In this document: positions 1 to 64,000 of the stretch, piece after piece
How positions within the stretch are numbered: the first letter of the stretch is position 1
How the letters are laid out: each line of letters begins with the position of its first letter
NCBI GenBank assembly: GCA_964489145.1
Contig: CAZAXL010000004.1
Coordinates: 8,176-72,175 of the forward strand
From: an uncultured Gammaproteobacteria bacterium
GTDB taxonomy: Bacteria; Patescibacteriota; Microgenomatia; UBA8517
Length of the DNA stretch: 64,000 nucleotides
Direction: 5' to 3'
The notes under the pieces: generated by a model
The model's database searches: none
What the model was told of the DNA's origin: nothing
The model's input: the letters and a program-made list of their open reading frames with translations, nothing else
Position numbers and translations under genes: made by a program

Positions 1-63
1 ATTCTTTCAGAATTTCTAGCATCACGTTCCCGCAGTCGGGAATGTGTTGTAGAATGATCAAGC

Positions 64-1989
64 ATGTCAGATATTAGTATAGCTGGTTTAAACGAACAAC
101 AAAAACTGGCAGTCACTTATACCGACGGGCCGCTTTTGGTTTTGGCGGGGGCGGGCTCCGGAAAGACTAAAGTTCTGACCCATCGTGTTGCATATTTTAT
201 TTCAAAAGGCTTAATGAAACCTGAAAATGCTCTTCTTTTAACATTCACCAATAAAGCCGCTAACGAGATGAAAGAAAGAATTGTTAAACTCCTGAGCAAA
301 CAAACATCCGTCGCCGGCTCTCAACCACTGGCTACTACTTTTCATTCTTTTTGCGCAAAGGTCTTAAGAGTAGATGGAGAGAATATTGGAATTCCCCAAA
401 ATTTCATTATCTATGACGATCAGGATCAAAAGGAAGCAGTTAAACAGATAATGGAGAGGCTTAATATTTCAATCGAACAGTTTAATCCTTCTTCGATTCT
501 CAACGGAATCAGTGAAGCCAAAAATCAAATGCTTAGTCCGGAAGAATATTTAAATTTAGCAAGAAGCGATTGGCAGGAAATTGCCGCCAAAGTTTACCTT
601 GAGTACGAAAAAATTCTTAAAGAAGTCGGGGCTCTGGATTTTGACGATCTTCTTATTAAAACAGTTAAACTTTTCAAAGACGTACCTCAAGTTTTGGAGA
701 AGTGGCAAAAAAGACTTACACATATCTTTATTGATGAATGGCAGGACACAAACAAAATTCAATATATTTTGGCAAAACTTCTTGTGGGCGGGAGTAAAAA
801 TATTACCGCGGTAGGAGATGCTTCCCAGTCTATTTATTCCTGGCGCGGAGCCGACTTCCGAAATATTAATTATCTTGTGCGCGACTACCCCAATATAAAA
901 GTAATTAATCTTGAACAAAATTACAGATCTACGCAGAACATCCTTGACGCAGCCAACCTGGTCATATCAAAAAATACGAGTCATCCTATTTTGAAGCTTT
1001 GGACTGAAAAAGATAAGGGGTCAAAAATCAAACTATATTCAGCCAGGAACGGATTTGATGAGGCAGATTTTATTGTTTCAGAAATTCAATCTCACAATTC
1101 CGAATACGGTGACTTTGCTGTGCTTTATCGCACCAATGCACAATCCCGTGTTTTGGAAGAAGCATTCCTGCACGCAGGCATTCCCTATATTCTTGTCGGT
1201 GGAGTTAAATTTTACGCTAGACGCGAAATTAAAGATGTTCTGGCTTTTGTCAGATACTTTGTAAATCCAAAGGATCCTGTATCCAGAAAAAGGATTGGAA
1301 AACTTGGTAAAACCAGGCTGAAAAAGTATGAAGAACTTGTGAGAACTTGGAAAGAGAGTAATAGAAAGTTGAAAGATCTTAGTACTCTTGAGATTTTGGA
1401 TGAAATCATTCAAAAAACAGATTATCTTGCTCTTTTCCAAAAGGAAACCGAGGAAAATTTGGCTAGATTGGAAAACCTGAAAGAGCTGCGAAGCGTGGCA
1501 ACAGAGTTTCCCGATGTTAATGAATTTTTAGAAAACGTCGCTTTAGTTGAGGCATCTCAAGATTCCAACAAACATATCACTCCCAATGCCCAGTCAGGTG
1601 AACACGTAACCCTTATGACTCTCCACGCCGCTAAGGGTCTGGAGTTTCCGGCCATTTTCATAATAGGTATGGAGGAGGGGCTTTTCCCTCACAGCAGATC
1701 CTTGATGGACACAGACCAGCTGGAAGAAGAACGCCGGCTTGCTTATGTAGGAATTACACGGGCCAAAGATATCCTCTATCTCACTTATGCATCCTCCCGT
1801 CTTTATTTCGGGGAAAGAATCAGTAATCCTCCAAGCAGGTTCATTATGGACATTCCTGAGAATTTATTGGAAAACATCGGAGGAGAGAGCATAAAACCGA
1901 TTGAAAAATTTAAACTGGATTCCATAGATGATATAAAGGGGACTTTTGACGATATAATAGATAAGTATCTGCCACACAATAATGAATAA
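64..1989 (+). CDS. UvrD/PcrA-family ATP-dependent DNA helicase (short form, 641 aa)
   Basis: Walker A GAGSGKT near N-terminus, DEWQDTN (motif II), QNYRST (motif III), VGITRAKDILYL (motif VI); typical SF1A helicase layout. Confidence 0.8.
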   Translation: MSDISIAGLNEQQKLAVTYTDGPLLVLAGAGSGKTKVLTHRVAYFISKGLMKPENALLLTFTNKAANEMKERIVKLLSKQTSVAGSQPLATTFHSFCAKVLRVDGENIGIPQNFIIYDDQDQKEAVKQIMERLNISIEQFNPSSILNGISEAKNQMLSPEEYLNLARSDWQEIAAKVYLEYEKILKEVGALDFDDLLIKTVKLFKDVPQVLEKWQKRLTHIFIDEWQDTNKIQYILAKLLVGGSKNITAVGDASQSIYSWRGADFRNINYLVRDYPNIKVINLEQNYRSTQNILDAANLVISKNTSHPILKLWTEKDKGSKIKLYSARNGFDEADFIVSEIQSHNSEYGDFAVLYRTNAQSRVLEEAFLHAGIPYILVGGVKFYARREIKDVLAFVRYFVNPKDPVSRKRIGKLGKTRLKKYEELVRTWKESNRKLKDLSTLEILDEIIQKTDYLALFQKETEENLARLENLKELRSVATEFPDVNEFLENVALVEASQDSNKHITPNAQSGEHVTLMTLHAAKGLEFPAIFIIGMEEGLFPHSRSLMDTDQLEEERRLAYVGITRAKDILYLTYASSRLYFGERISNPPSRFIMDIPENLLENIGGESIKPIEKFKLDSIDDIKGTFDDIIDKYLPHNNE

Positions 1990-2959
1990 CTTGGACCAAA
2001 TTGCCACACACCCTTTGCAAACTTCTTTTTGGAGAGAATTTAGGAAATCCTGGGGAAATGAAGTTCTTGAAACAAAATACGGAATCCTGACTCTTCACAA
2101 ATTGCCATCAACAAACTACAAAATCGGCATGTTTATAAAGGGGCCGGAACCCAGTCAGCCAATGCTTACAGACTTAAAAGAAATTGGCAGAAAATACAAA
2201 CTTGTTTTCATCAAGTTAGAACCGAATGTTGGTTGGGAATTTCCAATTTCCGATCCAAAATCTTCAATTAAGTCCAAACTAATTAAATTACTGAAACAAA
2301 ACGGAGCTGTGCAAGGAAAGACACTATTTACACCCACCACTTTTCAAATAGATCTGTCCCCAGGTGAAGAAGAATTAATGAAAGGCTTCTCAAGTAAAAC
2401 CCGCTATAACATCAGGCTGGCCGAAAGGAAAGGTGTAATGGTCAAGGAAGACGGCTCCGACAAAGCTTTTACAAAATATCTTGAGCTAACCCGCGAAACC
2501 GTTGGAAGACAAGGATTTTTTGCCCATACTGAAAAATATCACCGGCTGATGTGGAACATTTTGAAAAAAGCCGGAATAGCCCACTTGATGGTTGCTACTT
2601 ATCAGGGTGAAATTATCACCACCTGGATCCTTTTTGTCTGGAAAGACTTTTTATATTACCCATATGGGGCCTCTACCGAAAAACATAAAGAAGTCATGGC
2701 CAACAACCTCATGGTGTGGGAGGCAATAAAATTCGGCAAAAAACTCGGACTTACCACTTTTGATCTCTGGGGGAGGGAAGAAGGTAAAGGTTTTACAAAA
2801 TTTAAGCAAGGTTTCAGCCCGAAAGTAATAGAATTTTTAGGTACGTGGGATCTGGTAATAAACAAACCGCTTTACATGATTTATAAGATAGCCGAATATA
2901 TCAGGTGGCCCATACTTAAGTTGTTTGCGGCGTTTGGATTATCGAAACACAGATTTTAA
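1982..2959 (+). CDS. FemAB-family peptidoglycan interpeptide-bridge aminoacyltransferase (FemX-like)
   Basis: FemAB-like signatures FIKLEPNV and KTRYNIRLAERKGV; ~325 aa GNAT-like size; 8-nt overlap with upstream helicase. Confidence 0.55.
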   Translation: MNNLDQIATHPLQTSFWREFRKSWGNEVLETKYGILTLHKLPSTNYKIGMFIKGPEPSQPMLTDLKEIGRKYKLVFIKLEPNVGWEFPISDPKSSIKSKLIKLLKQNGAVQGKTLFTPTTFQIDLSPGEEELMKGFSSKTRYNIRLAERKGVMVKEDGSDKAFTKYLELTRETVGRQGFFAHTEKYHRLMWNILKKAGIAHLMVATYQGEIITTWILFVWKDFLYYPYGASTEKHKEVMANNLMVWEAIKFGKKLGLTTFDLWGREEGKGFTKFKQGFSPKVIEFLGTWDLVINKPLYMIYKIAEYIRWPILKLFAAFGLSKHRF

Positions 2960-2979
2960 AATTTAAGGAGTGGAAAAAA

Positions 2980-3345
2980 ATGAATAAGAAAATCGTAATT
3001 GCAGTATTTATTTTCATTATGGTTGGCTTTCTGGTGTGGTTGTATTTTAAACCCGCAAAAATAACAACTACCCAGTCAACTAATGACACCACTGCGACGG
3101 CAGACATTACTATTTCGAACTTTAATTTTTCACCGTCATCTTTTACTGTCAATGTGGGACAAAAAATTAGTGTTGTAAATAAGGACTCTGTACAGCATTC
3201 ACTGACGTCCGATGATAAATCGTTTGACACGAGACTCTTATCAACCGGCCGGGAGGGAAGTTTTACGGCACCGACGACTCCGGGAACTTATAAATTCCAC
3301 TGTGCGCCGCACCCAGATATGACAGGCACGCTAATTGTGCAGTAA
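2980..3345 (+). CDS. Membrane-anchored cupredoxin (type-1 blue copper protein, plastocyanin/amicyanin-like)
   Basis: N-terminal TM helix; C-terminal type-1 Cu ligand pattern H...C-x2-H-x2-M (YKFHCAPHPDMTG). Confidence 0.6.
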   Translation: MNKKIVIAVFIFIMVGFLVWLYFKPAKITTTQSTNDTTATADITISNFNFSPSSFTVNVGQKISVVNKDSVQHSLTSDDKSFDTRLLSTGREGSFTAPTTPGTYKFHCAPHPDMTGTLIVQ

Positions 3346-3360
3346 GTTATACTTACTCAA

Positions 3361-4206
3361 ATGGTAGATATACGCCAATCTGTTCATTTTGCCAACTATC
3401 TTAAAAGGCTTGGCTGGACGGTTGAGCGGATCGGAGAGATAAACTACTTCATTAAGAGAATACCCATCGTGGGCTCCATACTCAAGCTGCAGCATCCTGA
3501 AGAAATCAGAATGGATACAATACAAAAGTTATCCCGAAAATATGGTGTTTTCCAGATGATTATAGAACCCAAGAACGACTTGGATGCTAAATATTTAGTG
3601 TCTTCCGGCTTCAAGCTGGCCAAAAGCACGTATTTACCCTCAAAAACCCTCCAAATTGATCTAACTCAGAGCCAGGAACAAATTCTTCGCAATTTTAAAA
3701 AAGATGCGAGACGGGTGATAAAAAGGGGGGAGAGTGTTTATATAAAAGAATGCTCAACCCCCGATGAAATCAAAATATTCCGAAGGGAGTGGAAAAAATC
3801 TGTTAAATTTGATCATTATGTAATAAGTACTGAGCAACTCGTTAAGTTAAAGGAAAGTTTTCCACATTCTAAGTCCCTATTCCTTGCGTCGCACAATATA
3901 TCTGGCAGAATTATAGGAGGAGTGATTTTCACGACTTCTTCACACGAAAGATCAAACTATATCACATATTACTGGCAAGCATTCACAAATAAAGAAGGGC
4001 GCTCTACCCTATCCCAATATTCCCTCCTCTGGAGAGGTATACTATGGGCTAAAAAGCAGGGTTATAAGATCTTTGATTTTGAAGGTATCTTTGATCCCCG
4101 CTTCCCCAACAAAAGCTGGTTGGGATTCACCCACTTCAAGCGCTCTTTCGGCGGCCACGAAGTAGAATATCCAGGTTGTTATACCAAACTTCGCCTACCT
4201 TTATAA
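3361..4206 (+). CDS. Second FemAB-family aminoacyltransferase-like protein
   Basis: LQIDLTQSQEQILRNFKKDARRVIKRGE resembles FemAB core (..idL..s.e.l...KktRynIRkA.k.gv). Confidence 0.45.
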   Translation: MVDIRQSVHFANYLKRLGWTVERIGEINYFIKRIPIVGSILKLQHPEEIRMDTIQKLSRKYGVFQMIIEPKNDLDAKYLVSSGFKLAKSTYLPSKTLQIDLTQSQEQILRNFKKDARRVIKRGESVYIKECSTPDEIKIFRREWKKSVKFDHYVISTEQLVKLKESFPHSKSLFLASHNISGRIIGGVIFTTSSHERSNYITYYWQAFTNKEGRSTLSQYSLLWRGILWAKKQGYKIFDFEGIFDPRFPNKSWLGFTHFKRSFGGHEVEYPGCYTKLRLPL

Positions 4207-4222
4207 CAACCAGGCTTAATGA

Positions 4223-7189
4223 TTATTCTTCACTCTTACAAAACAGTGAAAACTCACAACCCATCTGGCAAAACATGTGGTTGCTACACTTAAGGTCGGA
4301 TTTTTCTATTTCGTCCCTGATTTTAAGAATTTCGGTAACAGCATCTTCTAGTTGTTTTGCTGTACGTGTTGTAGAAATTTTCTCCTGATTATCCAAGAAG
4401 TATAAAGATAATTTAATTTTATCCGGAGTTTTTCCAAATGGTTCAGTTGGAATTTTAGATGCAGCTAGAGCATAGAAACTAAGTTGTAAATTTTTATCAA
4501 CTTCTCGCTGGGATGGAATTGTTGCCCCGGTTTTATAATCAACAATTTCTATTTCTCCGTTGCCCAAATTGTCCACCCTATCAAGCCGCCCGCCAATTTT
4601 CAAATCTTTGCCAAGCGGTATTGTGAATGGCAGTTCCAGTGCAGTCGGAAAAATCTTCGGATTAAATCCCTGCTTCAAAAATCCTGATAAATATAATTTA
4701 CCTTTATTAAAAAATTCTTTCTCGTGAGATTTACTCTTAAACCCTTCTTTTACCCAATTATTTTCAAGAAGTTCATAAATAAACTTTTCTGTTGGTTTTG
4801 ATCCTGCAGCTACCTCTTCAAAAAAATTCTTTAGAGTTGCGTGAATCGCCGTTCCGAAACTTTGAGATGCAGATGGTGGTGTCGGAATTTTCAAAATATA
4901 TTTGAGTTTGTAATGAAGTGGACAAGTTTGGAAAGTTTCAATTTGACTGAAACTTAGATAATCAACATGGAAATCTTTTTCCGGCAGTGTCTCTTTAATA
5001 CCAGTTTTAATTCCATAATCGAGAAAGGACAGTTGGGCAGCCTTAATGAAAGTTTTTTCAGCTCCCATTACTTTCTCCCCCAAAGCCTCGAAAATAAATG
5101 GAGATAGTTTTTTCTCACGCTTCCCCTCTCCATAATAATCGGCAGCTGTAAAATACAGCCTTTCTTTCGCCCTTGTCATACCCACGTAGAACAGACGGCG
5201 TTCTTCCTCCAGGTGAAAGTCCCCCACTGGCAAGACCTCTTTTATAAGCTCATTAGGAATCGGGATTTGTTCACGGCGTTCTGTTGTAGGAAACCTTTGA
5301 GAAACCAGGTTGGCAAGAAAGATCACCGGAAACTCCAATCCTTTTGCGGAATGAGCAGTTAAAATATTTACGGCGTTAATTTCAGTCCAGTCTTCGTTTG
5401 CAGCCAAAGGACTCTCCCCAAGCTCCATTGAAAGATCCAGCCAGTCGACAACAGCGGTGATGGTCGCGTCTTGATTATCAACCTCATAGGTTTTGAGCTT
5501 ATCGAAAAATTTGGAAATATTTTTGGCTTTGCTTTCGGCCTCTACCGATGCCGGAGACAAAAGCTTCTGAATAAGTCCCGTCTCCTCAAGAAAATAATAA
5601 AGTATTTGTCCGGCAGTCTCCCGACGTGTGAGACCAAGATGTTTTTTAATAATACCAACCAATTTAACAACCTTTTCTTTACTGTCACCGGACAGAACTG
5701 GCCAATCTGATGCCTTTCGCGAAGTATCCGTCTCCGATAAGGGAGAGTTTTTTGCTACGATTTCTGCAGTTTCAAAAAGTGAAAGGTTATATTTTTTTGC
5801 ATAATTCCCCATTGCAGCAATGTCGCGCGGGGCAATATCGAAATACTCATTTGATAAAACTTTATAGAAGGCTACGGAATCTTCAAAGTTATAAAGAACT
5901 TTAAGGTATGAAATTAAGTCAACTATCTCGGACTGTTTAAATAGTCTTCCCGGACCCAAAAATTGATAAGGAATTCCGTGGCGAGATAGTGCCCTCATAA
6001 TTGGCTCTGAATGATTGTTGGCGCGAACCAGTATTGCAAAATCCCCCCATTTATATTTCCGGTCTTCCTCTGTTATCTTTTTTATTTCTTTGGCGATAAT
6101 ATCTGCTTCATTTTCGACTCTGTCGGCATGAATGAATTTTATTTCGGCACCATCTTTTGCAACCTGAGACTTTAATCTTTTATCTATTTTTTCAACCACT
6201 TCCAACCTGTCAGGGTCATTAAACCTAATTAGATCATGACTTCGGTCAAGAATTTCCTGGGTGCTTCTGTAATTTTTAGTCAAAACTATGACTTTAGCCT
6301 TCGGATAGCTACTTCTAAATTGAATTATGTTGCTTACCGCCGCCCCCCTAAACCTATAAATACTTTGATCATCATCCCCCACCACATTTATATTTCCGGT
6401 CTTTCCCGCCAAGATTTGGGTTAATTCATTTTGAGCATAATTGGTATCCTGAAATTCATCTACAAGAACATATTTAAATTGTTTTTGATACTCGGCTAAA
6501 ATATTTGGTCTGTCCCTGAAAAGCTTCAATGTCTTTGTTATTAAATCCCCGAAGTCCATTAGGCCTTCCTTAACTTTTATCTCATCATATGCCTTATATG
6601 CCTTAGCAAGTTCTGTATATTTTTCTCCTTCAATTTTTTCCTCGTCGCTCAATTTGGAATTTGGAATTTGGAATTTGGAACTTGCCCAATCAAGATATTG
6701 ACTGGGCGACACATCTTCATCCTGCAACCGGCTAAAGTGCTGAAGCATTCCACTTATAAATTTATTTGGATTTCCAAGAGGTCTGAAATAATTTAAATCC
6801 AGTTTAAAAAGATTTTTTCGCAGAAGCTGGATGGCACTCGCCTCTGACATCAATTTATATCTTGGGTCAAGCCCGATGTGTAGAGCTTCCCGCCGGAGAA
6901 TTCTGTCGCAGAAGGAGTGAAAGGTCATTATCCACATTTGTGTATAACCGTAAGGAAGACCAACATCCACCCTTTCCTCCATTTCGCGGGCTGCTTTATC
7001 TGTAAAAGTTAAGGCAAGGATCTCAGAGGGTTTTGCATGTTTACCAAGAATTAAATATTTTATTCTCTCTGTAACAACTGTAGTTTTTCCGGTTCCCGCA
7101 CCGGCAATAATAAGGAGAGGTCCCTTGCCAAATTTAATCGCATCGATTTGTTCTTTATTTAGTTTTAAATTTGAAAGGTTTTTCGTCAT
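4223..7189 (-). CDS. UvrD-family helicase fused to C-terminal RecB/Cas4-like PD-(D/E)xK nuclease with Cys4 (Fe-S) cluster (AddA/AddB-like single polypeptide)
   Basis: Walker A GAGTGKT, DEFQDTN, QNYRST, VGMTRAKERLY; nuclease motif GRLDRVDNLGNGEIEIVDYKTG; Cys upstream (TFQTCPLHY) and terminal CSNHMFCQMGCEFSLFC. Confidence 0.75.
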   Translation of the reverse strand: MTKNLSNLKLNKEQIDAIKFGKGPLLIIAGAGTGKTTVVTERIKYLILGKHAKPSEILALTFTDKAAREMEERVDVGLPYGYTQMWIMTFHSFCDRILRREALHIGLDPRYKLMSEASAIQLLRKNLFKLDLNYFRPLGNPNKFISGMLQHFSRLQDEDVSPSQYLDWASSKFQIPNSKLSDEEKIEGEKYTELAKAYKAYDEIKVKEGLMDFGDLITKTLKLFRDRPNILAEYQKQFKYVLVDEFQDTNYAQNELTQILAGKTGNINVVGDDDQSIYRFRGAAVSNIIQFRSSYPKAKVIVLTKNYRSTQEILDRSHDLIRFNDPDRLEVVEKIDKRLKSQVAKDGAEIKFIHADRVENEADIIAKEIKKITEEDRKYKWGDFAILVRANNHSEPIMRALSRHGIPYQFLGPGRLFKQSEIVDLISYLKVLYNFEDSVAFYKVLSNEYFDIAPRDIAAMGNYAKKYNLSLFETAEIVAKNSPLSETDTSRKASDWPVLSGDSKEKVVKLVGIIKKHLGLTRRETAGQILYYFLEETGLIQKLLSPASVEAESKAKNISKFFDKLKTYEVDNQDATITAVVDWLDLSMELGESPLAANEDWTEINAVNILTAHSAKGLEFPVIFLANLVSQRFPTTERREQIPIPNELIKEVLPVGDFHLEEERRLFYVGMTRAKERLYFTAADYYGEGKREKKLSPFIFEALGEKVMGAEKTFIKAAQLSFLDYGIKTGIKETLPEKDFHVDYLSFSQIETFQTCPLHYKLKYILKIPTPPSASQSFGTAIHATLKNFFEEVAAGSKPTEKFIYELLENNWVKEGFKSKSHEKEFFNKGKLYLSGFLKQGFNPKIFPTALELPFTIPLGKDLKIGGRLDRVDNLGNGEIEIVDYKTGATIPSQREVDKNLQLSFYALAASKIPTEPFGKTPDKIKLSLYFLDNQEKISTTRTAKQLEDAVTEILKIRDEIEKSDLKCSNHMFCQMGCEFSLFCKSEE

Positions 7190-8190
7190 TGTCCTTCTAC
7201 TTCCTTTTCATCCTTCTTGAGTCCGTCTCCTAAGTTTTGTGTAGAAGAGATTTTTTGACCCAACTGGTTAAATGAAGAGAAAACGTTAGTCATCATGTTG
7301 TAGGCATTGTTTAAATGTTTTTGAAGTGTTCCCAAATTTTCTTCAACTTTTCCGTAATCTTTTTGGATTGCTCTTAAAATCCTGAAAACCTCTTTTGATT
7401 TTAATTCAAGATCCTTTCCCTCAAAAGAAAGAAGAAGGACTTGAAGATGGGCATATAAAGTATTGGGGGAAACCGGATAGACCCTAAGACGTCTGGCAAA
7501 AGTAGAAAGCTCGGGAATATTGACTGCTTCGTAATAAACGGCTTCCGACGGAATATACATTAAAGCAAAATCCATTGTTCCCTCCTCGGGAAGTATGTAT
7601 TTTCTACCGATATCTTCGATGTGTTTTTTAACATCCTGTATAAATTGCTTTTTAGCGGAGTTTCGTTCTCCTTCGGTTTCGGCTGTATGCATCAAGTTAA
7701 AATTCTCCATCGGAAATTTGGAATCAATACAAAGCAACCCCGCATCGGTTTTCAAAACAGCATCAACTTTCACTCCACTTTTAAACGGATACTGCAAATG
7801 AAAAGCGTTTTTGGGAAAAGTTTGCCCAATCATCTCTTTTAAAACTTCCTCCCCAAGTCCCCCGCGGAGTTTTGGCGACTGCAAAAAATCCTGAAGGGTG
7901 CGGATTCCCTTTCCAATCTCACTCATTTCACCTAAATTTCTCTGTACTTGTGAGATGACTCTAGCGGCGTTATCTAACCGTTCATTCATTGCCTGAGTAT
8001 TTTTTTGCAAGGAAGATAGAAGATCCCGTCTGTCCTCGCGGGAACCACTTTGAAGAGTTTTTATTATTTCCAAAAGCTCATCGGAGGGCTTTTGGGATTC
8101 TTTCAGATCAATTAGTTTTCTGTTAATAAATAGGGCTACAATCAGGAGGGCGGCTAATACTATAATAAGGGTAATAATAGGATCCATCAC
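7186..8190 (-). CDS. rmuC: DNA recombination protein RmuC homolog
   Basis: N-terminal TM, coiled-coil region, conserved C-terminal block LPEEGTMDFALMYIPSEAVYYEA; ATGA overlap with upstream helicase-nuclease. Confidence 0.6.
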   Translation of the reverse strand: MMDPIITLIIVLAALLIVALFINRKLIDLKESQKPSDELLEIIKTLQSGSREDRRDLLSSLQKNTQAMNERLDNAARVISQVQRNLGEMSEIGKGIRTLQDFLQSPKLRGGLGEEVLKEMIGQTFPKNAFHLQYPFKSGVKVDAVLKTDAGLLCIDSKFPMENFNLMHTAETEGERNSAKKQFIQDVKKHIEDIGRKYILPEEGTMDFALMYIPSEAVYYEAVNIPELSTFARRLRVYPVSPNTLYAHLQVLLLSFEGKDLELKSKEVFRILRAIQKDYGKVEENLGTLQKHLNNAYNMMTNVFSSFNQLGQKISSTQNLGDGLKKDEKEVEGQ

Positions 8191-8221
8191 TCAATTCTAG
8201 AGTAAAAATTTAAAATTACAA

Positions 8222-8557
8222 ATGAAGAAACATTTCAGAAAAGAACAAATTTTAAAAAGAAAGAATTTTCTTCCGACTCTACTTTTGACAATTCTTCTTT
8301 GGATTCTTTTTGCGGGACTTGTTTATTTTGTCGATCCCCAAACATTTGGAGCAGTGCCACTATTTTTCCTGTTGCTTTTTATCACCTTACTTTTTACATT
8401 TTCCTTGCTTTTTGCCAATTCCCGCCGCGGTCTTGTTATTTCCCTGTCTCTCATTCTTTTTTTTATTCTTTTACTCCTAGGCATCGGAAATGTATTAAAT
8501 TTGATCTTAATACTTGCAATAGCGGTCTGTGTCGAGCTATATTTCTCAACTAGATAA
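8222..8557 (+). CDS. Small hydrophobic membrane protein (3 predicted TM)
   Basis: 111 aa, highly hydrophobic, no recognisable motif. Confidence 0.35.
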   Translation: MKKHFRKEQILKRKNFLPTLLLTILLWILFAGLVYFVDPQTFGAVPLFFLLLFITLLFTFSLLFANSRRGLVISLSLILFFILLLLGIGNVLNLILILAIAVCVELYFSTR

Positions 8558-8629
8558 GCTGCGTTGGCAATAAAATTACCAACGGTCTTGTCATACAAGT
8601 ATAGATTCTAGCTTACAGCTAGGAAAATT

Positions 8630-8965
8630 ATGATGAATCCATCACTCAAAAAGCAGCTTCTTAAAACTTTTTCCAAGATGATAGATGACCTTGAGGGTTT
8701 GAGTGAGATTGAAATATTTTTGAAGGATTTTTTTGACGATGTAGAGCTTGAAAGATATATCAAAAGAATAGCCATTGCTTATTGGCTCAAAAAAGGCAGA
8801 GATAAAGAAAATATTAAAAGAAACCTACTTGCCACCCCAAAAGAAATACTTGATGCGGAAAAATTACTCAAAAAAGACGGGGTCAAACTTGCTCTCAAGA
8901 AAATGGAGGCTGAAGAGTGGGCCAATGTCTGGGCCGAAAAAATTAAAAATTTTACCAAGAAGTAG
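8630..8965 (+). CDS. TrpR-like YerC/YecD-family small protein (putative)
   Basis: FLKDFFDDVELERYIKRIAIAYWLKKG resembles YerC FFDDLCTVNEIQSLAQRLQVAKMIKQG block. Confidence 0.35.
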   Translation: MMNPSLKKQLLKTFSKMIDDLEGLSEIEIFLKDFFDDVELERYIKRIAIAYWLKKGRDKENIKRNLLATPKEILDAEKLLKKDGVKLALKKMEAEEWANVWAEKIKNFTKK

Positions 8966-8998
8966 CTTCAATCCCCTCTTAAGCTGTACAATACAACC

Positions 8999-10414
8999 AT
9001 GGACAAGAAATATTATCTGACAACAACACTGCCTTACGTGAATGCCGAGCCTCATATTGGTTTTGCGCTTGAAATCGTGCAAGCAGATGCCTTGGCGCGT
9101 TTTCATAAGCTTTTGGGGGAAGATGTCGTTTTTAATTTCGGCACAGACGAGCATGGCCAGAAAATTTATCAAAAGGCGCTTGAGGAAGGAAAAGATCCTC
9201 AAAAATATTGTGACGAATATGCAGCCAAGTTTAATGCCTTAAAAAGTGCTCTAAATTTAAGCTACAACCATTTTATAAGAACAACTGACTCTCACCATAT
9301 TAAAGCAGCCCAAGAATTTTGGAAACTTTGCGATAAGAATGGTGACATCTACAAAAAACTTTATAAAACCAAGTATTGCGTCGGCTGCGAGCTGGAAAAA
9401 ACAGATTCTGAACTTACCGATGGTAAATGTCCCCTTCATCCCAACCGTAACTTGGAAACAATTGAAGAGGAAAATTACTTCTTCAGGTTTTCAAAATACC
9501 AGGAACCGCTTTTAGAATTTTATGGGGAAAATCCGGATTTTGTAGTGCCGGAGGGAAAGTTTAACGAGATTAGGAGTTTTGTCAAAGAAGGTTTGCAGGA
9601 TTTCAGCATCTCAAGACTAAAAAACAAGATGCCCTGGGGAATTCCCGTCCCGGGAGATCCAGCCCAAGTGATGTATGTGTGGTTTGACGCCCTTATCAAC
9701 TATATTTCAACCCTAGGCTGGCCGGAAGATACTAAAAATTTTGAAGATTACTGGCCAGGATTCCAAGTTGCAGGTAAGGATAATCTAAGACAGCAAACAG
9801 CAATCTGGCAAGCAATGCTTGCCTCGGCGGGGCTTCCTTTCTCCAAACAAATATTTATCCACGGGTTTGTCACTGCCAACGGTAAAAAAATAAGCAAGAG
9901 CCTGGGCAACACAATAAATCCTATTGAAGTCACCGAAAAATACGGAGCTGACGCCTTGAGATACTACCTACTCGCCAAAATTAATCCAACCGAGGATTCT
10001 GATTTCACTTTTAAAAAGTTTGAGGAAGTCTATAATGGCGAGCTTGCTAACGGACTTGGGAATTTAGTTTCGAGGGTTGCAAAGCTTTGTGAGAAATCCG
10101 ATCTTGAATTTAAACCCACAAAAATACAAAAAGAGGAAAAAATCGAAAACGCACTGAAAGAATATAAATTTGATCTTGCTCTCAAAACTATTTGGGATGG
10201 AATTACCCAAACCGATCAATTTATAAACGAGCAGGAACCATGGAAGCTAACCGGCGGTAAACTTGAGAAAGTTTTAATTCACCTGGTTGACCACATAAGA
10301 GAAATGTCTTTTAATTTGGAACCTTTTTTACCCGAAACTTCCGAAAAAATTCAAAGACAATTTGGGGGTTCAAAAATTGCATCAGGCAGTCCATTATTCC
10401 CCCGCCTGGGTTAA
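8999..10414 (+). CDS. metG: Methionyl-tRNA synthetase (short, 471 aa, no C-terminal tRNA-binding domain)
   Basis: HIGH-class motif PYVNAEPHIGFA, KMSKS variant KISKSLGN, Zn knuckle CVGCE...CPLH, DALRYYLL. Confidence 0.8.
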   Translation: MDKKYYLTTTLPYVNAEPHIGFALEIVQADALARFHKLLGEDVVFNFGTDEHGQKIYQKALEEGKDPQKYCDEYAAKFNALKSALNLSYNHFIRTTDSHHIKAAQEFWKLCDKNGDIYKKLYKTKYCVGCELEKTDSELTDGKCPLHPNRNLETIEEENYFFRFSKYQEPLLEFYGENPDFVVPEGKFNEIRSFVKEGLQDFSISRLKNKMPWGIPVPGDPAQVMYVWFDALINYISTLGWPEDTKNFEDYWPGFQVAGKDNLRQQTAIWQAMLASAGLPFSKQIFIHGFVTANGKKISKSLGNTINPIEVTEKYGADALRYYLLAKINPTEDSDFTFKKFEEVYNGELANGLGNLVSRVAKLCEKSDLEFKPTKIQKEEKIENALKEYKFDLALKTIWDGITQTDQFINEQEPWKLTGGKLEKVLIHLVDHIREMSFNLEPFLPETSEKIQRQFGGSKIASGSPLFPRLG

Positions 10415-10423
10415 ATATTAGCT

Positions 10424-11914
10424 ATGCGTAAATTCATTGAAAAGCATGACAAAGGAATTCTACGAGCCCTGGAAATTTTGCCAGGATTTACCTCCTGGAA
10501 CTTGATTCTTTTTCCGTACTGGGGAATTTTTGTGATCCCTAAGGTCGTGGCCTATTTCGTTCTATTCTTTAATATTTATTGGTTTTACCAATCATTTCAA
10601 ATCGCAATATCAGCCATAATATCAAATATGAGAATACAGGCCGCAAAAATTTATGACTGGATGGGAGATGTAAAAGATTTTCCGGATTGGAAAAAGGTCC
10701 GACACGTTGTCATAATTCCTACCTACAAAGAACCCCTTCATATTCTCGAAAGAACTCTCGACTCCCTCGCCACCCAGGAATTTCCCACTAAAGGAATCGT
10801 TCCCGTTCTTGCGATGGAAAAAAACGAGCCTGAAAAAGACCGATTGTCTAAATGGAAAGCGTTAAACGAAAAATACGGAAAGACGTTTTGCAAACTTTTT
10901 GTAACCGTACACGAACTTAAAGCCGGCGAGGTTACAGGGAAAGCTTCAAACGAAAGATACGCCGCCATTTGGGTAAAAGAGAACTATATAGACGCAGAGA
11001 GACTTAATATTGATTACTTTACGGTCACCTCTTGCGACGCGGATCATAAGTTTCATCCCAAACACTTTGCCAACCTTACTTTCAAATTTTTGGACAATCC
11101 CAACCGATATAAAGTGTTCTGGCAACCCTCTGTTATGTTTTATAACAATATTTGGGAAATACCGGCAATTACCCGTGTGTTAAATACACTAATGTCAATT
11201 TCAAATCTTTCCCAGCTTGCGCGTAAAGACAAACTCATTAATACTCAAAATTATTCACTTTCTTATAAATTACTGGATGCCGTTGGATACTGGGATGCCG
11301 ATAAAATTCCTGAGGACTGGGGAATATTTTTTAAAGCATTCTATAAAAGTGGTGGCGGAATTGAAGTCGAACCGATTTATCTTCCGCTTATGGCCGATGC
11401 CGCGCAATCCGGCTCTTTTTGGAAAACAATTAAAAATCAGTATCAGCAACTTCAAAGATGGGCTTGGGGAGTAAGTGATGATCCCTGGATAATAAAAAGT
11501 TATCTCCTAACAAGGAATATTCCTTTTTGGGATAAAACAATGAGACTAATCCAGGTTCTTTGGTCGCACTTTTTATGGCCGGTTAATTGGTTCATTATTT
11601 CGGTGGGGCTGACCATACCAACCCTTCTTAACCCTGCTTTTGGAAGAACAGCCCTGGGTTACACCGTTCCTAAACTATCATCTTTGATTTTGACACTCGC
11701 ACTTGTATTTCTGTCTGTAATGATAATTATCGACAACATTCAAAAACCAAAAAGGCCAAGCAATGTGTCTCTGCTCAGGAAGATTTTAATACCTTTTGAA
11801 TTTATTCTAATGCCCCTGGCGGGTTTTCTTTTTACAGCTCTTCCCGGAATCGATGCCCACACCCGTCTTATGCTCGGAAAATATATTCAATACAAAGTAA
11901 CTGAGAAGGTGTAG
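10424..11914 (+). CDS. Membrane-embedded processive family-2 glycosyltransferase (CesA/HAS/NodC-like)
   Basis: N- and C-terminal TM helices; GT2 signature VIIPTYKEPLHILERTLDSLATQ, DxD (TSCDADHK), Q(Q/R)xRW motif QQLQRWAWG. Confidence 0.65.
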   Translation: MRKFIEKHDKGILRALEILPGFTSWNLILFPYWGIFVIPKVVAYFVLFFNIYWFYQSFQIAISAIISNMRIQAAKIYDWMGDVKDFPDWKKVRHVVIIPTYKEPLHILERTLDSLATQEFPTKGIVPVLAMEKNEPEKDRLSKWKALNEKYGKTFCKLFVTVHELKAGEVTGKASNERYAAIWVKENYIDAERLNIDYFTVTSCDADHKFHPKHFANLTFKFLDNPNRYKVFWQPSVMFYNNIWEIPAITRVLNTLMSISNLSQLARKDKLINTQNYSLSYKLLDAVGYWDADKIPEDWGIFFKAFYKSGGGIEVEPIYLPLMADAAQSGSFWKTIKNQYQQLQRWAWGVSDDPWIIKSYLLTRNIPFWDKTMRLIQVLWSHFLWPVNWFIISVGLTIPTLLNPAFGRTALGYTVPKLSSLILTLALVFLSVMIIIDNIQKPKRPSNVSLLRKILIPFEFILMPLAGFLFTALPGIDAHTRLMLGKYIQYKVTEKV

Positions 11915-11934
11915 ATCAAGCTTCGGATCTAAAA

Positions 11935-12879
11935 TTAAAAATTACTTTTGTAAAACTCAATAGTTTTTTGAAGACCTGTCTCAATGTTTGTTTTTGGCTC
12001 CCAATCAAGTATTTCCTTTGCTTTTGTAATATCTGGTTGTCTTCTCATTGGGTCGTCTTCCCTGAACGTTCCGCTATACTCAATTTCTGATTTAGAGTCT
12101 GTAAGTTTAATAATTTTTTCAGCCAAATCCTTGATGGTAAACTCATCAGGGTTCCCTAAATTAAAGATCTCCCCCTTGGTTCCTTGTGTAAACATTGCTT
12201 TTGCAACGCCTTCAACCAAATCCTCAACATAGCAAAAAGATCTTGTTTGACTCCCATCGCCATCTATTTTTATTGGAGCGTCCGAAAGAGATTGCATAAT
12301 AAAGTTGCTTACCACTCTCCCATCGTCCTTTTGCATTTTGGGTCCGTACGTATTAAAAATGCGTATTATTCTGGCATCAATATCATGTTTTCGAAAATAA
12401 ACATATGTTGCTGTTTCTGCAAATCTTTTGCTTTCGTCGTAGCACGATCTCGGACCAAACGTGTTTACATTTCCGAAATATGTCTCCTTTTGGGGGTGCT
12501 CCAAGGGATCTCCATAAACTTCTGACGTCGACGCAATTAGCACCTTTGCTCCAGTTTCTTTGGCCAGTTTTAATACGTTTAGAGTACCCGTAGAATTGGC
12601 TAAAAGTGTTTCTTCCGGGTAATTTTGATAATCAATTGGAGATGCTGGAGACGCTAAATGAAAAATGTAATCTAATGACTGAGTATTAAAAATTAATGGT
12701 TGAGTAATGTCTGCTTTGACAAATTCAAAGTTGGGATTGTCTAAAAGATGCTCTACATTTTTTTTTGATCCTGTTAGAAGATTGTCCAAACAAATTACTT
12801 TATAGCCATCATTTAATAATTTGTCGGATAAGTGGCTTCCTATGAACCCAACCCCCCCGGTTATTAACACATTTTGCAT
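11935..12879 (-). CDS. uxs: UDP-glucuronate decarboxylase (UDP-xylose synthase), SDR family
   Basis: Near-colinear similarity to UXS1 core: TGGVGFIGSHL, LASTSEVYGDP, YDESKRFAE (YxxxK), RIFNTYGP, DGRVVSNFI, GSQTRSF. Confidence 0.8.
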   Translation of the reverse strand: MQNVLITGGVGFIGSHLSDKLLNDGYKVICLDNLLTGSKKNVEHLLDNPNFEFVKADITQPLIFNTQSLDYIFHLASPASPIDYQNYPEETLLANSTGTLNVLKLAKETGAKVLIASTSEVYGDPLEHPQKETYFGNVNTFGPRSCYDESKRFAETATYVYFRKHDIDARIIRIFNTYGPKMQKDDGRVVSNFIMQSLSDAPIKIDGDGSQTRSFCYVEDLVEGVAKAMFTQGTKGEIFNLGNPDEFTIKDLAEKIIKLTDSKSEIEYSGTFREDDPMRRQPDITKAKEILDWEPKTNIETGLQKTIEFYKSNF

Positions 12880-12911
12880 ATGAGCGAATTATATCTTAAA
12901 CTAAGAGTAAT

Positions 12912-14420
12912 ATGAAATCACTTTGGCAAAAGCTTCATGAAGTAGGTGATTCCCTCCACCTGCCGGATATTCCAAACTGGCTTATCGTAATATTGGCTTT
13001 GGTGTTTCTCCTGAGAGTTCCCTCATTCTTTGAACCTTATTACTATGGTGACGAGATGATTTATCTGACTCTTGGACAAGGGGTGCGCCAGGGACTTACT
13101 CTTTACAAAGATGTCTACGACAATAAGCCACCTCTTTTATATTTGACCGCTGCCGTTGCCGGAAATCTTTTTTGGTTTAAAGTGATTTTAGCCTTTTGGA
13201 GTTTGATAACAATATTTCTTTTTTACAAACTTACAAAAATAATCCTGGAAAAAAATGAAAAGGCGCAAAAAATATCTACACTGATTTTTGCATTACTAAC
13301 CACGCTTCCCCTCCTTGAGGGTTTAACAATAAATTCCGAACTTTTTATGATTGCCTTTACAATTGCTGCATTTATCATACTTTTGAAAAATGATTTAAAG
13401 GTAAAGGGAGTGTATTTTGCCGGCGTGCTTTTGGGTATAGGCGCACTTTTTAAAATCCCTGCGGCATTTGACGCACCGATTATCGTAATTTACTGGATCA
13501 TTACAGACGGCCTGAAAAATTGGAGGGGGATTCTTAAAAATACTTTCATACTTATGTTGGGCTTTGCATCTCCAATTGTCTTAACCTTAATTTGGTACTA
13601 TTTCAGGGGTGCACTTCCCGAATATATAAAGGCTGCTTTCTTGCAAAATGTTGGTTATTTAAGCAGTTTTAGACCCGGTGACGTTCAAAAATCATTTCTA
13701 GTTAGGAATGCCCCGCTTTTGATCCGGGGTCTTATTGTACTGATTGGATCAGCAACTCTTTTTGTATTCCGAAAAAAGCTTTCAAAGAAGTTTATTTTAT
13801 TGTCTCTCTGGATACTTTTTACCCTTTTTGCGATCACTCTCTCGGAACGTCCTTACCCGCACTACCTTATCCAGGCTGTTGCTCCCATTTCAATACTTCT
13901 CTCGATATTCTTTGCGGAAAAAAGTTTGGAACAATCTCTTGTTGTTCTTCCCCTGGCTCTGACTTTCTTCGTCCCGGTTTATTATAAATTCTGGCTTTAT
14001 CCGACGACGGCTTACTACTCAAGGTTTGTCAGCTTTGCCGTTGGAGGAGGGAATAAATCGGCATACTTTAATGATTTCTCACCAAAGATAAACAGAGATT
14101 ATCAAATCGCGGATTTTTTGGTAAATTCAAGTACGCTGGATGATAAAGTCTTTATGTGGGATCCCGGCTCTCCCGCCGTTTATGCTTTGTCGAAACATTT
14201 ACCCCCTATCAAGTATGTCGTTGATTATCACATAAACGATTATTCAGATAAAACAAAGGAGGCGGAAAATATTGCGAAAGATCCCCCTAAATTTATAATC
14301 CTTACCGACCTCTACCCCTACCCGGAACTTAACTTTCTTCTTAAAAGCAAATATTTGCTGGTAAATCAGATCGATGATGCCAACATTTATTCCCGAATCA
14401 ATTTTGCTCCCACAAAATAG
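12912..14420 (+). CDS. GT-C fold glycosyltransferase, ArnT/PMT (GT39/GT83)-like
   Basis: Polytopic; first extracytoplasmic loop has YYGDEMIYLTLGQ (DE motif) and NKPPLLY, typical of PMT_2/ArnT family. Confidence 0.55.
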   Translation: MKSLWQKLHEVGDSLHLPDIPNWLIVILALVFLLRVPSFFEPYYYGDEMIYLTLGQGVRQGLTLYKDVYDNKPPLLYLTAAVAGNLFWFKVILAFWSLITIFLFYKLTKIILEKNEKAQKISTLIFALLTTLPLLEGLTINSELFMIAFTIAAFIILLKNDLKVKGVYFAGVLLGIGALFKIPAAFDAPIIVIYWIITDGLKNWRGILKNTFILMLGFASPIVLTLIWYYFRGALPEYIKAAFLQNVGYLSSFRPGDVQKSFLVRNAPLLIRGLIVLIGSATLFVFRKKLSKKFILLSLWILFTLFAITLSERPYPHYLIQAVAPISILLSIFFAEKSLEQSLVVLPLALTFFVPVYYKFWLYPTTAYYSRFVSFAVGGGNKSAYFNDFSPKINRDYQIADFLVNSSTLDDKVFMWDPGSPAVYALSKHLPPIKYVVDYHINDYSDKTKEAENIAKDPPKFIILTDLYPYPELNFLLKSKYLLVNQIDDANIYSRINFAPTK

Positions 14421-14448
14421 ATATCGTACAATATAGACCTTAAGCGAT

Positions 14449-14784
14449 ATGCATTGGAAAAAAGTCACTTTTTATAACTACTTTCTGACTGCCTTAATTT
14501 TGAGTGTTTTATTCATCGTCGGAATTCTTCTTGTCAAAAAATTCCTCCCGCCTGTTATTCCTATTTTTTATGGAAAACCGGTAGGAACGGAACAGCTAAG
14601 CACCTTTTGGTTTTTCTTTATCATTCCGGCTGTTTCAATTTTAATTACAGGTATTAACCTTTTAATTAACATATCGATAAAGGACGTATTCATTAAAAAA
14701 ATATTGGCAGTTAGCGCCCTTGCCATTTCACTGATGGCAAGTGTGACTATTTTGAAAATAGTCTTTTTGGTTGGATTTTTTTAA
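14449..14784 (+). CDS. Small membrane protein (3 TM), hypothetical
   Basis: 111 aa hydrophobic; stop overlaps next gene. Confidence 0.3.
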   Translation: MHWKKVTFYNYFLTALILSVLFIVGILLVKKFLPPVIPIFYGKPVGTEQLSTFWFFFIIPAVSILITGINLLINISIKDVFIKKILAVSALAISLMASVTILKIVFLVGFF

Positions 14785-15877
14785 AATGGATGAATTACGT
14801 AATATTTTCTTAATACCATGGCTTATCTCAGCGGTAGTTGCTTTTCTGACAACACCTTTGGCAATTAAGTTTGCCGAAAGAATTGGTATCATAGATGATC
14901 CGGCTAAAAATAAGCATCCTAAAGTAATTCACACCTATCCAGTTCCCCGTGGAGGCGGAATTCCAATTTTTATAGCGGTTCTTGTGTCTAGCCTTATATT
15001 CTTACCGATAGACAAACAACTAATTGGAATTTTGGTGGGTGCTACTATCTTGGTCGTTATGGGGGTGCTTGATGATAAATATAATCTAAATCCATATCTA
15101 AGACTTCTGATCGGATTTGTAGCAGCAGCCGCTCCAATCGCAGCCGGAATAGGAATTTCATTTATTTCAAACCCTTTGGGAGGAACAATAAGCCTGAGTC
15201 AGCCCCAAATTAATTTTGAGCTTTTTGGGGAAACACGCAGTATCTGGATCATCTCCGACGTCTTTGCAATTCTTTGGATCACTTTTTTAATGAATATTGT
15301 AAACATGGGGGCAAAGGGAGTTGATGGACAACTTAGCGGGGTAACTGTAATTGCGGCTCTAACCATTGCATTTTTATCTTTGAGATTTTCGGCTGATATT
15401 ACCCAATGGCCGGTTATAATTTTAGCGGCAATTACTGCGGGAGCCTATCTGGGATTTTTACCTTGGCATATATTCCCTCAAAAAATTATGCCTGGATATA
15501 GCGGTAGTACCCTAGCAGGGTATCTTCTGGCAGTTCTTTCAATTCTTTCAACAACAAAGGTTGGAGCCTTGATGGTTGTACTGGGAATCCCCCTTATTGA
15601 TACCGGATACACAATTATTAGAAGGATTGTTAATCACAAATCCCCTGTCTGGGGAGACAAGGGGCATCTCCATCACAGACTTCTTGATGCCGGTCTTTCC
15701 AAAACCCAGGTTGCAGTTTTTTACTGGGCAATAACAGGAGTTCTCGGTTTTTTGGCACTTAATTTGAATACAACCAGTAAGATCTATACAATGATAGGTA
15801 TAGCCATGTTGTTAGGCGGCTTGATACTATGGTTGACGTACCGACCCAAGAAAAACAACAGTCAAAAACCCCTTTGA
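14771..15877 (+). CDS. Polyprenyl-phosphate sugar-1-phosphate transferase, MraY/WecA (GT4) family
   Basis: ~10 TM; DDxxN-like LDDKYNLN motif, NIVNMGAKGVDG (N..N..DGxDG) block, HHRLLD C-terminal motif. Confidence 0.6.
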   Translation: MDFFKMDELRNIFLIPWLISAVVAFLTTPLAIKFAERIGIIDDPAKNKHPKVIHTYPVPRGGGIPIFIAVLVSSLIFLPIDKQLIGILVGATILVVMGVLDDKYNLNPYLRLLIGFVAAAAPIAAGIGISFISNPLGGTISLSQPQINFELFGETRSIWIISDVFAILWITFLMNIVNMGAKGVDGQLSGVTVIAALTIAFLSLRFSADITQWPVIILAAITAGAYLGFLPWHIFPQKIMPGYSGSTLAGYLLAVLSILSTTKVGALMVVLGIPLIDTGYTIIRRIVNHKSPVWGDKGHLHHRLLDAGLSKTQVAVFYWAITGVLGFLALNLNTTSKIYTMIGIAMLLGGLILWLTYRPKKNNSQKPL

Positions 15878-16806
15878 TAATTGCGGCAATTAAAGTTGCT
15901 AGACCCGTGCATTGGATTAAAAATATCTCTGTTTTTGCCGCCATTTTTTTATCGGGATATTTATTTGAAAAAGATCTCTTCCTAAAAACTTCATGGGCTT
16001 TTGTGGCTTTTTGTTTTACAACTTCGGCAACATACATTATCAACGATATTTTTGACAGAAAGATGGACCGCCTGCACCCTATTAAAAAGAATAGACCCAT
16101 TGCTTCCGGATCTCTTTCTATACCCCTCGCTTTAATTGAAGCATTCCTTCTGATTTTGGGGGCAATTATGGCTACTTTCGCCGGAAATCTGGATCCTATC
16201 TTTTTGACAATAATACTCATTTACCTGATTCTGCAGGTTTTCTACAGCCTGGGCCTCAAAAATATTGCAATTTTGGATATCATCCTTATTGCGGCCGGAT
16301 TCGTTTTAAGGGTTTATGCGGGAGCATTCGTGATCAACGCACACCTTTCCGTCTGGTTTCTTCTTTGTGTAATTTCTGTTGCTTTGTTCCTGGCGTCGGG
16401 GAAAAGGAGGGCAGAGCTAAACCTCATCCAAAATACCGACACGACAACCCGAAAGAGTCTTAGAGCCTACGAAAAGGACTTATTAAATTCTTACGTTACC
16501 ATGTTCGGAAACGCATCCTGGATGTCATGGGCCCTCTTTACATTTTTTGAAAGCCCGCGCGCCTCGCTTCCATTCTGGCTTGTACTTGCAGAGCTATCCA
16601 AGACAACAACGATAGGAAAACTTTTAATGTTTACTATCCCCGTAACAATTTTCGGACTGATGAGATATGAGGCTTTAATCTTTCAAGGCAAAAGCGAAAC
16701 CCCGGAAAAGCTACTTCTTACCGATAAAGCCTTGATTGCGGCAGTTTCTCTTTGGGTGATTCTTGTCTACTGGGTTCTTTACAGCGGCATTACTGTTACA
16801 CAATAA
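15829..16806 (+). CDS. UbiA-family prenyltransferase, decaprenyl-phosphate phosphoribosyltransferase (DPPR synthase)-like
   Basis: NDIFDRKMD = NDxxDxxxD UbiA motif; 8-9 TM; overlaps upstream gene. Confidence 0.5.
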   Translation: MVDVPTQEKQQSKTPLIIAAIKVARPVHWIKNISVFAAIFLSGYLFEKDLFLKTSWAFVAFCFTTSATYIINDIFDRKMDRLHPIKKNRPIASGSLSIPLALIEAFLLILGAIMATFAGNLDPIFLTIILIYLILQVFYSLGLKNIAILDIILIAAGFVLRVYAGAFVINAHLSVWFLLCVISVALFLASGKRRAELNLIQNTDTTTRKSLRAYEKDLLNSYVTMFGNASWMSWALFTFFESPRASLPFWLVLAELSKTTTIGKLLMFTIPVTIFGLMRYEALIFQGKSETPEKLLLTDKALIAAVSLWVILVYWVLYSGITVTQ

Positions 16807-16810
16807 CTCT

Positions 16811-17665
16811 TTATCTCGCCACAGCGCTCACCGTTGCATAATCTGCCGAGATCCATCCGACAATTCCTGATGGCAAACCGGGTTTTGGATCTCCGTATTG
16901 AATTTCAATCCAGCCGGTTGCAGCATCTGTATCAAGATAAGGGAATGTTTCGCCCGGTTTTACCTGAGCAATTTCCTCTCCACCGGCTCCCGGTTTTGAT
17001 CTAACCCTAAGGTACCCTGTTGGGGTCTCTAAAATCTGCACAATTTTGATTTCCGTTTTCAAGGACTCTTTGATGGAGTCCGTATTTTGAGAATCTGTTC
17101 TTTCCAATTTCGCATAAAATGTAAGTCTGTAACCGGTCAAGGTTTTTACTGTCATTGATAAATCCGAATATCCCGGAGCTTTAATTGAAATTGTGTGCAT
17201 TGCGGGGGCTATTGCCGAAGCACTATACGGTGAAAAGCCTCTGGAAACTCCGTCGACCAGTACCTGAGCGTTGTCCGGCTGGGAAATGACCACCAATCCT
17301 GCAGACTGTGCCCCGGTTTTTTCAAAAGAAATGATGCGACCGGAGGATGTATCCTCACTTGTTCCAAAATTTCTACCTACAAATGTTTCGATACCGGGTG
17401 TTAAAGTTATTGATGTCTCAAAAGGCACGAGGTTTTCAGAGGACCCTGTCGGAACCAGTCTTAAAATAACCGCACCCGCTTTATACATCCCGGTAAAAGG
17501 AGTTTCCCCAACCAAACTGCCGTTGACAAAAACTGTAGCCTTTGGGGTAGTTTCGATTCTTATTCCCCCCTGTTTTGGACTTAAAAGTCCAACCAGATAG
17601 AAAGCGGTTCCTGTCAAAATTATCAAAGAGACAACAGAAATTAGAATAATTTTTACCGTCTTCAT
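16811..17665 (-). CDS. Membrane-anchored PEGA-domain protein
   Basis: Start moved to MKTVKIIL (the track's N-terminal extension overlaps tRNA-Cys); N-terminal TM; two PEGA-like repeats (VFVNGSLVGETPF; VLVDGVSRGFSPY). Confidence 0.5.
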   Translation of the reverse strand: MKTVKIILISVVSLIILTGTAFYLVGLLSPKQGGIRIETTPKATVFVNGSLVGETPFTGMYKAGAVILRLVPTGSSENLVPFETSITLTPGIETFVGRNFGTSEDTSSGRIISFEKTGAQSAGLVVISQPDNAQVLVDGVSRGFSPYSASAIAPAMHTISIKAPGYSDLSMTVKTLTGYRLTFYAKLERTDSQNTDSIKESLKTEIKIVQILETPTGYLRVRSKPGAGGEEIAQVKPGETFPYLDTDAATGWIEIQYGDPKPGLPSGIVGWISADYATVSAVAR

Positions 17666-17728
17666 AGTCACCGAGTGTAACATATGGCAAGGAAAGTTTG
17701 CCACTTGCATGATAGAATACAGGGACTC

Positions 17729-17800
17729 GACCGGATGTCGAAGTGGAAACGAAGGTGTCTGCAAAACACCCATGCGCGGGTTCGATTCCCGCTCCGGTCT
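17729..17800 (+). tRNA. tRNA-Cys (anticodon GCA)
   Basis: Perfect 7-bp acceptor GACCGGA/TCCGGTC, 3-bp D stem, anticodon stem GGTGT/ACACC with loop CTGCAAA (U33, GCA, A37), 5-nt variable loop, T arm GCGGG-TTCGATT-CCCGC, discriminator U73; CCA not encoded. Confidence 0.9.
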
Positions 17801-17816
17801 CTAAAGAAATTGTGAA

Positions 17817-17845
17817 CACCCCAAACTTGACTTTGGGGCTTTTCA
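17817..17845 (+). terminator. Rho-independent terminator after tRNA-Cys
   Basis: CCCCAAActtgacTTTGGGG hairpin followed by CTTTTC; a second hairpin CCCGCaataGCGGG+TTTTTTG lies at ~17867-17888. Confidence 0.5.
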
Positions 17846-17979
17846 TAAGCTACAATAGCGACTCGTCCCGCAATAGCGGGATTTTTTGTGTCTGCCCACA
17901 CATACGGGTGAGGTTTTTAGCTTCTGCCAAAAATCGAGCTTGGAATATGACATCCTGTGCCAGGATCTAATGGCACATT

Positions 17980-18654
17980 ATGAGAAAAATAAACGTTGAA
18001 CTGCCTAAGTATCGCCTTCAGCTTAATGTAAAGCTGGTAAAAAGGCGAAAACCTTTGCTGGAAGAACCGATTCTTCCCAAGGCTTCTCTTGTGAGAAAAA
18101 AATACCGAAAAGGGACTTTTCTCGGCAGGCTTGCTAGATATTTTGCGGATCATAAAAATATACGGAAAATTTTTGCTTCCAGTTTTGCTTTCATTGCTAT
18201 TACCACTACCTTTATTCCCCAGTCTGGTGGAGTCCAGGCACAAGGATCGGAAAATATTGTAATCGAGGCTCAAACCAACCTTGTAACCGAAAAGGGCATG
18301 CTTTATCCTGTTGGTCCGATAAAAATTAACCAAGGTTACAGTATTTTTCACAGAGGACTGGATCTTGGGGGAAAAACCGGAGAACCCATCAAACCCATTA
18401 TGGCTGGGGTTGTTGCCTATGCCGGGTGGGATCGCTCGGGATATGGAAATTTGGTTGTACTGCAACACAAAAATGGCCTTGATTCATATTATGCTCATCT
18501 TTCCAAAATCGAGGTTAAAACCGGCCAAACCGTTGAAGTGGGTACAGAAATCGGAAAAATGGGTGTAACGGGGCGCACTACCGGTACACATCTTCATCTT
18601 GAGATTCACCAAAATGGAGTTTCTCTCAATCCTTTAACAGTCTTAAGTAGATAA
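17980..18654 (+). CDS. M23 family (LytM-type) metalloendopeptidase with N-terminal membrane anchor
   Basis: HRGLDLGG...D, YYAHLS, GTHLHLEIH (HxxxD / HxH M23 signature). Confidence 0.8.
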   Translation: MRKINVELPKYRLQLNVKLVKRRKPLLEEPILPKASLVRKKYRKGTFLGRLARYFADHKNIRKIFASSFAFIAITTTFIPQSGGVQAQGSENIVIEAQTNLVTEKGMLYPVGPIKINQGYSIFHRGLDLGGKTGEPIKPIMAGVVAYAGWDRSGYGNLVVLQHKNGLDSYYAHLSKIEVKTGQTVEVGTEIGKMGVTGRTTGTHLHLEIHQNGVSLNPLTVLSR

Positions 18655-18655
18655 G

Positions 18656-19252
18656 CTATCTGTTTTCCAAAGATCTCCAAAGATACCAAGAGGCAACTGT
18701 TCTATAAGGAGACCAGTTTTTAAGGGCAAATTTGGCGGATTTTTCTTTGTTAAATTTTTTACCTGTTACTTTTTCAAATCCGTTTTTAATACCCAGATCT
18801 TCTACAGGAAAAACATCTGGCCTACCCAGTTTAAACATCAAAAACATATCTGCAGTCCAGGGCCCTATACCTTTGACCGCTACTAATTCCTTCCGGACTT
18901 CCTCATCGGAGAGTTTGTCCAAACTTTTTACTTTTAGCTCTCCCTTTTGGGTTCTTGAGGCCAAATCTTTAATGGCTCTGACCTTGCTCCAAGCCATTCC
19001 GCAATTTCTTAAAATGTTTTCATTCATCTTCAGAATCTTTTCCGGAGTCATTGTGCCTTTAATCTTGGCCTTCAAACGGCCTTCGATTACGTCCGCAACC
19101 CTACCTGAAAGCTGTTGGCCGATAATGTCGCCCACAAGCCCCTGAAAATAATCTATATGGAGCTTGGGCTCAATTGTGCAATGCCCCCATTTTTTAATAA
19201 GGGGCCCTAGATTTTTGTCTTTCAGTAGAAATTCCTCAGCATTTTTCCACAC
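18656..19252 (-). CDS. HhH-GPD DNA glycosylase, AlkA-like (DNA-3-methyladenine glycosylase II)
   Basis: VKGIGPWTADMFLMF helix-hairpin-helix/GPD block followed by conserved Asp (VFPVEDLGI). Confidence 0.6.
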   Translation of the reverse strand: MWKNAEEFLLKDKNLGPLIKKWGHCTIEPKLHIDYFQGLVGDIIGQQLSGRVADVIEGRLKAKIKGTMTPEKILKMNENILRNCGMAWSKVRAIKDLASRTQKGELKVKSLDKLSDEEVRKELVAVKGIGPWTADMFLMFKLGRPDVFPVEDLGIKNGFEKVTGKKFNKEKSAKFALKNWSPYRTVASWYLWRSLENR

Positions 19253-19296
19253 GCAACCAATTGTAAATTATTAATTGATAATTGGAAATTAGAAGT

Positions 19297-20940
19297 TTAG
19301 TAGTCCATTCCACCCATTCCGCCTGCGGGAAGTGCCGGCTCTTTCTTTTCTTCGGGAATATCAGTAACTAAGCCTTCTGTGGTTAAAACCATCATAGCGA
19401 CGCTTGCAGCATTCTGGAGAGCACTTCTGGCAACCTTAACCGGATCAACTATCCCCATTCTGGTCATTGATCCGAATTTTCCGGTCAGAGCATTGTAGCC
19501 AAAATCATTGTCTTTACTTGCCAAAACTTTTTTCAAAACACTTTCCCCATCTTCTCCTGCATTTTTAGCAAGCCATTTAATCGGTTCTTCCAACGCCTCC
19601 CAAACAATATTCACTCCAATTTGTTCGTCACCCTTTTCAACTTTAGCGCCTTTCGCAGCGGACCTAGCCCTGAGAAATGCTGTTTCACCACCCGGAACAA
19701 TTCCTTCTTCAGTTGCTGCTTTGGTAGCCCCAACCGCATCTTTAACTCTCTCTTTTTTATCGTTAAGTTCAATCTCTGTAGCCGCCCCCACATTTATTTG
19801 GGCAACTCCTCCAGCGAGCTTGGCAAGTCTCTCTTCAAATTTTTCTTTGTCAAAATCACTATCACTAGCCTCAATCTGTTTTCTGATTGAGGCAATTCTC
19901 GCATCTATCGTTTTTTTGTCTCCCTTTCCTCCAATAATTCTCGCGTTATCTTTATCTGCCCAGACTTTATCGGCACGCCCCAAGTCCGTAACCTCAATTG
20001 ATTCAAATGTGCGTCCGGTATCCCCTGATATAACTGTCCCGCCGGTCAGAATTGCAATGTCTTCCAACATTTCACTTCGACGATCTCCAAAACCTGGAGC
20101 TTTAATGGCTAAAACACTAAAAGTACCGCGAAGTTTATTAACTACTAATGTGGCCAAGGCCTCGCCTTCGATCTCGTCGGCGATAATTATCAAATTCTTC
20201 GAAACTTTGACAAATTTCTCCAAAAAGGGAAGGAGTTCTTGAATTGAAGATATCTTTTTATCAGTCAAAAGAATATAAGGATCTTCAATTTCCGCCTCCA
20301 TTTTGTCCGGATTGGTAACAAAATATGCTGAAGCATAACCCCTATCAAACTCCATACCCTCTTTATATTCAATTTCGATTGTTAAACCCTTTCCTTCCTC
20401 AACCGTAACAACACCATCGCGTCCGACTTTATCTAATGCCTCGGCAATTTTGGCGCCAATTTCGTCGTCTCCTGCAGATATACTCGCAACCTGAGCAATT
20501 TCTTCTTTGTTTTTGATTGGCTTGGCCATTTTTTTGAGTTCTTCAGAAACAGCTTCAACTGCTTTCTCAATTCCCTTTTTGACAATCATTGGGTTTGCGC
20601 CAGCATTAATCTCAACCATTCCTTTTTGGGTCATTACTTGTGCAAGAAGTGTGGAGGTTGTCGTCCCATCACCCGCATTGTCGTTGGTTTTGCTGGCAGC
20701 TTCTTTAACAAGCTGGGCACCCATATTCTCGAACGGATCAGGGAGATCAATTTCTTTGGCTACAGTTACTCCATCATGTACTATGTTCGGGGCCCCCCAC
20801 TTTTTATCTAAGGCAATATTTCTGCCTTTCGGACCAAGGGTTGTTATAACTGCCTTAGCAACAGTATCGATTCCTTTTAATAACGCCTCTCTAGCATCGT
20901 TTGAAAATTTTAATTGTTTTGCCATATATGGTACATCCAA
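19297..20940 (-). CDS. groL: Chaperonin GroEL (Cpn60)
   Basis: [21 protein letters not shown]-terminus, [15 protein letters not shown]-binding block, C-terminal GGMGGMDY tail. Confidence 0.95.
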
Positions 20941-20951
20941 GCATAGATGTC

Positions 20952-21248
20952 TTAGGCCTCGACGGCCAAGATATCTTCAAATTTAACAAATATATATTCC
21001 TTGCCTTCAATTTTTGCCTCATTTCCTCCCCATTTTTTATAAAAAACAACTTCATTTAGTTTGGCGGGAGATTCTATTTTTTGACCTTCTTGCAAGGCAG
21101 ATGCTCCCACTGCAATCACTTTTCCTTTTTGTGGTTTTTCTGAAGCGTTATCGGGTAGATAAATCCCGGAGGCGGTTTTCGTTTCTGCCTCCAAAGGTTC
21201 AATTAAAAGATATCCTGCGGTCGGTTTAAGATTTAATTTACTTGCCAT
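20952..21248 (-). CDS. groS: Co-chaperonin GroES (Cpn10)
   Basis: [18 protein letters not shown]...KGKVIAVG; start moved to internal Met (track ORF extends to 21293). Confidence 0.85.
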
Positions 21249-21326
21249 ATTTTTAATTTTGTGGGTAACAAATAGGTTAGCATTCCAACCCAATGAGTGC
21301 TATTTTACGAATTTGGGTTTCTCTTG

Positions 21327-22178
21327 TCAATAGTCGATCTTACTAAGAATCTTCTTACTCAGGTTATTTGGATGAAAAATTGCTCTCGTAGGAGTGACTA
21401 CTTCACGAGTAATTTTATGTTTCATATAAAAATATTGAATTTTAAAAGACAGCGTTTCTATTATGTTTAATCTTAAAGGTTTCGTATATGATGAACTATT
21501 TTTGTTTAGTCTCACTTCAGCAGCATTCGGCCAAAATTTTAAAGCCCATTTATTTGATGACAAAAAGCGTTCGTATACCCCCCCTCTATCAACAAGCGGA
21601 ACTATTTGAAGAATTTCGTGAGCAGTGTAAAAGTTTCTTTCTTTCTTGCTCCAGGTAAGATCGCTTTCATCGAGCCAAATATTTAAGCATAGTCTGTCTT
21701 TCTGGCGCAGATTTAGCGGCTTTCTTAAACGAAAATTAAATAGTTTGAGAAGCATATAAACTGCGATTCTTGTAGTCCAAAGCCTTCCCTTTTTTGTAAT
21801 AAAAATCAGATCAATATCGCTCTCTTTTCCTGCATTATCCATCGCCAATGAACCGCTTATAGCAACCATTTTTACGCCAGGAATGAAAAAGGTAATTTTA
21901 GAAACTCTTTCGGCAATTTTTCTTTTCCTTAGGGAAAATCTTTTTCTGACAGTTCTCTTATAAACCAACCCCTCCTTCCCTTCAATAAAATAATATCCAT
22001 TCTTATAATCAACTCTAGAACCGGTTTCCGGTGCACCCCTAGGGGTCCACTTGACAAGTTCAGAGAAAGTTAGTGGATATTCAAAAAGGTTGTGGTAAAA
22101 AACAGAAAATCTTTCTGAAGCATTTAAACCGGCTTCCGGCGAGATTTTCCCTGAAGTAAATTCATGCAAAAGAGACAT
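21327..22178 (-). CDS. Pol-beta-superfamily nucleotidyltransferase-domain protein (putative)
   Basis: AISGSLAMDNAGKESDIDLIFI matches GS...x-DxD NTase motif. Confidence 0.35.
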   Translation of the reverse strand: MSLLHEFTSGKISPEAGLNASERFSVFYHNLFEYPLTFSELVKWTPRGAPETGSRVDYKNGYYFIEGKEGLVYKRTVRKRFSLRKRKIAERVSKITFFIPGVKMVAISGSLAMDNAGKESDIDLIFITKKGRLWTTRIAVYMLLKLFNFRLRKPLNLRQKDRLCLNIWLDESDLTWSKKERNFYTAHEILQIVPLVDRGGVYERFLSSNKWALKFWPNAAEVRLNKNSSSYTKPLRLNIIETLSFKIQYFYMKHKITREVVTPTRAIFHPNNLSKKILSKIDY

Positions 22179-23599
22179 TATTTTACGGAGATGCCGTACT
22201 GTACCAGAACTTGAGCAACACCTTGAGCAACTGTGGCGAGAGCCTCGGTTGCTGATTTTTTACCCGTCACAACAGCGTTGACTGCGTCTGCAAAATAATT
22301 GGAAATTTGAGTATTTATTCCAGTAGAACCGTCAAAAGTACGGCTGGCAAGATACCAGCTCCTGGCACCCGGTGCTTGCGTAATAATTGATCCAATAATG
22401 GGGTGGTCTTTGAGTAGTGCTGCCATATCAGTCCTGGGATAGGGCTCGCCAAAGCTCCTTACAGCCGACTCGTTTTTATAAAGTTTTTGTAAGGAATCCG
22501 TACTAGCCAAATAACTTAACAGACCCCAAGCAGCAGACTTATTCGGGCTCTTTGACCAAACACCCTGCGCCCAGTAAGTTGCGTAGGTAATATCTACCTC
22601 ATTAGGACTATCTTTGGGAAGCTGAGGAATAGGAACTGTTTTATACTTTAAATTCGGACTTTTCTGTTGTATTTCAAACGATCTCCAGCTCGGAGCTATA
22701 TACATAGCCAGTTTCCCTGCAGCAAAGGCTTGAGTTGATGTTGGAAGGGTTGCATCCCAGACTCCATCAACTGATGAAAAAATGGTAAAAAATGTCAAAG
22801 CATCCTCTGCATTTTTTCCGACAGGATTGCCCAAATCCACACCGTTTTGGAGCATCAGAAGAGCTAAAATTTCCTGCCAATGATCAACATTTTCTGTCCT
22901 CCCAAGAGCTACACCGGATTGGGTTATACTTCCTTTATCATCTTTTATAGTCAGCTCTTTTGCCAAACTTCTTAAACCATCCCAGGTTGTGGGAGGAATC
23001 TTTCCTGCTTTATCAAAGATGTCCTGGTTTATATACAATGTTAGAGCATCGTAGCCAATGGGGATACCAACAATAGAATTACCGTAGGAAAAATCAGAAG
23101 TAATAACCGGATAAAAGTTTTTGGAATAATCCGCTGCCGTCATTACTGAAGAAGGAAGCGCATCAAGATCGGATTTAAACATTGGCGTCCAGGTATTATG
23201 AAATGTAAAAATATCCGGACCCTCCCCTTTTGCCAAAGCATTTGCCAGCCTTTCGCGATAATCCTCTTTTGATTGTTCAACGTAGGTGATATTTACACCC
23301 GGATGTGCCGATTCATAGGCAGAAATTAAGGGTTCAACAACAGACTGACTTTCCCAAAACCCCCACCAGGTTATGTTTCCCGAACTTTTATTTATGGGGG
23401 TTCCAATCAGTTTAAATGCGGTAAAACCCAGTACTGCCAATAAAAATATTATTCCGACAAAAAGCAAAATCTTGGGGAATTTTTTCTTTGGTGATAGAAC
23501 GACTTGAGGAGGAATGTTTGACAGATTATCCGGCGTGCCAACGGGCACACCAACAGGATTTTGAGTGTTATTGTTTTGGTAAATATTAAGAGGTGGCAT
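22178..23599 (-). CDS. ABC-transporter solute-binding protein, family 1 (sugar-binding, MalE-like), membrane-anchored
   Basis: N-terminal TM then NITWWGFWE...FTFHNTW typical of SBP_bac_1; no permease adjacent. Confidence 0.5.
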   Translation of the reverse strand: MPPLNIYQNNNTQNPVGVPVGTPDNLSNIPPQVVLSPKKKFPKILLFVGIIFLLAVLGFTAFKLIGTPINKSSGNITWWGFWESQSVVEPLISAYESAHPGVNITYVEQSKEDYRERLANALAKGEGPDIFTFHNTWTPMFKSDLDALPSSVMTAADYSKNFYPVITSDFSYGNSIVGIPIGYDALTLYINQDIFDKAGKIPPTTWDGLRSLAKELTIKDDKGSITQSGVALGRTENVDHWQEILALLMLQNGVDLGNPVGKNAEDALTFFTIFSSVDGVWDATLPTSTQAFAAGKLAMYIAPSWRSFEIQQKSPNLKYKTVPIPQLPKDSPNEVDITYATYWAQGVWSKSPNKSAAWGLLSYLASTDSLQKLYKNESAVRSFGEPYPRTDMAALLKDHPIIGSIITQAPGARSWYLASRTFDGSTGINTQISNYFADAVNAVVTGKKSATEALATVAQGVAQVLVQYGISVK

Positions 23600-23647
23600 T
23601 TTCTCTGCGTTTTGGGTTATATTTAAATGGTATCATATGCCTAGAAT

Positions 23648-25432
23648 ATGGCAAGTAATTCCGGTAATAAAATGGGGAAGATAGTTAGATCTTTTTTCAA
23701 AAAATATCTGCTCCGAGGTGTTGTCGTTCTCGGCACACTGATATTAATCGTCCTTGCAGGAATCTTATCCTATCTAATAGTCTATAACGAAAAAATTTAC
23801 CCGAACATTTCTGTGGCTGGCATCAAAGTTGGCGGAGTTACCTCTTCTGAAGCTTCCGGTATTTTATCTAAAAATACAATTACACCCCCAGAACTGACCC
23901 TTACCTATCAAGACCAAGTTTTCAAAATAAAAACAGACGACATCGATCTTTCCTATGATTTTCCAGCCTCTGCCGATAGAGTTTTCGTGTTTACAAGAAC
24001 AGGAAATATTCTTTACGATCTCGAAAACCGTATTAGATTACTCTTTTACCCTAAAAACTTTGGCCTTGTTACCAATATAAGCAGTGATAAGCTTGCAAAA
24101 ACGGTTTCTATTATTGCTGGGCAAATTTCTATTGACCCAATTAATCCGGGTATTAGTAAAGTTAATGGCAGCATTGTTGTAAACAGGGGTTCCCCCGGGA
24201 AAGAGGTCGACCAGGAACGATTAACATCTGATATTGTGCAAAGCTTATCTGTAGGTTCGACCAATCAGATTTCAATTCCAGTTGATAATATCGATAACAC
24301 CCTGGATGAGGCTGGAGCAAAAGCGTTTACGGAACGTGCGCAGAAATTTCTCGGAAAAACCATTTCATTAAAATTCGAGTACAACAATATCCAGCTTCAA
24401 GATACTGATTTGTTCAAACTTCTCGATCCGAAGGGTGGTTATAAAGACGATACCCTTTCCGGATCTATTCAAAAAATTGCGGAAACAATCGAACGGGATC
24501 CGCAAAACCCAAAGTTTGTATTTGAAAATGGAAAAGTAACTGAATTCCAACCATCCCTCCCCGGTATAAAAATAGACAACGAAAACTTTAAAAATTTACT
24601 TATTGAAAAAATGGATACACTAGCCGGTTCAACGGACAAAAATTTAGATCTTGACATTCCTGTAGTTAAATCGCCACCTGAAATCACAACAGATAAAGTC
24701 AATAATCTGGGAATTAAGGAGTTGATTGGGAGGGGAACTTCAACATATTTTCACTCTATTCCAAATCGTGTCCACAATGTATCCCTTGCCGCCTCCCGAA
24801 TAAACGGAACTCTTGTTAAACCTGGTGAAACTTTTTCTTTTAATGAGGCCCTGGGAGACGTCTCAGCTTTTACGGGTTACCAACAGGCTTATATTATCAG
24901 TGGCGGTAAAACAATTCTTGGTGATGGTGGTGGGGTTTGCCAGGTTTCAACTACACTATTCAGGGCGCTTCTGGATGCGGGGCTTCCAATTATTGAACGT
25001 CAAGCCCACGCCTATCGTGTGGGGTATTACGAACAGGATTCTCCCCCGGGGCTTGATGCTACTGTCTATTCACCCTCTCCAGATTTGAAATTTACCAATG
25101 ACACCGGTAACTATATCCTGATTGAAGCAAGTGCAAATCCAAAAAATTATTCTTTGGTTTTTGAACTTTACGGAACACTTGACGGAAGAGTTGCCAGTAT
25201 TTCCAAACCAATTGTAACAGGTGTTTCCTCGCCTCCTGAAGATCTTTATCAAGACGACCCAAGCCTTCCCACCGGAACAATCAAACAAATTGAGTACAAA
25301 GCATGGGGAGCCAAGGTTACTTTCAAGTATGTTGTCACCAAAAACGGCCAGGAAATCATTAATAAAACTTTTGTAAGCAACTATAAGCCCTGGCAGGCAG
25401 TTTACTTACGAGGAACCGGACCTGTAAATTAG
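23648..25432 (+). CDS. VanW-family protein with N-terminal membrane anchor
   Basis: VanW core GGGVCQVSTTLFRALLDAGLPIIERQAHAY. Confidence 0.7.
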   Translation: MASNSGNKMGKIVRSFFKKYLLRGVVVLGTLILIVLAGILSYLIVYNEKIYPNISVAGIKVGGVTSSEASGILSKNTITPPELTLTYQDQVFKIKTDDIDLSYDFPASADRVFVFTRTGNILYDLENRIRLLFYPKNFGLVTNISSDKLAKTVSIIAGQISIDPINPGISKVNGSIVVNRGSPGKEVDQERLTSDIVQSLSVGSTNQISIPVDNIDNTLDEAGAKAFTERAQKFLGKTISLKFEYNNIQLQDTDLFKLLDPKGGYKDDTLSGSIQKIAETIERDPQNPKFVFENGKVTEFQPSLPGIKIDNENFKNLLIEKMDTLAGSTDKNLDLDIPVVKSPPEITTDKVNNLGIKELIGRGTSTYFHSIPNRVHNVSLAASRINGTLVKPGETFSFNEALGDVSAFTGYQQAYIISGGKTILGDGGGVCQVSTTLFRALLDAGLPIIERQAHAYRVGYYEQDSPPGLDATVYSPSPDLKFTNDTGNYILIEASANPKNYSLVFELYGTLDGRVASISKPIVTGVSSPPEDLYQDDPSLPTGTIKQIEYKAWGAKVTFKYVVTKNGQEIINKTFVSNYKPWQAVYLRGTGPVN

Positions 25433-25468
25433 TTTGGGACAAGCCTCAAATTATAGTAAAATGTCCCC

Positions 25469-26524
25469 ATGCAAATTGTTAAATGTAACAAAGATTCAAT
25501 TGAAATTGCCGACGGTATCTTAAAAAGAGGCGGCTTAATAATCTATCCGACTGAAACATTGTATGGTGTCGGGGTTGATGCAACAAACGAAGAAGCAGTT
25601 AAAAAACTTACCGTTTACAAAAACCGTCCTTTGGGAAAACCCTACTCTATAGCAGTTAGGGATATCAAAATGGCCAAGGAGTATGGAAACATAAATCAAA
25701 CCGCAAAAAATCTTTTTCTTGAGTTTTTGCCCGGACCTTTAACTGTCATTGTTAAAGGAAAACATAAACTCGCCAGAGGTATTGAATCCGAAAATGGAAA
25801 GCTTGGAATAAGACTCCCCGACTACGAATTTGTCCAAAAGCTAGTTGGCAAATTTGGCAAACCCATCACAGCGACGTCGGCAAATGCCAGTTATAAAAAA
25901 AGGCCATATCAGGTTTCCGATATATTGGACAACCTAGGTCAAAAACAGAAAGATTTAATTGACCTTGTTATCGACGCCGGAAAACTCCCAGCAAGAGATC
26001 CCTCTACCGTTATCGATACAACCCTTGATGAACCGATGACATTGAGACAAGGAGAAATAAAACTTTCAGATAAAAATGAAGTTTTAAGCAGAAGTGAAGA
26101 GAACACTCAAAATGTTGCCAAGGAAATTTGGCAACATTTTGAATCATACTCGGGTAAAAGGTCGATTGTCTTTGCCATTCAAGGAGAAATGGGAACCGGC
26201 AAAACCCAATTTACAAAGGGGCTTGCCCGCGCAATGGGAATAACAGAACTTGTTACCTCCCCCACTTTTGCCATCGAAAATGAATACGAAACCGGGAAAA
26301 ATAAGCTTTATCATTTTGACGCATGGAGATTGGAAAACTCGGAAGAGCTTAACGTTCTTGGATTCGAAAAATTGGTCCTGCAAAAATCAGTTATTTCTGT
26401 GGAATGGGCCGAAAAAGTTGCTGACGTTATTCGTGGATTTGACAACGAGGCAATAATTATTTGGATCAAAATAAAGTTTGGGGTAAATGAAAATGACAGG
26501 ATAATTTCCTGGGGAAATTTATGA
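25469..26524 (+). CDS. Fused TsaC/YrdC (threonylcarbamoyl-AMP synthase) - TsaE (YjeE ATPase) t6A biosynthesis protein
   Basis: N-half: IYPTETLYGVGVDATNEEAV (YrdC); C-half: FAIQGEMGTGKTQFTKGLARAMGI...VTSPTFAIENEY (TsaE P-loop and SPTF motif). Confidence 0.7.
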   Translation: MQIVKCNKDSIEIADGILKRGGLIIYPTETLYGVGVDATNEEAVKKLTVYKNRPLGKPYSIAVRDIKMAKEYGNINQTAKNLFLEFLPGPLTVIVKGKHKLARGIESENGKLGIRLPDYEFVQKLVGKFGKPITATSANASYKKRPYQVSDILDNLGQKQKDLIDLVIDAGKLPARDPSTVIDTTLDEPMTLRQGEIKLSDKNEVLSRSEENTQNVAKEIWQHFESYSGKRSIVFAIQGEMGTGKTQFTKGLARAMGITELVTSPTFAIENEYETGKNKLYHFDAWRLENSEELNVLGFEKLVLQKSVISVEWAEKVADVIRGFDNEAIIIWIKIKFGVNENDRIISWGNL

Positions 26525-27567
26525 AAATATTGGCAATAGACACATCTTGTGATGAAACCTCGGCCGCATTAACGGACGGAACAAAAATTCTTTCCAACAT
26601 TATCTGGTCTCAATCCTCCGCGCATGCAAAATTCGGAGGTGTCATGCCCTCACTTGCACAGAGAATGCATGAGGAAAGAATCGACTGGGTAATAGATAGG
26701 GCCATTAAAAACTCAAAATGTACAGTTAGTGATTTAGATGCGATAGCGGTAACCACAGGACCCGGTCTTTCAATTGCCTTGGGGGTTGGAATAGACAGAG
26801 CCAAAAAACTGGCAATTAAACACAATAAAAAACTTATTGCTATAAACCATCTTGAGGGACACGTACTCAGTTGTTTGGCGGGGCCAAAAACTGAGAGTTT
26901 AGAATTAAAAATTAATAATTTACAATTCCCAGCATTAGGACTTGTTGTATCCGGAGGGAACACCTTACTCGTTAAAATAAATAAAATCGGCTCCTACGAG
27001 ATTTTAGCCCAGACGACAGACGACGCTTTAGGAGAGGCTTTGGACAAAGGGGCAAGAATGTTGGGGTTGGGTTATCCGGGTGGCGCTGTTTTGGAAAAGG
27101 TCGCACGTGGTGGAGATACAAAAACCTATACCCTGCCTGTCCCAATTGCGGGACAGGAGAAAAGGCAAATATTTACTTACTCCGGACTTAAAACCGCCTT
27201 TTCCCGTCTGGTTAAATCTGAGGAACCGCTGACTAAAGTAAAAATTCAGAATCTCGCCGCTTGTTTCCAGGATATTGCCTTTATTCATTTGATACGTGTT
27301 TTGCGTTATTACATAATTCATAATTCATCATTCGTAATTCATAATTTGCTTGTGGGTGGTGGTGTTTCTGCAAACATTGAAATTCGTAAACGCTTAAGAA
27401 AACTGTGCAGTCAATATTCTATAAATGTACTTTTTCCAAAATCTAAAAAACTTTATGGAGACAATGCCGCAATGATTGGTATAGCGGCGTATTTTAAAGC
27501 TCAAAGAAATGAATATATAAATCCGAATTTGATTGACAGAAAGCCGGGCGCAAAGATTTTTGATTGA
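26521..27567 (+). CDS. tsaD: tRNA N6-adenosine threonylcarbamoyltransferase TsaD (Kae1/Gcp family)
   Basis: MKILAIDTSCDETSAAL N-terminus, metal site INHLEGHVLS (HxEGH); ATGA overlap with tsaC-tsaE. Confidence 0.8.
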   Translation: MKILAIDTSCDETSAALTDGTKILSNIIWSQSSAHAKFGGVMPSLAQRMHEERIDWVIDRAIKNSKCTVSDLDAIAVTTGPGLSIALGVGIDRAKKLAIKHNKKLIAINHLEGHVLSCLAGPKTESLELKINNLQFPALGLVVSGGNTLLVKINKIGSYEILAQTTDDALGEALDKGARMLGLGYPGGAVLEKVARGGDTKTYTLPVPIAGQEKRQIFTYSGLKTAFSRLVKSEEPLTKVKIQNLAACFQDIAFIHLIRVLRYYIIHNSSFVIHNLLVGGGVSANIEIRKRLRKLCSQYSINVLFPKSKKLYGDNAAMIGIAAYFKAQRNEYINPNLIDRKPGAKIFD

Positions 27568-29702
27568 TGCTAAAATACAGGCAAGGCAATATTCAGATGG
27601 ATAAAATTTACGAACACCAGAAATATGAGGGCAAAATTTATAAAAAGTGGGAAGAATCCGACGCATTTACCCCAAAAATTTCAAAATTCAAAAAACCGTT
27701 CACTATAATAATGCCCCCTCCAAATGCCAATGATCCCCTTCACATAGGACATGTAAGGTTTGTTGCTGTCGAGGATACATTAATACGTTATCACAGAATG
27801 AAAGGAGATCCTGCTTTATGGCTTCCTGGAAGTGATCATGCCGGTGTAGAAACGCAGTATGTCTTTGAAAAAAAACTCAGAGAAAAGGGTCAAAGCCGTT
27901 TTGATTTTGACCGCGAAACTCTCTTCAAGATGATTTGGAACTACGTTCAGGAAAATACTGGTGTGATGGAGGCACAGCTCAAAAAATTGGGTGCTTCCTG
28001 TGATTGGACAAAGTCCAGGTTTACACTTAATCCGGAAATAATAAAAATAGTTTATAAGACATTCAAAAAACTTGCAGATGACGGACTGGTTTATAGAGAT
28101 AAAAAACTTGTGAATTATTGCACCCATTGCGGCACCGCTTATTCCAATCTTGAAGTGGATTACATTGAAAGGAAGGATCCCCTTTATTATATGAAGTACG
28201 GGCCTTTTACTTTAGCTACCGTCAGGCCCGAAACAAAATTTGGCGACACTGCGGTTGCAGTGCACCCGGATGACATTAGATACAAAAAGTATGTTGGAAA
28301 AACTATCACAGTAAAGGGACTCATCGGAGATTTCAAAGTCAAAGTCATAGCCGACAGACTGGTTGATTCAACCTTTGGAACCGGTGTTGTAAAAGTAACC
28401 CCCGCACACGACTTTAACGACTTTGAGATGGGGGGAAGACACGGTCTTGAAATCAAACAGGTAATTGGTCTTGATGGAAAACTGAATGAACTTACAGGCA
28501 AATATCAGGGTTTGTATGTCAACCAAGCCAGGAAACAAATTGTGGAAGATCTGGAAAAGACAGGTCTTTTGGTTAAAGTTGATAACGAATACACACACAA
28601 CGTCGGCATTTGCTACAGGTGCAAAAACACCATAGAACCAATGATTATGGAACAATGGTTCCTGAAAGTTGCTCCGTTAACAAAACTGGCTATAGCTGCA
28701 ATCGATAAGGGCGATGTTAAATTTGCCGCAAAGAAATTTGAAAAGATTGCTCTTCATTGGCTTAAAAATCTTAAAGACTGGAATATTAGCCGCCAGATCG
28801 TATGGGGAATAAGAATTCCTGCCTACCGATGCGATAAATGCCTTGAATGGACAATTACGGACGGACCCGCTCCCGAAAAATGCGAGTCATGCGGACACAC
28901 CAAACTAACTCAAGACCTGGATACATTTGATACGTGGTTTTCCTCGGGACAATGGCCATACGCTACTTTGCTAAGTAGCTCAAATTCAGAATTGAGAATT
29001 AAAAATGAAAAATTTGCGGACGATAACAAAAAATCGGACTTTAACATTTTTTATCCGACCAGTGTTATGGAAACGGCCTACGACATTCTTCCTTTCTGGG
29101 TTATAAGAATGATTATGCTTGGAGCCTATATGACCGGAAAAGTTCCCTTTAGAGAAGTTCTTATCCATGGGCTCGTTAGAGATAAAGAAGGTCAAAAAAT
29201 CAGTAAGTCCAAGGGAAACGTGATTAACCCCATTGAAATGGTTGAAAAATATGGCGCGGACGCGCTTCGCATGGGTCTACTTTGGGGTGCCCTTGTGGAA
29301 AACGATATTTCTCTATCGGAGGAGAATATTAATGCCCAAAGAAAATTTTGCAATAAAATATGGAACGCCTCCCGATTTGTTTCCCAATTTAGCGATGAGG
29401 CTAAATTTAATAAATCGTTTGATAAACATCTAAAAGAAGTCACCAAAAACGTTACAAAACGTCTTGAAAAATACCAGCTAAGTCAAGCTGCGGAACTTCT
29501 TTATTCAGAATTCTGGCATTGGTTTTGCGACGAGTGTATAGAAAACTCCAAAAAAGGAGAGATTGGCGCAAAACAACTTAAAGAAGGTCTACTTATATTT
29601 ATAAAATTACTTCATCCTTTTATGCCATTTGTAACAGAACAAATTTGGAGTGAAATTGGTGAAGACGGACTTCTAATTACCTCTCCCTGGCCGAAAGCTT
29701 AA
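27564..29702 (+). CDS. valS: Valyl-tRNA synthetase (short form, 712 aa)
   Basis: PPPNANDPLHIGHV (HIGH), IHGLVRDKEGQKISKSKGNVI (KMSKS), editing-domain-like middle; likely true start MDKIYEH at ~27600. Confidence 0.8.
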   Translation: MMLKYRQGNIQMDKIYEHQKYEGKIYKKWEESDAFTPKISKFKKPFTIIMPPPNANDPLHIGHVRFVAVEDTLIRYHRMKGDPALWLPGSDHAGVETQYVFEKKLREKGQSRFDFDRETLFKMIWNYVQENTGVMEAQLKKLGASCDWTKSRFTLNPEIIKIVYKTFKKLADDGLVYRDKKLVNYCTHCGTAYSNLEVDYIERKDPLYYMKYGPFTLATVRPETKFGDTAVAVHPDDIRYKKYVGKTITVKGLIGDFKVKVIADRLVDSTFGTGVVKVTPAHDFNDFEMGGRHGLEIKQVIGLDGKLNELTGKYQGLYVNQARKQIVEDLEKTGLLVKVDNEYTHNVGICYRCKNTIEPMIMEQWFLKVAPLTKLAIAAIDKGDVKFAAKKFEKIALHWLKNLKDWNISRQIVWGIRIPAYRCDKCLEWTITDGPAPEKCESCGHTKLTQDLDTFDTWFSSGQWPYATLLSSSNSELRIKNEKFADDNKKSDFNIFYPTSVMETAYDILPFWVIRMIMLGAYMTGKVPFREVLIHGLVRDKEGQKISKSKGNVINPIEMVEKYGADALRMGLLWGALVENDISLSEENINAQRKFCNKIWNASRFVSQFSDEAKFNKSFDKHLKEVTKNVTKRLEKYQLSQAAELLYSEFWHWFCDECIENSKKGEIGAKQLKEGLLIFIKLLHPFMPFVTEQIWSEIGEDGLLITSPWPKA

Positions 29703-30595
29703 GGCTTGGCTGTTGCCGATGGTGAACTCGCAGGACTCGCCATCTGTGTGGCTTCTACAAATTTAAAAGTGGAGACCATTTGATCAAATGTGGTCTTATA
29801 CTTCTGTAGATTTTCTTCAGTGAGGACACTAAGGCTTAATCGATATACAATACCTTCTTTTATCCAAACCGCTTCATATGTATAGGCTGGCGCTCCTGCA
29901 AAGTTTGGCGGAATCCCTTGGTAATAGGTGGCGCCCATTACATCACCAGACTTGATATTCGTAAGTTTTGTAACAGCAGACTGGGTAATAGATTCGTTGA
30001 CCTTCAGATTTATTATTTTGTTGTAGAAGTCGGTCATGACAGCACCTGGGTTAGAAAACGACATATTTAACCATATTCCGTCTAGTCCCAATTCAAGCGG
30101 CGCACCCACATTAATTTTATTTGACCAAAATTGTGCATCCTGTTGTGGGTTACTTTGATAGACAAACACTTCAGATGGGTATTTAAATAAGATGCCAGCT
30201 TGAGTATTTGTATATGTCTTCCAATTTACAGTTGGATCAGGAGTTGGTGAAGCAGTAACTATCGCAATGGGTGTTGGGGTTGGTGTCGTACCGGAACCAC
30301 TAAAATATTTTAACCACAACAAATAACCGCCGGCAGCAAGAACCGCAATTAACATTAATATTATTGCAACAATCAGAATTGGAGAGCTTTTCTTTGCAGG
30401 TTCTGGAGAGTTTGGCATGGTTGGTGTTTGTGGTGCGACAGGAGTGCTGGGAACATCTGAGTTGTCTTGTATCTGAACAGGAGGAACAAAAGTCTCCTTG
30501 GGAGTTATAGGTTCAGTCACCAAACTTTGGGGTATTTGTTCCGATGGCTGGGGTGGATTATTTTCCCCTTGTGGTATCGAAGTATTTGGGTCCAT
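29699..30595 (-). CDS. Pro/Thr-rich membrane-anchored extracytoplasmic protein, hypothetical
   Basis: Pro-rich N-terminus, single TM (ILIVAIILMLIAVLAAGGYLLWL), TPTPTP linker, globular C-domain. Confidence 0.35.
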   Translation of the reverse strand: MDPNTSIPQGENNPPQPSEQIPQSLVTEPITPKETFVPPVQIQDNSDVPSTPVAPQTPTMPNSPEPAKKSSPILIVAIILMLIAVLAAGGYLLWLKYFSGSGTTPTPTPIAIVTASPTPDPTVNWKTYTNTQAGILFKYPSEVFVYQSNPQQDAQFWSNKINVGAPLELGLDGIWLNMSFSNPGAVMTDFYNKIINLKVNESITQSAVTKLTNIKSGDVMGATYYQGIPPNFAGAPAYTYEAVWIKEGIVYRLSLSVLTEENLQKYKTTFDQMVSTFKFVEATQMASPASSPSATAKP

Positions 30596-30610
30596 AATTT
30601 AGAGTAACAC

Positions 30611-30877
30611 ATGAATAAGGTTAAGGTCAATAAAAACACCACGTACCTAATTCTTATTGTTAGCGCTTTTATATTGCTACTTCTTAGCATGGTCAACATT
30701 AAAACAATTTCTACAAACAAAGAAGTTCTTGGCATCAAAACTCAAACCGAATCCGATGAAAAATTTTGGGATGATTTTTTAATAAATAATCCAAACTATA
30801 TTCCCGGTTGGATTGAAATAGGTAAGTTTGAAAAAGCCGCTTCCATTAATCCAAACTTTGAAGGTTTAAACAGATAA
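30611..30877 (+). CDS. Small membrane-anchored hypothetical protein
   Basis: 88 aa, one TM. Confidence 0.25.
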   Translation: MNKVKVNKNTTYLILIVSAFILLLLSMVNIKTISTNKEVLGIKTQTESDEKFWDDFLINNPNYIPGWIEIGKFEKAASINPNFEGLNR

Positions 30878-30879
30878 AT

Positions 30880-31563
30880 TTATTCTTTAGGAGCTTCTGT
30901 TGGGTTTTCTCCACCCTCGACCGGCTGTGCTTCGCCCGTTCCTTCGGCTGCACCCTCAGCAGGAGCTTCCCCTTCGGCCGGAGCCGGAGCTTCTACCACT
31001 TCTTCTTTTTGAGGAGGTTCAACCTTGGCAACAATTTCTTCAGCATCAGTTTTAACCTCCACCTTAGATTTGTCGTATTTTAGATCCTTAACCATTATTG
31101 CCTGATCTACTTCAGAAAGAACACTGATATCCACCGTAAATTTCTCAGGTAAGTCTGCGGGCAGTGCTTCGACTTTAATTTCATTGAGATGCTGAACCAC
31201 AGTACCGATCGACTGTTTTTCTGCGGGAGATTCACCGGTCAGTTCGACGGGAATATCTGCTTCTACTTTTTCCTTAAGATCAACCTGCAAAAAATCTACG
31301 TGAACAGGCTCATCTGTGATTGGATGAATTTGAAGATTATGTATAAGAACAGGTCTTTCTTCGCTTCCCAAGGTAAGAGTAAGAAGGCCCGTCTCCCCCG
31401 CCTCTTTGTATATTTTCTCGAAATCTTTTAAATCGACCTGAACGGCCTGTGATTTAACTTTTTTTCCATAAACGTTTCCGGGTATTATTCCTTTTTTACG
31501 AAGATTTTTAACCTTTCTTCCCTCAACCGTTCTTTTATCTGCTTTAAGTATTGTTTTCGGCAT
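30880..31563 (-). CDS. rplY: Ribosomal protein L25 / general stress protein Ctc (long form with acidic C-terminal tail)
   Basis: MPKTILKADKRTVEGRKVKNLRKKGIIPGNVYGK canonical L25 N-terminus. Confidence 0.85.
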   Translation of the reverse strand: MPKTILKADKRTVEGRKVKNLRKKGIIPGNVYGKKVKSQAVQVDLKDFEKIYKEAGETGLLTLTLGSEERPVLIHNLQIHPITDEPVHVDFLQVDLKEKVEADIPVELTGESPAEKQSIGTVVQHLNEIKVEALPADLPEKFTVDISVLSEVDQAIMVKDLKYDKSKVEVKTDAEEIVAKVEPPQKEEVVEAPAPAEGEAPAEGAAEGTGEAQPVEGGENPTEAPKE

Positions 31564-31565
31564 TT

Positions 31566-34223
31566 TTAAAATAATATTCGCGTAAACAAATCGCGAACCA
31601 ATGTTGCATTATAGCAGTATTCATACCCACCCTGCAACGGCGCGTTACGGGGAGTCTTTGAGCACTGGGAAGCAAAGACCGGGTTCGATCCCAAAACCTT
31701 GACGGGGGTAGTTACTTTTATGCTAACCGGAAAGCCATCTATCCCGGCTTGTTTCCTGAAGTAAAAACCATACTGGTTCAAAACACTGTCTGTTTTGTTG
31801 GTCCAAGAAAATATCAACTTTTTACTCTCTCCTCCTAATACTTCAGTTATTATGCCAATTTCTTTACGGCCCTTTGAATCAGTAATCTCGGGTGTCAGTA
31901 CCTGATAGTTTTGGCCGAATGTGCTGGTCACGTTTATGTTGGTGGAATTTTCAGGAACCAAAAGCCTGACATAAGATTTGTATCTTCCCGAAGCACCAAG
32001 GTCCGTATTTGCAGAGTTTTGTAAAGTTAATGTCAGGGTTTTGTTGATTTCTCCTCCTTTGATATTTATGTCAACTTCAGCACTTCTCTTAACAAAATAG
32101 TTTGATTTATTAACACCAACGTTTGCCTCGACAATGCCAGCCAGATCGGAAAAACAATCCCCATCACAACTCGGGATAAACACCGCCCCATCCCAATTAA
32201 GCGCACTTATTGATTTTTGAACATCTGTGGCATGTAAAAATAACTGCACGTGTCTTTGGTCTAAACTTTCATAAATTAACTTTAGAACGGATATTTTCTG
32301 TGATGATGATAAATTTCCGATTTCATCAAGTATGGTTCTTGAAAGGGCTGTCAAAAAACTGGCTTTTTTGTGAGTACCGGGGAAGAAATTATCCTGAACT
32401 TCTGATTGGACTTTTTCATACAAGTTGTCTGATGTTATATCCATATTATAATCGGATAAAAATATTGAACCGCTTACTTCCAGAAAATCTTTAATCGGAT
32501 ACAGGTCGATAGAGACAACCCCGTCCACCCGTTTATCCATTTCTTTATCCAAAAACCACTCGGCTCGCTTCGCGGACGTTGGAAAATCCGGATCCCAGTT
32601 TGAATCTCTAAGCCACCAATTTGCCTCACCCAAATATTGTTTAATTGGTGCCGGCGGCTCAACGTGGCCATTAAGTTGTCCGTCAGCCGAATAAACATCA
32701 CTAATTGCAAAGTCTGAAAGTCTGCCGTTGTCAAAAGTCAAAAGTCCGTAAGAACCTATGAAGCCTCCTGTAGGACGAAGCTCCATATTATTTTCAAAAA
32801 GGACCAAGTATGTTTTACTTTTTTCGCTGCCTAAAATATCCGGCAGTTTCTCTACAATAATCGTCATTTGGGAAACCAGATTTTTATAAGTTTCAAAATC
32901 TATTTTGGACAAAACCATTTTTGCAACAATCGACCCCTCCCCTTTGCCTGTTATTGTTTTTTCTTCAAGGGTTAAAATACTGGTATAAATTTGGCCAAGT
33001 TCCCCATCTGAATCGCTAAGAACACCGGCCACTGAATATGGTGAATTTCCAAGCATACTGCTAAAAAGCGTTTTCCCTTTCTTAATAAGAGGTATTGCGT
33101 TTATTGCCACATCGGAAGTGTTTTTAAATACATATGATGTATATTCGGTTTCTTTGTAAATTTGCCCTATAAGGGGTATGTATTTTAAGACTTTGCTTTC
33201 ATACAGTCCCACATTAGAAACAATTTTGTTTGAATAAAACAGATTTAGAGCAATATCATCACGTCCAGCCCTAAACTCGCGGTATGCAAAGTAGGTTAAC
33301 ACTCCACTAACAATTAGGTTTAATATCGGCAGCAAAAAGACAATTAAAAATGGTAATAAAATTATTTTCATTCTTTTTCCGGAAGGTTTTCCAATAATTT
33401 GTTTGTTGGTTTTTTTTAATGGTGAATTTTTCTGTCTTACATATTTTAAGGGTCTGGAACTAATCCATCTATACGTTTCTGTCAGTGAGTAATTAACATC
33501 TCTATTCATCCTGGATATCTCTATGTTCCTTGGTAATTTATCGGTTGGGGCATTAGGAAGAGAGATGTATTTTACGTCTCCCACCAATTTAGTATTAATT
33601 TGCCAAAATACATTAGAGGAGATTTCTGTCCCCAACAGTAGAATTTCTTTGCCGTAGGGACCAAAAGCAAAAAGCCACTTAACAATCTGTTTTGCCGCAT
33701 CACTGGCAAAGACCGGATAAAAAAGCTCCCCCACTGGCATTGAAACAGACCTTTCTCCTATTATGTCGTTTAGATAACGGGGTAATTTAAGATTACTTGC
33801 CAGGTCAATTCTAGGACCTAAAAGATCACCCACATAAATTATCCCTGCGTTGTCCGGGATTTGTAACCCTTCGACACCTAACACTCCATATATTTCTTTG
33901 GGTAGAATTACAAACGTCTTAGTGTTTTTAAAATTTACAGTCTTCAAAAACTTTTTTATATCATCCTCTGCTGTTGCCTTGTTTAAAAAACCTGAACAAA
34001 AAAATGTATAACCGTAGACCACATTTTTTTGAAAGGTGTCGTATGCGCCAATACTAAACTTATTTCTTACGACAATGTGAGACGTCTTCTCTGCCCAACC
34101 TTTTACATCGGAGGTCACCACATTTACAAAACAATTGTTTGCCAGAAGATTTTCTAATATATATATCGACAGGAAGTTTGGCTCTGAGTAAAGGAGAACT
34201 AACGATTTGCCATCAGGGTTCAT
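31566..34223 (-). CDS. Large hypothetical protein with central TM segment (885 aa)
   Basis: No recognisable catalytic motif; single TM around residue 290; C-terminal extracytoplasmic region ~590 aa. Confidence 0.3.
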   Translation of the reverse strand: MNPDGKSLVLLYSEPNFLSIYILENLLANNCFVNVVTSDVKGWAEKTSHIVVRNKFSIGAYDTFQKNVVYGYTFFCSGFLNKATAEDDIKKFLKTVNFKNTKTFVILPKEIYGVLGVEGLQIPDNAGIIYVGDLLGPRIDLASNLKLPRYLNDIIGERSVSMPVGELFYPVFASDAAKQIVKWLFAFGPYGKEILLLGTEISSNVFWQINTKLVGDVKYISLPNAPTDKLPRNIEISRMNRDVNYSLTETYRWISSRPLKYVRQKNSPLKKTNKQIIGKPSGKRMKIILLPFLIVFLLPILNLIVSGVLTYFAYREFRAGRDDIALNLFYSNKIVSNVGLYESKVLKYIPLIGQIYKETEYTSYVFKNTSDVAINAIPLIKKGKTLFSSMLGNSPYSVAGVLSDSDGELGQIYTSILTLEEKTITGKGEGSIVAKMVLSKIDFETYKNLVSQMTIIVEKLPDILGSEKSKTYLVLFENNMELRPTGGFIGSYGLLTFDNGRLSDFAISDVYSADGQLNGHVEPPAPIKQYLGEANWWLRDSNWDPDFPTSAKRAEWFLDKEMDKRVDGVVSIDLYPIKDFLEVSGSIFLSDYNMDITSDNLYEKVQSEVQDNFFPGTHKKASFLTALSRTILDEIGNLSSSQKISVLKLIYESLDQRHVQLFLHATDVQKSISALNWDGAVFIPSCDGDCFSDLAGIVEANVGVNKSNYFVKRSAEVDINIKGGEINKTLTLTLQNSANTDLGASGRYKSYVRLLVPENSTNINVTSTFGQNYQVLTPEITDSKGRKEIGIITEVLGGESKKLIFSWTNKTDSVLNQYGFYFRKQAGIDGFPVSIKVTTPVKVLGSNPVFASQCSKTPRNAPLQGGYEYCYNATLVRDLFTRILF

Positions 34224-34362
34224 GTTAATTAATATTTTACCGCAACTCCTTATTTTTTATTTAGTTAAAATGCTGCAGGAAAATTAGTTTTCAAGTTGGT
34301 AAAAATTATTAAAACTTGAGTCTCACTCGGAACGTGAAATTTTCACAGAAAATATCCCGAAA

Positions 34363-34785
34363 TTAAAAATGTTTGTCTAGTTCCTCATTTACCAAGAAGT
34401 CTGCGACTTTATTTTGCTCGCGGGGTATGTGTTTAAAAAATATTTTTTTATCTAATTCTCTAAATATTTTTCTAACCGACAAATTCAAAATCTGCAACTC
34501 CGGCTTTTTAATTTTATAAACGCCGTTCAGCTGTTTAACAACCAGTTCGGAATCCAGAAAAAAAATGACATCATTTTCTTTTAATGTGTGTTTACTCTTC
34601 AACAACCAGTCAAGAGCAAGAAGAACCCCTTCATATTCTGCAACATTATTTGTGTTGGTATTTAAAAATTTTGATTGTTTCTCTAAAACTTTACCTTTCA
34701 ACTCTGCAACGAAAGCACATGCCGCGAGTCCAGGATTTCCTCTTGATCCCCCATCTGTATGAATGGTTATTGCATCATTTTGCAT
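34363..34785 (-). CDS. rnhA: Ribonuclease HI
   Basis: ITIHTDGGSRGNPGLAACAFV (DEDD catalytic Asp in TDG), EYEGVLLAL, 140 aa. Confidence 0.8.
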   Translation of the reverse strand: MQNDAITIHTDGGSRGNPGLAACAFVAELKGKVLEKQSKFLNTNTNNVAEYEGVLLALDWLLKSKHTLKENDVIFFLDSELVVKQLNGVYKIKKPELQILNLSVRKIFRELDKKIFFKHIPREQNKVADFLVNEELDKHF

Positions 34786-34820
34786 GCAATAAGTTTACCA
34801 CGAGACTTTCGTTTCGTTGA

Positions 34821-34975
34821 GTGGCAAGCTCTGCTTACCACGAAGCTGTGTTTTAGCCGAGTGGCAAGCTCTGCTTACTTTGAGTTTACGATAAGCAAGC
34901 TCTGCTTTCTTTGGATTTACCACAAGCAAGCTCTGCTTACTTTGAGTTTACGATAAGCAAGCTCTGCTTACCACA
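34821..34975. repeat. Intergenic tandem repeat (~31-bp unit x ~5, each with hairpin-capable core AAGCA-AGCTC-TGCTT)
   Basis: gcaagctctgctt recurs at 34824, 34864, 34895, 34926, 34957 (spacing 40,31,31,31). Confidence 0.8.
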
Positions 34976-34978
34976 AAA

Positions 34979-36364
34979 TTATATTTTTTCTCTGGAAGAA
35001 ATTCCCAAGAAAAGAGATAAAAGAAGCATGTTTTGCTGAATAGTAAACCAGTAGTGGTCAAAAAGTCCCGTCGTCAAAACGAAAAATATTATTAAAATCC
35101 CCCAGATGTTTTTCGTTTTAATATTTCTAACGAAATATAGCGAAATAAAATAATAAAGAAGGAGGATGCCGAGAATTCCTATCTCCGTAATAAGAAGTAA
35201 ATAAATATTATGGACAGGCTGCAGTAACCAAACGCCGGAGGAGGTGCCTGCATAAGAAATTTCATTAATAACAAAATTATTTAAACCAACCCCTGTTATC
35301 CAACTTCCGGAGAATATTTTCCCTGCAATATCAGCCAGTTCCAACCTTTCACTAAAGCTTTGCGAAAAGGTAATTCTACTCTCAAGTATTGATCCGGAAA
35401 AAACACTAAAGTAAAAACTTAACAAAAAAAATAAAATTATAAATAAATTAAACCCTTTAACATTAAAGATATGCTTTTTAAAAGCAAAATATGAAGCTCC
35501 CCAACCTAACGGTCGGGGTATCTTCTCCCAGCGCTTCGTCGGGAGCGGAATCCCTCCGAAGCGAACTCCACTTCGCTGCACCCACAGAGGCTTTAAGCCC
35601 GGGGTATTCGCGAAGGGGGATAAAAACAGACAAAAGGAAAGTCCAACAAAAGCAGATAATGAGAATGTTAAAACAAAAGCCGACAGTATTACCAGTAGCC
35701 CAAAAAATCTATAGATATTAATATTTTTCAAATAGTTAAAATATAGAAAAATTAGTGATGCTCCCAAAAATCCAGCAAACGAGTTTGGGTGAGAAAATGT
35801 CGAATAAATCCGAAGACGGTTATCTCCAAACAAATTAACAAGAGCAATGCCGGGAGTGAAAATTGTAAAAGATCTTTCTCCCAATAGATATAAAATGTTA
35901 CCCAGTGTTCTCCCTCTGAAAAACTGCAACACCCCGATAAACGAAAAAAATATTAACGAATAAAACAATGTCGTAGAAACATTCCTGATGTTAAACCTGT
36001 CTTCTCTGTTTTTGACATAATACCCAAGCGCTATAAACTCAATAATTTTCAGCCATTTAATAAACGACACATAAAAAACAGATGAAAAAAATAAATTAAA
36101 GACAATGAGCCCGGAAAGAGATAGCAGTAAATATTTATATTTTTTGATGTCAGATATGGCTTTTATTCTTTTTCTAATAATCCATGGCACAAAAAGACTA
36201 ATAAATAAAAGGTCCGTTAAATATATTGTTGGTGAAAGATAATCAACACGTATGCCGAATACAAATGCAAAGTTTGGCCAAAAATGAAGAGCTAATTGTG
36301 TCGGAAAAAGAAAAATTAAAAGAAGATTTAAATATTTATCAAGAAGTTTTGATTTAAGAATCAC
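34979..36364 (-). CDS. Polytopic membrane protein, O-antigen ligase/polymerase (Wzy/WaaL)-like
   Basis: >=10 TM helices with one large extracytoplasmic loop; family assignment by topology only. Confidence 0.35.
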   Translation of the reverse strand: MILKSKLLDKYLNLLLIFLFPTQLALHFWPNFAFVFGIRVDYLSPTIYLTDLLFISLFVPWIIRKRIKAISDIKKYKYLLLSLSGLIVFNLFFSSVFYVSFIKWLKIIEFIALGYYVKNREDRFNIRNVSTTLFYSLIFFSFIGVLQFFRGRTLGNILYLLGERSFTIFTPGIALVNLFGDNRLRIYSTFSHPNSFAGFLGASLIFLYFNYLKNINIYRFFGLLVILSAFVLTFSLSAFVGLSFCLFLSPFANTPGLKPLWVQRSGVRFGGIPLPTKRWEKIPRPLGWGASYFAFKKHIFNVKGFNLFIILFFLLSFYFSVFSGSILESRITFSQSFSERLELADIAGKIFSGSWITGVGLNNFVINEISYAGTSSGVWLLQPVHNIYLLLITEIGILGILLLYYFISLYFVRNIKTKNIWGILIIFFVLTTGLFDHYWFTIQQNMLLLSLFLGISSREKI

Positions 36365-36822
36365 TTTTTAGGACTGATAATTAAGAATCTATCTTCTCCT
36401 TCGCCCTCAGAAATAGTCTCCACATCTTTATTGTCAGCAAGAACCATGTGGACGATTCTTCTTTGCCAGGCTTTCAAATTGTAAAGGTTTTGAGCGGTTC
36501 CTGTCTCAATTGCTCTTTGTGCGGTTGTAGTAGCCAAATCTTTAAGATACTCTTCCTCTTTTTGTCTATAATCCCCCACGTTGACAACAATTTTTGACCA
36601 CTCCCCTGTCTTTTGTTTAAAAAGAACCGACAAAATATTTTGAATACTTAAAAGTGTTTCCCCCCTTTTGCCAATCAGAAGGCCTGTGGCATCTCCTGCA
36701 TCAATTTCCACAGTAAAAACTTCATCACTCTCGTTGAAGCTAACCGAGGACTTAACATCGGTTGCCATTAAAGAAAAAAGTTCATTCACAAGTTCTTTTA
36801 ATATTTCGGTTTTCTCTTTCAT
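36361..36822 (-). CDS. jag: Jag/KhpB RNA-binding protein (KH + R3H domains)
   Basis: KH block LLIGKRGETLLSIQNI; C-terminal R3H-like QRRIVHMVLADNKDVETISEGEGEDRFLIISP; conserved position after yidC. Confidence 0.7.
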   Translation of the reverse strand: MKEKTEILKELVNELFSLMATDVKSSVSFNESDEVFTVEIDAGDATGLLIGKRGETLLSIQNILSVLFKQKTGEWSKIVVNVGDYRQKEEEYLKDLATTTAQRAIETGTAQNLYNLKAWQRRIVHMVLADNKDVETISEGEGEDRFLIISPKK

Positions 36823-37643
36823 TGTTTCTTTATGAGTCTAGATTTTACCAGATTTATTGCGGGCGTCAAACTTCCCCAACCGGACATTGAAACCTGTTGC
36901 CAAACATTAACCAGCGAATAAACCAACCAATAAAGCGCCAGTCCGGATGGAAGACTTAATCCAAAAATTAAAGTCATTAAAGGCATCATGTAAGTCATGG
37001 ACTTTTGCATGGCAACCTGAGTATCATCAAGTGTGCCTTTGGATTTTTTGGCAATTTTTTGCTCTTGTGTTATGTATGGACTTGTTATTTTCACGGACAA
37101 AAACTGCGCAATAGTTGCGAGAATTAAGAATAATCCCGGTATGCCAAACGGTATACCCTGGATGTGAAAAGCGTCCGGTTTGCTTATATCTAAATATAAG
37201 AAGCGCGTATTGAGTGGTTGATCGTCCGAAAACTTGAGAGGGGCGTATAAAAGATTATTAAGTTTTCCTGATGCTATATCTTGACTGGATAAAGCTGCTG
37301 TAAAAACCTGAAAAAGGGCAATTAATACCAAAAACTGTAATATGTAAGGAAGGCATCCCGCCGTGGGGTTGATTTTGTTTTGTTTATAAAGTTCTGCTTG
37401 TGCTTGTGAAATCTTTACCTTGTCGCTTCCGTATTTTTTCCTAAGCTTCGCAAGCTGTGGTTCCATCTCCTTAATTCTTTTCATCGACTCCATGTACGGC
37501 TTTGTAAGAGGTCTCAGGAGAAAAATTAAAAATACGCTAAAAAGAATAATTGCAATTCCAAGATTTTGTCCCAAATACTTATAAAAAAGAATAAGACCGT
37601 TTGTTAATGGCTGAACTAGTATTGTTGTAAAAATATTTCCCAT
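36819..37643 (-). CDS. yidC: Membrane protein insertase YidC (short monoderm type)
   Basis: C-terminal conserved PLMTLIFGLSLPSGLALYWLVYSLVNVWQQ; 5 TM. Confidence 0.85.
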   Translation of the reverse strand: MGNIFTTILVQPLTNGLILFYKYLGQNLGIAIILFSVFLIFLLRPLTKPYMESMKRIKEMEPQLAKLRKKYGSDKVKISQAQAELYKQNKINPTAGCLPYILQFLVLIALFQVFTAALSSQDIASGKLNNLLYAPLKFSDDQPLNTRFLYLDISKPDAFHIQGIPFGIPGLFLILATIAQFLSVKITSPYITQEQKIAKKSKGTLDDTQVAMQKSMTYMMPLMTLIFGLSLPSGLALYWLVYSLVNVWQQVSMSGWGSLTPAINLVKSRLIKKQ

Positions 37644-37650
37644 TTATTGT

Positions 37651-37872
37651 TTATTTTACGGGGTCAAATCCGTAATCTCCCCAAGGATGGCATTTACTAA
37701 GCCTTTTTAAACCCATTTCCAAACCTTTGGGAAAACCAAATTTTTCCAAGGCCTCAATTGTATATTCCGAACAGGTCGGTGTAAAACGACAGGCTTTACC
37801 AAAAACAGTCTCCAGAACCGGAGAGATAAATTTTTTATAAAAGCCTAATACAAAGATCAATATTTTTTTCAT
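37651..37872 (-). CDS. yidD: Membrane protein insertion efficiency factor YidD
   Basis: CRFTPTCSEYTIEALEKFG...KCHPWGDYGFDPV Cys-rich YidD signature. Confidence 0.8.
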   Translation of the reverse strand: MKKILIFVLGFYKKFISPVLETVFGKACRFTPTCSEYTIEALEKFGFPKGLEMGLKRLSKCHPWGDYGFDPVK

Positions 37873-38213
37873 TTCATTAGTCCCGCTTTTCTAAGCGAGA
37901 AACGAACCTCTTTCATTATGTCTGTCGTTGAAACTCTGTAAATACTTGTCTTTGCCAAAAAAACCACATCGTATCCTTGAACAAGGTTGATACTATCGAT
38001 TCGAACAGCCTCGCTCATTGCTCTTTTGAATCTGTTCCTATCAACCGCATCTTTTGCAATTTTTGTAGAGACTATAAATCCAAATTTACTGGGTTCCTTG
38101 TCCCCTCTCTCTACATATGCTATTCCGAAACTGTCTGATTGAAATACTTTTCCTTCAGTTTGAACCCTGGCATAATCCTTTGCACCGGTAAGTTTAAATT
38201 TTTTTGCAAGCAT
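37869..38213 (-). CDS. rnpA: RNase P protein component
   Basis: 114 aa basic protein, FKRAMSEAVR block, conserved position between rpmH and yidD. Confidence 0.7.
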   Translation of the reverse strand: MLAKKFKLTGAKDYARVQTEGKVFQSDSFGIAYVERGDKEPSKFGFIVSTKIAKDAVDRNRFKRAMSEAVRIDSINLVQGYDVVFLAKTSIYRVSTTDIMKEVRFSLRKAGLMK

Positions 38214-38222
38214 AATTGGAGC

Positions 38223-38363
38223 TTAAACAGAAAGATGTTTTCTCCCCTTCAGTCTTCGTCTTTTGATTATATTTCTGCCGGACTTGGTGCTCATTCTGAC
38301 TCTGAAGCCGTGAGCTCTAACTCTCTTAATTTTACTTGGTTGATAGGTTCTCTTAGTTGCCAT
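38223..38363 (-). CDS. rpmH: Ribosomal protein L34 (not in the supplied ORF track; found by manual translation)
   Basis: Minus-strand translation [46 protein letters not shown] (46 aa). Confidence 0.85.
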
Positions 38364-38502
38364 GACGTTTATTATAGTTTAACTATTAAATTTTGGCAAT
38401 TGGGGCTTGACGAATTGTGGATAACTTTGTAAATAGTACTAAGTACTTAGAAATTTCTGCTCCAAAGCCTCTTGATTTTTACAAGGTACAGATTAATCAA
38501 TT
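38364..38502. promoter_or_regulatory. rpmH-dnaA intergenic region with perfect DnaA box TGTGGATAA (38415..38423); dnaA promoter / oriC part
   Basis: ttgtggataac = reverse-orientation TTATCCACA; AT-rich. Confidence 0.55.
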
Positions 38503-39864
38503 ATGAACAATGAACAAGTTTGGAAAGATTCGCTAGAAATTATAAAGGTCACGGTTTCACCCGCAATATTTTCTACCTGGTTCTCACAAACCCATCTTGT
38601 TTCCATAGAAGACTTAAGCGAGAGGACTATTGTTGAAATAGGGTGTCCCACTTCTTTCGCAAAAAATACTATTGAGGCTAGATATTTCGGTTTGGTCCAG
38701 GACTCATTATCAAAAGTGGTGGGAAAGAAGTGTGACTTAACTTTCATGGTTAAATCAAATCCTAAAATAATTAAGGACACACTAGGGGAGTCCTCTCCGC
38801 TCTTTTCGGTTGAAAAAGATGAAAAAAGCTCTCTTGAGGTTTTACAAAGAGCAAGGGTAAGACCGAGTTTCACTTTTGAAAATTTTGCAGTTTCTTCTTC
38901 AAATCAAATGGCTCATGCCGCAGCAGAGGCAGTTTCTAAAAACTTGGGGTCTGCATATAATCCTCTTTTTATCTGGGGTGGGGTAGGAGTCGGAAAGACT
39001 CATCTCATGGTTTCCGTAGGAAATTCTGTTCTAAAAAAAGATCCCGAGAAAAAAGTACTTTTTTGCACCGGAGAGGATTTCACAAATGATATTGTTGAGG
39101 GTATCAGAAACAAGACAACACAGGCTTTTAGAAACAAATACAGGAAGCTTAATCTGCTTCTTATTGATGATATTCAATTTATTGCCGGCAAAGTCACCGT
39201 ACAGGAAGAATTTTTCCATACTTTCAATTCAGTTACTTCCGTCGGAGGACAAATTATATTAACTTCCGATAGACCACCTTCCGAAATTTCCAAACTTGAA
39301 GAAAGGCTCAGAAGCCGATTTGAGGCCGGTCTTATCGTAGACATAGCCCCGCCGGATTTTGAACTAAGGTGCGCAATCACCCAAATTAAAGCAAGAGAAA
39401 AGGGAGTTGATGTCTCTTCTGAACAAGTTCAAATGATTGCAGCAAATACTGAATCCGCCAGAAAAATTGAGGGAATTCTGACAAGAATTTTAACCGAGAT
39501 ACACATAAAGAATGTTGTTGTTACAAACGAGTTAATCGAGTCGATGTTTTCAAAAAGCTTAGAAACTTCAGGGAAAATAACTCGAAGTTCTCCCGATGAA
39601 GTTATTGATGCTGTTTCTAAATACTTCCAGATAGGAAAGAGGCTGCTTTTGGGGGAGAGTAGGGCGCGGCCCATCGCAAGGCCAAGACAAGTTTTAATGT
39701 ATATCTTAAGAACTCATCTAGGAATTCCTCTGGAGGAAATTGGGAGAGTGGTCGGAGGAAGAGACCATACTACAGTAATGCACGCTGTGGAAAAGATAAC
39801 AGGATTGGCCACAATCGATGTGCAAATCCGTGAGGATATTTTGAAGATAAAACAAACCATTTGA
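38503..39864 (+). CDS. dnaA: Chromosomal replication initiator DnaA
   Basis: AAA+ Walker A GGVGVGKTHL, Walker B LLLIDDIQF, C-terminal DNA-binding domain (RPRQVLMYILRTHL...GGRDHTTVMHA). Confidence 0.9.
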   Translation: MNNEQVWKDSLEIIKVTVSPAIFSTWFSQTHLVSIEDLSERTIVEIGCPTSFAKNTIEARYFGLVQDSLSKVVGKKCDLTFMVKSNPKIIKDTLGESSPLFSVEKDEKSSLEVLQRARVRPSFTFENFAVSSSNQMAHAAAEAVSKNLGSAYNPLFIWGGVGVGKTHLMVSVGNSVLKKDPEKKVLFCTGEDFTNDIVEGIRNKTTQAFRNKYRKLNLLLIDDIQFIAGKVTVQEEFFHTFNSVTSVGGQIILTSDRPPSEISKLEERLRSRFEAGLIVDIAPPDFELRCAITQIKAREKGVDVSSEQVQMIAANTESARKIEGILTRILTEIHIKNVVVTNELIESMFSKSLETSGKITRSSPDEVIDAVSKYFQIGKRLLLGESRARPIARPRQVLMYILRTHLGIPLEEIGRVVGGRDHTTVMHAVEKITGLATIDVQIREDILKIKQTI

Positions 39865-40180
39865 AAACAATTTTAAAGTTTATTGACTTATCAACAACAA
39901 GATTCAAATTATCCACAAATCTATTCACAATTGTCTATGCCTACCATCAACACAAAATCATCCCGAAAAGTAAATTTGTTTTTGAAAAGTTTTCTACTTA
40001 TCAACACTCTCTACTACTAGAACTACTAGTTAATATATGATAAACAAAGTTTGTCACAAACTACCGTTTATGATATTTGTCACAAACTACCGTTTATGAT
40101 ATTTGTCACAAACTACCGTTTATGATATTTGTCACAAACTACCGTTTATGATAAACAAGGTAAAGAAAAATTAACGAAAT
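39865..40180. promoter_or_regulatory. Putative oriC: dnaA-dnaN intergenic region with DnaA boxes and 4 x 26-bp direct repeats
   Basis: Perfect TTATCCACA at 39908..39916; TTATCAACA variants x3; TTTGTCACAAACTACCGTTTATGATA repeated exactly 4x at 40050..40153. Confidence 0.65.
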
Positions 40181-41293
40181 ATGAAATTGCAGGTACTTCA
40201 GGAAAATCTGGAAAAAGCAGTCAGTATAACGACAAGATTTGCGAGCACTAAAGCACAGCTTCCTATTTTAGGAAACATTCTTTTATCTGCAAAAAAAAGC
40301 AAAATATTCCTATCTTCAACAAATCTGGAGATATCAGCATCAGTGCAAATTGGGGCAAAAGTTGAGAAAGAAGGAGAAATAAGCATTCCGGCAAAAGTCA
40401 TTACAGACCTTATTTCTAATTTACCCAAAGAAACAATAAACCTTGAATCTGAGAAAGAACAATTAAAAGTTTCAACAACAGGATTTTCATCCACTATTTT
40501 AGGAATTGATCCTACGGATTTTCCGAAGGTTCCCAACACACTTAACGATAAAAACACCATTGTTTTTTCAAAAAAAGAGATATCTGATTCTTTGAATAAG
40601 GTTATTTTTGCCACTTCGGTTGACGAAACAAGGCCAATCTTGACGGGAGTTCTTTTTATATTGGATAAAAATTCCTTATCTTTAGTCGCTACGGATGGAT
40701 TTAGGCTTTCCAAAAAAGTTATTCCTCTTAAAGACTCTAAAAGTGACAAAAAAACTGTAGTTATTCCAAAAGGTGTTTTAGGGGAAATTAATAGGGGAAT
40801 TTTCGAAGCTGATGAAATTCTTTTTGATTTGGAAGAAAATGAAAAACAAATTATTTTTGGAATAGAAGATACTGTTTTAACATCCAGACTATTGGAAGGA
40901 GAGTATCCTGATTTTGAAAAGATAATTCCCAAAGAGTCTAATATCAAAATCACACTGGATAAAGAAGAATTTTTGAGAGCGGTGAAGCTTGCCTCTATTT
41001 TTGCCAGAGAATCCGCGAATGTTGTAAAAATTAAAATTTTGAAAGATTTGATAAAAGTTTCGGCTGAAAGTAGCGCGGCGGGAAGTCAGGAAACTAAGGT
41101 TGATGCAAAAATTGACAAGGGAAGTTCTGAGGAATTTGAAATTGCTTTTAACTACAGGTATATAGAAGATTTTCTACATTCGGTGGTAGGGGAGGAAATA
41201 AAAATGGAGTTTTTGAATTCGACCTCTGCAGGAGTTTTTAGAGATACGAATGATTCAAGTTATCTTCATTTGATAATGCCGGTAAAAATATAA
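40181..41293 (+). CDS. dnaN: DNA polymerase III beta sliding clamp
   Basis: MKLQVLQENLEKAVSI start, three-domain ~370 aa, position after dnaA. Confidence 0.85.
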   Translation: MKLQVLQENLEKAVSITTRFASTKAQLPILGNILLSAKKSKIFLSSTNLEISASVQIGAKVEKEGEISIPAKVITDLISNLPKETINLESEKEQLKVSTTGFSSTILGIDPTDFPKVPNTLNDKNTIVFSKKEISDSLNKVIFATSVDETRPILTGVLFILDKNSLSLVATDGFRLSKKVIPLKDSKSDKKTVVIPKGVLGEINRGIFEADEILFDLEENEKQIIFGIEDTVLTSRLLEGEYPDFEKIIPKESNIKITLDKEEFLRAVKLASIFARESANVVKIKILKDLIKVSAESSAAGSQETKVDAKIDKGSSEEFEIAFNYRYIEDFLHSVVGEEIKMEFLNSTSAGVFRDTNDSSYLHLIMPVKI

Positions 41294-41295
41294 CA

Positions 41296-41859
41296 CTACT
41301 GGCCCTCGACGGGATTTTCCGAAAAGGCTTGTCCAAAACTTGTTTTAAATTCATTAAAAGTTGTTGGTTTAAAATACCAAACCTCCAATACAATTCCCGA
41401 TCCCTGGTGTCCAATGTATGCAATTCCTTTATCAGGGTAAATATAAAGATTAAATCCGCTATATGAACTTGATTTATACAAAACATTTTTGTAATTGCCG
41501 TATTTTTCGTTTATGTCTGAAATTGTAATATCATCTTTTGATGAAACAATTTGTTTAACCAGAGTTAGTATTTCGGAATCTATAGAAAATTGATTATTAA
41601 AGTTTGGATTGTTTGATTCATATTCAAGTGTTGTGAGCGTATCGCTTCGGTTTTCTTTCACTGCGGTTCCCATTTGACCAACAACATCGTCTTTGGTGCT
41701 AATACCGGGCGTAAGACTGTTATATGAGGCTCCGGTTTCGGGAATCTTAGTTTTTTGGTTGGTGTCACCTCTACCGGAAAGGGAAATGTAGACAAGATAA
41801 GCTATCGATAACAGCGAAATTGCGGCGATTGCTAAAATTATTTTCTTGTTTTTAAACAT
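41296..41859 (-). CDS. Membrane-anchored extracytoplasmic hypothetical protein (last gene of T4SS-like operon)
   Basis: N-terminal TM (IILAIAAISLLSIAYLVYISL), 187 aa; 14-nt gap to upstream gene. Confidence 0.3.
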   Translation of the reverse strand: MFKNKKIILAIAAISLLSIAYLVYISLSGRGDTNQKTKIPETGASYNSLTPGISTKDDVVGQMGTAVKENRSDTLTTLEYESNNPNFNNQFSIDSEILTLVKQIVSSKDDITISDINEKYGNYKNVLYKSSSYSGFNLYIYPDKGIAYIGHQGSGIVLEVWYFKPTTFNEFKTSFGQAFSENPVEGQ

Positions 41860-41873
41860 ATTTATATTTTACC

Positions 41874-44723
41874 CTAATTGAAAATATATCTCATTAAAAA
41901 TTGGTAGTGAATTGGCCATTTTTGTTGGACGTTTCCACACCTAGGTTGGACAACATAGAGAGCTATTGCTTCCGGTAGAGATTCGCCATCGTTCCAATTT
42001 TGGGTAGCACTATAAAAACAATACGGCGACTCACTTGTTATTCCCGGATACTCTAAATACAACTGATAGAGTTTTGCGGTTTTATTTCCCCACGATAATG
42101 AATGTCCTAGTTCGTGAGAAAGGGTGTAAAGGGCATCTGCCTGATTTTTAACACCAAGTTTGTAAAAATCTACATAGCTTCCATGATTCCAGCCCCAAAA
42201 GCTTTCAAATGAGAAGGGATTGTACCTAAGAGGTAATGATGGATAAGACATACAAACTTTTGAGATGTAACTGCTATATTTTGAAACCATGACACCCCTT
42301 GCATTAACAATGTTGGCATAATATTCTGATGGCCAAGCGTTGGAATCGATATTTAAACATGCCGCCGGGGGAGTGCCTATTGATATAGAGGCCGCACCGG
42401 ACACTTCTTGTTGGGCAGCTTCTTCTGAATCTGCTATGACAGTAAAAGTATCTAAAATAACGGAATCTTTATAATCATTTCCGGAATAATTTTCGGTATA
42501 AGTAAAAACATAAGGGGCACTGGGAGATATTGAATCAGGAATGTCGGTGGACACTTCAGATGGGCAGGTTTTTGTCGGACCCGTCGAAAATATTTGGCAG
42601 TCATTTTTGAAGGCAATATTGGTTAAGGGGCTTTTCTTTGCGGTAACAGTAATGGTATAGCTAATTTGTAGTGGTAATTCAGTGTTTTTAAATGGTCCCT
42701 GAGGGGTTGCTACTTTGTCAACTTGAATGTGGGGGTTCGAACTTAAAGTTGTTATTTGTGTAGGAGGAACAACATAAGCGCCAGAGTTAATGATAAAAAG
42801 AATAAGAGCAACTACTACAGGGAAAACTAAAAGAGTTATCAAAACAGGTGTTCCAATTGAGACAAGAACCGCCCCTCCAAGGGTTGTAAAAAAACTGCCG
42901 ATACTTGTTCCGACAGTTCCCAGATTGATTGTTCCACCTGCGGCCGCCGATGCTAGGCCGAAAGAACCTATTCCGACCACAACTCCCACGAGAGGTCCCG
43001 CAATTGCGAAAGATCCAATTCCCAGAACAGCTCCTATTATGTAGGGGGCGTTTTTCTTGATTTTGTCCCAGGGGATTTTACTTGCAATCCAGCCAACTGC
43101 TGCACCAATTGCAGCTGTTACTACTGCGAGCGGACCACCAGCCAGTCCTAATGCCGCACCCGTTCCGGCACCGGTGGCTGCACCGCCGGCTGCTCCCACT
43201 GCGGTTCCAGTTGCCCCACCCGCTGCAACTCCGACACCTGTTCCAACGGCTTCACCAGCAATCACACCTCCAACCCCGGCAGTCACGACTCCGGTTTCTA
43301 AAACGGCGGTTCCCGCAATGGCACTGACCCCCTCGGTGGCGACAATTGCTGTACTAGCAACCTCAGTCGCAGCCGGTGTTATAATCGTAAAACCAAAATC
43401 AATTCCCAATGAGCTTCCCAGTCCTTCAAAAAAAGTTGAGGCTCCTGGTATTTGCTGGATAATAGGAATAAACACACCGTCCCCAAAGGGGGTGTACTTG
43501 GTTAGTCCAACAACAGAAAGAGCTTGTTGTCCAAGCTCACTGTTATATATTCCCGTAATTAAACTGTCGGAGGGCAATTTCATAATTTGAGAGTCGAGAA
43601 AATTACGGGCTTGTCCAAGCAGGAAACCTTGGGCTTGGTCTTTGCTAAATGAGGTCACACTGTCCAGTAAATTTGATTGAGATTGAAGAAGGTTTGAATA
43701 GCCGTCACTTAGTTGATGAAGATCAATCTCGTGTGTATATCCCTCTATCGGCTGGGTAGTGAGTGTAACTTTAATTTCATTTGGATCGGGTCCAAAAACC
43801 ACAGCAGCAAGATCTCCATTTACAGACGTAAGAATGTTTCTGCTTAGTTGAGTGGAATTATTAAAGAAGGCTAATTCTTGCGTAGCTGTTTTTAAAAAAT
43901 TCTGTACGTTTGCGTCGGAACTAATACTTTTGACGATATTGGTTTCTTTAGAGACAGACTTCAAAATAGCTGTTTGGAAATTTGTTTCTATTTGCTGTGA
44001 GGGGTTGTTAATTGCAAGCACTGTGTCATTTGCCGTTTTGTCAGATAAAACCGTAATTTCTTCTTCTGACAAATTTTTGGCAAATTCGCTCGAGTGAATT
44101 TTTGCCTTTACAATGTTGGAAATTTCTTTTCTGAAAGATTGAGGATATTTTTTGGCTTCCTCAATAAACTGTTTGGTGTTTTCATCCGGTGTTTGAGTTT
44201 GAGGCGCCTCAACTTTTACATAAATTTTTTTATTTTCCAAAAAACTTTGTATTTCTTTTTGTTTTTGTGTTTTTTCTTCAAAAGACTTCTTTATTCTTTC
44301 GATTTCTTGTTGTCTTTTATATGTTTCTTGTTTTTTTCTTAAAGCCTCCTCAACATTTTTTTGAGCACTTTTTTGGGTTTCTTTTAGTTCAGCTTCTCTT
44401 TTTTGCCGTTCGAGTTCCAGAAGTTCCCTCGCTTCTTTATCCGGCAGATTTGAATCAACCGGCTTTTCCTCTTGTTTATTTGAAGTGAGTGCTTCAACGG
44501 CAAGCTGTGCCCTTTTTATATTTTCCAGATCCCTTTCGGATTTAATTAAGACCCCTGTAAGACGACTTATGAAATCTATGAAATCTGCACGGTTTTTCCA
44601 GTTAAACTCACCCGAAACATAAGATTTGTCTGCCGCATAAATTGTGTCTTCGGGGAAAAAATGGGCAAATGCGTCTATTAAATATTTTGTGTTTTCGGAA
44701 GTCAAACTAATTTTATTTGCCAT
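41874..44723 (-). CDS. Large membrane protein of T4SS-like locus: N-terminal coiled-coil domain, Gly/Ala-rich multi-TM segment, C-terminal HExxH zinc-metallopeptidase-like domain
   Basis: Coiled-coil/charged region aa 80-190; ~180-aa G/A/V-rich hydrophobic block; TLSHELGHSL (HExxH) near C-terminus; immediately follows VirB4. Confidence 0.45.
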   Translation of the reverse strand: MANKISLTSENTKYLIDAFAHFFPEDTIYAADKSYVSGEFNWKNRADFIDFISRLTGVLIKSERDLENIKRAQLAVEALTSNKQEEKPVDSNLPDKEARELLELERQKREAELKETQKSAQKNVEEALRKKQETYKRQQEIERIKKSFEEKTQKQKEIQSFLENKKIYVKVEAPQTQTPDENTKQFIEEAKKYPQSFRKEISNIVKAKIHSSEFAKNLSEEEITVLSDKTANDTVLAINNPSQQIETNFQTAILKSVSKETNIVKSISSDANVQNFLKTATQELAFFNNSTQLSRNILTSVNGDLAAVVFGPDPNEIKVTLTTQPIEGYTHEIDLHQLSDGYSNLLQSQSNLLDSVTSFSKDQAQGFLLGQARNFLDSQIMKLPSDSLITGIYNSELGQQALSVVGLTKYTPFGDGVFIPIIQQIPGASTFFEGLGSSLGIDFGFTIITPAATEVASTAIVATEGVSAIAGTAVLETGVVTAGVGGVIAGEAVGTGVGVAAGGATGTAVGAAGGAATGAGTGAALGLAGGPLAVVTAAIGAAVGWIASKIPWDKIKKNAPYIIGAVLGIGSFAIAGPLVGVVVGIGSFGLASAAAGGTINLGTVGTSIGSFFTTLGGAVLVSIGTPVLITLLVFPVVVALILFIINSGAYVVPPTQITTLSSNPHIQVDKVATPQGPFKNTELPLQISYTITVTAKKSPLTNIAFKNDCQIFSTGPTKTCPSEVSTDIPDSISPSAPYVFTYTENYSGNDYKDSVILDTFTVIADSEEAAQQEVSGAASISIGTPPAACLNIDSNAWPSEYYANIVNARGVMVSKYSSYISKVCMSYPSLPLRYNPFSFESFWGWNHGSYVDFYKLGVKNQADALYTLSHELGHSLSWGNKTAKLYQLYLEYPGITSESPYCFYSATQNWNDGESLPEAIALYVVQPRCGNVQQKWPIHYQFLMRYIFN

Positions 44724-44725
44724 AG

Positions 44726-46546
44726 TTATTTACCGGAGTAGGGATTTGTTGCCACCCTAATTACTTCCTGCGGCTTGGTTGTTATAAGCTTGTTCTCATT
44801 CTCCGAGGCAACAATTCTGATTGGTGCGTGGTGAGGTCCGGCAAAGAAAATTCCTTCTCCGACGTTGGCAGCCAGAAGAAGTCTCTTTTCTCCCTGGGAA
44901 AGGTAAAAGACCTCGCCGATTTTATCAATTGCCGCCGGTGATTGCTTCAGGAGGACCTGCATAGCGCTGTTTGTGACAATAGCCTTTCCTATGTCCTGTC
45001 CGAGGAAGTCTTCGACGTCCTGGGTTATCGTAGTGAGTCCCAGATAGTATTTGCGGGCCCTCTTGACAACACTCCAAAGAAATTGCGCCGTATCTGGATA
45101 TCTCATCATGTGCCAAGCCTCGTCAACTATCAGAATTCTTTTCTTTAAATCTTTCTTAACCCTTGTCCAAATATAATCGAGAATTATGAACATGGCGATG
45201 GGGCGGAGTGCATCCTGCAGATCTTTAACGGAGAAAACAGTAAATGGGTTAGTGATATTAATATTCGTTTGCTGATCAAAAATTCCCACAAAACTTCCTT
45301 TGACAAATTTCTCGATTCTGGCGGCCAGATCCAGTGCGTCGGGGACCTCCATTCCAATAAGAGTTTTGTAAAGATCCTCCATTAAAGGCGGTTCTTTTCC
45401 TTGAGTATCAGGATCCATAGTTATTCCCTTGGCTTTATAGGTGATAATCAGGGCTCTATCCAAAAGTGCTTCCTGAGTTGGAGTAATTGCTCCCATGATT
45501 ACTTTCATCAGAGAATGAAGTGAGAGAATTTTAAGTCCAAGCTGGTTTTCTCCCTCCTCCCTGATTTGTGATAAGTCGAAGGGGTTTATTTTTGCGGTTG
45601 AGTTGTAGGAGAAAGAAATGTATTCGCCCCCCACAGCTTCAGCAATGGTTTTGTACTCGCTTTCCGGATCAATAACAATTGTTTCTATCCCAACCATGAG
45701 TGACCTAATTGCTTCCAGTTTGACAAAATAAGACTTGCCGGCGCCACTGGTTGCGAAGATTGTCATATTGGCGTTTTGCAGGCTAAATCTATCAAAAATG
45801 ATAAAAGACTCGTTTTGGGAATTTATACCAAAGAGCACCCCGCGGTCGCTTGAAAGCTCAGTTGAGGTTAAGGGAAAAGTTGTGGCTACGGAGGTTGTGT
45901 CCATATTTCTCGTAATGTTTAACCTGTCTATTCCAAAGGGAGCCGTTGCCGTAAAACCCTCGGACATATCAAGCATGGCGTGTTTACTGACAATCATTAA
46001 GGATCCAAGTTGGGATTCAACCTGTTTGGTTATTTGGTTAAGTTCCTCGGGGGAGTTGGCGGGAATTGTTATGTAAAATCCAAATTCATAAAAACGCTCG
46101 ATTCCCTTGACAAGTTGTTCCTGAAGAGCTTGTGCGTCTTCGAGTTTAGCCTGTGTAACGGGGTCGACGATTTTACCGCGTTCGATATCGGTCATTATCT
46201 CAGCTTCCATTTCGGCAATTTTACGTCTTAGATCATCGAGCACACTTTTTCCGTCTACAGGATAAATGTAAAAAGAAATATCGAGAGAAGTATCTATATT
46301 CACAACCGGCTCAAGCCATCCGGGTGCAACAAATCTCGGATAACCTCCAACAAAAATAGTCCTGAAGTAGATATCGTTTATTTTTAAATAATCAAAATCT
46401 ACCTCGACAGATTGAGGGGAAATCACATCCAATAAACTCATTTTTTGATTCATGACTGAAAAAGCCGGAGATATGATCTGCGGTTTAGCCTCGGTTTCCT
46501 GGATGGGAACCGTCGGTTGCTGGCCTTGTTTATTGTCTGGTTTCAT
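44726..46546 (-). CDS. VirB4/TraC/TrbE-family T4SS ATPase, ATPase (C-terminal) part
   Basis: Walker A FATSGAGKS, VirB4-type Walker B ILIVDEAWHMM, downstream TTITQD; 606 aa is ~200 aa short of full VirB4. Confidence 0.7.
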   Translation of the reverse strand: MKPDNKQGQQPTVPIQETEAKPQIISPAFSVMNQKMSLLDVISPQSVEVDFDYLKINDIYFRTIFVGGYPRFVAPGWLEPVVNIDTSLDISFYIYPVDGKSVLDDLRRKIAEMEAEIMTDIERGKIVDPVTQAKLEDAQALQEQLVKGIERFYEFGFYITIPANSPEELNQITKQVESQLGSLMIVSKHAMLDMSEGFTATAPFGIDRLNITRNMDTTSVATTFPLTSTELSSDRGVLFGINSQNESFIIFDRFSLQNANMTIFATSGAGKSYFVKLEAIRSLMVGIETIVIDPESEYKTIAEAVGGEYISFSYNSTAKINPFDLSQIREEGENQLGLKILSLHSLMKVIMGAITPTQEALLDRALIITYKAKGITMDPDTQGKEPPLMEDLYKTLIGMEVPDALDLAARIEKFVKGSFVGIFDQQTNINITNPFTVFSVKDLQDALRPIAMFIILDYIWTRVKKDLKKRILIVDEAWHMMRYPDTAQFLWSVVKRARKYYLGLTTITQDVEDFLGQDIGKAIVTNSAMQVLLKQSPAAIDKIGEVFYLSQGEKRLLLAANVGEGIFFAGPHHAPIRIVASENENKLITTKPQEVIRVATNPYSGK

Positions 46547-47226
46547 TTGTTTTCAAGTATTACCTCGGGCTCTTTTTTGACGGCTGGCTTTTCCGGATTG
46601 TAAATTGAATAAAACAAGTTTATAAGATCGGGGGTTGTAAGTTGTTTGAATTTAATTCCAAGTCGTCCTGCCTGACGGACAAGATGGTCGCGTCTTGGGT
46701 AAAGAGCAATTTTTGCTTTTTTAATAACATATGATTTAGTAAATGGAAGGGGTCCGGATAATTTCGTAACCGCGGCTATAGATTTTGCTACCCCAAGCTC
46801 AAGTGGAGACAGATAAAGAACGACAAAAAATCTTTTTCCTAAAACATTTTTCTTTTTAACGGATTCGGTTATAAAGTTTTTATAATCCTGCATGAGATTT
46901 GCAAGAAGGGGCTGAGTAATCTTTTTTGATTGCTCATCCAGAAAGTTTAGATATGATGAAATATCTTTCTTTTGGGTTAAAACAACAATTTGTACGGAGA
47001 AAGTAAGTGAATTTACCATGGCTGCATAAGCAGCAATTACGGCTTCCTGTTCTTTTTCCGAAAGGAGCCCAAAGTTTAGGGAACTTGACTCCATGATAAG
47101 TGCTGCTCCGCCATCTTTATAAATAACGATGTCATTGGTAATGTCGGCAACAGGTACAAAATCTTGAGTGGTTGAAGTTAAAGGTTTGTCGGGAATATTT
47201 ATAAATGGAATTTTAGGTATATTCAT
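46543..47226 (-). CDS. Probable VirB4 N-terminal domain encoded as a separate ORF (split VirB4)
   Basis: 227 aa, soluble; DIVIYKDGGAALIMESSSLNFGLLSEKEQE resembles VirB4/TrbE N-domain; ATGA overlaps with flanking genes on both sides. Confidence 0.4.
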   Translation of the reverse strand: MNIPKIPFINIPDKPLTSTTQDFVPVADITNDIVIYKDGGAALIMESSSLNFGLLSEKEQEAVIAAYAAMVNSLTFSVQIVVLTQKKDISSYLNFLDEQSKKITQPLLANLMQDYKNFITESVKKKNVLGKRFFVVLYLSPLELGVAKSIAAVTKLSGPLPFTKSYVIKKAKIALYPRRDHLVRQAGRLGIKFKQLTTPDLINLFYSIYNPEKPAVKKEPEVILENK

Positions 47227-48290
47227 TGGTTTGTTAGTATGTTTGTCGGTTGTTGCATTGGGGTTGCTTGAGTCGTCACAAGTGACCTTCCTTCTACCAG
47301 AATCGGGGGAATAATTTCTCCTTTGGCCTCAAAATTAACGGGCATGAATTGATATCCGTCCTTTTCACTGATAATGCCATATTGGCCGTTATCAAGAGCA
47401 GTGACCGCCATAAAGTGTCCGAGCTTGTTGCTTCTAAGGGCTCTAATGGGCCTGCCGTATTCGTCTCTAATCTCAATAATTGCTCCTTCAATAATTCTTC
47501 TTGCCTCGTCAACAACCTGACCCACCACTACGTTGGGATATGTAGGCGGGTTTGGGGGAGTGGCGTCAATTGAAAAAATGGCTTCTCTGGTAGAAACTAT
47601 TTCTTCCCCAGCAATTGTAGGATTAACATGCTGAGTCTGGACTTGCACTGTTTGAGAAACGGGTTGAACCCTTTCCTCGACGACAAGGTGGGTGGTCTGC
47701 ATGGGGGTTATTTTGACAGATGTGCTTACGGGAATCTCCAGTTTTTTGGGAGCAGGGGGGGGTGTTGGGACGGTGGGGGTTTGGGCTGTGGCCACAGGAG
47801 TTACAGGACCTTTAATGCCGGCAAATATACCGGCAAGGGCAGCCAGGAAACCCTGTTCCGCACCCTCCAATTTAGCAAGAGGTCCGGCCATTTGTTTAGC
47901 GCTTTCCAAATAGTTTTTGAGAGCAGCGTCTTGGTTTTGATTTCCCTGTTGGGGCGGAATATTGCTGACCGCAGTTTCATCTTGAAAAAACCTGGGAACC
48001 TCTTTTGTTTTTTTCCAGTTGAAAATTGTTGGAGAATAGATTGTTTTAAAAAACGATAAAATCCACTGTTCCAGGGGACGCTCCTCAAGAGGGACAAAAG
48101 CCATGGCGGCGCCCAAAATTACAGAGACAATTGCAAACGGCCATTTGATTATTCCAATTAAAGGAGATGAATAAAAAATTAAACCAACCAAAAACCCCCC
48201 CGCAAGCTGAAAGAATTGCTTGAGAGTCATATCTCCCACCAACCGGAATTGGTAAGAAGATATATTTTGCGGAATTGGATGTTGTTCCAT
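47223..48290 (-). CDS. PrgI/VirB3-like membrane protein with ~250-aa C-terminal extension (first gene of operon)
   Basis: DMTLKQFFQLAGGFLVGLIFY...two TM resembles PrgI-family PLTLRQF..L..G block; directly upstream of VirB4 as in monoderm T4SS. Confidence 0.5.
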   Translation of the reverse strand: MEQHPIPQNISSYQFRLVGDMTLKQFFQLAGGFLVGLIFYSSPLIGIIKWPFAIVSVILGAAMAFVPLEERPLEQWILSFFKTIYSPTIFNWKKTKEVPRFFQDETAVSNIPPQQGNQNQDAALKNYLESAKQMAGPLAKLEGAEQGFLAALAGIFAGIKGPVTPVATAQTPTVPTPPPAPKKLEIPVSTSVKITPMQTTHLVVEERVQPVSQTVQVQTQHVNPTIAGEEIVSTREAIFSIDATPPNPPTYPNVVVGQVVDEARRIIEGAIIEIRDEYGRPIRALRSNKLGHFMAVTALDNGQYGIISEKDGYQFMPVNFEAKGEIIPPILVEGRSLVTTQATPMQQPTNILTNQ

Positions 48291-48431
48291 GCTTTAAGGC
48301 AGGGCGAAGAATATTAAAAGCAATCTTTTTTGTCTTTACCCTATACTTCTAGGCTACAGCGTGAACGACTGCTTTCAAGTGGTATACTTTTTCACAACAA
48401 ATAAGTATTAATCTTTCGCTTCAAGGCAATC

Positions 48432-51152
48432 TTGTTATATAATTTACATATGCCCGACGGTATGTCACCTGAAAACAAACCACAATCAAGTATTGAATTT
48501 ATGAAATCCCTCGGAGGACCGACCAGACTTCCTGCTAATGAAATAACAGGCCAGGCTGCGAAAGATTTTCCTCAACCTGAATCAAGAGCTAATGTTCCGG
48601 ATATAAGGATGCAGGTGGGCAATGGTGATGAAGAAAGTAATGCAGCAGCGGAGCGTGCAAAGCTGGAATATTTAATACGAATGGGTGAGCTTATGGGTTC
48701 AGAAGAGGGTGGGGGTTATTTAAATAAGTTTATAGACAACATTCGGGGTTTATCCAAAAAAGTAGAAGACCCCACAACTCACGAGTCAAGAAATAAAACC
48801 GAGGAAGAGAAAGATAAAGTTAGGGAGAATATTGCAGAGGCTTACGTTCATCTGTGCCATGCAGAGCTTGATGAAATAAACACAATAAATAAATATCTTG
48901 AGGATTTGAAAAACCCATTCCCTTACGATTCAAGGTGGACAATCCAGACTTTTGAAAGGATCGAAGAAAGAATAAATGGAGTACTTAGGGAAAAGAAAGG
49001 TAGGGCAGTTGATGGTGAAGGTAGGGCGCTACTCCATATGTACAAAAGGGATCTGAAGTGGGCGCTAGCCACAGCAAAAATAAACGAAGCAATGGGGCCA
49101 GCCTACGAGCTTTATTTTGACGGTGAGTTAGAAATGCAGCGCCTAAGAACTCCGCATAGCGAAGTTAAAGCATCAGATTTCATGAGTGCTTTTCAGGGAC
49201 ACGAAACCGGTTTTGAGAAGGATGTACTTGATGAAGAAAATAAATTAATACAGAAAACACTTTTGAAGATTCCACCCGAATATCTTAAAGATGTGGACGG
49301 AGAAAACACTTTTAAAGAAAAGACTTTGGTGGAAAAGGCAATAGAATATCAAGATTTATATAGCACACTGTCGCTCGATGCTTTCGCTTCGGCCCAAAAA
49401 AATCTTGAATATGGGTTCGGTGCTGGAGACGATAAAGAAGCTGGAAATCATTATAAAAACATAGATTATGTTACCTTTCGCTTAATGAATGAACTTTTTA
49501 GCTCTTCTAAGGCAGTTGAGGATGGAAAAGTTGTGGAAGCAGAGGACGAGAATTTAGTTTATGTTAATCGAAAAGGAGAGGGATTTAATGTTAAAGCTCA
49601 TCCGATTTTGAACCCTCACAATATGCAGAGGGATGACGATCTTGCCTACCGTCAATATTATTCGAGGATGCATGAGCTTATGCTTCATTGGAATGATGCT
49701 TACAGTAGTCAAATTGATGAAGTTAGGAATGTTTCAGACTTGTCAAAAGACGATATAGACGAAAAAATTAGAGCAATTGCCGACGGAATTGTAGCTAAAG
49801 CGGATAAAAGAGCTAAATCACAAAGAACTTTAGACGAAGGCCATCCGTATGACAGGTTAATAGATACTGTAATTAATTCTCAAATTAATCTGGAACGCGG
49901 AATTCTTGCAAGTGGAGAGTATGGCTGGGGTTGGTCTTATAATGAGAAGACTGATAAAAGAGGAAATGTTGTGGTAGTAAGGAAATCTGAACTTGGAAGC
50001 ATATATGATAACCACGATCTCACAACTATGGTTTATTGGGCTAGGCACATTATTGACTACGATAACATGGGGGAGACACGGGGAGCTCTTCTGTTTCCTA
50101 CAATTGGCAGTTACAGAGAAAGGTGGATGAGCGAACCTCCATATTGGAAGCCGGAATTGACTGAGTTTGCCCAAAATGATAACACTCTTCTTCGAAGATT
50201 AGGGTTGGAAGGCAGTTATGGGATTCTTTCCCAGAAAAATTTCCTGGAGGATAAAGTTGGTAGAAAAACGTACTTTAAGGGGGCGAAAGGGTGGCAAGAG
50301 CAAAAATATGGCAAGTTTGATGAGTCTTGTGCAAAGTATATCAAAGAGAACGCCTGGGCATTTGTTACTTGTTGGTTAAACGAACCTGGTAAAGGGAGCG
50401 ATGAATACAATCTTGTCTTCCCAGTCTTTTTACCGACAATGATTGAAGATGTTAATTTTTGGAGATCTGTTAGCCTCCAGGGACCGTCTGAAAAAATTAA
50501 TACTTACCCTCTTGCAGATCCTAAAAAGGGTGATCCAAAAAGTCTTTGGAATGAAAGGATGGAAGGGAAAAAGTTGTCAGAAATGCGGTGGGAATATATG
50601 TCCAAGTATAAATACAATTGGACAATGGTGAACCTGGATCAGATGGAGCGCTGGTTTGGGCCAATGGTAACGCCACACGATTTCAATAAGTCAACCGCGC
50701 CGGAATTTGAAAAACACTACAACATGCCAGGTGGTAAAAGTGAAAAAGAGGCAGGGAAAAGAGGAAGATTGGGAGCAAGGGGCTCACGTTGGGTGGATGG
50801 AGTTATTAGAGCAACGGTTTTGGCCCAAAACAAGGTGCTATCTGCGGTCCAGTTAAGTGGAGTTATGGGTGTGGATGTTTCTGCGCTTACAAATGTAAAT
50901 GAGAGAAATTCTTCCTTGAATAAGGAATTGGATACATGGAGATTAAATTGGATAGCCCCTTGGATAAACACAATGCTAGATATGCCCTCCGATGTGCGCA
51001 AGGTTAAAAATTATGGAGGAACAGCTGCTCAATCACTTCTGGTGTCTTACCTTCAAGTTCGAAGAATTATAGCCTCTGCTGTTGCCCACAGTAATGGTCA
51101 AAAGCTGGACGTTAACAAATCTATAGACCAAATAGAAGAAGGATTTACTTAA
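48432..51152 (+). CDS. Large soluble hypothetical protein (906 aa), plus-strand gene inside the minus-strand T4SS-like locus
   Basis: No TM, no recognisable motifs; TATAAT lies inside the first codons, so true start may be MPDGMSPEN at 48450. Confidence 0.4.
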   Translation: MLYNLHMPDGMSPENKPQSSIEFMKSLGGPTRLPANEITGQAAKDFPQPESRANVPDIRMQVGNGDEESNAAAERAKLEYLIRMGELMGSEEGGGYLNKFIDNIRGLSKKVEDPTTHESRNKTEEEKDKVRENIAEAYVHLCHAELDEINTINKYLEDLKNPFPYDSRWTIQTFERIEERINGVLREKKGRAVDGEGRALLHMYKRDLKWALATAKINEAMGPAYELYFDGELEMQRLRTPHSEVKASDFMSAFQGHETGFEKDVLDEENKLIQKTLLKIPPEYLKDVDGENTFKEKTLVEKAIEYQDLYSTLSLDAFASAQKNLEYGFGAGDDKEAGNHYKNIDYVTFRLMNELFSSSKAVEDGKVVEAEDENLVYVNRKGEGFNVKAHPILNPHNMQRDDDLAYRQYYSRMHELMLHWNDAYSSQIDEVRNVSDLSKDDIDEKIRAIADGIVAKADKRAKSQRTLDEGHPYDRLIDTVINSQINLERGILASGEYGWGWSYNEKTDKRGNVVVVRKSELGSIYDNHDLTTMVYWARHIIDYDNMGETRGALLFPTIGSYRERWMSEPPYWKPELTEFAQNDNTLLRRLGLEGSYGILSQKNFLEDKVGRKTYFKGAKGWQEQKYGKFDESCAKYIKENAWAFVTCWLNEPGKGSDEYNLVFPVFLPTMIEDVNFWRSVSLQGPSEKINTYPLADPKKGDPKSLWNERMEGKKLSEMRWEYMSKYKYNWTMVNLDQMERWFGPMVTPHDFNKSTAPEFEKHYNMPGGKSEKEAGKRGRLGARGSRWVDGVIRATVLAQNKVLSAVQLSGVMGVDVSALTNVNERNSSLNKELDTWRLNWIAPWINTMLDMPSDVRKVKNYGGTAAQSLLVSYLQVRRIIASAVAHSNGQKLDVNKSIDQIEEGFT

Positions 51153-51161
51153 ATTGTATTT

Positions 51162-52889
51162 CTAACGCTCCCCGGGCCCTTTCTGGCCGCCGGTACCTGG
51201 TTGTCCGCCTTGTTTTTGCATACTCTTCAAGATATCATTCAACACTTTCATTGCTCCTCGTCCTCCACCCCTGCTTTCAATTGCTTGCTGCAACCTTCCC
51301 GCTGCATATGTCGTTCCAGCTTCTGCTCCATATTTCTGTACACCGGAGGCAACTCCACTAAACGGTCCCAGAGCCTCACCAATTCCTGTTCCTGCAAATT
51401 CTTTGCCTGCCATAAATGATTCGATAGCCTCAGATATTTTTGGTATCATCATGATTATACCAACACTCATCAACAAAAATGCAATTGCCGTAGCAGAAGC
51501 GGGGTTTCCTAGCATTGGAGGTCCCCAAGCATTGCAAAAATCTAGAGTATTAGCAGGGTCAAAAAATTCAATTCCTGTAAATTTACTTATCAACCCCAAC
51601 TCCAATCTTAGTACGGGTTTAAGTATGCTCATGAGACCGTTGTTGCAAATAGCGCCGTATACAGATGTGGCCATGGAGTATCCCAGTAGGAAAAAAGATA
51701 TATAAATGAATATTCCGGTAAGGGGAAATACTAGTAGTTTTGAAAACAATTTCTTGAGCCAGCTACTAAAACCCGACTGTGGAAAGAGTGTGCCCATGGT
51801 GATCTGGAGTGGGGCAATTATTATAAGGCCATACACTGCCGCTAGGTTTTTAAAAAGCATAAATATGACTCTGACAGTGCTTACAATAAGTATAAGTAGC
51901 AAGATTATTGTGAAGATAATGAGAAGCAGGCTAAAAAGTGTTGAAGAAATATGGAAACCTGAAACCGATGCTAATAAAGCAACGACCGCAGCAACAAAAA
52001 ATAATATTATATATGCGATAAAATAAAAAAATATTGCGATACCACCATCTTGTAGAAGTGGGATAGACCCGTTGATGAAAGCAAAAATAATTTTTCCCTC
52101 TGCCACCTTCAAAAAATTTGTTGGAATAAAGGACGACATCATAGCAGAAAATACACCCATAATGACATATATTAGGTCAATCATGAATCCAGCAATCGCG
52201 AATGAAAATGTTACTAAAATAAGCGAAATAACTATTTTAGGTAAAGCAGATTGAACACTAATTACTAGTTGAGGGGATAACTTAACCCTCAACATGATCA
52301 TAAAAGCGAAAACAATTGTTACTATTACGAACAGGAAGAAGGAGAAATTTCTGGTTAGTCCCCAAAGTGGTCTAATTACTGTTAATACCGTATAACCATA
52401 TCCGGTGGTTTGGGCGTGAACTTCCGTAACCGGGTCCAGTTTTCTTATTATGTTTTTGACATAACTAATGCCAGAAATTGGTCTATCAGCAAAAATCTGG
52501 GAAGCAATAGATGGTTGATGTTGTGTGTTTTCGGTTAAACCAAGGTCGGCTGTAGAATCATTTATAAAATTAGTGAGACCATCAACACAAGCATCTAGTT
52601 GAATATTTGACGCAACGGCCCCCATAAAACAACTGGCAACATCAGTATTGCCTCCGGTTACCAAGTTAATAAACATAGAAGGAAGGCTGTAGATAATCCA
52701 TTGAACCTGAGCTGCGGTATAACGCTCTCCAAAAATTTCATTTTGATTTGAATTGTCGTATACCTTTAGGTACCATTCAGGGAGAGATTGGTTGTACCAA
52801 GTTGTTTGAGCCTTGGCCTGAGAGAATGGGCCGAGGGAAATAAGAAAAGTAGTGCCGATTAGGATGGATATGAGCAGTTTTTTAAACAT
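51162..52889 (-). CDS. Polytopic membrane protein, VirB6/TrbL-like (inferred)
   Basis: Signal peptide, ~150-aa extracytoplasmic N-domain, >=6 TM, Gly/Pro/Gln-rich C-terminal tail (GGQPGTGGQKGPGER) as in TrbL; position between surface protein and VirB3/4. Confidence 0.4.
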   Translation of the reverse strand: MFKKLLISILIGTTFLISLGPFSQAKAQTTWYNQSLPEWYLKVYDNSNQNEIFGERYTAAQVQWIIYSLPSMFINLVTGGNTDVASCFMGAVASNIQLDACVDGLTNFINDSTADLGLTENTQHQPSIASQIFADRPISGISYVKNIIRKLDPVTEVHAQTTGYGYTVLTVIRPLWGLTRNFSFFLFVIVTIVFAFMIMLRVKLSPQLVISVQSALPKIVISLILVTFSFAIAGFMIDLIYVIMGVFSAMMSSFIPTNFLKVAEGKIIFAFINGSIPLLQDGGIAIFFYFIAYIILFFVAAVVALLASVSGFHISSTLFSLLLIIFTIILLLILIVSTVRVIFMLFKNLAAVYGLIIIAPLQITMGTLFPQSGFSSWLKKLFSKLLVFPLTGIFIYISFFLLGYSMATSVYGAICNNGLMSILKPVLRLELGLISKFTGIEFFDPANTLDFCNAWGPPMLGNPASATAIAFLLMSVGIIMMIPKISEAIESFMAGKEFAGTGIGEALGPFSGVASGVQKYGAEAGTTYAAGRLQQAIESRGGGRGAMKVLNDILKSMQKQGGQPGTGGQKGPGER

Positions 52890-52922
52890 GACAGGTGCCT
52901 CTAATTGATTATTAGGATAGCA

Positions 52923-55313
52923 TTAATTTGGGTAATTAGGTAGTGCTATTCCCGGTGCAATGACGGAATAAATAAAGTTCAAATCGTTCGTATAACTTGA
53001 TATTTTATCTTTTTCGTTTTGATTTAGTGGGGAGCAGTGTCCAAACCAAAACATTGAAATAAAGGTACTCATATCCTTTTTACCACACTTGGCAGCGTAT
53101 GAACTTGGTAAATTTAAAAAGAAGTCTAGTTGTTTACTAAAATTATTAGTTGGTACACTTTGATTACCGTGGATGCCAAAATCTTCGACAGGATAGTTTA
53201 CAGCCTCGTAATTACTTGCATCGGATTCATGTATCCAGATGGCAAGAGTAAATATTGGATCTATATTTTTGTTTTTTGACCTCTGAATAACATCATTATT
53301 ACATTCTTTGAAGTAAGGTCTGCCGGGACCCGTCGCATACCAGATCTTGGTTATATTTTCCGCCTCGGTTTTGTTTAAACCATTCACAGCAATTTCCGGA
53401 ATGGTTTGATTGCAATTTATTTCACCGCTACTGCTCGAATCTTCATCAGAATTCGGTGCAAAAGAAATTGCGTCACCAAGCCCTTTGGGTCTGAGAGCGG
53501 TTTGGATACCATTTAAGAAATATTCGGAAATTCCTCCCAGATGGGGGAGTTTTAAATCGGTGTTTGATTGAGAGACATTCGTGCCTGAATAATTAATATT
53601 AGTAGATCCCGGCATATCCATTATCTGCCCGACGCTTCCAGCCGTGTTGGTTTTTGGGAAAATTCTCTTGAAAACCGCCATTGGACCCGCCACAAGGCGC
53701 GACCAAATATCGTCGGCGAGAGGAATTTTTGAGGTAGTTGAGAGGTTGATATAAACATCTTTTTTACACTCCTGGGTAGAAGTGGGCGCGGAGGTCGGGT
53801 TAGCATCAGGATAGAGACAATCTGCTCGGCATTCGTTGGGCGCGCCTCCGAAATAAGTACATCTTTCATAGCAACCGGTGGGGATAGGGGCGTCAAAAGT
53901 ACAAGAAAAATTGGCTGTATAGGAAAGATCCCCCGTCAGCTGTGTGGCAAAAAGATCATCTCCCTTATTTGAACGCACCTCAACGGTATTACAGGAAGTT
54001 TCCGATGCAACATTTGTCGGACTCCCGACTTTATCCTCCCCTTTTGGAGTATAGGTATCTTGCAGGAGAGAACTAAGTTGGTCAGATTCTTCCATGTGGG
54101 AGAAAAAAAGAGTAGCGGGATTTTGATTTGAGAATGCAATATTTTTTACGATTACATTTGAGTCTGACGTGCCTTGCGCGGATGATACTTGGTCGATGGA
54201 AATATTTCCTTCGACATCCTCAGTTGAAGAGAGGGGAATGTAGGAAAAGAGATCCGAATATTCATTCGAAATAAGAATATTATTCAAGCACAAAAGTATT
54301 TTAGGAAAAGGAGTAATAATACAAGAGTTTCCCTGCCATTCCTTATACGCTTTTTGATATGTTAAAGAGTCAAAGGGCTTGCCGCTTGGATCAACTCCCC
54401 AGGAAAGCGGAGGGACTCGATACGGCCAAGCTTTATTCTGGTCTAATGCCTGTGTGATAATATCTCCCGGAATAGATGGAAATGTATTAAGAAAAAGATC
54501 GAGAAGTGAAATGCCGGCGTTTTGTAGGGTATTTACAATCGAAAGATTTCCATCCCAGTTTGTTAATCTCCATTTCTCTTCACCCGGACAATCGGTGGCA
54601 ACTGTTTGACCGACGCCCAGGTTCTCCAAACCCCATTTAAGGAAAGATGGAATTAGGCTGGAGTTGATTTCTTTTTTTGTGCAAACCACAACCTGGTCGT
54701 GTCTTGTGACTTTTGCGTTTTTTATTTGCGTAAACCTATTTGCGTTTTGGATTTCCAACGGAAGAAGCTTGGCTAAGGGGCCAGAAAAATTTACTAATGA
54801 ATCATCGTCACTCTTATCAGGATATTCTTTTTTGTTTGTTACTCCTCCAAGATACCAACTTACGTAATCATTCATTTTGTCGGCGTCTGAAAGCGCGTCT
54901 TCGGTGTTGCCCATAAAAGGCAGGTCCGCACCGCTTAAATCAATCGTTACTTTGTGGCTGGGGACAGACACGTTGTATGTGCAATAAACTTTACTTCCTT
55001 TTGTGGTACAATTTCCGCCTCCTCCTGTGTATGTTTTTTCGATGGTTTCCTTCAAGGTGAGATTGTTTCCGCAAAAAGTTGCCTCACTGGCCGTTTGAGA
55101 AGTGCATTGGGTATTTGCTTGGTATGGACGAAGAGAGTTAAATTCAGTATCGGAAACATTTCCACAGGAGATATTTGTGTTAGCAGGAACTTGGGCATTT
55201 ACAGTTCCAATTTCTAATTTCAAATTTCTAATTTCTAATAAAATTACAATTAATAAAATTACAAGAACTGAAAGTTTAAAATTCGAGATTTTAGATTTGA
55301 GATTGAGAATCAT
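52923..55313 (-). CDS. Large Cys-rich secreted/surface protein (796 aa), possible C-terminal lysozyme-like domain
   Basis: N-terminal TM/signal anchor, many Cys pairs, C-terminal FTLAIWIHESDASNYEAV resembles transglycosylase ES motif (weak). Confidence 0.35.
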   Translation of the reverse strand: MILNLKSKISNFKLSVLVILLIVILLEIRNLKLEIGTVNAQVPANTNISCGNVSDTEFNSLRPYQANTQCTSQTASEATFCGNNLTLKETIEKTYTGGGGNCTTKGSKVYCTYNVSVPSHKVTIDLSGADLPFMGNTEDALSDADKMNDYVSWYLGGVTNKKEYPDKSDDDSLVNFSGPLAKLLPLEIQNANRFTQIKNAKVTRHDQVVVCTKKEINSSLIPSFLKWGLENLGVGQTVATDCPGEEKWRLTNWDGNLSIVNTLQNAGISLLDLFLNTFPSIPGDIITQALDQNKAWPYRVPPLSWGVDPSGKPFDSLTYQKAYKEWQGNSCIITPFPKILLCLNNILISNEYSDLFSYIPLSSTEDVEGNISIDQVSSAQGTSDSNVIVKNIAFSNQNPATLFFSHMEESDQLSSLLQDTYTPKGEDKVGSPTNVASETSCNTVEVRSNKGDDLFATQLTGDLSYTANFSCTFDAPIPTGCYERCTYFGGAPNECRADCLYPDANPTSAPTSTQECKKDVYINLSTTSKIPLADDIWSRLVAGPMAVFKRIFPKTNTAGSVGQIMDMPGSTNINYSGTNVSQSNTDLKLPHLGGISEYFLNGIQTALRPKGLGDAISFAPNSDEDSSSSGEINCNQTIPEIAVNGLNKTEAENITKIWYATGPGRPYFKECNNDVIQRSKNKNIDPIFTLAIWIHESDASNYEAVNYPVEDFGIHGNQSVPTNNFSKQLDFFLNLPSSYAAKCGKKDMSTFISMFWFGHCSPLNQNEKDKISSYTNDLNFIYSVIAPGIALPNYPN

Positions 55314-55350
55314 GTCTAATTATTATATCAGTTAAACCTGAGAAGATTTA

Positions 55351-55632
55351 TTAGGGGAGGACTATATTGAAGTTTGTTACATCAACCCCTGTGATATTTG
55401 TGATCAACAAAAGAATTAGATAGGAAAGAAGAATAATGATAAGTCCAGCAATTGCGGAAGTTAGGGTTTTTTTGGCGCTCTCGACAGCTTTTGGGTCACC
55501 ACCGGAAGTGATAAATTTGAACCCCCCAACTACAAGAAGAACAAAGAGAACAATTCCGGCAAAACCTAAAGCATAGCCTACAACCCTTTGGAACAGAACC
55601 CCGAAATCCTCAATTGTTGCAACATCTTCCAT
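55351..55632 (-). CDS. T4SS pilin-like small two-TM protein, paralog 8 (VirB2/TrbC-like)
   Basis: TM1 - SGGDPKAVESAKKTLTSAIAGLIIIL - TM2 shared family motif. Confidence 0.5.
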   Translation of the reverse strand: MEDVATIEDFGVLFQRVVGYALGFAGIVLFVLLVVGGFKFITSGGDPKAVESAKKTLTSAIAGLIIILLSYLILLLITNITGVDVTNFNIVLP

Positions 55633-55677
55633 AACAACACCATTTTAGAGTAAACAGCGAAGTCGAGCAAGAGAGAC

Positions 55678-56025
55678 TTACTGAGGAATGGTAGGAATGG
55701 TCAGGACGTTTAACACATCAAGCCCAAAAAAGACCTTGATGAGAGCCAGAATTGCCCAGGCAGCAAATACGATAACAAGTCCAACTAAGGCCGCTGTTAT
55801 CTGATTTCTTGCAGCTTCTGTTTGAGCCTTGTCTCCACCAGAGGCGATCCAGCGAATTCCACCTATTACTAAAATGAAGAAGAATATGATTGCAGCTATA
55901 ACAACTGAAAGTCTTATTAGACCGGAAACGATTCCAGAAACCGTAAGATTACCCAACGTAGAAAACTGCCCAACTGGCTGAAGATCTATAGGTGCGTTAT
56001 CGGCGACGGCGAGTAATTTTTGCAT
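55678..56025 (-). CDS. T4SS pilin-like small two-TM protein, paralog 7
   Basis: ASGGDKAQTEAARNQITAALVGLVIVF motif between two hydrophobic helices. Confidence 0.5.
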   Translation of the reverse strand: MQKLLAVADNAPIDLQPVGQFSTLGNLTVSGIVSGLIRLSVVIAAIIFFFILVIGGIRWIASGGDKAQTEAARNQITAALVGLVIVFAAWAILALIKVFFGLDVLNVLTIPTIPQ

Positions 56026-56040
56026 ATCTTATTGTGTATA

Positions 56041-56403
56041 TTATCGAATTATTAGATTACCTATGTCAAGAGTCAATATTGAAACACCAATAAAGCCTTC
56101 TATAAGTTTGACGATAGCAAACACAGAAAACATAATAACGAGTCCGATAATAGCGCTCGTGATTTTTCCTCTTGCGTTCTCAAGAGATTGTTTATCTCCA
56201 CCAGAGGATATCCATTGAATCGCTCCAATAATTAACATAAAGAAAAAAATTACAACCCCAACAACGAAGGCTAAAGTTATAAGGTTGGGGATGAAGGTCT
56301 GAAAAAAACTTAAACCGCTTGCGTTATCACCCAAGCCCCCCAATACTGGATTTTTAATTTCAGAAGCTCCCCCTGTTGCTCCCGCTAGTAAATTATTTGA
56401 CAT
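56041..56403 (-). CDS. T4SS pilin-like small two-TM protein, paralog 6
   Basis: SSGGDKQSLENARGKITSAIIGLVIMF motif. Confidence 0.5.
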   Translation of the reverse strand: MSNNLLAGATGGASEIKNPVLGGLGDNASGLSFFQTFIPNLITLAFVVGVVIFFFMLIIGAIQWISSGGDKQSLENARGKITSAIIGLVIMFSVFAIVKLIEGFIGVSILTLDIGNLIIR

Positions 56404-56411
56404 TTTTATGT

Positions 56412-56801
56412 TTATGGATTGACAGTGTTGCCTGTAATAACACTAAAGAGTGATGGAAAATTTAAAATATCGGGAATACCAAGGAGTTCTCCTACCAGTT
56501 TTATGGCAAATATTGAAACAATAACGATGATAAGCCCAATTATTCCGTTTACAATCCTTTTTCTTGCAGATTCGACTGCGGCCTTATCCCCGCCAGAAGA
56601 CATGTAACTAATTGCACCGGTAATAAATAGGAAAACCGACCATATGATTGCTATAACAGTTATTATTCCTATAAACGAAGAAAGGAAGTTTGTAAAGATA
56701 ATATCTGCATTACCGGCCTCGCTTCCTTGGAGTCCAAGTTTGCCAAACCCTTTAAATCCGCCATCTGGAGCTATTTTAATTTCTGCCAATAAATTTTTCA
56801 T
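56412..56801 (-). CDS. T4SS pilin-like small two-TM protein, paralog 5
   Basis: SSGGDKAAVESARKRIVNGIIGLIIVI motif. Confidence 0.5.
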   Translation of the reverse strand: MKNLLAEIKIAPDGGFKGFGKLGLQGSEAGNADIIFTNFLSSFIGIITVIAIIWSVFLFITGAISYMSSGGDKAAVESARKRIVNGIIGLIIVIVSIFAIKLVGELLGIPDILNFPSLFSVITGNTVNP

Positions 56802-57151
56802 TAAAGTGTTGGAATTACCGGATTAAGAATAAAATCCCATTTGCCAAAAATCAATTGACCAAAGAGTGCTGCGAGAACAAAGGCTCCTGCTGAAAATGCA
56901 AGTCCTAATGCTGTTTGCCAAATCTTTGCCCAAGCTCCTGCAACTTTTTTGGGGTCATCCCCTGCGGACATAAATGCGTATCCGGCCAAAACAAAATTAA
57001 ATAAAGCATATATTGAGGCTCCTATTATCAAAATCCAAATAACCTTTTGTATCAATGCTCCGATAGCCACACCCGGTTCCCCACTATACTTTTCCAAACC
57101 CGATGGGGGAGGAATGACTCCAAAAGGATTTGCTGCTAATAATTTTGTCAT
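56801..57151 (-). CDS. T4SS pilin-like small two-TM protein, paralog 4 (most diverged)
   Basis: SAGDDPKKVAGAWAKIWQTALGLAF variant motif; start overlaps stop of the upstream paralog. Confidence 0.45.
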   Translation of the reverse strand: MTKLLAANPFGVIPPPSGLEKYSGEPGVAIGALIQKVIWILIIGASIYALFNFVLAGYAFMSAGDDPKKVAGAWAKIWQTALGLAFSAGAFVLAALFGQLIFGKWDFILNPVIPTL

Positions 57152-57152
57152 T

Positions 57153-57461
57153 TTAGAAAATAAGATTTTGTACCCCCAAAAGAGAACTAACCAATTTTAC
57201 TATCCAATAGGATGTAAATACAATAACAAAGCCGATTACGGCCGAAGTAATAGTTTTTTTAGCTTGCTCGGCTTTCTGGGGATCGCTTTGTCCTGCGCTT
57301 CCTATCATGCCGATCCCTCCCAGGATAAAAAAGAAAAGGAGAATGAGACCCGCAAGAACAAAAGCAATATTTAAGAAAAGTGAAACCACAGAACCTATCC
57401 CTGTAATGTTTTTGAAAGCACTTAAACCAGATTTTCCTAGAAAGGCATCACCTATATTCAT
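57153..57461 (-). CDS. T4SS pilin-like small two-TM protein, paralog 3
   Basis: SAGQSDPQKAEQAKKTITSAVIGFVIVF motif. Confidence 0.5.
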   Translation of the reverse strand: MNIGDAFLGKSGLSAFKNITGIGSVVSLFLNIAFVLAGLILLFFFILGGIGMIGSAGQSDPQKAEQAKKTITSAVIGFVIVFTSYWIVKLVSSLLGVQNLIF

Positions 57462-57526
57462 ACTACAATTTTATTGTAAAGCCATTTTATTATAATAGAC
57501 CTTCTGAAGCAAGTCAGTGTAGATTG

Positions 57527-57859
57527 TTATTTTCCACCGAAGATTTGACTAAAAAAAGTACCTTCAAGACCAAGAACCTGCCCAAAAATTTGGACGATTG
57601 TGAAGGCAAAAAAGACAATAATAAAACCAATCACGGCATTCGTGATTTTTGTTTGAGCAGATTGCATAGCTTTGGGGTCTCCTCTTGAGGTCATCATTTG
57701 CAGGCCGCCGATCACTAGATAAATCAGAAGTGCGACTCCGGCTGCACCAAATATATATGGAAGTATCATACTAATGACATCCCCAACTTTTGCTTCTCCG
57801 CCAAATTTAAAATTTGGAAATGCGCGTGTTTGTATATCGTCAAAATTTTGTGCAAGCAT
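57527..57859 (-). CDS. T4SS pilin-like small two-TM protein, paralog 2
   Basis: SRGDPKAMQSAQTKITNAVIGFIIVF motif; start moved to MLAQNF (the track's longer ORF overlaps paralog 1). Confidence 0.5.
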   Translation of the reverse strand: MLAQNFDDIQTRAFPNFKFGGEAKVGDVISMILPYIFGAAGVALLIYLVIGGLQMMTSRGDPKAMQSAQTKITNAVIGFIIVFFAFTIVQIFGQVLGLEGTFFSQIFGGK

Positions 57860-57860
57860 G

Positions 57861-58268
57861 TTATTTTCCAAAACCAAATTTATCCAATCCCAGTATATCA
57901 ACTCCGATAAACTTAAGTATGAATATCGAAAAAATCAAAAGAATAAGCCCTGCAATGGCCGAAGTTAAAAGTTCCTGGCCGGCTTTCAATCTTTCGGGGT
58001 TCCCTGAGGCTGTCATGGTCATAAACCCGGCATAAAGCATCAGGAGAAACGCAATTCCTCCCCCGATGCCAACTCCCCAATTGAGGACGAAAGATATGAA
58101 TTCGGACTGATTAAATACCGGAATACATCCGATTGCCGTATTAAGCTCTGTTCCTAAAAAATCACAATATTTAGAGTCCATAGACTGAGCCCTAATGGGT
58201 GTTGGGGCCAAAAATATGTTGACAAACAGAAACATTAGGGGAAATACACTTCCCAAGAATCTTTTCAT
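57861..58268 (-). CDS. T4SS pilin-like protein, paralog 1 with classical signal peptide and Cys pair
   Basis: Signal peptide MKRFLGSVFPLMFLFVNIFLAPTPIRAQS, CDFLGTELNTAIGC, then TM-ASGNPERLKAGQELLTSAIAGLILLIF-TM. Confidence 0.5.
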   Translation of the reverse strand: MKRFLGSVFPLMFLFVNIFLAPTPIRAQSMDSKYCDFLGTELNTAIGCIPVFNQSEFISFVLNWGVGIGGGIAFLLMLYAGFMTMTASGNPERLKAGQELLTSAIAGLILLIFSIFILKFIGVDILGLDKFGFGK

Positions 58269-58329
58269 TATTAATATTTTAACTCAACTGAATAAAAAGA
58301 AAAGAGCGGGCCTGTTATAATAGATTGCC

Positions 58330-60075
58330 GTGGGTGGCCAATTAAAAATGAAGAATTTAAAATTTAAAATTAAACAAAGAGCTTTCAAGAGGCTGGTTTT
58401 GGTTGCAGTCCTGGTTTTTGTTTTTTCATTCTTCACCTTTACTTTTGTAAAGGCTCAGGATTGCGGAACGGACCTTGATTGTCAAATATCTCAGATTCAA
58501 AAGGAAATTGACGCACTTTCTCCGGCTCAGGAAAAGAATAAACAGGATTTGACAGCGCTTAATAAACAAATTGCCGACCTGAACTTTAAGATTTCAAAAT
58601 TAACATCGCAACTCAAATCTCTTGAAATACAGATCTCCGGCAGAGAAAAAGATTTAGTCTACACAAAAGCAATATTTGATGAAAAGGCAAAAGGGCACTA
58701 TACATTTTTGAGGCTTTACGACCCAATTACTCCGTTTCTTTTCTCCGACAGTGCGTCGCAAGCTTTTCAGGAAATTGTAATGCGGCAAAAAGCGGCTGAT
58801 TCTGACAGAAAGGTGATGGAGGAGTATGCAACTGATTTATCTTCTTTAAAAACAGACAAAGAAACTTTAGAAAAAAGCAAAGTAAGTCTTTCCTCTCTCC
58901 AATCACAAGTTGCTGAAAAACAAAAGTTTTTGGCAGGAGAAGTTGCAAAAGTGGACAGCTACCTTTCGACCCTCTCAGCGAAACAGAACGAACTCGCTGC
59001 CCTCAAGGCAGGCGGATTCCAGACCTCAATCGGTGATACCCCTCCAACTCTTGAGCCATGTAGTGGTCCTCCCGGATCATCCGCGTTTTGCAATCCTGGT
59101 TTCTCTCCCGCCTTTGCTGCATTTTCTTTTGGTGCACCCCATAGAACTGGCATGAGTCAGTATGGCGCTTATGGAAGAAGCAAATCTGGGCAATCCGCGG
59201 AAACGATTCTTTCGGCTTATTATCAAGGTGCTTCGTTAAATAAGAGTTACCCCACATCTACAAACATATGTGTTGGATCGAGTAAATCGAGTTGTACAAA
59301 TGTGGATCTGGAAACCTATGTAAAAAGAATATATGAGGTTCCAAATAGTTGGGGAGACAACAATGGTATGGAGGCGTTGAAAGCCCAGGCGGTGGCAGCC
59401 CGTTCGTATGCTCTTTATCAGATGAAAGGTGTTGGATATATCTGCTCTACCGAATCCTGTCAGGTATATAAGCCGTCAAATAAGGGTGGAAATTGGGAGA
59501 CAGCAGTAAATGCTACTCCTGGCTGGGTTCTAGAAAAAGGAGGGAGTCCGGCGGCTGCTTACTTCTCGGCGAGTACGGGTGGTTACACAATTTCTCAGTG
59601 GGGCTGGAGTGGAATTAAAGATGCTTCAGGAAATTGGCCAGATACGGCTTATGAAAAAATCGGGGGATCGCCCTGGTTTTATAAAGGCTGGTATAAAAGT
59701 CGCGGTGGGGCAACTTGTGGACGAAATAATCCCTGGCTAACCTCTGAGGAGATGGCGGATATCCTGAACGCATGGAGGGTTTTACATGATGGAGCCGGTG
59801 GAGATAAATCAAGAATAGTCCCTGTGTCCTGTTGGGGAGGTAATCCTTATTCGATGCAAGAACTAAGAGATATTGGGGGAATAACTAGTGTGTCAAATGT
59901 GTCAGTTGTTTATTCGAATGAGGGAAAAACACTATCCGCTTCTTTCTCGACAAATAAAGGTACGATTACGGTACAGGGATGGCAATTGTCAGACTCGAAA
60001 GAAGGAGCATTCAATCTTAGAGCTCCTGGATATATCGGTTTAAAAAGTTCACTTTTCAACATAGAGAAGTTTTAA
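58330..60075 (+). CDS. SpoIID/LytB-domain protein with N-terminal TM and coiled-coil (peptidoglycan remodelling)
   Basis: MEALKAQAVAARSYALYQ = SpoIID (PF08486) signature; N-terminal TM and ~180-aa coiled-coil. Confidence 0.65.
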   Translation: MGGQLKMKNLKFKIKQRAFKRLVLVAVLVFVFSFFTFTFVKAQDCGTDLDCQISQIQKEIDALSPAQEKNKQDLTALNKQIADLNFKISKLTSQLKSLEIQISGREKDLVYTKAIFDEKAKGHYTFLRLYDPITPFLFSDSASQAFQEIVMRQKAADSDRKVMEEYATDLSSLKTDKETLEKSKVSLSSLQSQVAEKQKFLAGEVAKVDSYLSTLSAKQNELAALKAGGFQTSIGDTPPTLEPCSGPPGSSAFCNPGFSPAFAAFSFGAPHRTGMSQYGAYGRSKSGQSAETILSAYYQGASLNKSYPTSTNICVGSSKSSCTNVDLETYVKRIYEVPNSWGDNNGMEALKAQAVAARSYALYQMKGVGYICSTESCQVYKPSNKGGNWETAVNATPGWVLEKGGSPAAAYFSASTGGYTISQWGWSGIKDASGNWPDTAYEKIGGSPWFYKGWYKSRGGATCGRNNPWLTSEEMADILNAWRVLHDGAGGDKSRIVPVSCWGGNPYSMQELRDIGGITSVSNVSVVYSNEGKTLSASFSTNKGTITVQGWQLSDSKEGAFNLRAPGYIGLKSSLFNIEKF

Positions 60076-60126
60076 AAGACAGAAAGTGAAAAACTTTTAG
60101 TTTTGAGATGATATAATCATCCTAGA

Positions 60127-60744
60127 ATGCCTGAGATATTTGTTTCCCCAGATAAAGAGGTTGGTAAAATACCTACAACAGAAACCCAAAAAAGTACCTT
60201 TGGAAGCCATTCACACAACCGCTTTTCAGCTTTCAATCTCTACCCGGATGGTATAAATTTTGAGACGAAAGAAAAAGAAGAAAAGGTAATTTTAATGCTT
60301 AGGCAGCATCCGGTGGTTAACCTTAAGTGGATTCTCATTACACTCCTTCTATTGACCGGTCCGTCGGTTTTAGCAGGAATAGGCGTGACTTCGTTTTTAC
60401 CGATAGGATATCAAGTGATTCTTTCCCTTGTTTGGTATTTGTTTACCACGACCTATGCTATTGAAGGATTTTTGGGATGGTATTTTAATGTGTACTTTGT
60501 TACTACCCGAAGAGTAATAGATGTTGATTTTTTTAATCTGATAGATAAAAGAGTATCGGATGCGGAAATTGAAAAAATACAGGATGTTAGTTATACGACT
60601 AAAGGCGTTTTAGGAACTACTTTAAATTTTGGTGATGTGATGATTCAAACAGCATCGGAAGTTCAGGAATTTGATTTTGGGAGGGTTCCGAAACCGGAAA
60701 AGGTTGCCAAAATACTGAATGATCTTAGAGCAAATGTACACTAA
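60127..60744 (+). CDS. Membrane-flanked bacterial PH-domain (bPH_2/DUF304, YdbS-like) protein
   Basis: Two TM followed by YFVTTRRVIDVDF...LNFGDVMIQTAS pattern. Confidence 0.45.
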   Translation: MPEIFVSPDKEVGKIPTTETQKSTFGSHSHNRFSAFNLYPDGINFETKEKEEKVILMLRQHPVVNLKWILITLLLLTGPSVLAGIGVTSFLPIGYQVILSLVWYLFTTTYAIEGFLGWYFNVYFVTTRRVIDVDFFNLIDKRVSDAEIEKIQDVSYTTKGVLGTTLNFGDVMIQTASEVQEFDFGRVPKPEKVAKILNDLRANVH

Positions 60745-60749
60745 ATAAT

Positions 60750-60974
60750 ATGGAAAATTTAATTTTACCTGGTTTTGATATCTGGATTGTGATAAAAATA
60801 TTTTCCCTGATAATTTTGGGGATGTATATAATTTTTGCGTTTGTTATAACAAGGCAGGTTAAACTTATGACGGAAACACTTACCTTGGGTTTTGAGCCAA
60901 TTGTCAAAATTTTGTCGCTTTTCCATTTGATATTTGCAATTTTAGTTTTTCTGGCTGCAATAATAGTTCTTTAG
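60750..60974 (+). CDS. Small two-TM membrane protein, hypothetical
   Basis: 74 aa hydrophobic. Confidence 0.3.
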   Translation: MENLILPGFDIWIVIKIFSLIILGMYIIFAFVITRQVKLMTETLTLGFEPIVKILSLFHLIFAILVFLAAIIVL

Positions 60975-60975
60975 A

Positions 60976-62868
60976 ATGTTGAGAATAACTAGCGCTAAAG
61001 TTACCGCTTCTCCGGGAGTTTCAGGTTGGGTTCAGATTCATGGATTTACTCCAGGAGAACCCGAGAAATTAAAGACCAGAGGACAACTTTTTGTGGTTGT
61101 TGCTTCAAAAAACGGAAAGGAAGGAATTGAGGCAATCTCTTTTGAAAGGGAAATTGTCGGAAGACTTCGTGAAGAATACTATAACGAGTCCCAAGAAAAA
61201 GCGTTTGACGCGTTAAGAGGTGCAACCCAAAGGGTTATTGCTGAATTCGGTGCCAATGCAACCGACCTTGAAATTGCCTGTTGTGCCTTTGCGGACGGAG
61301 TTGTTTACTCCGCGGCCATAGGGGGAAGCAGGGTTCTTATCAGTCGCGACGGATCTTTAGCTACAATTTTAGAAAGTGGCAGCGAAGTTATCACATCCTC
61401 AGGGTTTCCCAAGAATGAAGACATAATTCTTGTCGGAACAAAACCTTTTTTTGAAAAAGTTTCATCAACCAGCATCAAAAACAGTTTAATTGCCAAAAAT
61501 CCGGAATCTTCCGTTGAGGAACTGACGCCGCTTGTTTATGGGGGAAACGAGATCGGTACTGCCGGGGCTATCATAATTAAGTTTGAAGAAGGATCTGAAT
61601 CCGAGAATATCTTTATACCCGCTCAACCCGAAGTTTTGAGAAGTGAAACCACCCCTGTTGCCGGAAAGCAAGGCATCGATTTAAAACAAAAATTTTCCGG
61701 TTTTTTTGACAAAATTGGTAAAAAATTTCCCAGAAGAAATATATATATAAAACCGGGTATTCAGGACGAAGCTGTCTCACAAAGCCGTAAACTCACCCTT
61801 TCCGTCGGCGTAATACTTCTTGTAATTTTAGTTGTCAGTATAGGCTTTGGTGTAAGACAGAAAAAAATGAATGATCTGAAAAAAGAATACCAGGATCTTC
61901 TTACTCAGGCGACAAGCGAAGTTGAACAGGCAATTAGTCTTGCCAGTGTCAACCCTGACGAGTCCAGGCAGCTGTTTTTAGATAGTGAACAAAAATTGGT
62001 GCAAATTCAGGCGCTAAAAGTTAAAGATCCAAAAATTGATGAATTACAGAAAAGGATTGAAGACAGCCGTGCTGCGGTTTTGGGGGAATACGCGGCAGAG
62101 CCGGAGCTTTTTTTGGATCTTGGGCTTTTGTCATCCGGATTTAAAGGAGATACGGTTTCTTCTTCAGGGGGAAATATTTATGTTCTTGATAAAGTCGGTG
62201 CCAGAGTGGTCAGTATTGCCGTAGATACTAAAAAAAGCAAAATAGTTGCCGGCCCTGCCGTTATCGAGAACCCGCTTGACCTGGCCGCATATGAAAATAG
62301 TGTTTATGTCCTTCTTTCCGATGGAATTTATCTGGTTGGATCTCAAAAAACCAAGGTTATCGATAAGGTTTGGTCCGGGGATGCCCTGATTTATTCATTT
62401 GCGGGCAATTTGTATGTGCTCGATAAGGCCGGAAATATGATTTACAGATATTCGGGACAGACCGGAAACACTTTTGGGAGCCAGCAGAACTGGTTGTCAG
62501 GTTCGACCCGGGCTGACTTTTCCGGGGCGCTTGGATGGGGAATGAATGGGGCTATCTATGTGCTCTATCCCCAATCAAGAATTTTGAAATATAGCCTGGG
62601 GTCTCCCCAAAGCTTTTCAATTTCGGGGGTAACTCCTGAGGTGGGTAACATAGATGCTATATATGCAGACCCCGATAATCAATATGTTTATCTTTTGGAT
62701 AAAGCCGGAAAACGAATAGTGGTTATCGACAGGAACGGAAAATATAAAGCTCAATATATAAACGACCAGATCTCCGGCGTATCAAGACTGATGGTTTCGG
62801 AGGAGCAGAAGAAAATAATACTTCTCACAGGGGAAAAACTTCTTTCAATGGAGATTAAGCATCTCTGA
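60976..62868 (+). CDS. Membrane-anchored protein with degenerate PP2C-like N-domain and C-terminal beta-propeller-like repeats (hypothetical)
   Basis: TM at ~aa 270-295; repeated YVLDKxG / YVLxxDG / YVYLLDKAG blades; N-terminal GDGVVYSAAIGGSRVLISRDGS weakly PP2C-like. Confidence 0.3.
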   Translation: MLRITSAKVTASPGVSGWVQIHGFTPGEPEKLKTRGQLFVVVASKNGKEGIEAISFEREIVGRLREEYYNESQEKAFDALRGATQRVIAEFGANATDLEIACCAFADGVVYSAAIGGSRVLISRDGSLATILESGSEVITSSGFPKNEDIILVGTKPFFEKVSSTSIKNSLIAKNPESSVEELTPLVYGGNEIGTAGAIIIKFEEGSESENIFIPAQPEVLRSETTPVAGKQGIDLKQKFSGFFDKIGKKFPRRNIYIKPGIQDEAVSQSRKLTLSVGVILLVILVVSIGFGVRQKKMNDLKKEYQDLLTQATSEVEQAISLASVNPDESRQLFLDSEQKLVQIQALKVKDPKIDELQKRIEDSRAAVLGEYAAEPELFLDLGLLSSGFKGDTVSSSGGNIYVLDKVGARVVSIAVDTKKSKIVAGPAVIENPLDLAAYENSVYVLLSDGIYLVGSQKTKVIDKVWSGDALIYSFAGNLYVLDKAGNMIYRYSGQTGNTFGSQQNWLSGSTRADFSGALGWGMNGAIYVLYPQSRILKYSLGSPQSFSISGVTPEVGNIDAIYADPDNQYVYLLDKAGKRIVVIDRNGKYKAQYINDQISGVSRLMVSEEQKKIILLTGEKLLSMEIKHL

Positions 62869-62901
62869 TGAAAAATGTCTTTAATGCTAAAATAGGGTAA
62901 G

Positions 62902-63336
62902 GTGAAAATCTTCAACAAAAGAGCGAAATTTGAATATGAGCTTACCGGTGAAGGGGTTGAGGCAGGGATTTCCCTTTTGGGAGCCGAGGCTAAATCTGTG
63001 CGTGAAGGAAGAGTCGATATTTCCCAGTCAGCGGTTAGGATTTTGAATGATGAAATGTATTTGATTAATGCAAATATTCCTGCTGCCGGGTTGACCAAAC
63101 ATGACTCGACCCGCATGAGAAAGCTTTTGCTTCACAGGGCCGAAATACTCTCACTTATTACCAAAATGAAGCAGAAAAGGTTGCAAATTGTGCCTCTTAG
63201 GGTATACAATAAAGGTCGCTTAATTAAGCTTTACCTTGAGCTTGGGAAGGGTAAGCGCAAGTTCGAAAAGAAGGAAGCTCTTAAGCGTCACGACATAAAC
63301 CGAGACATAGAAAAGGAACTCAAGGGTTCGATTTAA
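62902..63336 (+). CDS. smpB: SsrA-binding protein SmpB
   Basis: NKRAKFEYELTGEGVEAGISLLGAEAKSVREGRVDIS canonical SmpB N-terminus; adjacent to tmRNA. Confidence 0.85.
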   Translation: MKIFNKRAKFEYELTGEGVEAGISLLGAEAKSVREGRVDISQSAVRILNDEMYLINANIPAAGLTKHDSTRMRKLLLHRAEILSLITKMKQKRLQIVPLRVYNKGRLIKLYLELGKGKRKFEKKEALKRHDINRDIEKELKGSI

Positions 63337-63339
63337 GTC

Positions 63340-63699
63340 GGGGACGATCGGTCTCGACGGAAAGCTCTTTACAATACTGCAAGCCAAGTTTGATCAACAC
63401 TTGTCAAAAGAGATCAAAAAACAAAAGCTAACTCTAACAGGTCAGCTTCAGCTAACTACGCATTAGCGTACGCTTAACTGACGTCCTTAGATTTGATTCT
63501 CGGTTGAATCGAAAGGGTGTAAACCAATCCGGGATGCCATTCAAATTTTTAACTAGAGATTTAAATGAAAGAATTTTAGTTTTACTTTAAACCGTCCTGT
63601 TAGTTGGTTAGGTTTAGAGGACATAAAATAAACTAAATAAGCTTGTAGAAGTGTTGTTTTAAGTATTTTCGGACGCGGGTTCGATTCCCGCCGTCTCCA
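63340..63699 (+). ncRNA. ssrA: tmRNA (SsrA), with CCA not encoded
   Basis: 5' GGGGACGATCGGTCTCGACGG pairs with 3' CGTCTCC+A; T-arm GCGGGTTCGATTCCCGC; internal tag ORF ending ...ANYALAYA-TAA (63427..63477); directly after smpB. Confidence 0.8.
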
Positions 63700-63705
63700 C
63701 AAAGC

Positions 63706-63733
63706 AAAAACCCGCTTTATCGGCGGGTTTTTT
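63706..63733 (+). terminator. Rho-independent terminator after ssrA
   Basis: AAAAACCCGCtttatcgGCGGGTTTTTT. Confidence 0.7.
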
Positions 63734-63751
63734 AGTGGAAAAATGTTCTAA

Positions 63752-64000
63752 ATGGGTATTTTGGATTTTGTTTTTCCCAAAAGTTGTTTCGGATGCGGCA
63801 GGGAGGGGAGATATTTATGTCTAAATTGTATTGCAAAATGTCTTTCGGCCAAATCAATTTGTCCATATTGCAAACACCCTTCAATTGATGGAGCCACACA
63901 CATAAATTGCAGAAAAAAACTGGGAATTGATGGCTTAACTTCAGTTTGGGAATACGAAGGGGTTATTAGAAAGGCAATACTTTCTCTTAAATATAAATAC
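63752..64000 (+). CDS. ComF-family protein (ComFC-like phosphoribosyltransferase), N-terminal part (runs off window); not in ORF track
   Basis: Manual translation MGILDFVFPKSCFGCGREGRYLCLNCIAKCLSAKSICPYCKHPSIDGATHINC...VWEYEGVIRKAILSLKYKY = ComF double zinc-ribbon N-terminus. Confidence 0.55.
   Translation, partial: MGILDFVFPKSCFGCGREGRYLCLNCIAKCLSAKSICPYCKHPSIDGATHINCRKKLGIDGLTSVWEYEGVIRKAILSLKYKY

Follow-up and report, generated by a model that had tools for sequence, protein, structure and literature searches.

[quoted passage not shown] This system is conserved throughout the Patescibacteria, and the only species tested to date cannot grow epibiotically without it (PMC10633639, PMC11665869, PMC12857230). 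It lacks a relaxase in these bacteria, protein export or some other action has been proposed for it, and its role has been called 'completely unknown' (PMC10633639, PMC11665869, PMC12102498). The gene considered here lies in a 64,000-nucleotide stretch of DNA (the window) and was initially annotated as an orphan of 906 aa encoding a candidate secreted substrate or effector, or a novel relaxase or accessory factor of the system.

The annotated reading frame, 48432-51152 on the plus strand, is open throughout. An uninterrupted frame of 906 codons, counted from a TTG, has a chance probability of ~1e-26 (our own arithmetic, with ~40% GC and ~6% of codons being stops), and the 106 representatives of its family, together with a confident structure prediction, argue for a real gene. 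The TTG at 48432 was not borne out as the start. The true start is almost certainly the ATG at 48450, since homologs begin at a conserved MP[DE] and a -10-like box keeps a 6-nt spacing to this codon, and the coding sequence thus spans 48450-51152 on the plus strand (900 aa plus stop). The box (TATAAT, 48438-48443, same strand) ends exactly 6 nt upstream of the ATG and was not listed by a generic promoter scan. A TAnAAT box with identical spacing is present in the window, L001, L002, L003 and L006/L007, that is, at every ortholog locus examined. The residues 'LYNL' of the TTG-extended reading are the -10-like box translated in frame, and in-frame 'YN' residues upstream of the start reveal the same box in entries of a second class of proteins (F2, described below). 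The transcript is predicted to be leaderless, as is probable from this layout. As a special feature of the gene this arrangement was rejected: a -10 box 6 nt before the start precedes 16 of the 54 window genes, with an SD-like sequence in only 6, and the layout is a habit of this genome. It is still useful for fixing the start codon of the gene.

The region separating the gene from the divergent PrgI-like operon had been described as an AT-rich divergent promoter region at 48291-48431. It is divergent and contains a -10 box for the gene, but it extends over 159 bp (48291-48449) and is only modestly AT-rich (GC 0.34 vs 0.396 for the window); ~92% nucleotide identity is kept across it in L018 and L020. 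The gene therefore has a -10 box and a start of its own, apart from the structural operons. Its description as encoding a soluble protein is consistent with hydropathy and signal analysis of the sequence, which detected no hydrophobic or transmembrane (TM) segment and no signal peptide, so that any export would need a dedicated system.

The orientation and the neighbors of the gene were as annotated, with PrgI/VirB3-like, TrsD-like and VirB4 genes on one side and a polytopic membrane protein on the other, all on the minus strand. The divergent operon starts with the PrgI/VirB3-like gene (47223-48290; PF12666, E 9.5e-07) and includes a TrsD/TraC-like gene resembling the N-terminal part of VirB4 (46543-47226; NF041427, E 3.8e-08; orthologs carry PF26593) and a VirB4 ATPase of the CD1110 family (44726-46546; NF045971, E 3.6e-110, above the curated cut-off). 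Next to these lies a gene for a 949-aa protein with three central TM segments (41874-44723). The window copy of this protein has no match; it is a probable cell-wall hydrolase component, and the proteins at the same position carry Peptidase_M23 in L002 and Amidase_2 in L014. On the other side, the convergent membrane protein (51162-52889) has 575 aa, with a signal peptide and ~8 TM segments according to hydropathy. Beyond it lie the genes for a 796-aa protein that is N-terminally anchored or secreted, also by hydropathy (52923-55313; weak SLT_3 match at this position in L013), and for eight small VirB2-like pilin paralogs with two TM segments each (55351-58268; PF18895 and NF045849 on the first), whose orthologous arrays are annotated as T4SS_pilin. 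The topology and position of the 575-aa protein are compatible with its initial label 'VirB6-like', but there was no VirB6 or TrbL sequence match even at E<=1, so that the label reflects topology and position only: the window copy had no Pfam match at E<=1 and no NCBIfam match at E<=0.1, and four orthologs had no VirB6, TrbL or PrgH Pfam match at E<=1. VirB6 is hard to detect in Microgenomatia (PMC12102498).

The position of the gene, referred to here as the slot, is conserved among relatives. A slot gene on the opposite strand, between the PrgI/TrsD/VirB4 and the membrane-protein/pilin operons, was found in each of the 12 loci that have flanks on either side (the window, L001, L002, L003, L006, L008, L012, L013, L014, L022, L023 and L024), in exactly one copy per locus and never absent, and the position holds down to family members ~18% identical to the target. 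What was found is thus clearly neither a relative of an unrelated housekeeping enzyme nor a gene missing from the T4SS loci of relatives. The slot gene adjoins the dnaA/dnaN region and is transcribed against two operons of the known Patescibacteria T4SS. Since the whole region from dnaA and dnaN to SpoIID, bPH and DUF5657 is syntenic, non-T4SS genes included, conserved position alone is no proof of functional linkage. Variable small genes accumulate in the gap between PrgI and the slot gene; among them are a PycTM gene of defence type and 23S_rRNA_IVP genes. Pfam and NCBIfam searches found no VirD4-type coupling protein in the 64-kb window; a VirD4-like coupling protein gene lies inside the locus in one lineage (L024), and Patescibacteria genomes often encode T4CP homologs at other sites (PMC12102498). 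An unannotated 630-aa protein (60976-62868) was rejected as the missing coupling protein because it does not resemble the VirD4-like gene of L024.

In the strict sense the gene is not an orphan. Its product belongs to a lineage-restricted family, F1, with 106 representatives, all of them unnamed. The claim that it has no recognisable motifs holds, as searches against Pfam, NCBIfam, PADLOC and PHROGs and with a PDB sequence profile were all blank. The AlphaFold2 model of the target (75-sequence alignment; pLDDT 88.5, pTM 0.88) presents the body of the protein (48612-51149, plus strand; ~846 aa) as compact and mainly helical with three beta regions. The structure and remote-homology approach suggested at the outset thus delivered a confident model but no homolog or fold match in the PDB or BFVD: Foldseek comparisons of the model gave a best E of 0.064 with TM<=0.14 against the PDB and a best E of 0.019 against BFVD. 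The F1 body is confidently predicted to form a single novel fold without a match in either database. Columns conserved at >=90% are R294, Q316, G516, P658, P662, K770, R771, L774, R777 and W838, and they include an invariant basic motif, K770-R771-x2-L774-x2-R777. In the 75-member alignment every His or Cys column stays below 50% conservation, neither an HUH-like signature nor an ATPase or nuclease motif was found, and a Walker A motif occurs in 3 of the 75 members, which is the chance level. The C-terminus is modeled as a confidently folded long helix (residues 855-899, pLDDT >90) and the median net charge of the final 30 aa is +1; no BID- or XVIPCD-type domain and no basic or disordered C-terminal tail was found in F1. 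The C-terminal secretion signal anticipated for an effector is accordingly absent from F1, and the conserved, disordered, signal-like element of this family is N-terminal.

This element is a module of 54 aa (MPDGMSPENKPQSSIEFMKSLGGPTRLPANEITGQAAKDFPQPESRANVPDIRM; 48450-48611, plus strand), which is proline-rich (MPDGMSPEN...FPQPE...PDIRM) and disordered, with pLDDT <50 in both models computed. A profile search of 1.84 billion proteins returned some proteins that match the first 55-100 residues only. At the sequence level, the bodies of proteins sharing the module fall into at least three classes (F1, F2 and F3) with no detectable homology: hhalign gave a probability of 0.2% when the 75 sequences of F1 were compared with the 52 of F2, and of 0.1% for F3 against F1 or F2. 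All three classes belong to the same slot. F2 bodies occupy the position of F1, and F3 comes after the same PrgI gene and intergenic region in L018; in L015 it comes before two genes orthologous to those that follow in the window. No recognisable toxin or enzyme domain was significant in any class (Pfam, PDB sequence search). F1 and F2 representatives and the F3 protein P0016 all lack PADLOC and PHROGs matches, and NCBIfam, run on the window F1 protein, gave none. F2 proteins carry a basic C-terminal motif, VGRVxGK[RK]. Further loci were located by a degenerate DNA pattern; a profile of 57 aa of the module returned only fragments from a database of 5.8 billion proteins.

The junction between module and body is sharp. 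L015, L018 and L020 have 90-92% DNA identity to the window up to 48611, the last base of codon 54, where the alignments of L018 and L020 end; L003 breaks at 48619 and 52686 and L021 at 48614, both within 8 nt of 48611. L015 DNA aligns at 48362-48611 and resumes at 52698-53695, leaving a 4.09-kb block without DNA similarity (48612-52697) between contigs that are otherwise 90-92% identical. The block spans the slot-gene body and most of the convergent membrane-protein gene, and this contiguity first raised the suspicion of a co-adapted pair exchanged together. As a general rule such a pair was rejected: across 10 loci the body of the membrane protein, whose N-terminal 64 aa are conserved and whose remainder is 31-51% identical, varies with VirB4 (Spearman 0.61) but not with the slot body (0.16). 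A diversity-generating retroelement (DGR), repeat or mobile element was rejected as the cause of variability, as no meaningful repeats, RNA families or tRNA were found in or beside the block, and a phage origin was rejected as no viral contig carries the module or the family. The 575-aa membrane protein, the 796-aa protein (g796), the 949-aa protein (g949) and the eight-member pilin array also diverge quickly. The C-terminal 256 aa of g796 are 94% identical to L015.

Module and body have different histories. The module of the target and that of P0016 from L015 are identical at 53 of 54 residues, and the window and L015 differ there by 14 synonymous codons and one non-synonymous codon (dN 0.008, dS 0.64; dN/dS ~0.012), which indicates strong purifying selection. 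The codons of PDIRM, too, vary at synonymous sites. On this codon evidence the tag is a functional peptide, more than a recombination handle. The similarity of the N-terminal tails correlates with that of VirB4, TrsD and PrgI (Spearman 0.34-0.47, Mantel p = 0.02), whereas body similarity does not (Spearman -0.04 to 0.03). The history of the tag thus follows the T4SS core, and that of the body is decoupled from it. L003 and the window, for example, are 94-95% identical in VirB4 and only 23% in the body, and within one body class bodies are 46-53% identical where VirB4 is at ~84%. Two tail types, A (PDIRM) and B (Y.PD..GGG), were each found on F1 and on F2 bodies. Only 32 of the 127 F1 and F2 representatives carry the A-type motif, and in more distant lineages the tails differ or are shorter, so the tag belongs to certain clades only. 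Database profile searches found it confined to slot proteins, one per locus, and it therefore does not serve a wider set of effectors as a common signal. The principal new finding is this modularity of the slot protein, a conserved tag joined to a swapped body, as read from sequence comparison.

The best reading of these observations, plausible though somewhat short of probable, is a conserved N-terminal docking and translocation tag joined to an exchangeable payload that is exported by the T4SS. The slot product would be a two-part protein dedicated to the Microgenomatia T4SS. Residues 1-54, conserved along with the T4SS core, would dock the protein on the machine's conserved cytoplasmic side, that is, to VirB4, TrsD, PrgI or a coupling protein encoded elsewhere, and would double as a translocation signal. 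Residues 55-900 would form an exchangeable payload of novel fold that may be exported towards or into the host cell carrying the epibiont; host-parasite conflict may favour its replacement, through homologous recombination in the conserved flanks. Docking, export and any role directed at the host are candidate functions that we infer. Secreted substrate or effector and accessory factor are the two best-supported options of the initial annotation, with secretion itself putative; they are strengthened by the fixed T4SS position, the separate promoter, the N-terminal tag and the bodies swapped between relatives. The VirD4-like protein in the L024 locus would fit a delivery of substrates from the cytoplasm to the machine. 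A further proposal, that slot proteins are dedicated exchangeable cargo or a host-specificity determinant and that the 54-residue module represents a new class of N-terminal T4SS translocation or docking signal, is advanced tentatively.

Several observations count against export. T4SS signals so far known are C-terminal and read by the coupling protein; F1 lacks a C-terminus that is basic or disordered, and the window contains no coupling protein. The tag is clade-specific and not a repertoire-wide signal, no body contains a recognisable toxin or enzyme domain, and the moderate evolution of the bodies, their defined fold and their invariant residues would also suit a machine component. The main rival is a cytoplasmic accessory factor that is kept in the epibiont and tethered by its tag to the base of the T4SS, where the body might receive substrates, serve as a gate or regulator, or process imported material, in place of the absent coupling protein. 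Such a factor, which we consider possible but rather unlikely, agrees with the lack of an export signal, with the constant single copy per locus and a tag present on no other proteins, with the conserved, confidently predicted fold and its invariant basic motif, and with a window locus devoid of T4CP; import of host nucleic acids through the T4SS has also been discussed (PMC11665869; bioRxiv 10.64898/2026.06.21.733656). It is difficult to reconcile with unrelated bodies between flanks that are 90-92% identical, and with a body history fully decoupled from VirB4, TrsD and PrgI, which is unusual given a machine conserved at 76-95%. The absence of ATPase and nuclease motifs, and transcription separate from and opposite to the structural operons, likewise argue against it. 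A role as a novel relaxase or divergent coupling ATPase is highly improbable, even though a large cytoplasmic protein in a conjugation-derived locus lacking both functions might suggest it (PMC12102498). An HUH-type metal site is unlikely in the absence of a conserved His or Cys column, Walker A is at chance level, there is no TM anchor, no relaxase, T4CP, AAA or TraG model and no fold matched, and L024 encodes a genuine VirD4-like protein separately. Sister strains, moreover, swap in unrelated bodies, and the relaxase suggested initially is not supported.

Exchange of the body would also be expected of an exported, surface-retained host-recognition element, such as a tip or adhesin-like protein that sets the specificity of the T4SS pilus or conduit, by analogy with phage receptor-binding proteins, in which a conserved N-terminal attachment part is joined to an exchangeable recognition part. 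The conserved N-terminus, the sharp junction and the machine-independent swap of bodies fit this logic, the neighboring envelope proteins (g796, g949 and the 575-aa protein) and the pilin array are likewise fast-diverging, and cultivated Microgenomatia are host-specific and form tube-like structures at the contact site (bioRxiv 10.64898/2026.06.21.733656). The slot protein, however, has no signal peptide or anchor, and consists mostly of long helices without adhesin-like or Ig-like domains or a fold match. Known T4SS tip proteins such as VirB5 are Sec-dependent. A surface element of this kind is unlikely. Finally, the slot gene might have no link to the T4SS and be a lineage-specific conflict, defence or cell-biology factor residing in a recombination-prone gap of a syntenic, origin-proximal region. 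Synteny that covers non-T4SS genes from dnaA through DUF5657 and the accumulation of variable small genes (PycTM, 23S_rRNA_IVP) between PrgI and the slot gene speak for it. This is nevertheless quite unlikely, as the gene is always located between two T4SS operons in the 12 loci with both flanks, its tag co-varies with the T4SS core proteins, and neither PADLOC or PHROGs matches nor occurrences on viral contigs were found.

The slot gene unites constant presence in the Microgenomatia locus, a selected tag that tracks the machine and machine-independent exchange of the body, and this combination yields a specific, testable hypothesis for a substrate (candidate cargo) or specificity factor of an ultrasmall bacterium. 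If slot proteins are dedicated exchangeable cargo or a host-specificity determinant with a new kind of N-terminal signal, they would be the first concrete substrate candidates for the T4SS that is essential in cultivated Patescibacteria, and epibionts would diversify cargo by cassette replacement, like polymorphic toxin systems. Hosts actively fight epibionts (PMC13622651), which makes an arms race plausible. The existence of a cultivated Microgenomatia-host pair (bioRxiv 10.64898/2026.06.21.733656) makes experiments feasible; the 54-residue tag offers a short peptide handle for reporter fusions, pull-downs and complex prediction, and the F1 body a confidently predicted protein of ~850 residues without a PDB or BFVD fold match.

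The window locus fits the MPF-FATA-like T4SS locus described for Patescibacteria, sharing with it a monoderm-type VirB4, TrsD, PrgI/VirB3, a VirB2-like pilin array, the lack of a relaxase and, in Microgenomatia, a position adjacent to dnaA/dnaN (Quinonero-Coronel et al. 2025, PMC12102498; Wang et al. 2023, PMC10633639). The slot gene was left unannotated in those studies, which describe no shared module or body exchange (PMC12102498, PMC10633639), and no mention of slot gene, module or body exchange was found in the literature searched. Among T4SS substrates, CagA of the Helicobacter pylori cag system stands alone as a very large protein dedicated to its machine; it has a unique fold and no Sec signal, is encoded in the T4SS island and is polymorphic between strains. 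The slot protein is similarly large, Sec-signal-free, encoded in a T4SS locus and variable between strains, but shows no homology or fold match to CagA, which has eukaryotic targets, depends on the chaperone CagF as well as on a coupling protein, and varies by repeat motifs instead of whole-body replacement. The X-Tfe effectors of Xanthomonas, T4SS substrates used against bacteria, combine a conserved recognition domain with variable effector domains. Their XVIPCD is a folded C-terminal domain of ~120 aa read by VirD4, whereas the slot tag is N-terminal, disordered and ~54 aa long in a window without VirD4, and Pfam and NCBIfam searches detected no sequence relation of the target to XVIPCD effectors. 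Phage receptor-binding proteins and tail fibres attach through a conserved N-terminal part and exchange their distal part horizontally, with recombination breakpoints at the junction, and the slot gene resembles them in its conserved N-terminus, its breakpoint at the junction and its exchanged body; unlike phage fibres, its product is helical and not fibre-like; it resembles no phage protein and was not found on viral contigs. In polymorphic toxins and effectors (CdiA-CT with its VENN junction, Rhs, LXG, MIX/FIX), a conserved N-terminal trafficking part is followed by non-homologous C-terminal parts. The slot proteins differ from these in that the conserved part has only ~54 disordered residues, the variable part has ~700-1000 aa and no recognisable toxin domain, no immunity-like gene follows (the convergent neighbor begins 9 bp after the stop), and the machine is a T4SS. 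They resemble them in the sharp junction right after a short motif (PDIRM) and in an exchange between close strains that is decoupled from the machine.

The large plus-strand gene between the two T4SS operons (hereafter the slot gene) is an uninterrupted open reading frame at 48432..51152 (+), with 906 codons when counted from TTG; by our own arithmetic, the chance of a 906-codon open frame at ~40% GC is roughly 1e-26. It is a genuine gene, backed by homologs and a confident structure prediction, and it is lineage-restricted, its named homologs belonging to Candidatus Woesebacteria and Microgenomates. The initial annotation had placed the start at 48432 (906 aa), but the homologs and a -10 box move it to ATG 48450, which yields a protein of 900 aa. 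A conserved MP[DE] forms the N-terminus in all close homologs, and the 'LYNL' of the TTG-extended frame is the -10 box translated in frame. In the window and in L001, L002, L003 and L006/L007, exactly 6 nt lie between the end of the TAnAAT box and the ATG, which is preceded by no Shine-Dalgarno sequence. Among the 54 predicted genes of the window such a layout is common: 16 carry a -10-like box 5-8 nt ahead of the start codon and only 6 an SD-like sequence, which suggests that leaderless transcripts are widespread in the source organism. The arrangement is therefore not special to the slot gene, which, having its own -10 box and start, forms a separate transcription unit. The intergenic region (48291-48449) has a GC content of 0.34, against 0.396 window-wide. 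The slot gene's stop codon (51150-51152) and the end of the convergent gene are 9 bp apart, and the search for a terminator hairpin gave none.

On one side the slot gene adjoins the gene for a PrgI/VirB3-like protein (47223-48290, -), with a TrsD/TraC-like protein (46543-47226, -), a VirB4 ATPase of the CD1110 family (44726-46546, -; E 3.6e-110), a 949-aa protein with three central transmembrane (TM) segments (41874-44723, -) and a 187-aa anchored protein (-) on the same side, and dnaN and dnaA (+) beyond the last. On the other side lie a convergent gene for a 575-aa polytopic membrane protein (51162-52889, -), a 796-aa anchored protein (52923-55313, -) and eight small two-TM VirB2-like pilins, tandem divergent paralogs (55351-58268, -), with SpoIID (+) beyond. 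The name 'VirB6-like', previously given to the 575-aa gene, finds no support in its sequence and depends on topology and position. The locus is the MPF-FATA-like, origin-proximal T4SS that a 2025 study described for Patescibacteria, with TrsD, PrgI and pilin arrays and without a relaxase (PMC12102498); the locus type is already known (PMC12102498, PMC10633639, PMC12857230).

VirB4 is encoded in two pieces, a TrsD-like N-terminal protein and the ATPase, whose ORFs overlap by 4 bp in the window. At locus L008 the ATPase itself seems split (6230-8054, -): its two ORFs measure 218 and 394 aa, and a frameshift or an assembly error may be the cause. The number and order of the pilins are kept across loci, at 43-78% identity. 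The 949-aa and 796-aa proteins are large, fast-evolving envelope proteins with no domain match in the window copies; their position equivalents match Peptidase_M23 (L002), Amidase_2 (L014) and, weakly, SLT_3 (L013), and the L008 counterpart of the 949-aa protein reaches 2012 aa. Both are probably cell-wall hydrolases of the T4SS. The window has no gene for a VirD4-like coupling protein; one Microgenomatia lineage has it at L024, inserted in the pilin array (16750-18885, +) and sharing the slot gene's strand (NF045973, CD1115 family, E 7e-10; weak TrwB_AAD_bind and TraG-D_C). A 630-aa protein with one TM segment and no family match (60976-62868, +) is unrelated to it; this protein closes the syntenic block, in which it follows SpoIID, a bPH_2 protein and DUF5657, and is conserved there (~620-630 aa in L003, L012 and L023). 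Elsewhere the window carries ordinary chromosomal genes (UvrD, an AddA-like protein, GroEL, a tRNA synthetase and tmRNA), and the window's only Rfam matches are the tmRNA (63340-63702, +; 157 bits) and one tRNA (17729-17800, +).

The PrgI/TrsD/VirB4 and membrane-protein/pilin operons are separated, in all 12 loci with both flanks (window, L001, L002, L003, L006, L008, L012, L013, L014, L022, L023 and L024), by a large opposite-strand gene that encodes no signal peptide; this position holds even for family members that, like P0097, share only ~18% identity with the window protein. The entire dnaA-to-SpoIID region is syntenic, and conserved position alone therefore does not prove a functional link. 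In some lineages variable small genes gather around it, encoding PycTM (a Pycsar-type effector) or 23S_rRNA_IVP (L022:8067-8591, +; L014:9483-9860, -; L022:14148-14504, -), and the region may be an insertion hotspot; none occur in the window or L001.

The main new result is the modularity of the slot proteins. Several matches of the exhaustive search cover only profile positions 1 to 55-100, and the 900-aa protein P0016 is identical to the window protein at 53 of residues 1-54, after which similarity ends. The same N-terminal module heads a second family (P0017, P0105, P0106 and P0108, with remote relatives P0107 and P0114), which is sizeable (51 matches to unnamed Microgenomates/Woesebacteria proteins). 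When the bodies were compared as hhalign profiles after removal of the module, the window's class (F1, n=75) and this second class (F2, n=52) showed no detectable homology (probability 0.2%), nor did P0016 (F3) with either (0.1%); no body class contains a recognisable domain. At least three body classes without detectable homology thus occupy one slot: F2 fills it in L014, L022, L023 and L024, whereas F3 has the window's PrgI gene and intergenic region in front of it in L018 and, in L015, orthologs of the 575-aa and 796-aa genes of the window behind it. The F2 C-termini (e.g. P0017, P0105, P0106 and P0108) bear a conserved basic motif, VGRVxGK[RK]xx, resembling basic C-terminal T4SS signals and absent from F1.

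The breakpoint falls directly after codon 54. The DNA of L015, L018 and L020 (all F3) matches the window at 90-92% identity as far as 48611 exactly, the final base of that codon (...PDIRM), and in L015 similarity resumes only at 52698, inside the 575-aa gene past its first ~64 codons. The breakpoints are 48619 and 52686 for L003, a distant F1 subclass, and 48614 for L021 (F2). The PDIRM codons vary at synonymous positions, and the module differs between the window and L015 by 14 synonymous codons and 1 non-synonymous codon (dN 0.008, dS 0.64); judged by these substitutions, it is conserved as a peptide and not as a DNA site. The peptide is disordered and under strong purifying selection. Repeats, DGR-like elements, RNA genes and mobile-element signatures do not explain the variability, and neither module nor slot family was present in viral contigs.

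Evolution of the body is decoupled from that of the T4SS core. Identity to the window is 76-95% for VirB4, 66-87% for TrsD and 48-80% for PrgI, and 23-53% or undetectable for the body; L003 has the nearest VirB4 (94-95%), yet its body is only 23% identical, while loci with VirB4 at ~84% reach 46-53%. Core genes correlate among themselves (Spearman 0.64-0.84, 10-11 loci), but the body shows no correlation with them, whether scored by global identity (0.14-0.27) or by normalised local score (-0.04 to 0.03). Such a correlation with the core is present for residues 1-60 (0.34-0.47, Mantel p = 0.02), a comparison that includes some body where distant F2 tails are short. Tail types A (PDIRM), B (Y.PD..GGG) and 'other' number 20/8/47 in F1 and 12/6/34 in F2, and a B-type tail precedes an F2 body at L024 and an F1 body at L013; given both this distribution and the correlation with the core, the tail follows lineage and the body is exchanged. 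The 575-aa membrane protein likewise combines a conserved head with a variable body (boundary near 52698): its first ~64 residues (signal peptide and ...EIFGERYTAAQVQW) are 77% identical to L015, and the remainder ~31%, despite 90% identical flanking DNA. Since the block differing between window and L015 spans most of this gene, co-adaptation of the two bodies was tested and rejected: variation in the membrane-protein body follows that of VirB4 (0.61) and not that of the slot body (0.16).

From this architecture we tentatively infer, as a reading with somewhat under an even chance, that the peptide docks the protein onto the T4SS at its conserved cytoplasmic face and doubles as a translocation signal, and that the body would be a payload that can be exchanged and that acts on or at the host cell. 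The main rival, which is doubtful, takes the protein for an accessory factor that stays in the cytoplasm, with the same tag as its tether; a single copy per locus, the absence of an export signal and a well-constrained fold would suit it, but the body is replaced wholesale between close strains. A host-recognition element at the surface or tip is unlikely, and slightly more so is an unrelated hotspot gene. A relaxase or ATPase is very improbable.

What the T4SS does in these bacteria has been termed completely unknown (PMC11665869). A first report of a Microgenomatia strain in culture, with T4SS-like tubes where it meets its host, dates from 2026 (bioRxiv 10.64898/2026.06.21.733656), and epibionts are sensed and fought by their hosts (PMC13622651). 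The literature searched, including that on CPR polymorphic toxins, contained nothing on the slot gene or on modular or polymorphic Microgenomatia T4SS proteins. By analogy, the slot protein is rated as a putative modular protein associated with secretion, its targeting part conserved and its payload exchangeable, and as such it makes the question of what the Patescibacteria T4SS handles accessible to specific experiments. The slot protein has no recognisable toxin domain, cognate immunity gene or C-terminal signal, so its resemblance to known systems is one of analogy rather than membership: polymorphic toxins, XVIPCD effectors and phage receptor-binding proteins follow a similar logic, and CagA resembles it as one big dedicated protein.

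Follow-up and report, generated by a model that had tools for sequence, protein, structure and literature searches.

Eight conserved classes of VirB2-like pilins are encoded in tandem in a chromosomal T4SS-like cluster of Woesebacteria

Why should one bacterium encode eight different pilin-like proteins side by side, and are these proteins alternatives to one another or parts of a single structure? We address this question for a stretch of 64,000 nucleotides (the window) from Candidatus Woesebacteria (Microgenomatia, Patescibacteria/CPR), ultra-small organisms from groundwater metagenomes. Much of the bacterial diversity that has not been cultured belongs to the Patescibacteria, which apparently live attached to other microbes. 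A previous sequence-only reading had described the locus as a tandem array of eight diverged pilin-like paralogues, comparable in size and helix number to VirB2/TrbC pilins, suggesting either a mixed or major/minor pilus composition or the functional or antigenic diversification of a surface filament.

The open reading frame listing bears out the array. Eight consecutive ORFs on the minus strand (93, 115, 120, 129, 116, 102, 124 and 135 aa in order of ascending coordinates) fill positions 55351-58268 exactly, and are numbered here p1 to p8 in the direction of transcription (Table 1). For p2, an alternative TTG start at 57901 would give 124 aa and an overlap with the preceding gene. The shorter gene is likelier, because conservation among orthologues begins at the ATG at 57859 (MLAQN/MLTQN).

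Hydropathy analysis recovered the proposed plan of a variable N-region, a first transmembrane helix (TM1), a motif and a second helix (TM2). In all eight proteins two hydrophobic helices enclose a short charged loop, as in the core of the T4SS_pilin family PF18895 (~70 aa, two hydrophobic helices and a short polar loop). The motif SGGDxxxxExA(K/R), put forward as common to the array, is strict in p5-p8 but loosened in p1-p4 (SRGDP, SAGQSDP, SAGDDP, ASGNP), and two glycines are the only invariant columns in an alignment of the eight paralogues. A signal peptide and a Cys pair had been assigned to the first transcribed gene alone, and this proved correct: p1 possesses an extra N-terminal hydrophobic signal sequence (...IRA|QS) and the only cysteines (two) among the eight, while p2-p8 begin with polar regions of 10-35 aa.

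Table 1. Features of the array and its surroundings, with bit scores against PF18895 (T4SS_pilin; gathering cut-off 26.6 bits).
Feature	Position	Strand	PF18895 (bits)	Description
dnaA	38503..39864			near the cluster
dnaN	40181..41293			near the cluster
X949	41874..44723	-		949 aa; three central TM helices; downstream of virB4
VirB4-like ATPase	44726..46546	-		Pfam P-loop_TraG 96.3 bits; AAA_10, DUF87
TrsD/TraD-like (cf. VirB4 N-terminal part)	46543..47226	-		NF041427 E 3.8e-8, below cut-off; PF26593 TraC-like in precomputed matches
PrgI/VirB3-like membrane protein	47223..48290	-		355 aa; C-terminal extension; PF12666 29.7 bits (cut-off 27)
X906	48432..51152	+		large protein, opposite strand within cluster; highly variable between strains
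X575	51162..52889	-		polytopic membrane protein; signal peptide and ~8 TM helices; candidate VirB6/DotA-like fold
X796	52923..55313	-		signal anchor; 20 Cys
p8	55351..55632	-	39.5	93 aa; last and shortest pilin
p7	55678..56025	-	33.3	115 aa; pilin
p6	56041..56403	-	37.1	120 aa; pilin
p5	56412..56801	-	20.9	129 aa; pilin; N-region motif P.GGFKGFG.LGL
p4	56801..57151	-		116 aa; divergent pilin class; SAGDDPKKVAGAWAKIWQT loop; NPFG / FILNP.IPT tails
p3	57153..57461	-	43.6	102 aa; pilin; loop with 2-residue insertion (SAGQSDP)
p2	57527..57859	-	42.3	110 aa from ATG start; pilin
p1	57861..58268	-	32.0	135 aa; signal peptide, conserved Cys pair (C..INTAIGCIPV), pilin hairpin; first transcribed
SpoIID-domain protein	58330..60075	+		signal anchor, N-terminal coiled coil; Pfam SpoIID 56 bits

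The VirB2-like assignment was supported by Pfam search, in which six of the eight proteins passed the PF18895 cut-off at E values of 3e-11 to 1e-7. The TrbC/VirB2 family (PF04956) was matched by p2 alone, at 23.6 bits (E 5.9e-5) against a cut-off of 27.9, and the NCBIfam model of a Mycoplasma ICE pilin-like protein (NF045849) by p3 and p8 at 29-30 bits (28.9 for p3; E ~1e-7) against a cut-off of 40. p5 fell short of the PF18895 cut-off and p4 of the window returned no Pfam match; nine of 30 p4 orthologues matched PF18895. On profile-profile comparison, p4 and p5 were nonetheless shown to be homologous to the remaining array pilins, with hhalign probabilities of 95-98% for p4 against p2, p3 and p5-p8, and of 96-99.8% for p5 against the other classes. 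Over all class-versus-class pairs the probability was 95-99.9% in 26 of 28. Paralogues share 22-43% pairwise identity, and the similarity among the eight sequences is well beyond chance. Because HMMs usually miss p4, the array would seem to be broken by a 'non-pilin gene' at that position.

An AF2 model of p8 is a helical hairpin (helices 3-42 and 47-81; pLDDT 75.9). The best Foldseek match was 8dfu, a conjugation pilin of Aeropyrum pernix (E=1.6; TM 0.56/0.61), in a type of comparison that cannot discriminate helical hairpins, and a sequence-profile search of PDB sequences returned no relative. VirB2, TrbC and TraA carry a long N-terminal signal peptide that is removed by signal peptidase. 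The array proteins do not share this long cleavable leader, an N-terminal hydrophobic signal being present in p1 only; the missing signal peptide in seven of eight, unlike VirB2, TrbC and TraA, counts against a pilus.

The array sits in a chromosomal, oriC-proximal T4SS-like cluster comprising TrsD, VirB4, a PrgI/VirB3-like protein and a VirB6/DotA-like candidate recognised in this work (X575). The expected linkage to VirB4 is present: VirB4, TrsD and PrgI are encoded 7-11 kb downstream of the array, and their homologues occur in 40 of the 55 related species loci that have at least 9 kb of downstream sequence. The related loci are labelled as Candidatus Woesebacteria, Microgenomates or Patescibacteria. 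The TrsD-like neighbour also matches a Mycoplasma ICE VirB4 model weakly. Scanned ORFs of the window yielded no relaxase, coupling protein or VirD4 domain. X796, for which no family match was obtained, directly follows the array in 57 of 79 species loci and may form part of the cell wall or of an extracellular stalk or tip. X575 has a putative resemblance to DotA, which in Legionella is the protochannel subunit. The SpoIID gene is divergently transcribed from p1 and keeps its place beside the array in 66 of 79 loci; its product may be a peptidoglycan-remodelling partner.

These results bear on whether the eight might be unrelated small membrane proteins (holins, or toxin or bacteriocin immunity proteins) lying near T4SS genes by accident. 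Such families include many two-TM proteins of ~100 aa, and various membrane families in Pfam were matched weakly, below threshold. However, PF18895 was the sole Pfam family above its cut-off for array proteins, PHROGs gave no annotated match (holin or other phage family) for any of the eight and Pfam no holin family, and synteny with VirB4, TrsD, PrgI and the VirB6-like candidate is kept over dozens of species. By family match and conserved T4SS synteny, this explanation is effectively refuted.

We then compared the array across species. Exactly eight pilin genes are present in 54 of 79 species-representative loci; 53 of these 54 passed a strict test of p1 to p8 order, and the listing shows all 54 so ordered. 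In four metagenomic relatives orthology is strictly positional, with orthologues 43-97% identical compared with the 22-43% of paralogues. These comparisons show that p1-p8 are distinct orthologous classes whose order is the same in the window and in 53 species loci, a result that is new here. The dN/dS comparison that the sequence-only reading had recommended returned ratios of 0.09-0.22 where dS was estimable, showing at the codon level that the array pilins are under purifying selection.

Identity by region is 24-39% in the N-region and 29-51% in the C-tail, against 49-85% in TM1, loop and TM2; the predicted exposed ends vary most. The pilin cores are conserved to a degree similar to SpoIID and PrgI and above X796 and X575. 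Loop and TM2 are best conserved in p7 (mean pairwise identity 85% and 84%), p4 averages 64% identity to the window copy across 53 species and p5 is the fastest-evolving class (orthologues 43-57% identical). p1 of the window is the minimal form of its class, across which the Cys-rich ectodomain measures between 103 and 394 aa and contains up to 34 Cys. The tails, which had been thought to differ completely, do differ between paralogues, but class-specific motifs are conserved in each across the 54 arrays compared.

Could the eight paralogues nevertheless stand in for one another as the major subunit, with one or a few in use at any time, whereby the exposed surface of a homopolymeric filament is varied? 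This reading has been proposed in a published survey (PMC12102498), and the low identity between paralogues, together with predicted exposed tails that differ most, is in keeping with it. The retention of every class in position in 53 species and the window, with class-specific tail motifs, and the low dN/dS ratios argue against it. DNA repeats that might serve gene conversion or cassette switching are also wanting: the array is nearly free of them, a single 59-nt stretch (75%) between p6 and p7 excepted, so that the duplications must be ancient. The intergenic gaps contain neither a promoter-like excess nor a terminator-like site and thus do not indicate independent expression. Furthermore, the T4SS pilin genes of Southlakia ML1 are reported to be essential for epibiotic growth by Tn-seq (PMC10633639).

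Fused proteins provide a further argument against interchangeable subunits. When 87,736 family representatives were searched, multi-hairpin single chains ranked highest, with up to 17 hairpins fused. The confidently classed fusions, from other organisms, keep array order (p1-p2, p4-p5 and p6-p7), and such joining of neighbouring classes in one chain forces their co-expression.

Variation between close strains, on the other hand, favours interchangeable subunits, since the p1-p7 alleles of near-identical strains differ sharply. Between the window and one relative (L020), dS is 0.2-0.4 in flanking genes and p8 and ranges from 0.6 to saturated in SpoIID and p1-p7. p8 (dS 0.23; 97% amino acid identity) goes with the genomic backbone, unlike p1-p7. 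Between L017 and L024, dS is up to 0.015 for X796, X575 and PrgI and 0.73 for p7, and L025 is a gene-by-gene mosaic of three haplotypes. Such mosaic haplotypes are drawn from metagenome assemblies, in which some (e.g. L003) could be chimeric contigs; two haplotypes are identical in separately deposited records (L020=L052 and L022=L074). Across the distant species set, class incongruence is noisy and does not decay with distance. Between close strains, p1-p7 with SpoIID have the look of divergent alleles acquired from elsewhere, as does X575 independently of them, and diversification does appear to act at the level of the whole allele.

Weighing these points, we regard interchangeable subunits as improbable and favour obligate mixed assembly, because the classes are fixed in order, under purifying selection and fused between neighbours. 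Thus, of the two suggestions first made for the locus, the better fit is a mixed or major/minor composition, not antigenic diversification among copies that can replace one another.

The array, we conclude, probably encodes eight ancient, non-interchangeable VirB2-like pilin classes of a chromosomal T4SS-like machine that build a heteromeric pilus or short stalk. Each pilin would enter the membrane folded as a hairpin of two helices, its termini facing outward and its charged SGGD(P/K)...A(K/R) loop facing inward. Extraction of the hairpins and their assembly into one heteromeric pilus or short stalk would fall to the VirB4/TrsD ATPase, acting with the PrgI/VirB3-like protein and X575, and the structure would cross the cell wall toward the host cell. 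p1 is the likeliest tip or initiator/adhesin subunit, since it alone among the eight has a signal peptide and two Cys able to form a disulfide, and since its counterparts in relatives carry a large insert that is variable and rich in Cys. Recombination would replace whole p1-p7 alleles (with SpoIID) and separately X575, whereby exposed ends may be retuned while the class set stays fixed. More tentatively, we raise the possibility of an obligately heteromeric eight-subunit pilus or stalk on a DotA/VirB6-like platform, with neighbours side by side and an exposed face retuned in populations by recombinational exchange of a cassette of p1-p7 plus SpoIID, in Woesebacteria and, probably, in other Microgenomatia. 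Side-by-side packing of neighbouring subunits would account for the poly-hairpin chains and for the fact that p1-p2, p4-p5 and p6-p7 recur as fusions.

The hairpins might instead form a short hetero-oligomeric ring or tube in the envelope with X575 and X796, host contact being made through type IV pili. Monoderm T4SSs are generally without pili (PMC12102498), and a literature search found no report of a pilus of this T4SS in any Patescibacterium. The putative likeness of X575 to a protochannel subunit and the lack of a cleavable leader in seven of eight proteins are also consistent with a channel, and chains of up to 17 hairpins are more readily imagined closing into a tube or ring than serving as the units of a dynamic filament. 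Homology to pilin families (T4SS_pilin and, weakly, TrbC/VirB2) speaks against it, and the exposed tails and large p1 ectodomains look like surface-display modules. We consider a channel doubtful; it differs from the heteromeric pilus mainly in filament length, and the latter already admits a short stalk.

If the set of eight classes is fixed, the prediction is a mixed assembly in which each class has its role, and not antigenic switching. The candidate DotA/VirB6-like protein X575 would fill a component reported as scarce in Microgenomatia. Host specificity may be determined by p1 and by the p1-p7 cassette, which can be swapped; both are concrete candidates. The Patescibacteria T4SS is the first reported to be essential for its carrier bacterium (PMC12857230, PMC11665869). 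If true, an eight-component conjugative-type filament in a monoderm, essential to a host-dependent lifestyle, would constitute a new architecture in the T4SS superfamily.

Among known systems, type IV pili and type II secretion pseudopili, with their major and minor pilins, offer a functional analogy: small, co-conserved, non-interchangeable subunits, whose genes lie together, form one filament with specialised tip or initiator members. Their fold (one N-terminal helix with a prepilin peptidase site) and machinery (PilB-type ATPases) are of another kind, and no homology is claimed. The pilin-like conjugal transfer protein of the Mycoplasma ICE Mbov_0395 family (NF045849) is likewise a two-TM protein associated with a monoderm T4SS, but is encoded by a single-copy gene on a mobile element rather than by an eight-gene chromosomal array. 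VirB2, TrbC and TraA (PF04956) are also small two-helix hairpins with a short charged loop, encoded with VirB3, VirB4 and VirB6-type genes. To our knowledge, the conjugative pili characterised structurally consist of a single pilin with VirB5 at the tip; the array differs in its eight co-conserved classes, as against one major pilin and a VirB5 tip protein, and in its monoderm host.

The virB2 clusters of Anaplasmataceae and Bartonella, as described in the survey (PMC12102498), resemble the array as tandem divergent copies beside a T4SS for which surface variation has been proposed. These clusters encode canonical PF04956 pilins of diderm intracellular pathogens, thought to be alternatives; the array classes, anciently fixed, positionally orthologous and sometimes fused, point instead to joint use.

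The closest likeness is to the arrays of other Patescibacteria. Southlakia epibionticum ML1 has an array of six VirB2-like pilin genes (Wang 2023, PMC10633639), and the survey counted 441 arrays of 2-11 genes across the phylum (Quinonero-Coronel 2025, PMC12102498), especially abundant in Microgenomatia, the class of the window genome. Phylum, Pfam family and tandem divergent copies (mean identity 25% in the survey, 22-43% here) agree, as do the features by which such arrays are known: two or more tandem genes (here eight) with VirB4, TrsD and PrgI nearby, dnaA/dnaN proximity and, among the ORFs scanned, no relaxase or coupling protein. The array as such adds nothing to the published record, in which arrays of this kind were reported for the phylum in 2023-2025, and the diversification hypothesis of the sequence-only reading is already published for such arrays (PMC10633639, PMC12102498). 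What is new is the set of eight fixed classes, with dN/dS of 0.09-0.22, the fusions of neighbours and the allele pattern of p1-p7 and SpoIID. Whereas published treatments describe variable number and content and antigenic or host-range versatility, the Woesebacteria array comprises eight fixed, ordered classes.

ORF listing confirmed the eight consecutive pilin-like genes that had been read from the sequence; they lie on the minus strand and encode proteins of 93 to 135 aa, and we number them p1 to p8 in transcription order. Intergenic spacing runs from -1 to 65 nt. The ATG was taken as the start of p2, rather than an upstream TTG that would give a 124 aa product overlapping p1, because it matches the point where orthologue conservation starts. 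Hydropathy analysis revealed two long hydrophobic helices flanking a short charged loop in all eight proteins. Pairwise identity between the paralogues is 22 to 43%, with only two glycine columns invariant across the alignment. The conserved core motif proposed in the sequence-only reading is strict in p5 to p8 and relaxed in p1 to p4, while the N-terminal signal sequence and pair of cysteines were indeed found in p1 only among the eight. The N-termini of p4 to p7 additionally carry a short M-x-x-(L/F)-L-A motif (MTKLLA, MKNLLA, MSNNLLA and MQKLLA); p2 begins MLAQ. The motif is present in 30 to 55% of p4 to p7 orthologues, is absent where p7 sits fused behind p6, and may be a processing signal or help the protein insert into the membrane.

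Features of the pilin array and its surroundings (window coordinates)
Feature	Coordinates	Strand	Remarks
Pilin array (p1-p8)	55351-58268	-	eight consecutive ORFs
p1	57861-58268	-	first transcribed
p2	57527-57859	-	ATG at 57859; 110 aa
p4-p7	55678-57151	-	N-terminal M-x-x-(L/F)-L-A
p8	55351-55632	-	last transcribed; 796-aa gene follows after 37 nt
X796	52923-55313	-	signal anchor, 20 Cys; no family match
X906	48432-51152	+	strand opposite to cluster; no family match
X949	41874-44723	-	three central TM helices; no family match
SpoIID-domain protein	58330-60075	+	signal anchor, 10 Cys, N-terminal coiled coil
smpB	62902-63336	+	
tmRNA	63340-63702	+	directly 3' of smpB; Rfam 157 bits; tag peptide ANSNRSASANYALAYA
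tRNA-Cys	17729-17801		
RNase H / RVT_3 domain protein	34363-34785	-	stand-alone, 140 aa; among housekeeping genes near origin region

The array is most simply read as a single operon. Separate expression of its members from internal promoters and terminators was unsupported: promoter-like sites in a consensus scan were not above chance (17 versus 14.2 ± 3.8), and no coding-strand terminator-like site lies in the gaps between pilin genes. Terminator-like sites were about twofold more frequent than the shuffle mean (12 versus 5.8 ± 3.5); all of those on the minus strand fall inside coding sequence.

The only Pfam family scoring above its curated cut-off was PF18895 (T4SS_pilin; 26.6 bits), which was passed by six of the eight proteins at 32 to 44 bits. 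The p5 protein scored below this cut-off (20.9 bits), p4 had no Pfam match, and p2 additionally matched TrbC/VirB2 (PF04956) below the family cut-off. Alignments of 54 sequences per class were compared pairwise with hhalign, giving probabilities of 95 to 99.9% for 26 of 28 class pairs; the p4 class reached 95 to 98% with p2, p3 and p5 to p8. Nine of 30 p4 orthologues matched PF18895 and no second family recurred among them. Below threshold, p3 and p8 matched the NCBIfam 'pilin-like conjugal transfer protein' of Mycoplasma ICEs. At E≤1e-3 the pilin family comprises 87,736 cluster representatives. A holin or phage origin was ruled out, since no such match was found in PHROGs (where the pilins had no annotated match of any kind) or Pfam. 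A tblastn search of p3 against 72,556 plasmids returned no match. The AlphaFold2 model of p8 is a helical hairpin (pLDDT 76) whose best Foldseek match in the PDB, the Aeropyrum pernix conjugation pilin, was not significant (E=1.6); given this value, and the resemblance of the model to many helical hairpins, the fold search is uninformative. A sequence-profile search of the PDB found no solved relative.

The exact protein sequences are encoded on upwards of 20 contigs from groundwater metagenomes; sites carrying this genome include those sampled as SAMN03203005 and SAMN03842445. When p6 and p7 orthologues were used to query one genome from each species, 79 loci were obtained, a sample that is thereby biased to genomes with a p6- or p7-like gene. 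These are titled Candidatus Woesebacteria, Microgenomates, Shapirobacteria or 'Patescibacteria group'. Some third-party (TPA) MAG records bear the title 'uncultured Gammaproteobacteria', which was taken to be a mislabel because it clashes with all other labels and with gene content. Exactly eight pilin genes were present in 54 of the 79 loci, and class HMMs listed all 54 arrays from p1 to p8 on one strand, with 53 passing a strict order filter. Loci with fewer genes were mostly truncated contigs or six-gene Shapirobacteria-type arrays (p3 to p8; for example L085, L087 and L097), the latter having SpoIID downstream rather than upstream. Larger loci carry additional p1 or p7 copies: arrays of 9 to 11 genes (L075, L079, L080, L082, L100, L102 and L105) hold two or three p1 copies of 270 to 490 aa and sometimes additional p7 copies. 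Synteny is conserved in the order SpoIID, p1 to p8, X796, X575, then PrgI, TrsD and VirB4. A lack of VirB4 in related loci, which would have refuted the sequence-only reading, was not borne out: a PrgI, TrsD or VirB4 homologue was reached in 40 of the 55 loci with enough downstream sequence.

In each of the four metagenomic relatives compared, the closest counterpart of every window paralogue occupies the corresponding place in the array. Recent tandem duplication or gene conversion was ruled out, as DNA repeats are almost absent and orthologues are much closer than paralogues. Local identity to the window, averaged over 53 species, ranged from 53% (p5) to 69% (p7), comparable to SpoIID and PrgI (58% each), above X796 (44%) and X575 (41%) and below VirB4 (78%); the large flanking proteins were compared by pairwise alignment. 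Tails carry conserved, class-specific motifs, namely NPFG..P and FILNP.IPT in p4, P.GGFKGFGPLGL in p5, I.NP.LG.L and ILTLDIG in p6 and C.G....INTAIGCIPV in p1. Within classes, the N-region (24 to 39% identity) and C-tail (29 to 51%), both predicted to be exposed, are less conserved than TM1, loop and TM2 (49 to 85%). The signal peptide and cysteine pair are kept throughout the p1 class, with an insert varying from none (in the window) to approximately 250 residues and up to 32 extra cysteines.

Between the window and the near strain L020, which is identical to the GTDB representative UBA8517, SmpB, X630, X205, p8, PrgI, TrsD and VirB4 showed dS of 0.20 to 0.39 and 95 to 98% amino acid identity. 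SpoIID and p1 to p7, by comparison, showed dS from 0.59 to saturated and identities of 55 to 81%, with dN/dS of 0.09 to 0.22 where dS was estimable; X575 was only 42% identical. High dS with low dN/dS indicates that the divergent SpoIID and p1 to p7 alleles are probably old and imported rather than the product of positive selection in place. In a second pair of loci, L017 and L024, dS was at most 0.015 for X796, X575, X906 and PrgI, 0.12 for p8 and 0.73 for p7. A further locus, L025, is a mosaic, lying nearest to L022 in p2 and p3 (89 to 91%), to L020 in p4 to p6 (90 to 95%) and to the window in p8 (88%) and X796 (94%). These alleles come from metagenome assemblies, in which chimeric contigs are a caveat; two haplotypes were found unchanged in separately deposited records. 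Over 54 distant arrays, correlations between classes are modest (0.28 to 0.61) and do not decay with array distance, so that phylogenetic incongruence is too noisy there to serve as evidence of recombination; the case for recombination is drawn from close pairs alone. In two independent strain pairs, the boundary between divergent and backbone-like sequence falls between p7 and p8 (55632-55678 in the window), p8 and X796 staying with the backbone while p1 to p7 are exchanged. The JGI contig Ga0209728_1000522 (L003) matches the L020 haplotype at 98% over positions 1-1651 (p6 to p8 and the start of X796) and the window at 99% elsewhere. Natural recombination or a chimera made during assembly could each account for this mosaic, and the contig was excluded from the evidence on account of the latter possibility.

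The best 150 of the 87,736 family matches (P0121 to P0270), from a library of 1.84 billion proteins, were all chains with several pilin hairpins, up to 17 in one protein by tool count. Where class HMMs were confident, fused neighbours keep the array order (p1-p2, n=5; p6-p7, n at least 6; p4-p5, n=1); P0123, P0171 and P0213 are among the fusion proteins. The linkers look like natural sequence, and the p6 C-tail continues directly into the p7 N-region. Such fusions would entail co-expression at 1:1 and identical membrane orientation. A further implication is that, in members lacking a signal peptide, the N-region faces the same side as the C-tail before it, a side that the signal peptide of p1 sets in p1-p2 fusions. 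Among multi-hairpin relatives outside the window, P0121 carries a signal peptide followed by six almost identical repeats, P0122 reaches 1775 aa, and P0149 and P0212 possess large Cys-rich C-terminal ectodomains.

The window is ordinary chromosome, containing uvrD, metG, groEL, valS, rplY, yidC, rnpA, dnaA, dnaN, smpB and tmRNA. On the strand of the array, its 3' neighbours are X796, X575, a PrgI/VirB3-like protein, a TrsD-like protein, a VirB4-like ATPase and X949, followed by dnaN and dnaA. The scanned ORFs of the window included neither a relaxase nor a coupling protein. X575, with a signal peptide and approximately eight TM helices, is assigned with moderate confidence as a divergent VirB6/DotA-type subunit, a component reported to be scarce in Microgenomatia (PMC12102498). 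X796, X949, X906 and X187 had no family match in Pfam (including hits up to E=1), NCBIfam or PDB sequences. The SpoIID-domain gene is transcribed away from p1 in 66 of the 79 species loci, and its product is a possible peptidoglycan-remodelling partner analogous to VirB1.

Family matches and linkage to T4SS genes support the pilin interpretation. Polymerisation, filament length and the roles of individual classes are matters that we infer; such a pilus was termed hypothetical in a 2025 review, and our literature search found no structural report on one. Single 'poly-pilin' chains of 2 to 17 tandem hairpins found no mention in the literature examined. In the texts of Wang et al. (PMC10633639) and Quinonero-Coronel et al. 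2025 (PMC12102498) and the 2025 review we likewise did not find the eight-class positional orthology, p4 as a pilin class missed by HMMs, the neighbour fusions, the p1 to p7 allele cassette or X575 as DotA/VirB6-like. The pilin array as described is already known from the first two studies. Wang et al. (PMC10633639) found the T4SS pilin genes of Southlakia to be essential, in a cluster without a recognisable coupling protein or relaxase. Quinonero-Coronel et al. 2025 (PMC12102498) searched 3,035 genomes with PF18895 and allied profiles, their list including the Woesebacteria genome L035, a canonical array carrier here, and suggest antigenic or host-range versatility; our analysis speaks more for eight specialised subunits that form one mixed assembly than for variants that can replace one another.
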